A DNA stretch of 64,000 bases from Octopus sinensis. Taxonomy: Eukaryota. The stretch spans positions 177,568,001 through 177,632,000 of the forward strand of contig NC_042998.1 in NCBI RefSeq assembly GCF_006345805.1. The letters are read 5' to 3'. A model generated the notes under the pieces. That model did not search any database. It was not told the DNA's origin and saw only the letters and a list, made by a program, of their open reading frames with translations. The position numbers were made by a program, and so were the translations under genes. This document shows, one piece after another, positions 1 through 64,000 of the stretch (its first letter is position 1; every line of letters starts with the position of its first letter).

Positions 1-122
1 AAAAATAATACAATACAAAACAAAAAGAAACAAATTAAAGAAGTCCCACCCCTTCTGATCCACACCACACCATATTATATATCATATATAATACTATCAA
101 ACATTTTTCAAATAGTTTATTG

Positions 123-167
<45 letters not shown>

Positions 168-475
168 ATATATATATATAAAAGAAAAACAGAGGAATTA
201 ACAAAACAAAATCCAACATAATGGTTTTGTTTCATTAGGCGCAAAGGCCCTATAACTTTGGGAAGTGTGGGAAGGGAGTTATGACAGTCATGCCTTTTCC
301 AAGAACATTAGCCTATGTGTGTGTGTGTATGTGAAGCGAAATGGCTTCAAATCAGGAATTGAATCCATGTCACAATCTCAATTCAACTCGACAATAGCAG
401 GCTTCTTACTGTATAAAGTGCCCATCACAACAAAATCCGACATGTTAATAGGAAGAAATATAGGGAGAGACAATT

Positions 476-511
<36 letters not shown>

Positions 512-1073
512 CTGATAAACATCCCCACACAAAACAAAAACAATAAAAGAGGCAAATAAACACATATCCCACCCCTCATACACTTAAAAAACTCCCTACA
601 AATCACTCCTGTTGTTCTTTTTTATTCTTTTTTTTTACTTTAATGTTTTTCATTTATTATTTTGTTGATCTTTCAATGTTGTCAGTGTTACTAAGTGACA
701 GCCATCAAGTGACAGTGTAAACAGATGTACATCTGGTCTCTAGATGCACAGCTGCTGTGTAGATACATTTACATCTGGTGTTTAGGGTACATACGTATAC
801 ATCAAGTGTGTAGATGTACATAGATATATTAAATTTTAAAGAGATACATACAATGAGATGTTATCAGCTCTGTTTAACTTTAGTAGTAGTAGCAGCAGTA
901 ATAGTGGTAATAATAGTAGTAGTAGCGGCAGTATATGGTCTTCTCTCTGTGTGTGTATGCGTGTGTGTGTGTGTGTGTAAGAAATATAGCTATGGTGCTC
1001 ATTTCTAGCAAGTTCATACACAAGATACATTCATTAATCCATCAATGGAGCAACTGCTGCACCCATGTTGGTG

Positions 1074-1108
<35 letters not shown>

Positions 1109-1577
1109 TGATTAGGCAAGTTGTTGGTACATCGAGATAGTCATACTAGTTAATGTGTACTTCAGCTAATTGGAGAAGGCATAAACAGTGATAAACCTAG
1201 TGCCAATGCAGCCTTTCAGATTGTTAGACAGATAGACACACACACACTAATGCATAAGTTCAAATGAAAACAAGTATAGAGCACTTTTAAATGATAATGT
1301 ACTAATAATAAGAGCAAATGATAATATAATATATATATACATATATATATATATATGTTTGTGTGTGTGCAAATGCATATGTATGTCAATGTATATATGT
1401 ATATGAATGTGTGTTTCTTTTCACTCTTTCTCACCAAAATTTTGATCAATACTTGATGTTGCGATGGAAAAGTTATACTTCTGTTCAAGAATTTCAGTCG
1501 TTACAGCATTCAACATCGTTGTCTTTGTATTTTATTCTTTTTTTTTTTTTTTTTTTTAAATATTTTGTTCGGATTAT

Positions 1578-1608
<31 letters not shown>

Positions 1609-2098
1609 ACTTTTTTTTAAAAAAGATTTTAAATTTTAATACTTAATAGTTATGGTCTCTTTTCATGATTCTCTCTCTCCCCCCTCTCTCTCTCTCTATT
1701 TCACTTTTCTCTCTGTCTCTGTCTGCCAATGGCACAAGAGAAGTTGTAGAGAGGAGAAACACTAGGGTGAATGGTCAATATATATATATATGTATGTATA
1801 TATATATATATATGTGTGTTTGTATGTGTTTATGTATATATGTGTGTAATATATATATATGTATATACATGTATGCTTAAATATATAAATGTATATATAT
1901 ACATATATATATGTATATATATATATATGTGCATATATATGTATATACAAACACATACAACCCTATACATATGCACACATGCATATATATATATATATAT
2001 ATATATACATACACACACACACATGCATGCACACACATGCGCATGTGTGTATGTATACTAAGCAAACAGTTGTATGTCCATTGCCACTGTTCAGCTTG
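1..2098 (-). other. Probable DIP2 3' UTR / downstream region, rich in (TA)n, (CA)n and (TG)n tracts
   Basis: Follows the stop codon; minus-strand AATAAA hexamers at 1531-1536, 653-658, 621-626 and 116-121; the true end cannot be determined. Confidence 0.55.
1780..2060. repeat. Compound (TA)n/(TG)n/(CA)n microsatellite
   Basis: Seen directly. Confidence 0.95.
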
Positions 2099-2351
2099 TT
2101 ACATATTGTAGGCAACATAGATTGGATCCAACTGGTCAGCGAGGAAGCCATCTCGGAGGTGCATACGTTGTTTTTCACCACGAGAGTTGATAGGAATGAC
2201 TCCTGGATCAACAACTACAACAACACCGACTATCAAATAGTGCTCTTCTAGTACAACATTGGTTACCAAGGGAACCAAATCAAGAGCCTCATTTTCGTTT
2301 CCATCCAGTTCAACAACAACGACCAGTAAATTGGTCCAGGTAAACACAGCA
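2099..2351 (-). CDS. DIP2: DIP2 terminal coding exon: (C)[17 protein letters not shown]...[26 protein letters not shown]
   Basis: ttacag|T acceptor; TAA stop at 2101-2099; within ORF-track 2099..2404. Confidence 0.97.
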
Positions 2352-2582
2352 CTGTAAAAAACAAAGGAGGAAAATAGCTTTAGAGGTAAACAATACATAT
2401 ACATACATATATATATAAATGTTTTTTATTTTTTTTTTTTATATAAAGCCAAAACAATGCAAATTATAAAAAATACAGGTTGATGATGCTTTGTACTTTT
2501 AGCTTGTATTTAAAAAGTTCTGGGTTTGGACAGATTTTCTATGGGAAATATTATATTATTCATAATTTATATGATTAAGGGA

Positions 2583-2629
<47 letters not shown>

Positions 2630-5600
2630 AAGAATTAAAAGCATTTACATATATCAGACAATGCTTTATGCAAACTATATTGTTCTAATAAAATACATAT
2701 CAACATTAATCATCATTTAACATCCATTGTCCATGCTTGCATGGATTGTACCATCATTAAGACTTTCTAATTCATGAACTTACCAATCATTTTAATGCCC
2801 GTTGGAATTATCTCTTGCTTTCATTTCATTTCTTAAAATGTTGATAAAATAACAACCACTTTAAAAAGGGAGACTGGTCTAGTCAACTATACACACCTCC
2901 TTTACAAAAATGACATGCCTAGTTAAAAGGGATCAGCATCATAACTACTGCTATGAAGCAGTATATTAAGACATGAAGATCATAAGATCATTTTGGTCTA
3001 TAGCAGTTCCCATTCTAAAATAGCATTATTGTACAATTCATGAAAGTATATGACAAACACATACTCATAGATCTTTCAACAGTTGTTCCATAATCACTCG
3101 CTAAGGTCTGAAGCATTGTTTTATTCAATGGAGAATTTGAACTCAACAGTGCATGTCAATGAAATATTTTTCTATTAATTCTTGCATTAAGTGGTACCCT
3201 TGTATGATTCCTATTTAGAACAAGTTTGATAGAATCATTGACCAAGACACAGTCAATAGGTTGGCATTTGATTGATTTGATCAGCTGTACATTCCCAGTT
3301 ATTTATCAGAAACAAAATCTATGAACTTATATGTAAATAAACAGAGGGGTTTCCTCAGAAATGTACCATGCTAAAACAAATATTCACAGATTATCGATAA
3401 TCTGTTTCTAGATTAAAGGAAGAAAAATAGTGATATTCATAAACTTTCAGACTCTCCTTGACAGATCTGAGTAAACATATGATGTTAAAATGCAGTTAAT
3501 GTTTAGTGTGAATCACAATAGAGACAGATAGCAGGGTTGCTAGTGATTAAAGCTTGATTTTTATATAGAAAGTTCACTTTTGGAATTAAGACTAGAATAT
3601 ATGAATTCACTATTCTAAATATCACAGTATACTCAAGCATACAATGTATATGAGCATTCCACAAATTTAGCAAATGGTCATGGCTTTAGTATTTATGGAA
3701 TCTGAAAAGAAAGCCCTTTCTAGTAATAAAGACTGATAATGCAAAATATGAGTGGTTACTATAGATGGTTATCTGACATCGTTGTAATCAATAGATATAC
3801 AGACTGCATCAGTTAGGTATTGTTCCTAAATAAGCAGGCTGCTGTAGTGATGTGTGTGTGTGTTACTAAACAGATGTAGTGTCTGTTTAGTGTTGCTGAA
3901 TAGGATTTGATTGTAGGCTTCCCAAAGGTCTCTATTCATAAAAGGTGAGCATGCTAGGTAGGAAATGTTGTAGTCGTTATGTGTGAAAGTAAGGAAAGTT
4001 GGCAATGTCACTGTCACGATGTTGTAGAGAAGGAAATTTGAAAGGAAAACAACCAAACCCTAGGGTACTTCTGAAAGAGAGCTGAAGACATGCAACAATA
4101 ACTTGAATAGAAACTTCAGATTCAGCTGATTTAGGTAACTAACACTAAGTGGTGCAAATAAATGAGTGGCTTCTCTAATTTTTCATGCCAGATAAGGATT
4201 AAAAAGTCTTGTTGATGTCAAAAACGACTCCTTCAAAGTTTTACAGAAAAAATAGGATCTCACAAATGGTTGATATAGAATACAAGGTTTGCAGTTGAAC
4301 TAGCCCTGTTGAGATTATGTTAGTGATCAGAAAAGGACGAAATAACCAAGTAATTGTTCTTGATTATCTCCATCACCTTCAGATAAAAATTACAGCCCAA
4401 TAACTGTTAGGAACAGAAAAGTAATTTTTTTTTTAAGTGGGGAAGTGTGAGACCTTGGGTATCAAAATAAAAGAGGGATTGGTATTGAACTGCACCCATT
4501 GTAATAAGGATGGAACAGTAGGAAGAGGAGGAGTACTTAGCAGTATGGCATATCAGGCATATCTGTTTCTGATGGAATATTTGTCTATTAGTTGCATAGT
4601 TTCTTAGACACAGGTACACTATTTATCACTTGATTATAATACTTTTCATTAATTTTGCTCAACACTTCTTTCCTTGATATCTTCCAATGCTATTTTCATT
4701 TTATTTTGTTATCAACCATACCCAGATACACAACTCAGAAAAAAATAAATGGCTATTACAAAATAAAGTTTGAAATAAATTTAGCTTATTTGAGTACAAT
4801 TTTAAAATGCCAGAAAATAGACTTCAGTGCGAATGAATTCAAATACTGAAGCACAGTCAGATATCTCAGTTTATTTTCTGGCTCTCTGTTGGTTATAATG
4901 ATGAGGGTTCCAGTTGATCTGATCAATAGAACAACCTGCTCATGAAATTAATGTGCAAGCGGAGCACTCCACAGAATGTGACAAGGCTGGCCTCTGTATT
5001 ACAGGTAGATCTTAGAAAAACTTATTCCTTATGATGATGATGATGACTGAATTTATGTAAGCACAGCAAAGGGGTAAACTGTAGTTTACATATTTATTAG
5101 ACTTCAGACTGAGCATTTATTTTAAGAACAATCACCGTGGACTCATGATAATTGGTCACTTAACAAATAATACTAACAGTTGTTTTCCAATTTATTGGCA
5201 TTACATTTATTATTTTTTTCTATGGTGTCACACTTAGATAAATGGCAACAGAATAGATGTTAGATACATACCATTCACATATCTTACGATGACAGCGAAG
5301 GACAGAATTCTCTATATCAATTGGATGATAGCGCATACCACGCAACATAATTGTTTCATCAAGACTACCAACCACAAATATAGCATCATGGCGCTCTGCG
5401 GAAAAGAGTAGAATAAAAACTTTGCAATTTGTTGTAATTCAAAAGGAGAACAGTAATCAGAAAAAAAGCATTGTAGACATTGATTAAAGTTACTAAAAAT
5501 TATCATGGGGAAATAAATTTCACAGTTAATTTTCGTTCACTTTTCTCTTATAAAATAGATTAAAGATGTAAAATATTATTATTCTTTGGAGAGAAGTTAA

Positions 5601-8600
5601 TGAAAAATTACATTTGTAATAAGATTATTTTTCATTAGGAACAAAGAAGCTTTGTGACTTCAAAAATACTACTTGAAAGATACAAACCCAAATTGGTTAA
5701 TAAATTATAAAGTAGCATGAGTTGAAGATACTTCGTATATTAGTCATAGTTTATTGATATCAATGGATACCAAGATATTATCGAAAGTAAATCTGTTTTT
5801 ACTATGCATGATTGAGGAAGTCATTGCTTTTTAACAATGAATGGAGTTATTTACTTTTCTTTAATTCATGGTTACTAAATCAGTCTTAACGTCTACATAT
5901 AGAGATCTGTATATGTCCAAGAAGATAGAGCACTAGACAATCAAGTGAGGCACTGCATAAGACGTTATTAACTCTACAGCTACTATGGTTGTTAAAGTAG
6001 CTAAATAAAAATGACAAGTTTTCATTACTTTTGCAGTGCTGAGTTGAATTCCTTTTGTGGAAAATTAACTTGTCCTACACCAAAAACATATCTAGATCTT
6101 GTCTTTGCTTTACATTGTGGAAACTGAAGTTGTGATTAGGAAATGATTAGCCTTTTCTCTTTTTTTACACTACTTAGAAATTAGTTAAAACAAGCTGGGT
6201 TAATAACAAGCCAACTCCTATGTGTTTAAGTATGTAGATCTCTATGGAAAATCAAAAGATTTGGAAAATTTATGAAGTCTAGAATTTTTGGTAGAATTCC
6301 CAAAACACAGTAAACTAAATTTAGTTTATTTATGAACTTTGTTTTCTTTTTTCACCTACAAAAAGTCTTACAGCTGGTAAAGCAGAATAAATCTATATTC
6401 TAAAAATGTTTTTACATAAAATTTATCTAAGTCAAGTCAATATATGTTGTTATTCCAAAATATATGAAATAAGGGAAATGCTGTGAAATAAATATCAATA
6501 TAACAGGAAACACAATATATTTCAGTAAAAACAAACTAAACATTGAAGCTGGAAAAAAAAACAAAAAAACTATTATAATACATGAAATATGAAAGTAAGA
6601 ATTTAAGAATTGATTTCCTTTCCAGACTGCAAGCACTGCAGATTTATGAAAGGGCATCAGTTATTTGGCAACAGTTTTCATCCTGAAGGACGTGAAGATA
6701 TCTTCTCTACTTAATACAATAGTTTATATAACAGTGTCTTTCAAAAAGACAAGAAGTATGAATTTGACTAAACCAAATTCATCAGAATTACATGCAGTGG
6801 TGTGATGGAGTCTAAAGCTTGCTTTACTTTATATTATCAACGCTTCTCTGATCTGGGCTGAACAGCTTGGTACCAGGGTCACAGCAGACAGTCAGCCAGA
6901 ATACATATTATCATAGCAGTTCTTGGAAGTTTTGAAATAAAACCTCCCTTTGATAAGTTTCCAAATTTTTGTAGGAAAACACAAGTGACTATATTTATTT
7001 CTGCTTAATCTTATCGTGTTGATTAAACAGTTCTGATTTGGTAGAAGCTGAAACTTGAACATTTTGTAACAATACATTTGACAACATATATAATACCAAA
7101 CAATACAGCCAGCTAAACATGACAATAAACAGGACATTCAAATATAGATTTGTTCAAAGGAACAGCAATATCCACAACATTCAAACAAACCAGGAAACCC
7201 TTCAATTACCTTCTAAATAATAAAAAGAGATAAAAATTAATCCTGTAATGAAATTATTAGGTCTGTCTTACTCATATATATTACAACATCAACAACAACA
7301 ACATAAGCATATTCCAATTACAATGTTAGTTGATAATTAGTAGGGATGAAAGTTCAATCAAGGCAGATGGACACTTGTAAAAGTGGTCAATACATGGAGT
7401 GTAGATATTGATTAAGATGAAATAAACCAAACAACACTTAATTAGACAACTTATTTCTATCTGCACAAACTTAAAACCCATTTACTAGACAAAAATATCT
7501 TCGAAGCTAGCAAAAGGTTTATTGGTTTCTTGTTGAATTTTGATCTATTTGGTGAAGTATGATATCCTGGGGTGGTTCTATTCCAAATGGAACTTTGAAA
7601 CTTAGATCCATGCTCCTCTGTTACTATAAAACATGGTACCATAGTCTCAAACATGCATGGTTATAGCTATCAAAAGAAATGGATTTTGGTTGCTCTGACT
7701 AAAATGTAAAAACCTCTACTTCATCATCTTTCTGCAGGGAAGAGGCAATATTGTTAAAGAATTGAAATAAATGTATTTTGACAAGATTTTTTTTTTTCAG
7801 AAGAAAAAGAAATTACCAAAAAGAAATACTGAAGCAGTATTAAGATAGGGAATTTTAATCTGAAATTAACCAATGGAAATAAAAGTAAATTTATCTTAAT
7901 GCTAGATAAATTTATATATTGCACATATCTTCAGATAAAATAATTTGTTGTTGAGGCCTTCCAGAGAACTAAAGGCCAACTAATATCATTGTCATCATTA
8001 AATTCGATTTCAGTTTGTTCATGCTCTTTTTCAATCACTTACTGTATTGTAGATTGGTTTATATTCCTACCTAATTTCATGTGTGGGTGAAAGGGAATGG
8101 CTACTTAACAGTGGTAGTTTATGAATTTGACTAAACCAAATTCATCAGAATTAGATGCAGTAGTGTGATGGAGTCTAAAGCTTGCTTTACTTTATATTAT
8201 CAACGCTTCTCTGATCTGGGCTGAAACAGCTTGGTACCAGGGTCACAGCAGACAGTCTAGCCAGAATACAAGGAGTTGGAACAGGTACCTCAAAGTATTG
8301 CACCAAACCTTCCAACAATCCCACTTATCAACCACCCTGGACTGATATTTTTCTTTATCAATCGCCAAAGGACAAAAAGTAAAGTTGATATTGACAGGAT
8401 CTGAACTTAAAGTGTAGAGAATTGGAACAAATACAACAAGGTATTCTATTCAACCCTCTAATACGTCTGCAGTTATACTGCCACAGAGATATACCTTTCC
8501 TATCACAGCCACTTGGATGAATAGTGGGAATGGAAAATAAATAAAAACAGGCCAGTCCCAGAAGCATTAGGGCTTTAGAGTGGAAGAGAATTTCATAAAC

Positions 8601-11600
8601 AGAATTGTATAAATGTATTCACAAGCATAACATCTATTGAAATGCAGTTAAGGCATTGTTAAAAATGCCTGGGTATTCTAACTGCAAGAATATCTTTTGT
8701 ACATACTACATCATTCACTCAGATATTTAAATCAGGGATTATGTTTTATAACCTACCCTGCTAATAAAGACTATTTATATTAAATTATTAATATATATTT
8801 TAAACTATACTATATGTAGTGAGCATTCTAAAACTTGATTTTTTTGAGAGAGGGAGGGGTGATATGGGGAGTAGCTAGGATCATTTATCAAATCAAGACT
8901 ATTTTTTATACATCATTTTCTTAATCTTATCTATAAAAGCACACACTCACATGCACAACATGTATACAAACAAACTTATAATTTGTCACCTACATACACA
9001 CAGGATGGCAGGGAAAAGAATGTGTTACAAATGTTGAGAATAAATTGAATAGATTATTATTTTTTAAATCAAGAGCTGAGCAAGGTGTTTTGGTTCAGAT
9101 CAACATGCCCAAGGCTTGATGTGAGTCGACCATTGCACTTTTTGTGTTATCATGCTTTAAAAAATGAAAAAAAACCCCAGCCAAAATGATTTGCATGCCA
9201 GAGGTAGGTTCAACTATGACATAGTATAAATTAATGCAAAATTGATAAAAACAAAATTTCAAAAATTGGTTATTTTTTTCTATAAATATTGAAGTCTTAG
9301 CAAACACAAGGTCAGTTGTGGTGAAAGACTGATATGGTGACCAGAACTGATACTGATATATTAGTGGTACTCAAATTAATTCAAAAGTGGTGAAAAGATA
9401 ACTTGAGTCCTTTGAGATTGGAACCTGACACCCAGATGTATGAAACTAATTACTGAAAGGCATTTAGCACTACACTGTGGAAGACAACCATTTACATTGA
9501 TCTGTCTTATTAATATTAGGATCTATATACATGTATAAGCTTACAAATTATACTTAGTACAACCATTTTAGCAAATGAAATGTTATTTTATAATTTCAAG
9601 TACAAAGATTGTTCTTCTTGAGGTGCACTTTTGAAGATTCAACTCGTATAGATTATACTTGAAAGTGAAACAGTTCAAAAGATAATATTTGTTAAGCGGA
9701 TGAGTTACTGCTTAACTACATCTTTGCTACAGGTCTACCCAAGAAAAACTGACCGAGGTTACTTGGAAACACTACAACATCAATATTATGTTTCCTTTTG
9801 TTACATAAATAGCCGTATTTTAGTCATTTTATACTGCAGTTTCTTATACTTCATTTGGTTACAATAGTTTAACTCAACAGAAAGCCACTCTTAATAAGAA
9901 CAGTACGATAAGTAACTTGAAGTTTTTAATAAAGTTTCTGAAACAGGCTGATAAATTTTTTTATTGACAGATGGTGTTCTCTGTCTGATGCTGTACCTCT
10001 AGCTAAACTCTAAATAAGCATGGCAACAATCAACACAAACCACTCATAACATATATATATTATCTATCCATCTTCTTCATCCACTATTCCTGAGAGGATC
10101 ATAGGTGTAGAAATCCTCAGGCACCTCCTCCAAAGGATCCTATCAGAGGAAACCATCATTAAACTCACCAGCTGGATCCCCAAGTATAGCCAACTGAGAT
10201 TATGGATATCATCCAATCATCTCATTCTCGGTATACCCCTACTTCGCCTGTAAGATCTTATGATTCATTCCTGTGACATGTCTGTAGTGCTGAACCTGTG
10301 ATCTCTCAATGCAGAGAGATAGCAGCTTGATCTTGGAAGAATCCCTGATTTCTGAGGTATACATCTTATCAAGTAATATTACTTCAGAGATCTCTCAGAG
10401 AAACCTCATTTCAGATGCTTGAATTTGCATCTGTACCTTTTTGGTCATTACCCAACAATCATGATCATAGGTAAGGATAAGCATGAAAATCAAATTGAAG
10501 ATAGTGAGTTTGGCTTTTGCGCCAACCTCTTTTAAGGATCACCTGCAATTCTAGCATCCAATCCAGCCTCCACCCTTTCTTCACTTATCAATACAGCCCC
10601 AACATTAATTCTTATGCCTGCCTTGAAGCACTTAGCAGCAAACCCATTTAGTGCAAGGTGGAAATCCCCTTGTTTGGACTTTTCTTTTCTTGTGTTGACA
10701 TACTGGTATTAAAAGCTGGCTATTTAAATGGAAACTTTTATTTTCCATGACAACCATTCAAATATAAAGGCATTTGAGATATCTGTATCACCATATCACC
10801 ATTATTTATGTTATTTCCATTAATAAAATATTGATTCACGCTACAACTCTGGATCACTGATTTAATCATGTGCAAAATACATAACAATCAAGGAAATAGG
10901 GCAGAAATAATTTTAACAATCTTATGTTAAAAGAAAAGTTTTTAAGCAAAACATGTTAAGTAAGAATTAGAATCCTACTTAAAAACCTGTTAGTCAGATA
11001 ACAAGATGTAATAAACGATGGGGTATAATCCAAGACTTGGGGCTTAATGATTCAGGGCAGTTAACTTGTTGAACAAACAAATAATTTATAGATTTATAGA
11101 TTTAACAATTATGAGTGTTCCTGACATTTAAACCAAGGTTAAAGCAACTAATTTTGGAATAAACTTTAAAATAAACACAAAAAATAAAGATATAACATAA
11201 ACAAAAATGTAGCCAAGAATATTACACTCATTTTGGCAATCATGGTTTTGGACTAGAAAGTAAAATTTCAATATTGAAACTGTTGTAAGAGATGACAGCA
11301 GCAAGCTTATGGCTTCTACTTACGAAATTTATTTAGCTAGTGAACAGGGATCTAGAGTGATATGTTTATTTCGCCAAGTGGTACTACAAATTAACATTTA
11401 CTGATAACTACATTGTTAAGGACTGAGCTGACATAGGACATGCCACAACAGAAAGACATGACAGGAACAACATAGAGAAAATAGTCATATCTAAGAGAGC
11501 TAGGTAACTACAGTCACTAAAGAGAAGTAGACACTGTTCTTGTAAATCTGCAACTATATCCATATACCGAGTGAGATGACATTTTACATGCCACAACATA

Positions 11601-11644
11601 GAAAACAACATGAACAGCAAGAACAACATGGACACACACACACA

Positions 11645-11709
<65 letters not shown>

Positions 11710-11988
11710 CATACATATATACACACATATATACATACATATACATACATATATATATACATACATATATATATACATATACATACATACATATAGATGC
11801 ATATATATACATACATATATATATACATATATATACACACACATATATATATACATACATACATATATATAGATGCATATATATACATACATATATATAG
11901 ATGCATATATATACACACACGCATATATATATATATATACATATATATATACACACACACACATATATATATATATACATATATATAT

Positions 11989-12035
<47 letters not shown>

Positions 12036-15000
12036 TACATATAAATATACATACACACATACATATGTAATATATATATATATATATAGTAAAGAGAGGT
12101 AGATAACTTCTCTTCTAACTTAAAAAGAAAACGAATCATTTGATACCCATCAGGATAAAATATATTAAAAACTGGGAGGAGCAACAAAAATAATCCATGA
12201 CAGAAAGAAATGTCCTTCCAAAAGAAAGTAAACCAGAAAGAATTGAGAGCCTTGCTATTCTGACATCATAGAGGGAAGAACTAAAACATTGGACTAAAAT
12301 TTTATGTAAACTAATGAAATGATCAAGTTATTATCAGACTTAAAGCAAACTAGGGGCAAAGTGTCAATAGAAACCCTCTAAATTTAAAGGAAGAAACAAA
12401 CTTAAAGAACAGTCTATGCATTAGAATGATGGGGTGAAATATTCACAGAAATATACACACTATAATTGAACTCTGTGTTTTTGTATTCTTGCCAAATGAA
12501 GTTCATTTCCTTTTAATAATAATGACAACTCTAAGGAGCTGGTGGGAGGGAATAGTAACAATTGTTAATCCATAAAGAACTGGACCAAATGTTTCAAATC
12601 CCAATGTTATTTTTATAAGTCCTCCAGGCACTTATGAAGCTTAAGATTTTTATTTCTTAAAAGCTAACTGGATAGAGATAAATGGATAGAGGTGCAGGAA
12701 ATGGCAAGAGGGCACATGCAGTCAATATGGGGTGGAGGAATTGGATTGAGCATGTGGTGCAGCAGAGAAAATGAAGGGCAATCCATAAAATCAGGGGCAT
12801 CCATTTGTATAGGCAAGGATAAAAAAAAAACTAAATATAAACAATCAGTAATAAGTAAAAATGAGGGCAGTGTGAAGGCCTATTCCTGATGGGTAGGAAG
12901 TTGTTAAGTTTGATATGGAGAGGACAAGAGTGAGATCTACTAATCATTTCATTATATATACTTAATAATAGAGAGAAATAAAGATATAAGAAATGGAACA
13001 AATTGTAATGGTGAACCTGCTGATGATGAAGTCTGTTGTTGGCCAGGATTCTGCTCATGATTAAAAACTAAAAAATACAAACAAATGAAAAACCTAAGCA
13101 TTTCACTATAATTTCAAAATGTTGTATAACTAAAGCAAAAGGGAAAAGAAAAGAAAATAACAGACAAAAAAAATCAAAATTTAGAAAAATATCAAGAAAA
13201 TTCAGTTAAAAAAAACAAAGCAAAAATAAAAAAAAAAACACTACAGTTTAAATAATGTTAAGGGGTGAGGACTATGAGAGATTAGTTAGTTTAATGAGCA
13301 ATAAAGATACAGGTAATATTCCCCTACATATTCAGAATATAATTAAAAACCAGGGTTAAATGTTATTTGATTAATGTCATCCACAAAAATATATTTTGAT
13401 AAAAAAATATTAAATTTCATATTTTTACGTTGTAAATTTATATTTTTTAGTCTAATTTGCTGAAAAATACTTTTTTGAATAAAATAGAATGTAATGAAAT
13501 TGGTCAAGTTGTTTTTTGTAAAGAAACTGATAAAGTCGTTTTTCATAGAAATTTTAAATTGATGCTAGTCAAAAGGCACTGAGAGATGGAAATGAAATTG
13601 GAACTAGAATCTTCAAGGCAATGGAAATCATCAGCCTCATCGCAAAAAGTAAAGGAACAAAGATGAAAGAATTTTGTTTTTCCACAGAAGCCATGCCAAT
13701 ATAAAATGATCCATAAAACAAGAAAGTATAAAATCATATTTTAAAAGTTCATGCTTCTGTACCAAGCAGGAAATTTTCAATTTAAGAATAAGTGTGAAGT
13801 AAGAATAAGAAACCCAAAGGATAGGTACAGGTTTTCAGATCTTTTTCTTTCTATCTTAAGATTAGAAAAGTTAACTTGTCGTATGTATGACTTAACAGTG
13901 ATTGTAGGGTGCATTATAAATACAGCTATGTTTCTTTAGGAGAATTTGCATGAATATTAACTGTTAAGTCTTTTTAGTCAACACAATAAAATATGATGAT
14001 TCAGAATGATACATACACAGCAACATAAAGCCAACTGTTTCAAGCATTAGTTAGAAATCAAAATAAGAGGAAAATGAGTAAACACAGAATAGGAGTAAAT
14101 TGGAAATAATTAAGGAAATAAAGCATATAAAAATGGTGTAAAATAAAATAATTGGTATAGTATAATTTTCTACTTTGTACCAGGTTAGTTGATGACCAAA
14201 TTGAGCAGAACTTCATACCTCTTCAAGAGATATAAAACCTATAGTCTAAAAAATGAGTGATTAAATCTCTGAAAATACAAAATAATAATCTGAACAATAT
14301 TTCATAACAAACACTGTGACAATCCGACATTGCTTCTAGCAACTTAAATACCTTTAAAAGACTCATAATTAATTCTACAAATGAACATTCATTCAAAGTT
14401 CTACAAGCATACACCCAAAATTTGAAGATTAAGTTAGTAGTTTAATCTCATTGAAACATATTCTTTTCAATGAATTTAATTATCTTACCTCCGTCAGATT
14501 GTGTTAGCTCAGTACGCCTAATGAAGCCAAGGAAACCAGTCCTGGCATAGGAAGTATGGATGTCTCCAGTAGCAAGTTTTGAATCAAAGTGATCGTTGTG
14601 CAAAGATTCATCCCCGTAGATACTGTAATAACCAGTGGCATTGTGGGGGCTGCTCACCCAAATCTGCAACAACAGAGATAAACTTAATAGTAGTGTGAAG
14701 ATGTCTAAGATAAGAAAATATTTACTGCAAACAACCAGCAAAGTACAGTAATATGAATCTCTAATTAACTCAAGCTGAAAAAAATCTTACCTCTCCAAGA
14801 TGTGAGTCAGCACATTGGCCTTTAGTTTCAGGATTGGCTATTACAACTTTTACTCCTGGAAGAAGCTAGAAAGATAAGAGCAATATTTCCTTCTAAGTTG
14901 CATCAATATTTGCAATCAGTACATGGAGCAAAACATATGATCCTCTATTTAAAATAAGATACCTCCAGGACACAATATGAATGATAGAAATTGGATGAAT

Positions 15001-18000
15001 TTAAACGAGTTTCTCATGTGCATTCTGCAACACTGCATAAAGTTGAGTGGGATGCTTTATAGCTTTGTATGAAAGAAATTTGTGTATATATAATTCTATA
15101 AAATATGTCACTTTCAAATTTTACCTTGTGTTTTATTTTCATTTTTTTTACTTACCTGTAATTTAAATTTACTTATAAGGTAAATAACAAGTTCTGTTTA
15201 GTTATATTAGTGAATCACTTCACCACTGTGTGTGCTTTTATGTGCAAATGAATTCATTTTGATGTTTTCTTCAAACATTTTGATAGATTCATGCAATTTA
15301 TTTTTATAGTGCATCCGTTTCTTTACCATCAACTTCAACGTCTTGAGACAAAAATTCCATCATAGATTTCGTTGTAGTCCATATACCATATTCATATATC
15401 AATAAACAAAATGTGTTTCATGAACTCAATTTTAAGTTTTTGAATTTAATTTAAACAATGGGTGGACTCTCGTTTGAAATATAGTAACAAAAGGATTGAG
15501 ATAAAAAAAACTTCATAATTCAAAATTAAATGTTGGGTACCTTTCCTGATTCCCGCAAACACAAGCTATGAGGACTTCCTTTCTCAACCAAGGTCACTCT
15601 GTCATTCCTGAGAGCACGCAAGTCAACATACACTGTAGATGGTTCAGGACTTGAAGCACCCTGTAAAGAGCAGAAGCATGTGAAAAAGGTTGGATTTATG
15701 ATTAAATTAAAAATAATTAAATTCTTTGTTGTAAATAATGTAAGCCAGTATTCTATGATTAATAACATTGGAAAGACAGATTTGATAAACCCATTATTTT
15801 GAAGATGTTAGTTTCATGTATTTCATTATTGAATTGATCTTAACTTATATTATTCTGTTTCTAGATTGTTATACAAATTATTACTACAAACCTTAGTCTA
15901 CTCAAAATGCTTTAGGTATTCTATATGCATTTTCCATCTGTATATACCCCTACATATTCTGGACATGTTTGCAAATAAATTTTAATGTGTTCTATTTACC
16001 AACTTTTTAGTTTGCATATCCAAATTTGAATCTGTAATATGTAAGCCATAGTGAACAATCAGTTTCCTTATCATGAAATTGAATATTAAGTAATCAGTTG
16101 CTGATGGGATGCAAACAATGCTAATTAACTCAATTAAGCTTTTAAAATGAATTATTAGGTAATGTTTTAAATTTCCAAATTTATAGAATTAATGTTGTAT
16201 ATATAGAATCATCTGGAATTAATTCTATCAAAAGTACTGGTACATAAATAAGCAGAAAAAGATTTAGAAGAAAATGTTCAAATGTTAGTGAAGACTATTT
16301 TCCTACCTGGAGTGCAACTCCGATGCACACTCTGCAACCGAAACTGGTACTAACTGCACGTGGAGCAAGACCAAGGTTGGCAAATAATTTTGTAAATGAA
16401 GTGGTTAGTTGAATTCTTGGTCTTTCCTCAGCAATAACACAACATGTTCTCACACAAGACAGATTGATGCCACGGGCCTGAAAATTTAGAAACAATTATT
16501 GTTTAAATGAGAGAATATACAAAATAAGAAAGAAATCAATATGTCAAAAAGAAAGTAGACATATGACTAACTAATGATTAAAAAGCATTATAATTATTAT
16601 TGATAATTTAGAAGACAAAAGGAGAAGAGCGACTTACTTTAAGGGCCGCAGTGGATGTTCCCAAACCTTTAGTACAAAGTTCCATAACACCATAGGAACA
16701 GAACGTATCACGAGCTAGAAATAGAGTAGACATTACATGTCAGTGCAAAACAGGAAGCTTAAAAGAACGATATAACAAATCAGCCATGTAAATAGGAAAA
16801 TAATTAAATATAATACATCTAAAGTATCTGAAGGTCCAAATTTGCATATTTCGACATCCAGATTGATGTTACATTTACTTTTGTAGCTGGAAGCTAACCA
16901 TTTTAATGTGGACAGGGAATCAAATGCTTTTAGTCATTCTATACACAATAAGACAAACAGGACTATGTGCTTTGCTCAGATTCATAATGCAAGTGTTGCT
17001 GTAAAATTTATGTTCATGACTATAATCAATGGTCCTGCACCATACACTCTGTCATTGACAAAAAGTTAATGAAGAGAAAACAAGAACTTTTACTGAAAGT
17101 TTAAGGGCTAAAGTTTTGCTAAAGATCAAATTTTCCTAAGTAGTTTTTCTATATAAAATTTTCTACATCTAATATAGCTATCTGCCTGTTGTAACACTAT
17201 AAAACTATTTAATTAAATTTTTGAGTCAACAAGAGAATAGTCATTCATGCTGCTAGATACAGAAGCTAAATATCCTTCAATAATACCCTACTATCTTGCA
17301 AACAGAGAAACGCAACGGACAACATAGATACAGATACACCGTGTCTGAAAATAAAAATTAGATAGTTACTGCTAGAATGCTTTTGATAATTAGGTCTACC
17401 CAATTAGGGATGGTATAAAGCTTAACATAAATGTTCTGGCAGCAACTGCAATTGTACCATTAACAATTACTAACAGAAAAGCTGCTAATAAAACAGCCAC
17501 ATTACTTATTGTCACATCATTTACTGATAAAATAGCATTGTTATTTGCTGTAACATTACTTAATCCTATTACTTCCTAACAGGACAATCACATGGCATAT
17601 AAAACAGTCACATTACTTGATTTGCTTAATATAACAGTCATATTTTCTTATAGAAATCCAGATTGTTTCAAGAGTTGGAGTTTCATGTAAAATTCTTTAT
17701 AAGCAAATGTTAAAGTTCAATAAAACTAAACAAAATAAATTCTTACTTTTGTAGTTATGGACAGCAGTTAACCATACTGCTGGGTTGGCTTCCACTTCTG
17801 ATGGGGGAATCAATATGGAATGGTGGCCAGAATAAATGCTGGAAAATGAAACAAAGAACATCAAAACAGTGAAGATATACAACTAAGAAAATAACTCAAG
17901 AAATAACTGTGTCTATGACATTTGAAAAGAAGCAAATTTACAGATGTTTTATATCTAAGGCAGTATGAAGAAAATTTGATGAGATGATGATGATGAAAAG

Positions 18001-21000
18001 AGCAAATAGCAAATAAATAATTTTCTTTTTTAATTTATAGAAGGAAATAAAAATTAAAATGTTTATCAATATCACCATTGATTTAGTGACAGCTTTCCCC
18101 ACACCACACTAACAATAATTTATCAACTGTTCAGTAAAACTTATGCAAGGCATATAAAGTGGATTGCACATGTACTTACCTACTCAAACACCATAACACA
18201 AAGCCAAGACCACAGTATGGGTCAAGGCAGAGGGCTACGTCTCTGGAGGGATACAGCTCACATTGGAGTTTCTGAGATCGACAAAGAGCTGTGGCAGCAG
18301 CATGAGACATCTAATATGCAATAAATAGAGATAAAACATTATTGATCAGAGACATAAGTAAATATAAGAATGTATTCAATTATATTTCAATATTTTATTA
18401 ACCTTTACAATGCTTTACCATCAATTCCTATGAAGTATTCAAATCATATAAGTTTTATGGTATTTAAAAATTTCATTCAGTATGTGTAAGTGAGTGTATC
18501 ATTTTATAAAAACTAGAATTTCTGAGTGAATTTAAGTAAAAATACATTAATATGTATTTAGAGAAAATTGGATGTAATATGAAGCAGAAATTTTGGTAAT
18601 ATTCACCTCAGTACAGAGATTCAAACAGACAAATTATCATTAGGGAAAATATGTCTGCATGCGCAAAAATTATACTTTTGATGTTTATTAAAAGAGAAAA
18701 TAAGAGTCTTACCTTGACTCCAGCAAGCATTCCTGTAGTTGACACACTGAAATCGAGGTAACAGAGCATCTCAGGTGTAGGTGCACGGTAGACAACTGAT
18801 AATTTCTTCTTGCCAAGGTCATCAGTATCTAAGAGCTGAGGCCAAGTCTTGGGATCAACAACAGCACCTGCTTCCTGTTAATGAAATCAAGAACAAACTT
18901 TGTCAATAATGACACTACCCTTATATATAGCTTGTTAAAAATGGACTTACAACTTCTGAACTATTTTCATTTGTATTAACTAGGAACAGACTATGTATAT
19001 GGACACCCACTTGCCAATTTTACATAATGTCTCAGTGCATAAGTAAAACAAATGAACAAAGGGATAACTGGTAATAACAGACACAAACAAAAGCATATGG
19101 ATGCTAACACAATGTTGGGCTATGTGAACAATTTTTAGAAGCAGAGTGTCAAAAATCTATCCAACAAGCTACAAGTATATAAAAGAGAAACAGAGAAAGG
19201 ACTACTTACTTTACTTTTCAGCAGTTTAACAATAGGGTTATTTGTAAGGATTGCCACAGACTTGCTTACTTCAACAATCATTCTAACTGTGGGTAGGGTA
19301 GTGGCTACATTCTGTGGGTGTGGTGGTCTTATTGTAACAGGCACACAACCTGGAAAGAGAACAAGGAATACTTTAGGACTTTTCTTCCAAGGAACATTTG
19401 AAAAGAAACTGTGGGATGGGAACTTTTCTTGAACTGTCTCAATCTCGAAATCAAAAGTGTAAAGCTAACTTTACAAAATACAACTTGTCAAGACTAATTT
19501 CTTTGGAATTTTCACATAAATCTGCTCATTGAGAATTTATAAACAAACAAAAAAAAAATTTCTTACATAGAAACAAGGTCTTGTATTTTTAGTCTGGTGG
19601 TTGTGGAACAGACTGTTACACTGAAGCTAGTATTTAACTGGTTATTTATTTTATAAACTTCAGAAAGATGAAAAACAAAGTTGACTGTAGTAGGAATTGA
19701 ACTCAAAAAAATAAAATAAAGAACTGGATCAAATGCTGCAAGGCATTTCTTCCAGCTCTTTACATCTTTGGCTTGACACTCTAATGATTCTGCCAATGCA
19801 CCACCCTTAATAATTTCTAATTTAGGCATAAAGCCAGTAATCTTGAGGACAGAGGTAATTTAATTAAAGCAACCACCGATAATTTATTTTATCAACCCTG
19901 GAAGGATGAAAGCAAAGTTGACTTTGGTGAGATTTGAAATTAGAATGTAAAGAGCTAGAATAAATATTACAAGGTAGTTTGTTTGATACTTTAACAAACC
20001 TACCAATCCCCCACCAGAATTCTGTTTCTAATTTAGCACAAGGCAAGCAAGTTTGAATCAGATACATGACTAAAAGAATAAAAAGCAAACTTGGCCATGT
20101 CAAGATTTGAACTCTGAGTATGAAAAGCTGTAACTAAATACTGCAAAATATTTTTTCCAATACTCTAATGATTCTTCCAGCAAAATAACAATAGCAATAA
20201 TAACAATGTTGATAATAATTTCTAACATTCGTACAAAGCTCCAAACTTTGAGAAAGGGTTACAATATATTTAAACAACTCCATTACTTAACACCATTAGT
20301 AATAACAACAAAAACAATAATATGCAAACCAATGAGGCAACTTCTACGCAAGCAATTAACCTGCAAATTCTGGGTTTACATAGCAACAATACTACAATAA
20401 GAAGCACAATGTGAATTCTTTACTTACCCACAAAAAGGCAGCCATAAAATGCAGTAACTAAGTCCAGCCCTATTTAAAATAAAAGAAAAAACATTAAGAA
20501 AAGTATTACTGTAATTAGTGGTTAATGGTAAACATTTTAGTTGTATATATGGAGTACTCATAATGACTGATAGATAAATGTAATCTTTAAAAATATATAC
20601 ATCAGCATTTCCTTACCTGGTGGGTAAACCAAAGCTACATGGTCTCCTGTGTTGAGACGACCCTTCTCCATCAGTAGGCAACCAATACGTTCAGCCTTCT
20701 TATGTAATTGCGAGCAAGTCATCACAAGTGCAGGTTGCACCTAGAAACAAGAAAAAAAAAAGATTTATAATAGGAGAAAAAGAGAGACTAAATAAATAAA
20801 GATGTTTACATATAACATGCTTTCTTTTTATTAAGAACTGCACTTTGGAATTGTAGCTGCCTATGGAAAAGCAGTTTGAAATTACATCCAGAATGAATCT
20901 ACATCAACTATGAACAGAGCATCACAGAGTTGCTAATTCAATGCAGTCTCAATGAAAACACTCAGGATCACTGTACCTGATAGAGTAGGAGGAGTTAAAA

Positions 21001-24000
21001 ACACAAATGTATAAGCATACATCAGAAGAGATAAGTTAATGTAATAATAGAACTCTATAAAATGTACACAAGCTACAGTCCATTGGAACTAAGGGACGTG
21101 TTGACACTTCAATATGAAAGACTTCACAGCACAAAAATTAGTATCTTCGCGGCAGTATACAACCACTTGATTACTTATGCTGTGAACCACAAATTGGATA
21201 GAAGCTTTTAGTACTAAATCATTTATATATGAAACAAATTTTCAAGAAGCTACTATTGGAACCATCTCAAAGAATACAAGGTTCCAAGGTGAGAGGAAAC
21301 AAACACTCCATTTCTCTTTGTCCTTTTGGGTTCAAAACATTAAACATTTTAAAGGTTTTATTTTAATGTAGAACATCAGTAAAGTGCTTGTACCTTTGAA
21401 TTGAGCAAAGTGAAAACAATATGATCTGGGTTTGATTGTGACCGCCATCGAAGGATCTCTGTCAGGAATTGATGCTGTGAAAGAAAAAGAAAATAAATGC
21501 ACAATTTAGTAAATATTAACTATAACTGGCTGCTACAATATTATATATTTAAATTATCAAAGAGAAAATTGATGAAGTGAGATATGAAAAGAAAAACATA
21601 TGCATGGAGATGAGTTGGGAAATGATTAAAAGAAAACAACATCAAATGAAAAGCAGTAAAGGCACATCATCACCATCGTTTAATGTCTGCTTTCCATGCT
21701 AGCATGGGTTGGGCAATTGACTGAGGGCTGGCAAACCAGATGGCTGCACCAGGCCTCAATCTTGATCTGGCAGAGTTTCTACAGCTGGATGCCCTTCCTA
21801 ACACCAACCACTCCGAGAGTGTAGTGGGTGCTTTTTTGTGCCACCAGCATGCTGCCAGTCAGGCGGTACTGGCAACGACTTCGCTTGAATCCTTTACACA
21901 TGCCACCGGCACAGGTGCCAGTAAGGCGATGCTGGTAACCAATACGCTCGAATGGTGTCTTTTACATGCCACCGGTACGGAGGCCAGATAGCCGCTCTGG
22001 CAATGATCACGCTCGGATGGTGCTCTTAATAACCTACTAGCATGATTAAAAGCATTCTGTCAATAATCATCTCATCTTTTTAGTTATCTAGGACTATATT
22101 AGGCTAATGTGCATTTCTATATTTATGAATGCAGGGTATGATATGAGGGATAGTTCAGTGCTACTTTCAGTCAAGTGACCATAATAGAGACTCATTAGTT
22201 GTAAATGAAATGCCAACGAGCTAATATATCAAACACAATCAAATCAAGAAATAACCTTCGAATCACACTCTATGGTCTTAAATAATGACAATGAACATCA
22301 TATAATGTAGTCTTATTTATCTTTGGAAAAAAATGAGATGGTTATAGTTGGAATTCCTTTGATAATAAGTCTGCTTGATCACAGTTGACAGCAACAAAAG
22401 ACATTAACCCTAAACAGCTACCAACTGTCCAACCCATGCCAGCATGGAAAATGGACATTAAATGATGAAGAAGACGATGTCTGTATGGCAGCACTACCTC
22501 ACTATGGAGTATAGTTTTTATATGTAATACCTCAGTGACTCCTTTAATCGCAATCATCTTAGATTAGATTCAAAAGGAAACCATTCAGCAAATTGCTCAA
22601 CTTAGATAACGGTAAATCATTGTACTATATCTTCTCTTTGCCATCTTAGGATTGCTATAATAAATTTTGTTCAACTTGCCAGTTACATTTCCCCTCTACT
22701 GTGACTGATGTATTTCTGATGCTTATCACATTAATTTTCTTTCTCCTTTAACCTAGCATTTAAAATGACTAATGGCCAAATGGTTGAGGGTAGTGCTTTT
22801 TTTTTTTTATACTGGAGCTAGAGTGAGAAATAAGAAAATATAGATCTCATACTTTAGAAGTTGTGCTATATGAAATGGAGTTATGTTCCAGATCAGATGA
22901 TGTTATTGTTCAAGTCAATAAAGATCAAAGTGTTCCAGCCATACCCCTCCCATCTTATTTTCAGACAAAGTATCTAAGACTATTCTCTAAACTTTATATT
23001 TCCTTTCTGAAGATGGTACTTTTGATGTTTCATATATATCATCATCATCATCGTTTAATGTCCATTTTCCATGGGTTGGACGGTTTGACTGAGGGCTAGC
23101 AAGCTAGAGGGCTACACCAGGCTCCAATCCGATCTTGCAATGTTTCTACAGCTGGATGTCCTTCCCAACGCCAACCACTCTGAGAGTGTAGTGGGTGCTT
23201 TTTACATGTCACCGGCATGAGGGCCAGACAGATGGCACTGGCAACAGCCACGCTTAAAAGGTGCTTTTTACGTGCTACTGGCACAGGAACCAATCAGTTG
23301 GCACTGACATTGACCATGTTCGAATGATGCTTTTTACATGCCATCGGTATGAGCGCCAATCAAGCGTTACTGTCATTGGCTATGACAATGACTTCTCTTA
23401 TCTTAACAGGTAATCGCAAGTGAAGTTTGTTACCCAATGATTGAGGGGTACTCTTAAATGGGCTGGTTATGCTGCATTGGCATAGGCCATGGTTATGGTC
23501 TCACTTGGCTTGCTGGGTCTTCTCAAGCACAGCAAAGGTCTCAGTCACTTGTCATCACCTCGGTGAGGCCCAACATTGAAGGTTGCACTTCATCACCTCA
23601 TCCCGCTAATTTAAATATAAGTTACAACAGGGATGAAGTGAACACAGTGGGAACATCATCATTATTATTTAACCTCTTTTTTCCATGCTGGCATGGGATT
23701 GATGGTTTGACTGAAAACTGGTAAGCTGCACCAGGTTCCAATCTAATGTCAACCACTCCAAGAGTGTAGTGGGTGCTTTTTACATGCCAGTTACGCAACA
23801 CCAGTATTGGCCACAACTACGATCTCACTTGGCTACACCTAATGTAAACAAAATCTAATGTATGAGAAAGTCTTAAAAGAATTTCAATGAACACTGTATG
23901 TAGGAACTTCCATAAAATGCCATAATTGATCTTGCCAGTCAGAACAGAGTGATTTGAAGACTATAGTATATACCACTGTCTATTAATAGTAGCTTATAAG

Positions 24001-27000
24001 TCTCCTCAAAGGAGAGTTGGTAGTCTTAACATAAGCAGTACTGCAGCCTTTAAATTGCTGTTTGAAAATCATTGAAAACAAAGCAGCAAAACTTTAGGAT
24101 ACACCTTTAGAAACACTGAGAGAAAGGTCATTTGGAACGCAAACTCTCTCTAATAGTTTCCTTTTAAAAAATAGATGGATAACTATTGAGATTAAATAAT
24201 TGAATGTAAGATAATGTATGGAAATTGTTCTTGAAATAGAGCAATGAGATAAGCTGGGAAACTACTAATGGGGGATATAGTGATACTATTTAACAATATT
24301 AGTCAGCCTGGACTCATGAAATGTTAAAATTATGTTGAGATGCAATTTAGAATTTTTTTCACACTAAGTGTAAAGGGAATAGATAGAGCTTATAGATTAG
24401 AGAAAAGAGAGCTGAATGTCTTCAATGGCCACTGTTGTTGTTTGATGTTTGCATGGGGAAATACACAAAATGCACACCTCTGCCACCAGTCTAAGCCCTG
24501 TAAAGTGTTATGGACACTGTCATCCCTTCTAGCTAAAAAATGGGGGAAAAGGAAGGAAGGAATGTAGTTCTGAAAATGAAATGAAGCTTCTTATATAAAT
24601 TTACCTTCTTTCCTTGGTCACCATCTTCTTCACAGTTGAGAAATTCACGACCTTGGGCCCAGGCTAGCCGCATGCCTTGAACGATATTCCCAACATGAAC
24701 TGCTGAAGGGGTGACATCTGCAAGAGAACCTATTATAATTAATGGGACAACTAAAATATAGTTTATTAGTCCAACAAAAAGTCATATCATTATTACTAAT
24801 TACAATAAAACAAGGGAGAAAAACAGTTAAAGCAATACAAACACATTTAACATGCATACATTGTATTTATGAAGCAAACTTATCCAAATACAGAGGGTTA
24901 AATTTTATGATATAATAAAGTCAGTATGATCAAAATGGATAGGGTAGGTTTTGGTTCAGTTCAGAGACTCTTAGAATAATGATAAAAGCAAGGGGAATCA
25001 TTTTGTCTTCTGCAGATTTAAGTAGACTATTTTATAAAGGCTAAGCAAGAGCAGTAATGCCCATAGCCCTTCAAGAACTTGTCAGATTGAAGCTACTAAT
25101 TTATTTCTGAACAAATATCGAATAATTCAGATTATATGTTATGGACGTTATTTTCTTATTAAAAGTTCAATGGCTTTAAAAACATCATACAAGATTATTA
25201 GTTTCAGCCTAATTACATTTTTGTGTTCTAATTACATCTCTTAGAACAGACTAGCTAAAATATAGAAACAAGGACAGGTATTTAAGTGTCCAAGGTTGGA
25301 GAAACCATGTGTGAAGGGGCAGGGGCATGTTTCAAAATCCCCATCTTATGGAAGAACTTGAACATCTCCAGGTTATTTAAATCTACATTGCAGACTGCAA
25401 GGAGGCAACTGTTAACTGCAATGGTTTATATTCGTAGTTTCTAACCAAAGCAGCAACATTCCATTAGACGCATGTGGGAGACACTATGTGTGTAGAGAAG
25501 TAATTTTCTTAGAGATAAAATATTTAAACCAGCTACAATATTTCTATCATAAACAATTTCGAAAGATCTTTGCTGAGATTAAAAATATGATGAACAGGAC
25601 AGTGAATTATCAGTAAGCAAAAGCACAACTAATGAGACACCAACATAATTTTATTATATAAATCCTTGCTTTCTTTAGTAATTTCCATAACATAGAGGTC
25701 ACTAGTCAAGCAAATATCCAAATAGAGGCACATCTGGGATGGGATAATAAACAACCAAAACAAATGAATTTGTGTTTAACCAAAATAATCAGCTATTCTC
25801 TTTTTGCAAAAAGTTGAGAACCACTGGTTAGATAAATAATAAAAACAAACAAAGTTAGAAGAATAATGCAAGCCTTTCTTTAAAAACAACAAAAGCAAAA
25901 AAATTGAAATAAGATACAGATGATTTAAATAAAGTTAGAGACAATTAAGTGGTGAAAGGCAATACTAGTCTCGTTAGCTGATTTTAGTTTACTAAAACAG
26001 GTAAAAATTGAGGTTGAAGTAAGAGCTCATTATGGCATCAAAGTATAGGCTAAAAATATGAAAACATATCACATAATTTACTCAATTATTTTTAAAAATA
26101 GAAAATGATCTACAAAACAGAAATAGAATAATTTGTAAAAGTAATAACAATAAGTGACAAATTGAAGATAATAATATGTTTTCATTTCTAGTTGTTTTGC
26201 ACTGTATTAGAAAGGATGTCTTCTAATCTTTTGTGTTCTTTTGCTATTAATAACTGGATCTATGAGAATGTAAAACAGTTGCATATATGTTATTGAAGCA
26301 ACATCTTGAATTAAATATTAACTGCCATTTTATGAGATAAGATTTGTATCAATATTGCTATTAGAATTAATTGAGCGAAACAGGGACAATGGTAATGTAA
26401 TACTATCAAACTCATGCAAATGATTTTATGAATTGTAATCTCACCTGGATGGTGTTCTCGAGGTTTAGGCAAGTTTGTTACACATGTGTGCGGACACATT
26501 AGTACATTGGCAGGATGTAAGCAACCATCCAAAAATTTGGCCTTTGTCTCATAAAGATGGATGCCACCAAGTGGGGTCTAAAAGATAAATTACAAGATTA
26601 ATATAATTAATATACTTATATATATATTGATACCACTGATATCAAATTTTTTATTTAATGACAAAAAACTGAATAAGACAATAAGAGTATGTAGTTTCAA
26701 ACACTGGTTTACTAAATTGTAAAAGTTAACACCCTTTAAAGCCATTCAAAAATATTGTTCGAAAAATATCAGACAAAAGTGAATTGTCAATTAAATCTTT
26801 AAGAAACACTTTTTAAAAATACATTTGCAACTACTTTTATAGGGTAAAAATGGAAAAACAGTTGACTGAACTCTGATTTCAGTTACTTGTTTTGTCAACT
26901 CTGAGCTTAAGTGAACTTCATGCTGTGAAGTAACCAAGCAATATAGTAAATGAATCCAAAATGTACTCTTCACAGTACTAACCAATAAGAATTAAGTAAC

Positions 27001-30000
27001 AACAGATAATAATTAATAAAGACTTTATAAATGTAATATGAAATTGATATTGCTGATAAAATAGATAAAATTAGAGGAGATATTGAAGGTTCAAAGAAGT
27101 GAAGTCATTTACCTTTGGCAGGTAATTCGGGGGCACTAGAGCTAAACAATACACCCCAACTTGGTGGATGCTATCTACAGCCTGTAGAACACGACTCATC
27201 CATTGGAAACTCTGTGAAAAAAAAAAGAAGGAAATGTGAAAAATGTCAAGTATAATATCACTATGAGAGATAAACTAGAAATACTGCACCGATATAGCAA
27301 AAATCATAAAGAAGTTAGATACAAATATAGAGAAATAATTCATAATATTTATGTACACTTATTCACTCTAAACTCATTGAGTACCTAGTGTGTATGAATT
27401 TTTAATAAAGAACTGAAGAGTTCAAAGCTGACAAACATTATATCATATTCTCATGTAAATCCATTAATGCAGTAAATTTCCCATTTGATGTTTAAATGAT
27501 TAATCTTAAAAATGAATATAAAATGTTTGGAAATATCTGCCCTGAAAATAATGGAAATATATCCATGTTTACTGAAATATTAATATAAAGACATTTAAAA
27601 AAGATGTAGGGAGGTGGACAAGAAAAGAGCTCATCTAAAAACCTATACAGTACTTCTTAAAACTGATTGAGTAAAGTTTTGTGCTACATGAGCTTGAATG
27701 TAAGGAAGGGATGTTCAATTCAGAATATTATGTTCAACTTCACAAATTGATATTATCATCAGTTTTTTTTTTTTTTTTGCAAACAGGAAATGACATCTCA
27801 AAAAAATTTCTTATTGTACCTCTTGTAGCATGTATATGATGCTAGATATATATTTTTATTTAATGATTACAAAGGAATGAAAAGCTTCAGACAATCATCT
27901 TAAGGTTTAGAATGAAATGAAAAGATTAATATATCTATTTTGATGTTTATGATAAATACTTTTTAAATAGATTATCAAACTCTAAAAAATGGATAAAGTG
28001 GGTGCAGGCGGTGAAAGTGTATCACTTAACCTGCCATTTTCTGTTGAAATACACTATAATGTTCCAAATAATTTCAAAAATAAGAATTTAGTAAAATAAT
28101 AGTCAAAATTAAATTGGTGGTTAGGACACGGATTAATATGAAATTTTGGCGAAAAGTTTAAATTTAGATCACTTTAAAGTGGGAAATTTAAATCACAAAA
28201 CCAGGGGCAATCTGAGGAAGGCTCATATCTTTGATATGAACCTTCCTGAGTTAAAGAATTTGCTTACTTCTTCTTCTGAGCAATCTGGTCTTTGTTCAGC
28301 AATAATCACAATTCTTTCATCTTTCAGAACATTTATAGAAAAGACGGCAATTCTAGAATAAAAGACAAATGAAATAATTTTTCCACATGGTACAGAGGTG
28401 AGATCATGAAAGATATTACAGTATTCCAACCTTAAACAAGTATTACATGTAAGTAATATTTTAATGTTTTTCTGTTTCATACAAAGTTATTCTCTGTCTG
28501 TATCTATATAACTGCTCTGACAATAAAAATAGTTGTTTCATATATAAGTACAAGACTTATAAATTTTAAGTTGTGTGAAGAAGCTCTCAGGTCTAATGAT
28601 GGAGGGAACCTATGGAAGAGGTTGACCCAGGAAGACATAGAAAAAAGTGGTGAAGCATGATCTTTGAACTTTGGGCCTCATGGAGGCAATGACAAGTGAC
28701 GAGACCTTTGGCAATATGCCATGCTTGAGAAGACCTGTCAAGCCAAGTGATATCGTAGTTGTGGCTGATGCCAGAGTCGCATAACTGGTATATGTGCTGG
28801 TGGCACGTAAAAAGCACTCACTATACTTAGGGTGATTGGCATTAGGAAGGGCATTCAACTGTAGGAACCATGCCAAAGCAGATTGGAACCTGGTGCAGCT
28901 TCCCAGCTTGCCAGTTTTCAGTCAAAACGTCTAACCCATGCCAGCAAGGGAAATGGATGTTAAATAATGATAATGATGATGATGAAGATGATTGTTAATG
29001 TAATGTAGCCCTGGCTTACTTTCATTTGTAATGGCCATTCCCTATATTAGCAACCATAGATGAATAAAAAGTGTAAAGCTTATTGACAGTTTAACAACAG
29101 AAAAGGATGCAACTAAATATTACAATACAAACAATGTGATGTTCTACAGTGTTGGCCAGATCTATTTCTGCCAGATCTCATTGATAATGTGTATGAAGCT
29201 AATGTAGAAAAAATATAAATATATATTTACCTTCCTCTATAGATAAATTTCATTGGTTCAACAGCTAAAACAGTGGCAATAATATCATCTGTATTATGTC
29301 TTCGCCCAGATACAGTCATTAAACCTTCTTTACTTCCACATACAAAGACTAACCCCCCCTGAAAAAAAAAAAAAAGATATTAAAAATTAGTATCTGAAAA
29401 ATTACAGCACTAACTCAGGCAGCAGAAATAGTTATAAAAGAATTAGCATTCACACTCATAAGACTTCTGATAGAAAACTAATTTTAGAGAATCATATAAC
29501 AGAAGTAAAACAATAGTGATTACAGCATTGTTCAAGAAGTGGATGAGGTGGGGGAGAGAAAGAGAGTGCATGTAGGGTGGGTATTAGATTTCATTAAAAA
29601 AATTGGCTTCTTTACAAACTTATGCAAAAAGACAAGAGTTCTTCATTTTGTTATGCTATTTTCTTACAAATGTTTGAAACATGTTTATAATTGCATCTTT
29701 TCAAATAAGTCCATTAGTCACTTTTATTTTAGAAAAGCAAGAAAATACCATCTCCAACAAATGGTAGGGTTGAGTGGCACTAGTTGACCATGGTTGAAGG
29801 CACTGGTGCCATGCAGGACTCAAGATTGACTTCTACTCTTATACACATTTTTTGTATTGTTGCCTTTCACATTTTCTACACACAAGTACCAAACATCATA
29901 AATAAATACAAAAGAAAAAAAAATCCACCATAATTTAATGTGTAACCCATGTTGATGGTTTATGATGTTAAAACAAGTACTTTAATATGATTTAAAGAGA

Positions 30001-33000
30001 TTGTTTCAACTGTTGTTGGAGTATACAAAGTTCATTTTTGGAAAAAGTATTACAAATATACAGAAAAAGGATTTCAATCCAAACCGATTACTTACGGGGC
30101 CTAAAAATCCTAACAAGCCTGTCCGAACAAACATTTTATCCCCTATCGGTCGGCCATCACTTCGTAGTGGTTGAACCTACAAGATGATATAACAGTATTA
30201 GAAAAGGAGACAATCAAGTGAAAAAAATAAACAATATTAATAATAATGTTGACCTTCACTGTGAGACACTATCTCTTGAGATCAACCATTACCACATTAT
30301 TAGTGTTTCCTCCTCTGCAGGTTCTCTCAATATGGATTACTTGACCCATATATATGCAACAATTACTCCTTCATTTGATTTACATGTGTACATCAGTTCA
30401 ATCTTCTCTCATGCATGCAATATCTTTTAGTCTCAATTTCTCTCTCTAGGTTCATTTGTGCTCTGTGATTCATGTACACCATTATACATTTAGCAAAGCA
30501 TGTCACATTTTCAGCATTTTCAAATCTTCCACATTCAATATGCATATTTTTCTATCATGCATCATTGTACTCTGTACACAAACACTATACAATCTGCCCT
30601 CATTTGGAGAAGGAATCCATCTGTTGCCAGCTGAGTTAAAAGCTTCTTGAAAGTTTACTGCTTTTACTCTACTTGCTATACTTTCACAACACTATAGCAA
30701 ATGATATTTGATAGAAAATTTAATCACATTCTAAAAGACAATACAAAAGTACTTCAATACAAAATATGAAGACCATATTCTTATCAGCAATGTTCAAGAT
30801 TACATGAACACACAACTGAGATCCGAGAATTGCTATATTACAGATCAATTTAATAACTGAAATAGGTTACTCTGAGATAATGGACATTTAAATATTAAGA
30901 TAAAAATTTAAAGATAAAATTGAAGAAAGCAATACCTCACCTGGAATGTATTACTGCTGAGTCCTTGCAGCCCCCAATAGCTACCTCCAGTGTACCCAGC
31001 ATATACACAGAGTTCACCAACTTCATCTGTTTTACATAAGTAGGGTAGCCCCTCAGTTTTTATAACCACCATAACAGCTGCAGGAAAGAGAGAAAATAGA
31101 TATTTGTTAGCTGTATATTAAGAATATTTCTCTCTAATTCAACATAATGAACTACTACTTCCATGAATATCAGAAATTACTGAAGTGTTGTAAAATAAAA
31201 ATTAAAGTAATTTTTAATTATTTTATTTAGTATACTTTCTCTAATGTATATTGTAATTTCAGTAATGAAATGGAATTTAATTTTGGAGTAATGAATAAAA
31301 AAATAATCTCTGCATACAGGTGATGATAAGGAGCGGAATTTACTTTTTATAACAGGACTATGCTAATACTTAAAACAGATAAAATCATGAGGGAAAGTAA
31401 AGGCAACAGCATTATAAAACTAGAGGATCCAGATATACAAATAGTTAAAATGGTTAAAGCTATATAGATGGATACCTTTTTTTCCAGATAGCATTTAACA
31501 TCTAGTTTGAAAAACTACAAAGGGTGTCAGTTTTTTTGAGGACATATCTTTCAAGAGTTCTAACTTTCTTCTTAAATAGTGTCAGACATTAGGCTGACTC
31601 AGTAAATGAAAAGGCACATTTGTAATCATTGTCTTAAAAGCATAGCAGAGTGATACAGAGTTAGCTTGCTTCCTGAAAGTTGCTCAATTTGTCGTCAAAG
31701 TTTGAAAGGAGCTGAAAGATGTTGACAGGGATGCAACATCAGCAGTTAAATGCAAAATGCATGCACAGGATCCTAATACCATTAGAACACATAACTTTGT
31801 GCAAAAAGCCCAAAAAATAATTGATCAAAACCCAGGAAAGTCAATCAGAGCCATTGCAAAGGACGAGGTTTCAGAATGCACCAGTAGAAGAGTTGTGTAT
31901 GAGGTCATCTGGTACAGGTCATATGTGATGCAGAGGGGTCAGCTTATGTCAATTAAGGACAAAAGAGAATTATTCAACCCATGCAAAGTGCTTGCTAAAC
32001 AAGCTAAAACATCATGAGGCTGAAATACTTTGGTTTTTCTATGATGAGAAAACTTTGATCACAATCAAACAGTAAGCTGAAGGAAAAACAAATGGTTACA
32101 CCGAGACCCAAATGAGGCTCCAACAGTCATGCATATTAAGTTCCCAGCAACTGTGAAGGTCCCGGGAGTTGTCAGCAACAAGAGAGATGTCATGACTTGT
32201 CAATTTTTCCACAGGGCATAAGAATCAATATTGCTGCCTACACTGGTGTTGGAAAAAATTGTGAGGCCCTGGACAGATAGAATACACAACAGAAAACTGT
32301 ACAAGGACCTTCCAAATGTGGATGCATGCCTATCTCCTTGATCAAATTCTCCCAGAAACATGGCCTCCTAGCTCACTTGACCTCAGTCCAGTGGACTATT
32401 ACATGTAGGGCATAGTCAAGAGAGAGGTCAATCAACAACCCCATAGCACCATACAATCTCTCAAGTCTGCCATAACCAGTATCATGTCAAAAATTGCTAA
32501 GATCATCTGATTCAGGCATGTTAATGCTTCTAACCCTGTATTGAAGCAGCCATTGATACTAATGGTGGATTCATTGAACAGATGTGATAAAAGGATTCTC
32601 AAAATTATTTGTATCAATTTGTTTTCAAATACAATTTTTCTTTAATGAGTTACGTATTTTTCTCTAAATTCATACAAATGACCTCAAAAAAGTGATGTAT
32701 CCTTCATTAGCACAATTCTTTCCCATTTAGAATTTAATACAAATAACAGAGATGGTAGCCACAGCCCACTTACTAGAACTAGCTAAAGAGAATTAGGGAG
32801 ATTAGTTATGTAAGAATAAATTAGAAGTATGATATAATTATATCAGATAAGGACTATACAAGAGTAAGATAAGAGAGTATACACTATAGGTAGAAATGGT
32901 TAGAACTTAAGGCAGATAACAAATAAAGCTTATTTAAACAGAAATAGCTGGAAACTGATGGAGAAAAGGATGATGATATGAGACAGTTTGGAAAATACAT

Positions 33001-36000
33001 GTACGCTCCTACATAATGATGTTTACTCTTCAAAATTTCTGTGAATTAGAACAGAAAAAAATAGTCTATGAGAGTTTTCTTTTTCCATTTCATCCATAAT
33101 ACCTATTTTCTTCAAGTGTAACTATTTCGAGTTATCCCTGGATTTTCCATATCCCTCCCTCTATCTCTAAATTAATTAAACTTTATCGAAAACAAAATAA
33201 AAGCAGAAAATTTTAAAATTACTTACCACCAGGCATAACCTGGCCACAGTCCTGTAGTGTAAGAGATGTCAGGCTGTTCTCACTATCAACTCTAACTACT
33301 CCAAAACTCAGGCCTTGCATTGACAGGATACCTCGGCCAGAAGTAGTGCTTCCTGTTTTTCCAGGTCTACAATAGATATTTGTTGTTTTGTTTTAATCTA
33401 CTGAAACCTTATAAAATTTGTAATATTACATAACATTATCTGTTAGAATAAAATCTTTCTCTCTCTCTCTCTCTGTAAAATCAGGCAAAGGAAATCGAAA
33501 AAGACTTTAAAGTAAAGAAACTGATTCAAGAGAAGATAGCTAATACTATCAGAGCTGTAAGAAAGAAATGAAATCCATGACAGATATTAAACCTTAGCTT
33601 ACCTTCGAACTGATACAGTAAGAGCTTCACAAGATCCAGCACATGGACAAATACTCTCAGGTTTCAAACCTTTTGATTGGAATACACTCAGGAAAGAATC
33701 ACAGGAGGTTAGAGACCCTTTTGGAAGAAAAATTAAACTTAGTGTAAGATATAATAAAATAATTATTATTATAATTATTAGAACACAAAAATAATGTAAA
33801 CTACATTATGTGAAGAATTTGTGCAAGCAATGGACATTGCACTCTCTCATCCCACTTGAATTTACTCACTTCTCTGTTATCACATTTGAGTACAAAACAC
33901 ACTTGGTCCTAAACTTTTAAATCTAGAAATTAGAGATGTACAGAATATACTAGAAATAAGTGTTACCCATTTACCCAAGAGCAAATTAATGGCCATATTT
34001 AGAATGGTATAAATGTTCAAGCTAACTGATGTGTAATTAAGACTAAGTCTTTGATAAGGATAAGACAGTAAATGTGCATTATACAAGGGGAAGTAAAAAA
34101 TTCTTTTGCCATAACATATCTTTATTATTGTCACACTGCCTTCTGTGCATGCATGCTTATAGCTGGTACTATTTTGGTTACACAAACAAAATCTGAGCCT
34201 GATCGTGCCATTTTTGGTTTTGGTTTTGGTTTTACAGTGTAAGCATGGCTGTTCCACTAGCAATGTGCACCAAAGAAGAACAAAGAGCAGTGGATCTAAT
34301 TTTTCTGGTTGGAAGGTGAGTCAGGATGCCTATCAATCTCCACTACTGATGAGAAGATTCAGCAAGCTTAGGAGATGGTAATGGTGAACTAGCGAGTTAT
34401 CATCAATGAGGTAGCTCGTTCTCTGCAGATTAGATATGGTTCTGCCTATCAAATCATTCACGACAAGCTTGGCTTCCATAATGTCTGTGCAAGATGGGTG
34501 CTAAGAGAGCTTACTGCAGAGCCCAAGCGCAAACATCTTGAGGTCTGCTAATGTTTACTCCAATGCTAAAGGGTGAGGAATTTTTGAGCAGAATAGTCAT
34601 AGGAGATGAAACGTGAGTCCATCATTAGGATGGCAGAATCCAAAGGGCAGAGTATGGAGTGGAAACATCCTGGCTCACCAGTGACGAAGAAATTCAAGAC
34701 ACAGTCTTACGCAGGAAAGATGATGCTAACCTTTTTTGGGGACCCAAAAGGGCCTATAATGGAAGACTACCCAAAAAAGGGGTGTATGATCAACAGTGCA
34801 TGATATGGTGCTTTGCTGGCCAACTGAAGCCAGCAATTCGCACCAAATGCTGAAGCCTATTGTTGAAGAAAGTTTTGTTGTTGCCTGACAATGCACACCA
34901 ACACATGGCCGCCCAGACTGTTGAAACCATTAACCAATTGGGTTTTGAGGTGCTGGAACACCCTGCCTACAGATCTCACTCCTTCCAACTATCATATCTT
35001 TGGACTACTCAAAGATGGTTTATGATGTCATCAATTTCCTACAGGTGAAGATGTGAAGGAAGCAGTGCATAAATAGTTGCATGACCAACAGAAAACCTTC
35101 TTCTGAGAGGGAATATGCAAGCTTATGGACTGCTGGACCAAGTGCATCATAAAGGAAGGAGACTGTATAGAAAAATGATATACTTGTTTTGTGTAAATAT
35201 ATTGAAAAAACAAGAGTGTGTATAATTTTTTACTCTTCTTCATATTTCTTAAGTATACTTATGTCAGAAACAGCAGTAATCAAAGTTATATCATATTTCA
35301 CTAACATACCAAAAAAATTCACAAGTAATGCATACAACTCAAAACAGAAACAGCAGAAGGATGAAATGTACTTAGTTTCTGTTTGTAGACTGCAACATAC
35401 TTTACTTTGTGTATATATGCAAGCACATGCTTTAGTTTGTATATATTCTGCTCCAAAAACATTACGTTCTTAAAATTTTATTCATTTGAATAAACTTATA
35501 AGAAATAACATAAAGCTGTTCTTGCTGTGACCGTCCAGTCAAGTTAGCATTTACTATACATATATCATTTAATATATATGCAATTTACATAGAAATATTT
35601 CCTTAAATTTTATAAATTGATTTTCATATTAAGAGATAAATATATTGCATAAAAATAAAATTACCAAAACCTGAATGTACAATGCATAATCCAAAATTAT
35701 GCATGCTAAAAATTGTCAAGAGTGTGTATCAAGAACACACAAACTTTGTTGCCTGTGAACAGTATGAACTATTCCTCACCCCCATCATAATAATAAAGAA
35801 AAATTAGTGTGTATTATACTTGAGATTCAAAGATCTGAAGATTGTTTGAAGATTTGACTGCCCATACTTAGTGGTACATATACACAACTATGTATTATAT
35901 ACAAATAAACACAATAATAACTTTTATTTAAGGCCACTCATTCCTAAAACTGTTTAGCTGTGAATCTCTATTTCAAGCCTGAACCAAACACTAATTAGAT

Positions 36001-39000
36001 GATTTCTAATAAAGACATTACTAATAAGCCCTGGGTTACTGGATACTGATTCTTCGAAATAGTCTTCAGCTGGTACTATGGGTCTTGCATCAATATTTCC
36101 ATTTTTTCTGATTTTGTGTATATTTGTATATTGGTACCTTAACCGATGATGAAGATCATTCATGACTGTGTAGTTATGAAGTTTGCTTAACAATCATATA
36201 ATTTCAGATTCAGTTCCACTACATGGAGCTTTGAGCAAGTCATCCTGGATAAGAACCTTGTGTCAACCAATGCCTTGTTGATTGAATTGCTATGTGGAAG
36301 TGTGTGTGTGTGTGCATATACAACACAAATGTATATATACACACACAAGTGCATCAATTCCATGAGTCTTCATTCAAACTGTCTGAGTGAAATAAGATGA
36401 GTAACTTAAATTTCTTGCTTTTATGTATGAATATATGCTTGTATATTGATTTAAGACAATGTCATATCATCAAAAATTGAATTATAGCTTACAAGGATTG
36501 GCACCATCAGCGACCAGCAGCATACGAAGAGTATTAAAGTTTACATCTTTGTGATCTTTTTGAGCTAACAAGCCCCAATGCATATCACGTGATTTCACTA
36601 CAGCCACAGCAGCTGAAATAAAGTTCAAAACACATTACAACTCTTAAGAAAAAGATGATGATGATAATAAACAAGGTGAAAATAATTTAAAGAAAAAAAA
36701 TATTTTGAATAACAGTAAATTTGGCTTTAGAGCTACATGTAAAAGTATATAAGTCATGAAATTTTCTATGGAATAACTGTTCAGAACTAGTCTAATAAGC
36801 CAACTAAAAGAAAAAAATCCTCTGAAAATATGTAAGCATAGAATATTTTCAGCTTTACAAGAAGGGCAGGACAGAAAAGATCATGTCAAGTTTTAGCGAG
36901 CAAAAACTATGATGATTGACAGATATTGAAAGAGAAGCAATACTGATACAGAACTGAAGTTGTAAAATATATGAAAATAGAGTACTTATATTAAGTTCTA
37001 AATTAATAATGAAGAAAAAATTGTTAAATGGAAAAATATAATGTTGATTCTTTAAGAAAGTATTAGTAATATAAGTTTAATGTTTTACCCTTGAATAATA
37101 TGAAAAGAATAATGGTAAAAAAAAAACCCACTTAGAAATTATCTGATAAACTGAAAATATATTCTAAATTGAAACTAAAATATGGTTAGTCTAAAAAAAT
37201 GTCTATATTGAGTCTGCAATTCAGTGTTTCATATTAACGTAAATACCTTTGTATTTTGTCACCATCTTCATCCAGGATGCTGGGTCAACTTTCATCAAAG
37301 AATAAGGAATGAAAATCACATGCATTCCGTTAAAAACACTCTGGAATAGTTATACAGAAATATAAAGTGTTAGGATGGTAGAAAAAAAGACACATACATA
37401 ATAGCATTCAGTTGAAACTAAATGTATGAAATGTTTACATTATTTTAACATATATGAACAAAAGCAAAGCTAATTTTATTTTTCACAAGAAACAGCTTTA
37501 CTATAAATACAATTGTACAATTTTAGTTAACAGTTTAAAAAACGTAAATTCTCAAACAAAATAATACTTACACACAATATGCCATGCCAGAGACCAACAT
37601 CACGTTTGAAGTCTAATACACAGACCATTACTTCTCCTATAACAAACGTAAGAAAATGAGTCAAACAAAATATAATACATGTAATCATACACACACATAT
37701 ACAACAAGCACACACATTTATGTGTGTGTATGTATATATTTAAAACTGAGTGCCACATAAAAAAACATCCAATAAAGTGGCTAGCATTAGGAAGGGCATC
37801 AAGCCATAGAAATCATTCCAAAACAGATAGTGGAAACTGGTGTGGCCATGGCTTTACCAGCCCATGTCAAACTATCCAACCCATGCCAGATGGAAAATGA
37901 ACAATAAATGATGATGATGAAGTTTCTCATTGGTAGAAGTTAATTTTTATGGGTGGTGAGAATGCTTTACCAGATTTGTTTAAAAACCAAAGCACAAGAA
38001 AAAATGACTTAGCTTGTACCATGTTTTCTACATGGTCCTGAGCAGACACAGACATCCTTCTACCCTTGACACCCCACTGGGGTCCACTGAAGATGTGACA
38101 GCTGGAGGGAGAGAAGGCTGCATCAGTACAAGACTGGTATTCAGTTTCAGCTGGTGAACAGATTGGAGCAATATGAAATGAAGTGTATTGCTCAAAGACA
38201 AGATGCACTGCCTGGTCCAAAAATCCAACCCATAACCTTATGATTGTGAACCCAAGATCTTAACCATTACGCCACATGCCTTCAGCAAATTTGTTTAAAT
38301 TAAAAACAAATCAGAAAGAAACACATGTACAGCACATGACAAACAAACAGACCTAAAAGATTCCTCAGCACCCATAGAGGTAGCTTCTTTACTTGACTCA
38401 TAGCAAGAAACTAATAACTTACTATTGAGTACCCTATGCTTTCTTGGAAGTAGCTAAATAATGTTATTACTATATATGTTTATCTACATATGCATACAGC
38501 AAAAGACAAGCATATATTAAAAATGAGATTATAATACCTTTTTAAAGGTTAAAAATCAATAAAACCTAAGTAAGAAATTTGAAGTTTTTCTGAAATTCTA
38601 TATTTGGTACGATTAAATAATAAACATATCCAGGGTTACTATTGGCTATCCAAAAGAATGAAAGTTCTCCTCAAGAATTACATCATGTTCTGACTCATGG
38701 GAAACACTATTTGCTACAACAAAACCATAGTACCATTTGTATAACATTGCTTCTACAGTGCCAACGAAATATCCAAAACTATTCAATTTATGCCAACGAA
38801 GACAATTATATTAAGCCACTTTAAGTATATTTTTTATCATGCTTGAGATTTTTGTCAAACCCCTGCAAAAATACATAACTTTAAAAAGTACAAGATACTT
38901 TTAATGTTCATTAAAGTAAAGTTTTCAAGTATACACTTAAACTAGAAAAAAAAGTGTTTGATGTTATTTGAAAAACTAATAATTTAATAACCACATACTG

Positions 39001-42000
39001 AGTAACATCACAATATTACCATATCTAATTAATATATTATCAAAGCAGATATAAAATATACACTTTTGAAAGGTAAAACATAACACAGCAAGAAGGTTAT
39101 TAGTTCATTTTGAGTAGCAAATAAATCATTGGTTTTTAGAATTGGTCAACAAGGTTTTGTTATGTACTAAAGTATTAAAAATAAGTGTAAATTTTTCTGA
39201 TGGGTGAAGAATAGAGGGTTAGACCATAAGTTTATTATAGGAAAAATTATTTGCAAAATCTTTTGATACCATACTCTTTCTTTTTATATTTTGAAGATAT
39301 TTTTGATTTAAGAAACAATGATACTGAAATACAGAATAATATGTAAGACAATGAATATTGTTGATAATGAAGAAGTAAAAAAATTAGTAATTAGTTTAAA
39401 ATGAAATATTACCTTCTGTGTAGTTACATGCGACAGTAAGTGTCCGACAATGACATAGCATAGTACTCTGTGCCACAGTCACACCAACGGTACTCCCATC
39501 TTTACTTGTAGTATACTGAAAAAACAAAATGAAGAGAAAAAAAATTAGTAAATTTGAAAGCTTGTGGTGTCAGCGGACTAAAGAAATATTCAACAACATA
39601 GGACTGAGACTGTTGGCAGTTCTCACTTGATACTCCAGAAACATTTACAAATTCTAATTGTGTCTAATAAATTTCACCAATATGTAATGAAGACTGGTAA
39701 ATTATGATTGAGATGAGACTATTAGCATGAGATCGTAAATTCAGAAACAATGCACTCTAAATTGCTGATTCTTTTGTACCTTATTGCACTGTCATATTTA
39801 CATGACATTAAGAAATGTAATGTGTTTTATCTACATGACAAAAATCTATTACTTAATGATGCATTGTATAAAAAGTTATAAAATCTACTATTCATGCTAA
39901 AGACACTCAACAACTATTTGGTGGTACAGTGACATAATACAATATTTCTCCAAGTTTGTCAAATTATATTCAAAATGATAAAAAATTTAGAATTTCAAAG
40001 GCAAAGTTGTGTAAAAAGTTAGATAACAAAAATCTCTTTCACAGAAGGATAAAAAAAAGTGTAATTCAGATGGCAAGCTGGTCATTTAGTGAATGCATTA
40101 AATGGGATCAAATGAAAATTATATGTAGCAATTTCAAATTTGCAAATATTTATTGAGCTTAACAGAAAAATTCTAATTGTCATGAAAATAATTCTGTCAG
40201 TAGTACATACCAATCAAATGAATTAAATATTGAAGCTAATGTGATGTATTAAAAAAATTGTAAGAAGAAATCAGAAAAAAATGTTATTTCAACATAAATC
40301 AATAACAAATTGATTAATCAGAATTAGATACCAGTGCCATTAAATCTTTCATTTAAGTACATATAAAATATTGGATCTCTACCATTAGAACTTGTATTGA
40401 TAAAATTAAATGTTTATTGCAATAAAAATATTGCAGTTAAATGAAAATGCCTATTAAATATAGAAATTAGAAATACCATAAAATTTAAGAAGCTTTTGCT
40501 GTAGATTCTGAAATAGATTAAAACTTATTCAGAATGAATTGGTTAAAAGTATTTAATATGTCTTGCTATGTGTACTCACCAAAAATAAAATCAATGATTT
40601 ATGCACTAAATATTCGGATATATTTTCACCTGGCTTAGGTCACTGTAAAAAATGCACAATTTGACAAAGCCCAAATGAAAAATTGAGTTATTGACAGGCC
40701 AGCCAGACCATTTCTATTGTCAAAAGCCAAATTTGGTAAAAGAATTGGAATGCAAAGTACAGAATTATACACTGGAACTGAATGATCTACAATCATTGCC
40801 TTTTGGAAGCTGAATGCCAAAGTTCACTACAATGAACATTTGCCACTAATTGTGATAGTAAATGTATCACCAGTTGGAAGTGGAATATTTTTGCTTCAGT
40901 GTGAAAATGGAATTGATCATCCATTAGCCCATGCATCTAAAATACTTAATACATATCAACAATGATATTTGCAAATAGAGAAAAAGGGGTTATCTACTAT
41001 ATTTGATTTTCATAACTTTATTTGATTCCCTCAGAGAAGACATTTTGAATTAATCCCTAATTACAAGTTGCTGATACCCATATTATCATCTGAGTATTGG
41101 TTCTTATGTGCCAATGACTATAACATTTGGGTAATTCTATTGCCCTCATATAAATATTCAGTTTAATATATAAATCTTTGAAGTAACATGAACATACTGC
41201 AGCATTATAAAAACAGATTACAATTTTGAAGAAGTCATAAAAATCATATTCTGTCTAAATTTGAAATACTTCATATTATCGAAGGATTTCAAAGTTTGCC
41301 AGTTAGTACGAAAGAAACAGAATCACATATGAAGCCATGTATCTATATTATTCAAATAGCCAGAAAAACTAAAAATTTAAGAAAGTATTGGTAAAATGAG
41401 AAGTGTTAGTTATCATAGGAATTCATTAATTTTGTAGTCCAATTTTCCCAAAGTAATTCTGAAAATATTATGAAGTAAAATTTTGACTCAACTGCATGAA
41501 AATAATTGGGGAATAGCTCCATATGAAACAAATGTGTTACTTGAAGTGCTACTGGTTGAAAATGCAATATGATATGGATTTATATTTAAATCAGTTACAT
41601 GAGAATGGTTGGAAACCTCTGAATTACGACAAATACATAATCAACCACACTGGACCATTTTATGATAAAGTATGGCTTACTGCCAATGATTAATTCTCAG
41701 ATTGTCCTAAAATTCAATGATCTAGGCTTGTTATATATTATGTCATATTAATTTGGGCTGAAAATTAGGTTAAGTGAACACCTGCCTATAAGATACTCAG
41801 CTTAAATGAGTAGGTTGTTCAGTTTAATGAATAACTGAATGCTCTTAGTGAAAACTGACAGTGGATCTAGTTTCATCATATATTTACCAGGCAATGTGGT
41901 AATGACATGATTAAGTTACTCTGGGAAATAAAGTTGCAACAAACTGCTGATATATAATCAAAGGCAAAGAGGAATCATTACTTATTTCTTTACTACCCAC

Positions 42001-45000
42001 AAGGGGTTAAACACAGAGGGGACCAACAAGGACAGACAAACGGATTAAGTCGATTACATCGACCCCAGTGCGTAACTGGTACTTAATTTATCGACCCCGA
42101 AAGGATGAAAGGCAAAGTCGACCTTGGCGGAATTTGAACCCAGAACATAACGGCAGATGAAATACGGCTACACATTTCGCCCGGCGTGCTAACGATTCTG
42201 CCAGCTCATTATTACTATTATTATTACCACTGACTCTAAAAGAGTTGGTATTTGGATTTCTTGCACTTTATGACTAAATATGTTGGTTAATTCCTATTAT
42301 ACTTTTAACGGTAAAGTCTTTTATATTCAAGTTTTTCTGTTAGAACTACTAATGATTTGTACACTGCAAAAGTATTCAAACTTAGAGTTTTGTCCAAAGT
42401 CCTGGTTATTGCTAGTTTGAAGAACTGTACAAAATACTCACTTCTACATAGGCAGCAATATTATCTGCAACTCTTGGAGGGGGTTGCCAATCTTTTGGTG
42501 GTTTACCCATGTTTTCAGTAACAAACCAATTGAGTTTGGGCCATCCTAGAAAAGAATAACAATATATAACATGAAATTTAGATGACAGCTAATAATAATT
42601 AAGAGGTACATTACAGATGGTTTCAAATGTTAAAGTAATGTATGGAAAATTAAGTGATGAGAGAAAACAAGAAGTTGAGATGATTGTCCTTTTCTAGAGT
42701 TGGAGATTATCATGCAATTGATATAAATTTGGCGAAATTATTCTCAAAATGGTAATAATAATGAAAGAAATAGTGTACAAAACTATAGTTGATAAATTAT
42801 CTTACCTTTGAAAATAATTACTTCCCCATTAGGCGTTTTAGGTAATGCTTTATTACAAGCTTCTGATGTAAGGGCCCAGTTAACATTAAGGTTACCCAAA
42901 AGGAATCCAATTCCTAACCCACCAGCATCCTGAAATGAAATGATAGAGTATTAAGTAGAAAATGAAGAAAAACATGAAAATATCATCAAAGGACTAAATC
43001 TGTAAAAATTATACACCTGTGAAATAAATAACAAAAAATATAATGAAGAGTGAATCTTTTTTTTTTTAAAGGGACACTTAATTGTAGATGTTATTTTACA
43101 TATATATCTACAAGCAAATCAGAGAATTTTAACAGCATTATGTAGTCAGCTGGTTTCCATAAAACATTTCTTTTTTTACCAAAAATACTGAAATATTATT
43201 TAAAATTAAATGGAAGTAAGAACCATATTTTAAACAACAGCAGTGTAAAGGAGAATATTATTTAGAGATTTTCGAAGATTATAAAAAAAAGGATCTCTGT
43301 GACAATGGATAAAGTAAATTTAGTAACATAATTTGTATCCTTTAACCCCTTAACATTTAGACATCTTTGTCAAATGTAATGCTTATTTATTCACATTGTT
43401 TCTAATTAATCAGACATCTTGTAGCTTCAAAATTTTGATGATGTGATTAAATATTTTTAGAATAACATTGAAAGGAAAGTGTGATAGGTAGAATATTTGG
43501 GCTGCATATTGCCAATTTAAATGTTAAAGGGTTTGAAAGAAATTAATAGAGTGTGAAGGATTTTTAAAAAATGGAAACAAGGATACGTAGCTTAACAAAC
43601 ATAAACACTCAAACATTTACTGAAACCTTTCATAATAAAATATTACCCAAGAATTGTCATGAAACTGAATCGAAGGACAATGGCTATTATTGTGTATACT
43701 TAAGTATAGCTTTGTGTTTAAGAAGTTTACTTCACAACTATGTGGATTTTGGTTCCATGCAGTCAAATGGCACCTTGGGCAAATGCCTTCTACTTATAAC
43801 CTCTGGCTGATTAATGCCTTGCAAGTGAAATTTGATTGGTAGAACTGTACAAAAGCCTGTCATATACATTGCTCTGTATTCTTTCTGTATCTCTTCTCAT
43901 CAATACTGTTTTTGCAGTAGTAGTTTTGCTTATGTTTTCCAGAAGTGGTTTGACATTCAAAGGTGCAAAATAAAGTTCTTCACTTAAAAAACCTGAAAGG
44001 GGTGAGGCTAGTAGAGGTATCTGACCATAGAATACTGCCTCAAGAAGTTGCAACCAACTTATACCAGTATGGTAACAAAAAGAAACCTATGAAAATTATG
44101 ATTAAGCATGATATTATGAACAAAATACTGAAAAACATAGTACTCTGCACTGAAAGTATTTCATCCACTTTAAAAATAAATAAATACAATAAAAAAAGAA
44201 TTATATTTTATAAATGTAATGAAAAATAAAAAATATCACCAAAGAAATCTTTCTAAGAAACTAAATTAGAAAGGATCATAAGTGAGAGTTTAATATGGAT
44301 GATAAAAAGAGAATCAATGCGTTATGTAGAAACATTTGGAAATTATTTGGCTACAGCATCTTTTTTTTTTATACACTACTGCAAAATAAATAGAAAAATA
44401 ATTTTAAAAATTTTCGATTTTAAAAATATTTTCTTAAATAACTGAGTATAACCTAAAAACAAAAGCATTTATCATTTTAGTTATGATTGGTAAAATTTAT
44501 TTTATATATCAGAAACAAAAATATATAGAATGGGTATATTTATATATGTTGCTGTACTTCAGAATTGAACTATTGAATTTTAAATCAATGTAAAATTCTA
44601 TTTTGGTAAGATACATTTGGATGCTTTCACTAAAACTTGCTGACTGTTCCTTTCATCTTTATGTCAAGACAATCACAATCAATTCACTTTCTGTCTGGTT
44701 CTATAAGCTAATGTATTGATTATAGAAAACCCCCAAATTTCGGAGCATTTTACAGGAAACTTTGGAAGAATTGTTAGTTGAATTGACTCTATTACTTGTT
44801 TCTTTTAAAGCCTGATACTTATTCTTTCAGTCTCTTTTGCTAAACTGTTAAGTTATGGGGACATAAAGACACCAACAAGTGTTGGGGTTTGACAAACACA
44901 CACATAGATATATGTGTATCTTTCAGTTTCTATTTATCAAATTCACTCATCAAACTTTGGTCAGTCTGAGGCTTTAGTAGAAGACACTTGCCCAAGATAC

Positions 45001-48000
45001 CATGCAGTGAGAATGAATCTGCAACCATGCGGCTGGAAAGCAAGCTTCTCACCACACAGCCATGCCTGTGCCTATTTTTTCTGCTTTTGTTTTTTTGGTA
45101 TTTTATTCCTGATATATTTAGTATCTAGTTGCCCCTTATACCAGCCATATCTTTCAAAATTTACAGCATAAAAAAAAAATACAAATTTGAAAATCTATTT
45201 GTAGTTACATTATGTCTGAAACCAAGATAAGCATAGAACACCTTTAACCATAGGACTGCTGGATCAGAGCTGATCTGGGATTAAACATTAACATATCTGT
45301 TGTGAATATATAGTAAGAAGCATTTATTGTGTGACTGTGTGCATTCAAACTCACACACTTGTTTGTAGTACAATAAAAAATTTAATAAAAACTTTTCTAC
45401 ATACACTTCACATCATCTCTTTATTTTTCATCTGCCTATGGTTTTAATATAGTGTTGCTCTCCTCTCCAACTTTTTAATGTACTTCCACTTATCATCTCC
45501 TCCTTCCTGACCCACATCTTTTTTCATTTATCTTACCCCAAACTGAGAATCACTACTGACCACATTGCCACCCATGTTCACCATTCACTGCATTTACCTC
45601 TGTTCTTATCTTAATTGTCTGTCACTCTTTCCACATTTTTACAAACCTACCCACCCAGTCATCCTTAATTCTGTCACTTTTCAAATTTTATCCACTTTCT
45701 TGTACCTTGAGAGTATGCCCTTTTCTTCATCCTTCCTCACTGAGATAGCCATGTATCCCCTCCACAGTGAGACACCTATTCCTGTCTCTATATCATACTT
45801 TAGCTTCTCAACACTTGGCACAAAGCCATCTCCCTCAATACTGTACTCCAGTCAACCAAAGAATCTTGTCTTGTTAATGACCTCACTAGTGCTGGTGCCC
45901 CCCCCCACCACCACCACCACCAAAGCACCTAGTACACTCTGTAAAGCATTTGGTATCAGGAAGGGCATCCAACCATAGAAACTTTGTCAAAGCAGACATT
46001 GGAGCCCAATTCATCCTTCTGACCCATCACAGCCTGCCAGACTATCTGTCCTATGTCTGCATGGAATATGAATGTTAAATGATGGTGATGATTCTACTTG
46101 GTAGAATCTGTTAAATCAGTTTTAGCAGATGTCCTTATCTACTGACTGGAAACTGCAATCAGGCTACAACTTCATTTTTGTGAATTTTTTTTTAACATTT
46201 TGTACCTGGCAAATTTTATGATAGAAAAACAAACAGTACTTCTAAAGTGAAGACAGATATAGCCTACAAAAGTAACACAGTAATATAATATGAGGGTTGC
46301 AAAAGGAGGAAGTGATGTTATATGATATTTAATATGTGGTTGTTATATTAAGTAATCTATCTTCTCTTATTACACTCAGCTTTTTACCATTCAATACAGT
46401 ACATAAAACTAGATAAACAAGTTGCATAAAAGGATGCACATTAGCTACCCTTTGGTGCTTGTATGTCTTACATGGACACATGACAAAACTTGTCAATAAA
46501 CAGTAAAAATAATCTATGTAGAGTCTGCTTTAAGGCAGACACTAGATGTAATTCACTGGCAGAATTGACATTTTAGAAAAACTAAGAAACACAACATATG
46601 AACAGTTTGGTTGTATTTCATAAAATGAAGAGCAAAATGACAATAATACTGTTAACAGAAAGGTCACTTAAGAGTTTATGTTAGCCGATTTTACTAACAT
46701 ACAAACAAATTATCTTCATTGGGATATTAAAAATAAAACAAACAACAAGCTTGTTAAGCTAAATGTTATATTTTCTTGAATAACAAAGTTCACATTTACT
46801 TGGCCAATCATTAACCTCTTATGGACCAAGTTGCTGTTAATGGAAAGAGGATGTCTAAGTAATTATGCCAGTCTAAATGGTGTAATCATGTGACTGACTA
46901 ATCTTGAAATATTGTGAAATACACAAAATTGAGTTGACAACAATATGCACAAACGTGTGTACAATTCAACATATATTGTATGAGATTGTGAAAAAATGTA
47001 GTTCAATAGAGGTGAACCAGATCTACAAGTATTCCAAAAATTATGAAATATAAAAACATTAATAACAACCAAGAAATGAGAAAATATGTAGCCTTGTAAC
47101 ATTTCCTTTCAGTTCAAGTTGAACACTCTAAACTCATTCGAAAGCTTACAAATAATCTGGTCTATGTCTTTCTCCTCTTGAACAATGATGAGAGAAGAAG
47201 GGAACAGAAACTTAACAGAAGAGCAGTGGGGAGTACGATAATTTTGCAAATCATTAAGATTTAAAAATACAAATAATGCAGACTTATTGCATAAATCACA
47301 ACATATAATTTCTTTTGTGTTGAGTTAATGAACTTCTAGGATTTCAGATGGAATGAGAGAAGCAAATACAAAAAGAGAAGTTACATTTTGAGACAGCTAA
47401 AATAATTCCTACAAAATAAATTTCAGGATGTTCTTGTTTTTATCTTTTAACATTTACAGCTTATTCCCGGCCTACTTTGCTCACTGCTATATTCTGTTTA
47501 TGAAAGAACATTTGAAAAATATGAAATGGGCAAACCTAGTCAAAATGAGATTTCAATTAACAGTAATGGATTTCAATTACTTTATGGTAGGGTAAATGAA
47601 AAAAAAGGACCATCAGAAAGTCTGAGATAATTACTGAATGGAATATAAAAAGTGAAATGTCTTTGATCAATGATAAGAACAAAGATGCACTGTCAACTGA
47701 CCAGAGAGAGGAAGGATAGTGTCAATTTAACCGAGGGAGAAAAGCTGTAGTTGTCAGTTCACCGATGGAGACTGACTGCAGTGTTAGTTTTTTCTTTTTT
47801 CATAGTGAGGTCCACAACATAGTGGTGAAAGGATTAGTGGATCTCAATGTGAACATTCTTTTCTTGATCTCTTGAAAGTAACTGAGTAATGAATTGCCTA
47901 GGAGATAGTGAGGGTGTGTGGAGAATAAGTAGTCAAGTACTTGGTTAACACTGACCCTAAAAAGATAAAAGGCAAAGTTGGACTCAGAGCACAGAGAGTT

Positions 48001-51000
48001 GGGACAAACACCAATTTGCTGCCTTAGAGAAACGTTATAATGCCAGTTAAGGCTGTAATGTCAACTGATCTGAGACAGACAAGCTGTAGCGCCAGTTGAC
48101 TTAAAAACAGTTGACCCACATAACAATGAATGCAGTCACCTACATTTTATTGTGATCCGATAAAAAGAGATCTATGAACTTCAAATAATAGAGTCTTTTG
48201 ATCCTTTTGAAACCAAACCGCCTGAAACTGCCCTTGGCTCTGTAGTATAAATAACTTGTTTTCAAAAGTCCTATACTAAAATCTTCCACCAAACCTTAGC
48301 CACAATTTATGTTCCTAACACTAGCTTCATGATAACTAAGTTATTTTACTAAATTCTTTGTTACGTCATCATCATCTTCGTTTAGCGTCCGCTTTCCATG
48401 CTTGCATGGATTGGACAGTTCAACTGGGGTCTGGGAAGCCAGAAGGCTGCACCAGGCCCAGTCTGATCTGGCAATGTTTCTACGGCTGGATGCCCTTCCT
48501 AACGCCAACCACTCCGTGAGTGTAGTGGGTGCTTTTTACGTGCCAGACGAGGCTGGCAAACGGCCACGATCGGATGGTGCTTTTTACGTGCCACTGGCAA
48601 TTTAAAGTTAATCGAAAGAAACAAAGAGTATCTCAACAGAAATATTGTAGCAAAAGGGTTAAACGGGATAGAAAATTCATTCATATATAGCTTTACTAAT
48701 GGTATTTAGATATGCTACAAAGAAAAATGTGCTAGAAATATAGACTAAATTCTTTCCTACAAAGATGATATCAGCTATTGCTGAATAATATATTAACATA
48801 TCTCAATAGGGATAATAATCATTATATATGCAATTACTTTGGTTTTCAAAGGATTTTGAAGTTATGGATAAAGTGATAGAAATAAAAATCTAGGCACATG
48901 TTAGGGATAGGAGTCAAATAATGGTATCAAATGGTTATTGCTATCAAAATTAGTGGATGCAAAAGTTTCAAATGTATAAAAATTATCTGCAATTTAGAAT
49001 CAAAACTCTAGATACTGATATCAAAATTTCTACTCAAGCCACACCACAGTGACTAATTATTACAGAAATCTAAAGAAAAGTGCACTAGCTATAAAGACAT
49101 AGTAGGTGTATGGTCATGACAGTCGTGATAGTGGATGGTGACTGTGCTGGTAGTATTGTATACTGGTACTTAAAGTGAAGATTATACTGAGGTATATGTT
49201 TTATGATAGTGTGTGTGATACACATATTCACAAATGAAGCCATTTATGGTAATCAAAGAAGTTATCAAAATCAGTGTGTCATAAACTTAATTCAGGATTC
49301 ATAACAAACTGTCTGTTTATTAGGATTGAGATCTAGATGATGTTATATACTAAGCTTAATGTAATCAACCAGTTACTGTTAATGAAAGGGCTTCATCAAA
49401 GTTGAAAATGTTGACACTTCAAGAAATAAATGAAAAGTGAATTTAAATGGGTTTTTTTTGGTGTTTTTTAGATGAGTAAATTGGCTCTTTTATCATTTAA
49501 TGACCATATATTTATAATGTTCATCTATACTGTACCTGATTATCTGATATATATATATATATATATATACACATCAGGTAATCAGGTACAGTATAGATGA
49601 ACACACAAAAATTCATTTAAGATAATAGTATATAACAAAATAATGGCAGGTAAGAAATAACAAAATGAAATAAAGCATTGCAAAACCAAGTTTTAAAATA
49701 TATCATGAAGAAATAAATACTGTAATGTAGAAATTTTAAAATACTTCAGTGAAAACATTTCTCACTAGGGGTCTAAATCTGGATAATAAAACAGTAGCAA
49801 CATCAATATCATAACATACAAGTTGTTATTGAGTAGGTATCTGAAGCAATACTAAAAACAGACTATATCACTACGATAAAAAAAAAGGACATAATAAAGT
49901 ATTGGTGATATAAACAAGAAGGAGTACTGAAGAAAGTGTTTGGAAGACGGATATATATACAACACATCTATCATGCAAAAATATCTAGTTTTCACAGACA
50001 ACTATATGGGTGTTCATACTACACTATTAGTATTGCACCCCAGCCTGGAACAGCAAGCATCTTCAAGAACGTTCTAAACTAAATGCTACTGTAGTTATGT
50101 TACTGAGATAAAAAGATGTAAAGACAAATTAGTTTACCAGAAACAATACAAATACACACATACCCACACAGTGATTATAATTTCTAATTATGCATTCTCA
50201 AGGTTGAAAAAAGAGGTAACTTTTAAAGATTGGTTTGATTAATCTTTTGACAACTTAATAAATAGAAACTTAAATTTTCAAGATATAGAGATGTAGTAAG
50301 AAGACAGAATATTTTCTAACTATTCCGCAAAATCCTTTGATAATAAAATCAGTTTCTTTAAGATAGTATATAACTAAATGACAAGTGCATTACTTGTTTG
50401 GCTATATTTTTACAGAGACTAGTGAGACAAAAAACTCAACAAAAAGCTGAATTAAACTTCTTAATGCTATATTTAAAGTCACAGCAATAAAAGATTATTG
50501 TGGCGTGATGTTGCAAACAAAAGTTTAGATAGGGCACTGTTCGTGTCTGCTGTAGGATAGATGGTGTATGATAGGCCAATATGGGTTAGGCAGGCCTAAC
50601 CACAATGACTGCAAGAGAAATTTTGCTCTGGGTTTGGTGCTGCTGTATTATGAATTTTTCTTCATTCTCCTTCTGTCTTTGAAGGAGAAAACAGCAAAAG
50701 ACATGTAGGCAGGCTTCATTGTGAGAGGTTGTACAACAATGGCAATGGTCAATATGACAAGAACCAAGAGATTTCTCTTAGAGAGTAGCAGTACCTATTC
50801 TTTGGTTCTTCCTATGTCATAGTAGTCAGTGGCAACTTAGCCAAACAGTACAATACTGAGTAGGCAATGATCTGCCATCCTGAAAATATGCCCTGACCAA
50901 CAAGGTCCTAATGCTAGTGATGTCTGCCTATTCCACAACTTCAATATTAGTAAAAAAAATGCCAATCTAGATACTGATGTCATGGTAGTACAACTGGATG

Positions 51001-54000
51001 TGATCAAGGAAGCACAAGTACTGACTGTAGGTAGCCCATCATTTGGAGCCATACAGCAAGGTAACTATATATGCCATCTTTGTCTTTCTTCCAGACTCTT
51101 TAGTACAGTTTGCTTAATGAGCTGTTTGCCTTTGTTTGTTGTCGACCTTTCTGTTTATCTTGATATTTGATGAACTGGTGCACCCTACGCAGCTGAACTG
51201 GTAGACTGTCTTCAGCTCTGACTCATCCATAGTGGGGAATATCTGTCTACCTCACTGTGAATTTCTGCCTGGAGAGCATGGTAGTCTTTGCAAAGCATGA
51301 TGTTTTACACTGCAGGGTTCAGTGTGAGAGCAACAAGGGCAGTACTATTGGTGAAGACTAGCTCTTGAATGAGTTTTTCTAGTGTCTTGGAGTAACTGCA
51401 GCTTCAGATTGAATAGACTACCATCAGTGCAGTATCAGATGTAGGAACTGTCTACTTCACCAAAGTTTTCCACAGTCCTTAAGTGCATCATACTGAAGGA
51501 GATGGTGAAGAGAGTCGGCATGAAAATGCCACCTTAATTTAAACATTCCCTGTTGGGAAAGGCTTTGTAAATATACTGTCCTGTCTGACTCGGGCCACAT
51601 TGATCCACATACATACAAGTTGGGTGATCTCTCTCATTCGTATATATGTATGTGTGCATGTGTATATATTGCATATATATAAAATTTCTACCGACAGAAA
51701 TCTTAGCCAATTGGATTATATTTAAAAAGCTTTTTGCATCAGAATTGAGAAGAGTACTAAATATATGTTCTATCTACATTACTAATTGATGTCTCAAATT
51801 ATACATGTTTCAGTAGGTAACTAAGTAGATTGATGAAATGTATATAATGGCAGCCAAGTACATTACTCACACACATATATATGAAGTGTCTTAAAGTGAA
51901 GAAAAGAAATCCCATCATGGGAGTTGGACCACCTTTCTATCACTTGCCAGTATACCACTGATTACACTAAATCAATCTTCCCAATCAAAATAACAAATAC
52001 ATACATCAATATACTGGATAAACAAACAGTCAAATCTCACTGAATACTACATGAGAATCTCAGGCAATTTAGCAGCTACTTAATCACCAGTAGACAAATC
52101 AATCCAACTAGTGTTAAAAAAAAACACAGTTCATATTTTAACTGTGTGTGGGTGTAGTGCTGGTCACTGTGATGAAACACATCCAGTACATTCTGTAAAG
52201 TGGTTTACAAAACAGGAGATAACGCTGAGTAGAGCAGATGCTTTAACTTTGCTGAGGATATAAAAACACATCTAATACTAGTGTTACGATCAACTTGTAA
52301 AGTGGTTTGTGTCAGGAACCCATGAAAACCAAGGTAAAAATGGATTCTATGAGCAAGATGTGGCCTCCAATGTATCTAGGAAAATATATAATAACTCTAA
52401 ATAAGAACTGACTTGGACCATAATGACCTATCTAACTGCAGCCATCATAGAAAATACTGATGATGATAATGATCAACATCATTCTGATTATATTTATCTA
52501 TCTATCCATGCATACACACATTCATATATATTCCTTTTAGGGTGGAAAATGTACCCTTGCATTTTCTGTCAACTGGTGAGCTGGTATTAAGACATTAAGT
52601 GAAGTCAGCTGAAATACTTAGGTGCCTGCATATGTGTGTCAGTTCCACTGTGTGACACCATGGGCAGGTGTTTTCTACTACAACCTTGGGCTGACCAAAG
52701 CCTTGTGAATGGATTTGGTAGATGGAAACTGAAAGAAGCCCGTCATATATATGTATTTGTGTGTCTGTGTTTGTCCACCCCATTATTGCTTGACCACCGA
52801 TGTTGGTGTGTTTATGTTCCCATAACTTAGTGGTTCGGCAACAGGGACTGATAGAATAAGTACTAGGTTTACAAAGAATAAGTTCTGGGGAAGATTTGTT
52901 TGACTAAAGGCGGTGTTCCAGCATGGCTGCAATCAAATGACTAACACAAGTAAAAGAATAAATATACACACACACATATATCAGTTACTTAACAACCAGT
53001 AGATAGGACACTCCAACTAGTGTTAATCCAATCTAGCATTTGAAATGTGACTTCACTGCTGCAAGCCTCCACCATCATTTTAAGTCCACTTTCTGTGCTA
53101 GCATGGGTTAGACAGTTTGACAGGGTCTGACAGGTCAGTGGATACTATCTAGCTCCAATGTGTTAGTTTTATCATGGTTTCTATGGCTGAATGCCAGTTG
53201 CTCTACAGAGTTCATTTTTTTATTTTGTGGTACCAGCACTGGTGAGGTCACCAGCAAGTCTTCACTATGTCAAGAGGAAGAATATATTATGCACTCATCT
53301 TCAATCAGCAGTACACAATCGATGACAATGGTTTATGTATAACATTTTGAACGATTCCTTTTAAAAGCCTTTGCACCTCTTTAAAAGTATATTTAAGTTA
53401 GCTTTGCCTCAATATTATGAGTTTTGATATATGAATGTAGTGTATTCATGGCAAGTAAATCTGAAACAATCCGGGGAGAATTTGAACTTAACACCAATGA
53501 AACACTCATCAGTTAAACAGTTCTACTTCTGCTTCCCACATTAAGTTGTATAATCACTTGGTATGTACATATAGCTACTTATTCATTTATAAGTGTTTTA
53601 GCAAAGTGCACAGCACTGGGAGCAGAAAAGCAAACAAACCTTTCAGCCAGTAAGCTGACATACTACCAAACTGGACACTGATTTTCAAATATGTGTACAC
53701 ACGTCTGCATCTGCATGCACATATGCATGTTTGTGTGCATGAAAGGTGCGTTATAAGTTTCTGATACATTCAAATCTATCTTTTCATTTAATACTAAGTA
53801 GCTAAACTATGATTAAGCTGTGAATATGTTATTTATGGGAGGATGTGTTATGTAAAAATCTCTTAATCAATCTGGGAAGATTAGACAAAATTATAATTAA
53901 ATTTTTTAACAGAAAGTGAAATTCTATACTATTCTCAAAAGGAAATCAAATACAATTTCCATCAAATTCAAAAGTTAATGCAAATGAGCTAATCTAGTTT

Positions 54001-54957
54001 GAAGATGAACTAATTAACCATAACATAAATGAAAAATTGAGACAATATCAATCAAGTGTTAGTAAATGAAACAAAATCTGTCATGCTTAGACCACCAACA
54101 TTGATTATAGCTGAGAAAATATCACTGACTAAAGAAACTAAAGCATAAGTTTATTCATGTTAAAAGTACTGGCAACAGAATGGAAAAATAGACAAGCAAG
54201 CACATAGTCATATTGATGAAATATTGTAATGTAGTAGAGAGGAAAAAAAAACCTGACACACAAGTATATGGATATGATGTTGAGCAACCATGGTGACAGG
54301 CAAGAGAATAATGTGAGGAGGATATTAAAAATAAATGATATTAATGATGAGAATGATAATAGCATATAAAAGGAAAGCAGGCAAGAATGAAAATATGAAT
54401 TTATATACAGATAGGGCATAACATAAAGAGAAAAAAAATAAAACATCAGCATGCTTGAAAGGAAATAATTTTATACGTACACATACATACACATAGACGG
54501 ATAGATGGATGGACATATAGACAGACAGACTGACAATTTATGAGCAGATAGCAATGGCAAAGACATGGTTGCAACCACTGGGTGTCCATGCCAAATTTTG
54601 AAACTCACCTGTACTTTGCTTTTAGTGGAATCATTATAGACCTTCTCTTCAAACTGTACAAATGGAGAAAAGCAGAAGGGCAAGCCCCAATTCAGAAAGG
54701 ACACACATTTAGAGATGATATCTTACACAGCCACTGCATACCTGCTATCTTTTGACATAGAGATGTAAACACATATGATTGCAGTGAATGGAAATGGCAG
54801 AGAAAGAAGAAAAGCAGTTGCAAATCAAGGAGCAGAGCAGACATAATGATAAATAATCTTCCTAAGTAAGTTGTAAGTTGTTGATTACATAAATAAATAA
54901 AGGTTTATGTTGCTTTCATGTCAACAGTCCCCTTAAAAGTATATGAGATTAATATAT

Positions 54958-54998
<41 letters not shown>

Positions 54999-57736
54999 GA
55001 AATGAGGTACTGCGAAATCCGGATGGGTTTATATTTACATTCATTCATTAGTATGTTACATGTTTTTATACATCATATATCATATATTAGCGCTTTCGTC
55101 CATTCTAGTGGAGTCTTCAAATTGTGTTCAATTTGAAGACTCCACATTTTAAAACAATGATGAAATACTCTGCCTAAAGACATTCATTTAATTAACACAA
55201 GACATTTGTTGTAAGTGAAGAGGTATATTAATTCTACATTTAGCACTAGTATATCACTGGATCTTATGAACCCTGGAGAAATAAAAAAGCAAATTTAATT
55301 CTGTGCAAGACTTAAACTTGGATTCAAGAAGGGGTACTGAGACATATTGTAAAGTATTAGGTTGACTCTGACAACTGTACCATAACAATCTCTTGGTTTA
55401 CATAATGACAAAAAGGTTTACTATGCTTTGGCATAAAACTCCCAAATCTGGTGCAAGGGTGGTAGCCAATATAATTAAACCCAAAATTCAACTCAGCCAT
55501 AAATATTTTACTAACCTAGATGGATGAAAGAAAATCCAACACCAGTGAGATATGAATTCAGGATGTAGAAAGATAAATCCACAAGATGTTTTATTTACAG
55601 ACTTCCAATTCAGCCATCCTACCCTGATATTAGCTAATTTCTGTATATCGTTTCCCATAATGAATTCTTCACTTTTCAATTTTTTCACAATAAATAAATT
55701 ATGAAGACACTGAGATGGCTTTTTTTTATAATTTAACAAAATATGGAATATTTAACTAGCTTTTCCAGAACATTTAAACATTTATGGTAAAATAAATTAT
55801 TGAAATAAATAGAAAAAAATATGGTTAATTTTCATGATATTAGATCAAAAACATTCAGAAGAAATTTTAATTTTGTTGAGGCATATTCTCTGGAGTATAT
55901 TCATAAACTAGATATTTCATTTGATATAACTGAAACAACCCCGATGACTACCTCAAGAGAAGTAAAGTGAAGATGCTCCTTTCATTTGGTTTCAAAGATG
56001 ATAGTTCATGCTTTTGTTATATGCAAGCATATGAAAGGCCAAAATTAATTTAAATTCATATATAAATAAACAAGGCAATTATTTTGAAAATACATTCATA
56101 ATTAGTATATGACAATGATGAAGCAGTATTTTGATAATGTTATTGGTGAGAACATTTTTGCTTCTTTTTGTCTCATATTTCAAAATAAAAACTAAACACA
56201 ACTATTTCTAGAAATACTAAGTAAAGAAAAATGTATAGTGAAAACATATGGTTACATGAAACACACAAAGGTGATATTTCTATGATGTATAGACATTTTA
56301 ACTTTTGCCAACAGTGGCAGTTTAATAAATTTCTTGATAACAAATTATGATTAAGTGAAAAATGGTAAAAGTTGAGATCTTTTACACACATTACATTGTT
56401 ATAATGAATATCATACTATGTTCTAAGTGTCCAAAAGTGTCCATTTTTTAAATAAACATTTTAAAATGGCCTCAGCTTTATTCATAAAAGCTTTATCAAC
56501 ATTGTCCATGACTACCAAGAAAATGGTACAGGCATGAATTTATATTTAATTCTTTATTGCCCTAAAGGGGCTAAACATAGAGGGGACAAACAAGGACAGG
56601 CAAAGAGACTGAGTTGATTACATCAACCCCAGTGCATAACAGGTACTTATTTAATCGACCCCAAAAGGATGAAAGGTAAAGTTGACGTCCATGGAATTTG
56701 AACTCAGAACGTAGCGGCCGATGAAATACCGCTAAGCATTTTGCTTGGTGTGCTAATGATTCTGCCAGCTCACTGCATGAATTTATATTACCGTCATCAA
56801 CATCATCATCATTAAATTTATTTATAAATTCAAGCTGTGTGTTCTCAACAGCATCATATTGCAATGGTGTGACATCTGAGATCTTAAGAAGTTTATATTC
56901 AAGATGATCAAATAATAAAATGCCACCTGCACCCACTGCCATAAGGTGATGCTAATGGAATGTCAAAGATCAAAATCTATTTAATTATAGGACTTATATA
57001 CATTATGAAGTAACCAAAGATGAGAGTATAAAATGAAAGTTTCCAAACAGGATAGACATTTTGGAGCTGTAAAAGTCAGATGAAAGTAGCTGGTAGCTTC
57101 ATTTTATTCCATGCTATTTTATATTCTACATGAAACAAACCATAGTTATTATATGAAGAATTCATATATAATTTATAAGATTACTGCTCATATATTCCTT
57201 CTACAAAGAAACTAGTAAATTAGTATCATAAATTGGTTGGGTTTTCAAAATGACACAAAAAGTAAGCTATTTGATAGAAATGTAAGAATTTTATATTGTA
57301 AAATGACTCAAACTTAATTTATAATCCACTTTCAGTAAAGGTCTATATTTGTATATTTTCATGATTTCCTTAGCCATTAAAGAAAAAGTAAAGTGTGTTG
57401 TCTTTTTAACTTAAGTAAAACTAGAACTGAAGAGAAAGTAGTGAATGGTTAGCAACTGACTGAAGGGCCTAGTCGCAATTAAGGTTATTAATTATGTGCC
57501 TATGCAAACTTTCCACTTAACAACTGTGTTAATGTTCACTTTTTTGTCTTTTAGTGTTTTATTGTTTACTGTGCATGTACTTTCATTGATATCTTTTTTT
57601 TCTTGACATATTTCTGCATCTGCCCCCCTTTTAACCTTTTCTGATGAGTTGTAGTGCAACTGGGCACTGTATACAATAAGCTCATTATTATTTATATTCA
57701 CCTCTCCCAAAACACTTTTAGTATTAATAGGTTGTC

Positions 57737-57771
<35 letters not shown>

Positions 57772-59216
57772 AACACATGTATGTATGTATGTATATATAC
57801 TCCCAAAAACTGAAAACAAAAACATAAATATTTAGCATCCAAAACAACAATAAACCAGAATCACTACACATAAGGCATTGCTAAAAATAGAATGTATTTA
57901 ATATATTTCATTTGAAAGAGTAGAATCAGAGTATACATATGAAATAAAATGACCATAATACTATAATATTAATGACTTAACTACATAGTATTTGCAGTGA
58001 AGCAGCAACAACCATTATAAGTATTAGCTTATGAAAATCAAAATCAAATACATGTATACATAGATTAGTGAATAAAACATTGAACACACAAAATATATAT
58101 ACAAAAACAGAATCAGTTATATAGGTGATTAATTCAAGCACCATATCTGGATTACACAGAAATGATTTAAACTATTATATACAATGAAATGAATATAACA
58201 TATCTAAAATAAGTGAAATATGTATTATTGGGTGAAATGATTTTAATGTTACACACTGATCACTTTTTTTGTTTGCTTAGTCTACATATTATATTATTGC
58301 AAACTAGTCAAGAAAATACTGAGGTTTTGATTTTGAAATAAGTTTATATACATATATATACATACATACATACGTACGTACAGCAATAAGAAAATGGAGG
58401 GGATGAAAAGGAGGTATTCATCAACCTTTAGACATTATATTATGCATATTTATTTATTAAAAAAAAAAGAATTATAATGTACATACATGTATGACATATT
58501 ATGTTTTACATATATAAAAATATCAGTAAATGCAGAACATAGAAAGTAGAATATTCTACATTCTATGTTCCACATTATATATTTTAATAATTACTGGTTT
58601 TTTATATATGTAAAGCATAATGTTATACATGTATGCACGTTATTATAATTGTTTTTTTTTAATAAATAAATAGACATAATATAATATCTAAAAGTTGATG
58701 AGTACCACCTCTTGATCCCCTCCATTTTCTTATTGCTGTATAAATTAAGGGTAAAACAACTTTTTACCCACACCCATTTATTACATTCAGTAGTGTAATT
58801 GCTATGCAATGAAAAAACACTTGTGTATTAATAATTGGGTATCTACCAGCAATATATCGGATAGATATTATCCCTTAGTTGGTTGGATTCACAACCTCTA
58901 ACTCTCTTGGAATTATATATATACACACACACACACACACAATATATATATATAAAAATTAAAGAAAAACCACTATTATGTAATTCAAACAAATATATAT
59001 ATATATTCATTTTTTTTGTATTTTTTGTCATCTAGTTACATGTTTTATAATATATTTTAATTTTTTCTTTATGATTTGGTTTATGTCTATCATTGTTTGA
59101 ATTACATAATAGTGGTTTTTCTCTAATTTATATATATTATATATTTATATTGTGAAATTTGATTTAATACTAAACTGAATTTTCCCTGTAAGTTTGGAGT
59201 TATACTCCCTAATATT

Positions 59217-59263
<47 letters not shown>

Positions 59264-62024
59264 ACATACACATGTATGTTCAGAGTGATATATTATCCCG
59301 GCAAATACCATGGTAGCTCTCAGTTATGTTCCAGGCTATGGCTAGCTACAAAGGAAATAAATTTTGAGGATGTACCAGTCTCTGTATTCTCTATCATTAT
59401 AATTGTTGCATATATTCAAATATATATACAAGTGTACACACACATACGCGCGCACGAAATTCTGAATTTTCAACATGTTTTATACCTTGCAAAGGTAATT
59501 ATTTGTTTTTGCTTTTCAAGGTATTTTCCTTCTGATTTTCAGTGCTTTTTTTTTTTCCTGTTTTTAAAATTTGTTTCTTCCTCAAAAATAAGGGTATTGC
59601 TAAACTCTAGTGGATTGTAAATATAAAAGAAAGGTCCTTGAAATAAAATCAAAAGAAATAGAAATAAAAATAATATTTGTAAATGAAGGAAACCAATTAA
59701 TACATACTCGTTTTGTGAGAGGGACCTCTACTGGCACTGGTACAACACCAGCAAGAATGCATCCATAAAAAGCACAGCTGAATGAGATGGGATCATTGTT
59801 GGGATACACAAGTGCAACCTAAAAGAATTTAGAAAACATGAAAGATTATGAAATGTTGCTACAATGTAAGAAGAGAGTATCAATTGTGATTCTGATGAAA
59901 TTCATTATAAGTCTTATATTAGTAGAGGTAATGAATGGGAAATTATAAAAATATTGATTTACTTTCCACTATTGGAAGATGTTTAGAATGTATCTGATTG
60001 ACATAACAGTTAACTCTTCACAAATGAAATATATAATGTTTGAATATCAAACTTGAAATAAATAACAAATCCTTCCATCATAATATATATTTTCAGATGT
60101 TTAGAGGCTGAAAAAAAAAAAAGAAGACTTCAGTGATGAATTGGTTTAGATACCAATATTATAAAGCCCCTTGGTACCAAATGCCATATTTAGTGTCATG
60201 GTGACAGTATCACTGGCATCTTTATGACTATTTATCATTACAGCACCAACAAAGAATTGCTCTGATAACTTAGGTGACACAATTCAGAGGGGATGGTTTA
60301 GCCTAGACAGAAAATGGCAGAGATAACTTTTTGCAAACCCACACGCCCCAAATAATGGCTGACTTTGATAACTTAGATGATACAGTGAAAAAGGAACACT
60401 TTAGACCTAGCAGACAGCACAAGATGTCATGTCCATTTATCATGACACCCCCACACCAAGAAATAGTCTAGTGGGGGGACACTTTAGTCTTGAGAGCCAA
60501 GATCTTTAGTGTTCATGGCAATGTGGAATGCACCCAGTCAAAAATGAAGGAAATGAAGAGATGTGGATGCTGCATGCAGGCAACTTGTTTTGGAGAGCAG
60601 TTATTCCAAATAACTGATACAAGGTAAAAGTTCAATCAGGGAAACCTTAATTAGACCAGTGATATAATAAAAGGCACCCAGTACACATTGTAATGTGGGT
60701 GGTAGTAAGAGAGTATCCATCTGTAGAAATTGTACCAAAAACTGGGATGTATGAATAAGACATGCAGTCTACCTAAAAAGACAGTAACTCTAATTAATTA
60801 AAAACTGAAATAGTGTAGAAGCTAATTCCTCTAGTGATGGTGGAATAGTTGAAAAGTGTTGTGGAGAGGGGGAAAAATGATGTTACCACAAAATTATTTG
60901 AAATAGCTACAAACAGTAAAACATGCTCACTCTATCACCGCTTTTGATTCCGATTTCTCCACTCTTTTGACCAACTTTGTTCAATAAATTGTAGGCTATT
61001 TTATAAGTTCTGCTTAATAGTTTTCCTGTAAAAATTGAAATAAATTATATGAAACTTACATAAACAGAGAAAATTATTACAAAATTTTTAAGAGATTGAA
61101 AGTACAATGTACTTTCATTTTAATTAACTAAAATCATTTTTCAAACTGAATCAATTCATCAGACAGAGTAACATGCAATAAGAATACGAAAACATAAAAA
61201 TACAAGGATTAAAATTTGCATCACTAGCAAATTGTTTGTGAAATTCATCAAGAAAATGCTTTAATTTCAATTAATTATTCCAAGTTCCAATCAAAAATTA
61301 AAAGCTGAAAAGTCAAATGATTTAAACACATTATCTCATAGTATTCCTTTCATTCAACCTCCTACTGCCCTCCTATTGTACCACTCCTTTATACATTGGT
61401 GCAGTGAGCTTTTTACTTTTGATTTAAGTCTTTTTTACTTTACTTCTCTTCATACAAAAGAACTGTATTTCCTCAAGCTATGATGAAGGCAACGTATCTA
61501 GAAGAATGGATTTCCAAAAGTGGAGCTCACTATTAATTGCTGGCAGTATGATAAACAAAAGATCTGTTTACTTCAAGCCAAATAGAAACAATTGTTAAAC
61601 AAATGGCAATAAGTAGGTACAGCTCTGTAGCAAGTTAGTCACAGACAATGGTGATTATATTTTCCAGTTCAATCCTCTTTGTTTGCTAATAATCAACATC
61701 ACTGCAAAGGTGCATAAATATTTACAGGAAACTTCAGAGATGAGAAAAACAAAGCTAAAAACAATAATGGTTCAGTTATTAACAATTAACCAAACATGGT
61801 AACTTTAAATGTTAATAACACCAATTGCCACAAGAATAAATTTAGATTAGCTACAATGCAAACAATAAAGATCTTCAATATCTAAATTTTTAATTCTTAC
61901 CATAAGTCAAATTATATGTGGGCTTGCCATTTTGGTCAAGTACTGTAATTGCATTGGCCTTATAAGTAGATGAACCATATCTCTGAACAGCAGCTTCTAA
62001 ACTCTTTGGTAAACCCGAAGGAAT
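2099..62024 (-). CDS. DIP2: Disco-interacting protein 2 homolog, spliced CDS (32 exons in window; N-terminal exons lie beyond 64000); tandem FAAL-like/AMP-binding domains
   Basis: 32 exons joined by hand with GT-AG sites and matching phases give 3738 nt with no internal stop. DIP2-type motifs include [65 protein letters not shown] and the terminal [12 protein letters not shown]. Confidence 0.97.
4900..5045 (+). mobile_element. Truncated SINE-like repeat with (GAT)n tail
   Basis: gatgagggttccagttgatc...gaaattaatgtgcaag resembles a recalled cephalopod SINE body; ends atgatgatgatgatga. Confidence 0.5.
5272..5395 (-). CDS. DIP2: DIP2 window-exon 31: (E)[40 protein letters not shown](C)
   Basis: ccgcag|AG, TG|gtatgt, 124 nt. 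Confidence 0.96.
6757..6905. repeat. Copy 1 of a ~150-nt local direct duplication
   Basis: Differs from 8120-8270 by 2 substitutions and 4 single-base indels (by-eye alignment). Confidence 0.9.
8120..8270. repeat. Copy 2 of the ~150-nt local direct duplication
   Basis: See copy 1 at 6757-6905. Confidence 0.9.
10060..10620 (-). mobile_element. RTE-clade LINE 3' fragment (degenerate RT C-terminus)
   Basis: Minus translation [44 protein letters not shown] resembles RTE/Expander [20 protein letters not shown]; contains stops. Confidence 0.8.
11630..12090. repeat. Compound (TA)n/(CA)n microsatellite with recurring ATAGATGCAT sub-unit
   Basis: Seen directly; source of several spurious YI-rich ORFs. 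Confidence 0.95.
14489..14663 (-). CDS. DIP2: DIP2 window-exon 30: [58 protein letters not shown](E)
   Basis: ttgcag|ATT, G|gtaaga, 175 nt. Confidence 0.96.
14791..14865 (-). CDS. DIP2: DIP2 window-exon 29: [25 protein letters not shown]
   Basis: ttctag|CTT, GAG|gtaaga, 75 nt. Confidence 0.95.
15541..15660 (-). CDS. DIP2: DIP2 window-exon 28: [40 protein letters not shown]
   Basis: ttacag|GGT, AAG|gtaccc, 120 nt. Confidence 0.96.
16307..16477 (-). CDS. DIP2: DIP2 window-exon 27: [57 protein letters not shown]
   Basis: tttcag|GCC, CAG|gtagga, 171 nt. Confidence 0.96.
16638..16714 (-). CDS. DIP2: DIP2 window-exon 26: (T)[25 protein letters not shown]
   Basis: ttctag|CT, AAA|gtaagt, 77 nt. 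Confidence 0.95.
17747..17838 (-). CDS. DIP2: DIP2 window-exon 25: (S)[30 protein letters not shown](T)
   Basis: ttccag|C, A|gtaaga, 92 nt. Confidence 0.95.
18180..18310 (-). CDS. DIP2: DIP2 window-exon 24: [43 protein letters not shown](S)
   Basis: tattag|ATG, AG|gtaagt, 131 nt. Confidence 0.96.
18713..18874 (-). CDS. DIP2: DIP2 window-exon 23: [54 protein letters not shown]
   Basis: taacag|GAA, AAG|gtaaga, 162 nt; P-loop-like motif of the second domain. Confidence 0.96.
19210..19349 (-). CDS. DIP2: DIP2 window-exon 22: (G)[46 protein letters not shown]
   Basis: ttccag|GT, AAA|gtaagt, 140 nt. Confidence 0.95.
19690..20185 (-). mobile_element. Cluster of degraded tRNA-derived SINE fragments
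   Basis: Motifs ggatgaaagcaaagttgac, gatttgaactc and ctaatgattctgcca match the better-preserved SINE at 41981-42207. Confidence 0.6.
20428..20469 (-). CDS. DIP2: DIP2 window-exon 21 (42 nt): (G)[13 protein letters not shown](G)
   Basis: aaatag|GG, G|gtaagt; matches DIP2 GIDLIAAFYGCLY.G. Confidence 0.93.
20617..20740 (-). CDS. DIP2: DIP2 window-exon 20: [41 protein letters not shown](G)
   Basis: ttctag|GTG, G|gtaagg, 124 nt. Confidence 0.95.
21394..21474 (-). CDS. DIP2: DIP2 window-exon 19: [27 protein letters not shown]
   Basis: tcacag|CAT, AAG|gtacaa, 81 nt. Confidence 0.94.
21665..22030 (-). mobile_element. RTE-LINE 3' tail copy with (GAT)n end and internal ~60-nt sub-repeats
   Basis: catcatc..gtttaatgtc..ttccatgctagcatgggttgg...ctggatgcccttcctaac..ccaaccactcc shared with at least 8 other copies in the window. 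Confidence 0.8.
22405..22478 (+). mobile_element. Short RTE 3' tail copy, opposite orientation to its neighbours
   Basis: gtccaacccatgccagcatggaaaatggacattaaatgatgaagaagacgat. Confidence 0.7.
23040..23604 (-). mobile_element. 5'-truncated RTE LINE (end of ORF2 plus 3' UTR)
   Basis: Same tail family; 23490-23604 is the reverse complement of the ORF2-end sequence seen at 28600-28750. Confidence 0.8.
23654..23835 (-). mobile_element. RTE 3' tail copy
   Basis: ttccatgctggcatggg...caaccactccaagagtgtagtgggtgctttttacatgcc. Confidence 0.7.
24605..24717 (-). CDS. DIP2: DIP2 window-exon 18: (D)[37 protein letters not shown] (inter-domain linker)
   Basis: ttgcag|AT, AAG|gtaaat, 113 nt. Confidence 0.93.
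26445..26577 (-). CDS. DIP2: DIP2 window-exon 17: [44 protein letters not shown](D)
   Basis: ttttag|ACC, G|gtgaga, 133 nt. Confidence 0.95.
27113..27211 (-). CDS. DIP2: DIP2 window-exon 16: [33 protein letters not shown]
   Basis: tcacag|AGT, AAG|gtaaat, 99 nt. Confidence 0.95.
28268..28352 (-). CDS. DIP2: DIP2 window-exon 15: (R)[28 protein letters not shown]
   Basis: ttctag|A, GAA|gtaagc, 85 nt. Confidence 0.95.
28593..28992 (+). mobile_element. 5'-truncated RTE LINE: ORF2 C-terminus, 3' UTR and (GAT)n tail
   Basis: Plus frame [30 protein letters not shown] resembles the RTE G.RGRGRPRKTW..VVK.DL end; followed by ggcattaggaagggcattc and an atgatgatg tail. Confidence 0.8.
29231..29358 (-). 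CDS. DIP2: DIP2 window-exon 14: [42 protein letters not shown](R)
   Basis: tttcag|GGG, AG|gtaaat, 128 nt. Confidence 0.95.
30096..30176 (-). CDS. DIP2: DIP2 window-exon 13: [27 protein letters not shown]
   Basis: ttgtag|GTT, CCC|gtaagt, 81 nt; RTGLLGF motif. Confidence 0.95.
30941..31077 (-). CDS. DIP2: DIP2 window-exon 12: (A)[45 protein letters not shown]
   Basis: cctgcag|CT, CAG|gtgagg, 137 nt. Confidence 0.95.
31518..32706 (+). mobile_element. Decayed Tc1/mariner transposon, probably DD37D (maT)-like
   Basis: Transposase motifs WFFYDEK (WFFSDEK), KFPATV and [14 protein letters not shown] (WPPSSPDLNPLDY); ORF-track 31757..32017 HTH-like [11 protein letters not shown]; degenerate TIR pair tcagtttttttgaggacat / atgacctcaaaaaagtga; frameshifts and stops. 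Confidence 0.8.
33227..33366 (-). CDS. DIP2: DIP2 window-exon 11: (R)[46 protein letters not shown](A)
   Basis: ttgtag|A, G|gtaagt, 140 nt. Confidence 0.95.
33603..33717 (-). CDS. DIP2: DIP2 window-exon 10: (W)[37 protein letters not shown](R)
   Basis: ccaaaag|GG, AG|gtaagc, 115 nt. Confidence 0.94.
34082..35244 (+). mobile_element. Decayed mariner transposon with internal deletion
   Basis: Motifs [15 protein letters not shown] (WVPRELT), [20 protein letters not shown] and LEHPAY; degenerate TIRs tacaaggggaagtaaaaaatt / aattttttactcttcttcata with TA ends. Confidence 0.88.
35954..36193 (-). mobile_element. Possible Penelope-like RT relic
   Basis: Minus ORF contains [15 protein letters not shown], resembling the Penelope KIHK...RPIVS motif; single weak motif only. 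Confidence 0.3.
36493..36612 (-). CDS. DIP2: DIP2 window-exon 9: (A)[39 protein letters not shown](W)
   Basis: tttcag|CT, T|gtaagc, 120 nt. Confidence 0.95.
37247..37340 (-). CDS. DIP2: DIP2 window-exon 8: [31 protein letters not shown](A)
   Basis: ttccag|AGT, G|gtattt, 94 nt. Confidence 0.95.
37572..37636 (-). CDS. DIP2: DIP2 window-exon 7: (G)[21 protein letters not shown]
   Basis: ttatag|GA, TGT|gtaagt, 65 nt. Confidence 0.95.
37745..37921 (+). mobile_element. RTE 3' tail copy
   Basis: gcattaggaagggcatc...tccaacccatgcc...aaatgatgatgatga. Confidence 0.7.
39413..39515 (-). CDS. DIP2: DIP2 window-exon 6: [34 protein letters not shown](G)
   Basis: tttcag|TAT, G|gtaata, 103 nt; P-loop-like motif of the first adenylation-like domain. 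Confidence 0.95.
40822..41690 (+). mobile_element. Ty3/gypsy LTR-retrotransposon pol relic (RNase H through start of integrase)
   Basis: Plus translation [48 protein letters not shown] resembles HY.P.LP..VA.DAS..G.G..PIAHASK.L...QNYSQIEKEGLAIIF; then [12 protein letters not shown] and [12 protein letters not shown] (resembling integrase IDYAGPF); no LTRs seen. Confidence 0.75.
41981..42207 (-). mobile_element. Near-intact tRNA-derived SINE
   Basis: A-box-like TGGCAGAATCGTTAG, B-box GGTTCAAATTCC and body gtcgactttgcctttcatcctttcggggtcgataaattaagtaccag; flanks share a short tcatta. Confidence 0.88.
42442..42545 (-). CDS. DIP2: DIP2 window-exon 5: (G)[34 protein letters not shown]
   Basis: tttctag|GA, GAA|gtgagt, 104 nt. 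Confidence 0.95.
42806..42929 (-). CDS. DIP2: DIP2 window-exon 4: [41 protein letters not shown](G)
   Basis: tttcag|GAT, G|gtaaga, 124 nt. Confidence 0.95.
43342..43514. mobile_element. piggyBac-like MITE
   Basis: ttaa-ccccttaacattt at the left and aaatgttaaaggg-tttga at the right: terminal inverted repeat with a TTAA-type flank. Confidence 0.6.
43745..43870 (+). mobile_element. Fragment of a second SINE family
   Basis: ggcaccttgggcaaatgccttctact matches 52640-52961. Confidence 0.6.
44820..45072 (-). mobile_element. Second SINE family, partial copy
   Basis: Reverse complement of the 52640-52961 family (tagtagaagacacttgcccaag). Confidence 0.7.
45920..46092 (+). mobile_element. RTE 3' tail copy
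   Basis: ggtatcaggaagggcatccaaccatagaaac...gttaaatgatggtgatga. Confidence 0.7.
48198..48662. mobile_element. piggyBac-like MITE interrupted by an RTE tail (48366-48600)
   Basis: Left ttga-tccttttgaaac and right gtagcaaaaggg-ttaa form a degenerate TIR pair; AT-rich body resumes after the insert. Confidence 0.6.
48366..48600 (-). mobile_element. Well-preserved RTE 3' tail copy
   Basis: catcatcatcttcgtttagcgtccgctttccatgc...ctggatgcccttcctaacgccaaccactcc. Confidence 0.8.
49518..49603. repeat. 31-bp inverted repeat around a (TA)n spacer
   Basis: Arms 49518-49548 and 49573-49603 are reverse complements with one mismatch. Confidence 0.92.
50500..51620 (-). mobile_element. RTE-BovB-like LINE fragment (RT plus C-terminus)
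   Basis: Minus translation [20 protein letters not shown] resembles WSGHLVRM.D.RLPKIVLYG; PTLFTI.FSMM near 51500; C-terminal F.CSHCG-like remnant; multiple stops and deletions. Confidence 0.85.
52640..52961 (+). mobile_element. Second SINE family, long copy
   Basis: caccatgggcaggtgttttctact...ggatttggtagatggaaactgaaagaagcccgtc...gaataagtactagg...caagtaaaagaataa tail. Confidence 0.78.
53070..53270 (-). mobile_element. Degraded RTE 3' tail copy
   Basis: catcattttaagtccactttctgtgctagcatgggttagacagtttgac. Confidence 0.6.
54609..54653 (-). CDS. Candidate DIP2 cassette exon, 45 nt: [15 protein letters not shown]
   Basis: cccttctgcttttctccatttgtacag| acceptor and CAG|gtgagt donor; stop-free, phase 0/0 like its host intron. 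Confidence 0.6.
55088..55145 (-). other. Degenerate minimal hammerhead-ribozyme core fused to a 17-bp perfect palindrome
   Basis: Minus strand reads TTGAAGA-CTCC-actagaat-GGAC-GAAA-GCGC-TA; palindrome arms at 55108-55124 and 55129-55145. Confidence 0.5.
56547..56774 (-). mobile_element. tRNA-derived SINE with 15-bp target-site duplication
   Basis: Same family as 41981-42207; gcatgaatttatatt at both 56532-56546 and 56775-56789. Confidence 0.9.
58529..58576. repeat. Imperfect 48-nt palindrome
   Basis: gaacatagaa-a-gtagaatattctac-a-ttctatgttc with outer aatg/catt pair. Confidence 0.8.
59708..59818 (-). CDS. DIP2: DIP2 window-exon 3: [37 protein letters not shown]
   Basis: ttttag|GTT, CGA|gtatgt, 111 nt; lies within ORF-track 59600..59809. 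Confidence 0.95.
60931..61025 (-). CDS. DIP2: DIP2 window-exon 2: (G)[31 protein letters not shown]
   Basis: tttacag|GA acceptor, AGA|gtgagc donor, 95 nt, phase 1 to 0. Confidence 0.93.
61901..62024 (-). CDS. DIP2: DIP2 window-exon 1: [41 protein letters not shown](G)
   Basis: ttacag|ATT acceptor, G|gtaaga donor, 124 nt; resembles DIP2 SLEAALQRWG...GKP.Y.LTYG. Confidence 0.93.
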
Positions 62025-63389
62025 CTGTAAGATATCAAAAAATATGGGACTGAATTATAGATATGTTTTAATTTAACCCTGTGTTACTAACCTGGTAACA
62101 TAAACCAGAAATTTTCTGATTTATGTTAACCAACACAGCTAAAAATGGTTGAAAGCTAATCATATTTAAATGAGAATTTCAGTGCAAATCTCAGTACATT
62201 TGTGAAAATGTGATTTCACTATGTAAACAATTGATTTACACTGTCAGACATTATTTTACATGATATCTGAATGCTGCGAAGTTTGGGAGATTTTTTTCTT
62301 CACTTTTTTTTTTCTACTTTGATTTTCTAAACTGTTTCAATTTAAGTGAAAACTGGACACCAGCTTCATGTTGTGAAACAGTAAATTTCAATTCAAAGTA
62401 TTTTTGAAAGAAGACAGAGAAAAGTTTGAGAAAATATGCAGCAAACATGAAAACTGTGTGTAATTATGAATGTACAGTTATAGTTATATACACAAAGAGG
62501 GAAAATTCTTCATAGATCTAAAATAACTATAATAATGAAATTTCCCAATGCTGACTTCAGCTGAAATGATAACTTAATGTATAAAGTAGATCTAAATGAG
62601 TGTAATTTGAAATATATTTTAATAAGTTAGTCAGAAGAGAAGCAATACTCATGACCTTTGTAGGCCATCCCAGACCTTAAGACTGGTGTAGTTAACTTTG
62701 AGACTGCTGAAATAATAGCCTACAACCTAATTGTACTAAGAAATAACAGAACATGAAAGCTGGACTCGATCTTACATTTACACCCAAATTCTGAAATGAG
62801 ATTTTTATTTTGTTTTACTTTTTGAAACCATTGCTTATGAAATACAAGATAATAAAAACAATTAAATCACTTTCTTTCCAATGTAAGAAAATAATCCTAC
62901 AAAAATTGCTTTAATAAACAACAAATACTAAGTATATCCTAAATATAGATACAGATCCTTACGCAGGGATAATTCATCTAACAGCTTTGATAAATATGAT
63001 CAAATGGTACAAAATTGTGCACAGATTTATATATTTTCCTTTGATTCCCTTTCTCTGTAGTAGTAAGTTAGGTTTACAGTTCTCTTAGTTGTTAACGTTA
63101 ATAATAATGTTGACATTTGATAGCTGACACAACCTACTATTAACGTGCTAATTGATGGTGCGACCTTTGAAAATTGTCACCCCACCAACCACATGCATCA
63201 CACAAAGCGATAAAAATTACTGAGAATAGCTAATTCAGTATAGATATTTAAGAAATTTCATTTCCTTATTATATTTCCTTACATTGTATATTTTATCTTG
63301 TTTGAAATTTTTAAGTGTTGTTGTTTATTTCTTAGAGATCTATATATTACAATAGATACTTTCTATTAATACAGCTCATGAAAACAGCA

Positions 63390-63602
63390 AGCAGGCAGAA
63401 TCATTAAAGTGTTGGAAGAAATGCTTTGTGGTATTTCTTTTGACTCATAATGTTCTGGATTCATATCCGGCTGAGGTTAATTTTACCTTTCATCCCTCTG
63501 GGGTCAATGAAATAAAGAACCAGTCAAGTATTAAGGTTAATAGTAATGACTGACCCCTCACCTCGAAAACTGCTGTCCTTGTACCTCAATTAGAAACCAT
63601 TA
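63390..63602 (+). mobile_element. Degraded tRNA-derived SINE
   Basis: ggcagaatcatta...ttctggattcatatcc...ttacctttcatccctctggggtcaatgaaataaagaaccag. Confidence 0.7.
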
Positions 63603-64000
63603 ATACAAGTCATTAATTTGTAGTTAATAAGAGGTATCAAATGTATCTCACTTTAATTTAACTGCTTTTTCTAGCTTCTGAGACATCTCAGTAGGTCATT
63701 ATAACACTCTTCAAAATTCTCTTACTTTTAAAATCATCACATGTTAAAAACCGATACATTTAATCATACACATCAAAAGAAAACAGTTTTTAAAAATTCA
63801 TTGCAATCAATATATAAATCACTAATTACTATAGCTAATCATAATAGCAGAATAGTGTAGGCACTTCAACTTCATGATTATGTAAGAGGTTACATGCAAA
63901 AGATACTGACTCATCATCTGAAGCAAGTTTATCCATAATTACAAAACAGTAACAATTTTTATTTCAGTTTTCAGACTACAGCTATGTTGAGGCACTATTT

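What the first reader, a model, noticed from the sequence alone, without database searches (positions are those of the whole stretch)
54609..54653. Frame-preserving 45-nt cassette exon candidate inserting [15 protein letters not shown] into the first FAAL-like domain of DIP2
It has a strong acceptor (cccttctgcttttctccatttgtacag), a consensus donor (CAG|GTGAGT), no stop and phase 0/0 matching the 16.8-kb intron between ...PLTKR and DAGGLG.... The DIP2 orthologues I recall join these segments directly (PLTRK-DAG), so this would be a lineage-specific insert. The flanks look regulatory: a UGC in the pyrimidine tract, a YGCY-rich stretch ~150-200 nt upstream (MBNL-type) and GCAUG about 15 nt downstream of the donor (Rbfox-type). 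DIP2 is known to act in neurite patterning and diacylglycerol homeostasis, so a tissue-specific isoform is plausible (inference).
Basis: partly seen in the sequence, partly recalled or inferred. Interest (0 to 1): 0.7.

Follow-up and report, generated by a model that had tools for sequence, protein, structure and literature searches.

The report
Annotated DIP2 cassette exon in octopus
The 45-base segment is a real alternative exon of the octopus DIP2 gene, but it is already in the public RefSeq gene models and is shared with cuttlefish, so it is a correct call rather than a discovery.

Summary
Window 54653..54609 (minus strand) reads [15 protein letters not shown]. It is bounded by ...tttgtacag| and CAG|gtgagt, has no stop, and sits in phase 0/0 inside a 16,778-nt DIP2 intron.

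It is a genuine cassette exon and it is already annotated. RefSeq Octopus sinensis DIP2 isoform X8 (XP_029658229.1) carries exactly this insert. Its residues 352-1632 map onto the window through 33 unique GT-AG junctions.

Among the models I could read, O. sinensis and O. bimaculoides each have isoforms with and without the exon. Cuttlefish (Sepia pharaonis annotation plus RNA-seq assemblies from four runs) carry the orthologue [15 protein letters not shown]: 12/15 residues and 37/45 bases identical. Some cuttlefish transcripts add a second 30-nt insert that I did not find in octopus.

The exon DNA is single-copy in the genome. In a predicted structure the insert is a low-confidence coil between the strand at VPVPV and the next helix of FAAL-like domain 1.

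The GCAUG and YGCY motifs are present, but neither their function nor tissue specificity could be tested.

One addition: other animal lineages carry unrelated inserts at this same junction, so the site is a recurrent splicing hot spot.

The parts
2102..62024 (-). Part of the DIP2 gene held by the window: coding exons for residues 352-1632 of RefSeq isoform X8, including the stop codon region
   Evidence: Exact peptide mapping of P0001. All 33 junctions resolve to a single GT-AG solution that reproduces the protein. Pfam finds DMAP_binding, two AMP-binding stretches and AMP-dom_DIP2-like.
59708..59818 (-). Upstream constitutive exon (111 nt), [10 protein letters not shown]...PVEVPLTKR, ending in phase 0; donor CGA|gtatgt
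54654..54680 (-). 3' splice site region of the cassette: cccttctgcttttctccatttgtacag, with a UGC in the pyrimidine tract. The acceptor scores 29th of 33 in this gene.
54609..54653 (-). The 45-nt cassette exon, [15 protein letters not shown], phase 0/0
   Evidence: Identical insert in XP_029658229.1 and other octopus RefSeq isoforms. Single-copy in the genome. 37/45 nt identical to the cuttlefish exon.
54603..54608 (-). 5' splice site gtgagt (CAG|GTGAGT). The donor scores 6th of 33 in this gene.
54587..54591 (-). GCAUG at +18 from the donor (context GGCAUGG). Candidate Rbfox-type element, function untested.
54450..54454 (-). Second GCAUG at +155 (context AGCAUGC), function untested
54796..54839 (-). 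Cluster of four YGCY motifs 146-186 nt upstream of the acceptor. Candidate MBNL-type element, function untested.
42806..42929 (-). Downstream constitutive exon (124 nt), [42 protein letters not shown]..., starting in phase 0

Best explanation
The segment is a genuine, already annotated alternative cassette exon of the Octopus sinensis DIP2 gene.

Shown:
- The spliceosome can join exon ...PLTKR (59708) to 54653 and 54609 to DAGG... (42929). It can also skip the 45 nt.
- This gives two protein forms that differ by 15 hydrophilic residues.
- The exon is conserved in sequence, position and phase between octopuses and cuttlefish. It therefore predates the split between the octopus and the cuttlefish-squid lineages.

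Inferred:
- Its splice-site make-up (a near-perfect donor with one of the weakest acceptors in the gene) is that of an exon whose inclusion depends on auxiliary factors.
- In the protein, the insert lengthens the loop between the strand at VPVPV and the following helix in the N-terminal part of FAAL-like domain 1. From the ANL-motif literature, recalled from memory, I read that strand as the A2 motif. FAAL-like domain 1 is the domain shown in yeast to need its adenylation residues (PMC9342972).
- The insert is predicted to be an unstructured loop, and only FEEKV-ND--K-KVQ is conserved.
- The most likely effect is therefore to change a surface feature, such as partner binding, inter-domain packing or membrane approach, rather than the fold or the adenylation chemistry.
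For: - Exact insert in the O. sinensis isoform X8 protein, with 100% identity over the 94-residue junction region.
- Among the isoforms I could read, O. sinensis X8/X12/X13/X14 include it and X4/X6 skip it. O. bimaculoides X3/X5/X8/X13/X15 include it and X6/X10/X11/X16 skip it.
- The whole X8 model from residue 352 maps to the window with unique GT-AG junctions.
- RNA-seq-assembled cuttlefish mRNAs from four runs carry the orthologous exon. Three are 99.7-100% identical to each other in nucleotides, and one of them (P0142) matches a Sepia pharaonis protein at 100%.
- Cassette identity between octopus and cuttlefish is 37/45 nt. It has 4 of 15 codons changed synonymously, against 19/37 and 24/39 in the flanking exons.
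- The exon is single-copy in the 2.7-Gb genome, so it does not belong to a repeat family.
- It is the only strict candidate in the intron.
- Donor rank is 6/33 and acceptor rank is 29/33.
- In the AlphaFold model (mean pLDDT 72, pTM 0.71), residues 115-135, which contain the insert, have pLDDT below 50 and are coil. They lie between strand 106-110 and helix 134-145, whose 10-residue blocks average pLDDT 91 and 86.
- The model matches solved FAALs, with a target-normalised TM-score of 0.84 to 7r7g. The sequence profile also matches FAALs.
Against: - I could reach no read-level data. The octopus evidence consists of RefSeq 'X' models, which are computational.
- Searches for short and mid-length octopus transcript fragments found none.
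- Only 15 of the 33 members of the octopus isoform cluster could be read.
- Inclusion levels and tissue pattern are unknown.
- The 'flexible surface loop' reading rests on low model confidence, not on coordinates or experiment.
- The protein-level effect is inference.
- At the residue level the cassette is less conserved (80%) than DIP2 as a whole (95%). That would also fit a nearly neutral spacer.
Confidence: 0.88

Rival explanations
1. Chance pseudo-exon: an open 45-nt stretch that happens to sit between an AG and a GTGAGT in a long AT-rich intron and is never really spliced in.
For: Such candidates arise by chance at about 0.145 per intron of this size and composition. The local RNA fold is unremarkable, z = -1.07.
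Against: The exact insert is in RefSeq isoforms of two octopus species. An orthologous exon with the same length, phase and position, and 82% nucleotide identity, is in cuttlefish mRNA assemblies from four independent runs.
Confidence: 0.02
2. Real exon but not meaningfully alternative. Either it is effectively constitutive and the skipped models are minor noise, or inclusion is low-level noise with no selected function.
For: All ten cuttlefish RNA-seq-assembled proteins seen (P0002, P0142-P0148 and their loci) include the cassette. The only cuttlefish form without it is one genome-annotation model, P0140. No quantitative data were available.
Against: Skipped isoforms are modelled independently in O. 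sinensis, O. bimaculoides and S. pharaonis. The weak acceptor (29/33) and the reduced synonymous change are typical of regulated alternative exons. Frame and length are kept across the octopus-cuttlefish split.
Confidence: 0.1
3. One reading: a nervous-system-specific exon switched on by Rbfox-type binding to the downstream GCAUG, by MBNL-type binding to the upstream YGCY cluster, or by an Srrm-type factor acting through the UGC next to the acceptor.
For: GCAUG lies at +18 and +155, four YGCY lie at -186 to -146, and UGC lies at about -21. The genome holds one match to the SRRM_C domain above Pfam's cut-off. In octopus, alternative splicing is highest in neural tissues (PMC9699675). DIP2 acts in neurite maintenance (PMC11100700).
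Against: Motif enrichment is modest and was chosen after the fact: 3.6% and 0.56% of background windows do as well. Neither GCAUG is UGCAUG. Motif conservation could not be tested, because the cuttlefish gene spans 160 kb and no DNA was returned. At 45 nt the exon is longer than classic 3-27-nt neural microexons. The search for the Fox-1_C domain was uninformative. There are no tissue data.
Confidence: 0.3

Closest known systems
RefSeq models of the same gene: O. sinensis DIP2 isoform X8 (XP_029658229.1) and X12-X14; O. bimaculoides X3 (XP_014768816.1), X5, X8, X13, X15
   Same: The very same exon, with an identical 15-residue insert at the same junction. Sister isoforms skip it.
   Different: Nothing differs. 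The finding rediscovers an annotated feature. The models are computational, and I found no paper that discusses this exon.
Cuttlefish DIP2 isoforms (Sepia/Acanthosepion pharaonis CAE13057xx and RNA-seq assemblies)
   Same: An orthologous 45-nt phase-0/0 cassette at the same junction: [15 protein letters not shown] (FEEKVVNDPAKGKVQ in a related sepiid). 12/15 residues and 37/45 nt are identical.
   Different: Three residues differ (S>P, T>A, S>G), so the octopus Ser/Thr are not conserved. Some cuttlefish transcripts add a second 30-nt insert, TEGATSRGGM, directly after it. No counterpart flanked by AG...GT was found in the octopus intron.
Bilaterian neural microexons (Srrm/eMIC-dependent programme) and Rbfox-regulated exons
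   Same: Small, frame-preserving, and inserted in a surface loop of a folded domain of a gene with neuronal roles. UGC lies near the acceptor and GCAUG lies downstream.
   Different: 45 nt exceeds the 3-27-nt class. Neural specificity and factor dependence are untested here.
Recurrent ('convergent') tissue-specific exons at the same position of orthologous genes (bioRxiv 10.64898/2026.09.05.749416)
   Same: The PLT(K/R)(K/R)|DAG junction of DIP2 carries unrelated inserts in several lineages:
- gastropods, 5 aa;
- bivalves, 8-10 aa;
- sturgeons and paddlefish, 12 aa;
- sharks, 25 aa;
- squamates, 26 aa;
- some teleosts, 4-7 aa.
This is the pattern that paper calls a hot spot.
   Different: DIP2 is not mentioned in that paper's main text. 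My sample is biased towards insert-bearing proteins, and I did not check tissue specificity in any lineage. At least the gastropod VGVAH insert comes from an alternative donor 15 nt downstream, not from a cassette.
FAAL-specific insertion of bacterial fatty acyl-AMP ligases
   Same: Both are extra segments in the N-terminal part of a FAAL-type fold.
   Different: By established knowledge, the FAAL-specific insertion is a constitutive structured element near the hinge that blocks the CoA-ligating conformation. The cassette is an optional, apparently unstructured 15-residue loop right after the strand at VPVPV (A2 motif by my reading), far earlier in the sequence.

Membership tests
Alternative cassette exon (frame-preserving) | Bounded by a functional AG acceptor and GT donor inside an intron of a known gene | tested here: met
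   tttgtacag|TTT...CAG|gtgagt. The junctions reproduce the RefSeq protein uniquely.
Alternative cassette exon (frame-preserving) | Length a multiple of 3, no in-frame stop, and the same phase on both sides | tested here: met
   45 nt, 15 codons, phase 0/0.
Alternative cassette exon (frame-preserving) | Both inclusion and skipping products exist | tested here: met
   Met at the level of gene models. Plus and minus isoforms exist in O. sinensis, O. bimaculoides and S. pharaonis. Read counts were not available.
Alternative cassette exon (frame-preserving) | Conservation of the exon in related species | tested here: met
   Identical in O. bimaculoides. 37/45 nt and 12/15 aa identical in cuttlefish transcripts.
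Neural microexon programme (Srrm/eMIC type) | Length 3-27 nt | tested here: not met
   The exon is 45 nt.
Neural microexon programme (Srrm/eMIC type) | UGC motif just upstream of the acceptor | tested here: met
   cttcUGCuuuu at about -21. The motif is present, but its function is untested.
Neural microexon programme (Srrm/eMIC type) | Inclusion restricted to neurons and dependent on the factor | not testable with these tools
   No RNA-seq read data. The genome has one SRRM_C match, which shows only that a candidate factor exists.
Rbfox-regulated exon | (U)GCAUG within about 200 nt downstream, conserved in orthologous introns | tested here: inconclusive
   GCAUG lies at +18 and +155, and neither is UGCAUG. 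Conservation is untestable because orthologous intron DNA could not be fetched.
DIP2 protein family (host gene) | DMAP1-binding domain followed by two tandem FAAL-like adenylate-forming domains | tested here: met
   Pfam finds DMAP_binding, AMP-binding in two stretches, and AMP-dom_DIP2-like. The domain-1 profile hits solved FAALs. The model matches 7r7g with a target-normalised TM-score of 0.84.
Exonised transposable element | The exon sequence belongs to a dispersed repeat family | tested here: not met
   In the whole-genome search, only the simple-repeat stretch about 75-140 nt downstream of the donor matches elsewhere. The exon itself is unique.

The most novel reading that the evidence does not exclude
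The phase-0 junction PLT(K/R)(K/R)|DAG, just after the VPVPV strand (A2 motif by my reading) of DIP2's catalytically required first FAAL-like domain, may be a bilaterian-wide hot spot. Unrelated alternative inserts would have evolved there repeatedly, in coleoids, gastropods, bivalves, sturgeons, sharks, squamates and teleosts. The coleoid 45-nt exon would be a neural, factor-regulated member that tunes DIP2's surface interactions in neurons.
Probability: 0.25. Interest if true: 0.45.

Novelty: already known. Interest (0 to 1): 0.2.

Why it matters
As a scan result, it shows that a reader working from sequence alone can call a real 45-nt alternative exon inside a 16.8-kb intron.

Biologically it adds little. 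The exon is already in RefSeq for this genome, for O. bimaculoides and for cuttlefish.

The modest added value has three parts:
- It places the insert on the protein, as an unstructured loop right after the VPVPV strand of the adenylation-competent domain.
- It shows that the exon dates back at least to the common ancestor of octopuses and cuttlefish.
- It notes that the same junction carries unrelated inserts in many other animals.

If those inserts prove to be tissue-regulated, DIP2 would be a clean case for studying how recurrent small exons tune a lipid-metabolic and neurite-maintenance protein.

Tried and rejected
1. Looked for octopus transcript fragments carrying the junction, using a 94-aa and a 329-aa query. 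No cephalopod fragments were in the collection. These hits did, incidentally, reveal the gastropod alternative-donor origin of VGVAH.
2. Tried to fetch orthologous genomic DNA to test conservation of the intronic motifs. The O. bimaculoides and S. pharaonis isoforms were not on record. The longest S. pharaonis isoform was found, but the gene spans 160 kb and no DNA was returned.
3. Scanned the 11.7-kb downstream intron part for a counterpart of the cuttlefish second insert, TEGATSRGGM. The best BLOSUM matches (score 18) lack AG...GT flanks.
4. Tested the exonised-repeat idea and rejected it, because the exon is unique in the genome.
5. The first structure run, with 19 aligned sequences, was too poor to use (pLDDT 51.7). 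It was replaced by a 75-sequence run.
6. A local RNA fold around the exon is not unusual, z = -1.07.
7. Literature searches for DIP2 microexons or splicing, and for the four SRA run numbers, found nothing relevant.
8. The Fox-1_C domain search in the genome was uninformative, because its controls also failed.
9. I considered a Tyr-based docking motif in the insert and dropped it. The Tyr is Val in the related sepiid, and the spacing does not fit pYxN.

Full report
**What is in the sequence**

Read on the minus strand, window 54653..54609 is TTTGAAGAGAAGGTCTATAATGATTCCACTAAAAGCAAAGTACAG, which translates to [15 protein letters not shown]. It is preceded by cccttctgcttttctccatttgtacag and followed by gtgagt.

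The upstream exon ends ...PVEVPLTKR at 59708 with donor CGA|gtatgt. The downstream exon begins DAGGLGIG at 42929 after ...tcatttcag. The intron between them is 16,778 nt. The cassette divides it into parts of 5,054 and 11,679 nt.

**Is it more than chance?**

I used strict criteria: a YAG acceptor, at least 75% pyrimidines in the 20 nt before it, an open frame, a length that is a multiple of 3, and a GTRAGT donor. This is the only candidate in the intron. There are none on the antisense strand and only two on the whole minus strand of the window.

Order-1 Markov shuffles of the intron give 0.145 such candidates. Sequence alone is therefore suggestive, not decisive.

I scored the splice sites against position weight matrices (PWMs) built from the gene's other sites. 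The donor ranks 6th of 33. The acceptor ranks 29th of 33, so 'strong acceptor' should be corrected to 'comparatively weak acceptor with a near-consensus donor'.

**Identity of the locus**

The window is contig 2, 177,568,001-177,632,000, of a 2.72-Gb assembly in 13,516 contigs.

A search with a spliced pseudo-protein, scored only over the 94 residues around the junction, returned as best hit 'disco-interacting protein 2 homolog C isoform X8 [Octopus sinensis]' (XP_029658229.1, 1632 aa). It was 100% identical over the whole region, insert included.

Residues 352-1632 of that protein map exon by exon to the window. All 33 junctions have exactly one GT-AG solution that reproduces the protein.

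Pfam finds the DMAP1-binding domain, two AMP-binding stretches and the DIP2-type C-terminal AMP domain. The exon is therefore already part of the public annotation of this genome.

**Is it alternative?**

Fifteen of the 33 members of the octopus protein cluster could be read.
- O. sinensis X8, X12, X13 and X14 carry the insert. X4 and X6 join PLTKR directly to DAGG.
- O. bimaculoides X3, X5, X8, X13 and X15 carry the identical insert. X6, X10, X11 and X16 lack it.

The same models show at least four other alternative events in the gene. These are computational RefSeq models, and I could not reach read-level data.

**Conservation**

A second cluster holds cuttlefish proteins.
- Seven Sepia (Acanthosepion) pharaonis annotation models: five have the cassette plus a second insert, one has the cassette only, and one has neither.
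- Eight proteins from mRNA-length contigs assembled from public RNA-seq runs.

I fetched four of those contigs: L009 from SRR5319790, L010 from SRR25158144, L011 from SRR21372859 and L012 from SRR27666084. L009-L011 are 99.7-100% identical to each other in nucleotides. P0142, the product of L010 and L011, is 100% identical to an S. pharaonis protein over 1528 aa. L012 is 95.6% identical in nucleotides, so it comes from a related sepiid.

All carry a 45-nt insert at the same junction: [15 protein letters not shown], or FEEKVVNDPAKGKVQ in L012.

Between octopus and cuttlefish the cassette is 37/45 nt and 12/15 aa identical. Four of 15 codons differ synonymously and three non-synonymously. The flanking exons are 89/111 and 86/117 nt identical, with 19/37 and 24/39 codons changed synonymously. 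Whole-protein identity is 95%.

So the cassette tolerates more amino-acid change than the rest of DIP2. It shows less silent change than its neighbours, which is common for regulated exons. The numbers are small.

The exon is therefore at least as old as the split between octopuses and cuttlefish. The exon DNA is single-copy in the genome; only a simple-repeat stretch in the downstream intron matches elsewhere. It does not belong to a dispersed repeat family.

**A second cuttlefish insert**

L009 and L012 carry an extra 30 nt (TEGATSRGGM) directly after the cassette. L010 and L011, from the same species as L009, lack it. A BLOSUM scan of the octopus intron found no counterpart flanked by AG and GT.

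**Where the insert sits in the protein**

A profile of FAAL-like domain 1 matches solved fatty acyl-AMP ligases: 7r7g at E = 4.6e-44, plus 3kxw, FadD32 and 3pbk. The junction falls between ...AGVVAVPAYPPRPNKS and FDRLHSIIQDA... in 7r7g. By my reading of the ANL-motif literature (from memory, not a tool result), this is the loop after the A2-motif strand.

The first AlphaFold run was poor. A second run with 75 aligned DIP2 sequences gave mean pLDDT 72 and pTM 0.71. In it, strand 106-110 (VPVPV) and helix 134-145 fall in 10-residue blocks averaging pLDDT 91 and 86. The 21 residues between them (115-135), which contain the cassette (118-132), are coil with pLDDT below 50.

The model superposes on solved FAALs, with a target-normalised TM-score of 0.84 to 7r7g.

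I could not obtain coordinates. 'Surface loop away from the active site' therefore remains an inference. It rests on the model's confidence pattern and on my recollection that the A2 motif plays a structural rather than a catalytic role.

In yeast, the adenylation residues of domain 1, but not those of domain 2, are required for DIP2 function (PMC9342972). The insert thus sits in the domain that matters. Nothing suggests that it touches the chemistry.

**Regulatory motifs**

- UGC at about -21;
- four YGCY between -186 and -146, a count matched by 0.56% of 70-nt windows;
- GCAUG at +18 and +155, where 3.6% of 200-nt windows hold two or more. Neither is UGCAUG.

These figures are post hoc. Motif conservation could not be tested because no orthologous intron DNA was obtainable.

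The genome has one match to the SRRM_C domain above Pfam's cut-off. The Fox-1_C search was uninformative. The local RNA fold is ordinary.

Octopus neural tissues have the highest alternative-splicing rates, but the species is not exceptional among invertebrates (PMC9699675). Tissue specificity of this exon remains untested.

**The junction in other animals**

Because the query carried an insert, the top 120 hits were enriched for proteins with something at the same place.
- Gastropods have 5-residue inserts (VSDRH, NGTSN, VGVAH, SGSSN, GGGSN).
- Scallop has TVVVDESK and mussel has SNHTVVDHLW.
- Sturgeon and paddlefish DIP2C have RPTPAGEVRMIQ.
- Sharks and rays have a 25-residue insert, and squamates a 26-residue insert.
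- Some teleosts have VRAQ, VTIHEM or VGEIINN.
- The arthropod, annelid and brachiopod proteins listed join the two exons directly, with one possible exception: an unnamed JGI protein (P0037) whose flanks resemble the annelid proteins carries VSSASW.

Two genomic open frames from unidentified sources read ...KR|VGVAH|VS..., the insert seen in the gastropods Babylonia and Littorina. That insert is therefore probably an alternative donor 15 nt downstream, not a cassette.

The sequence is coleoid-specific, but the site is used repeatedly. This fits the 'hot spot' pattern described for tissue-specific exons in a 2026 preprint, which does not mention DIP2 in its main text. I found no paper on DIP2 microexons or splicing.

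**Verdict**

The finding is a correct identification of a real, coleoid-conserved, frame-preserving alternative exon of DIP2. It adds a 15-residue, probably unstructured loop after the VPVPV strand of FAAL-like domain 1.

It is already present in RefSeq, so its novelty is nil and its interest is low. The regulated or neural reading and the cross-phylum hot-spot idea remain open. Both can be tested with existing RNA-seq and genome data that these tools do not reach.

Noticed in passing
window 13017-13067 (minus strand): A second small cassette in the same gene: a 51-nt exon encoding [17 protein letters not shown] between ...TELTQSDG and ERHDAIF... in the second FAAL-like domain. It is present in most octopus isoforms, absent from O. 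bimaculoides X5, X10 and X16, and absent from a cuttlefish transcript-derived protein (P0142). Its donor, CAG|gttcac, is the weakest of the 33 in the window.
   Followed up: partly
window 24717-24729 (minus strand): Alternative acceptors 12 nt apart give [14 protein letters not shown] or REHHP-DVTPS. GSLA is present in O. sinensis X8 and X4 and absent in X6, O. bimaculoides X6 and X10. The 12-nt-downstream AG is inferred from the protein variants, not read from the DNA.
   Followed up: partly
L009 and L012 (cuttlefish mRNA contigs), directly after the cassette: A further 30-nt insert, ACGGAAGGTGCAACCAGCCGTGGTGGGATG = TEGATSRGGM, is present in some cuttlefish transcripts and absent in others of the same species (L010, L011). 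No AG...GT-flanked counterpart was found in the octopus intron 42930-54608.
   Followed up: yes
proteins P0004-P0094 (other animals), at the junction equivalent to window 59708|42929: Unrelated inserts occur at the very same exon junction in gastropods, bivalves, sturgeons and paddlefish, sharks, squamates and some teleosts. The VGVAH insert seen in gastropod proteins looks like an alternative donor 15 nt downstream: genomic open frames P0213 and P0224 read KR|VGVAH|VS.
   Followed up: partly
window 34603-34803 (plus strand), inside a DIP2 intron: Remnant of a mariner-type transposase (Pfam Transposase_1, E = 8.3e-07). Neighbouring open frames at about 34393-35048 look like broken pieces of the same element.
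   Followed up: partly
window 48336-48705, with copies at 21665-21843, 23061-23283, 23743-23790, 28801-28979, 37776-37920 and 45958-45997: A dispersed repeat of about 150-180 nt, 75-90% identical and present on both strands, occurs at least seven times in the DIP2 introns of this window. It is probably a SINE-like element and was not classified.
   Followed up: partly
G000:C11337:11167-11301 (minus strand): The only match in the genome to the SRRM_C domain (32.6 bits, above Pfam's cut-off). This is a candidate Srrm-type splicing-factor gene carrying the domain family that drives neural microexon inclusion in other animals.
   Followed up: no
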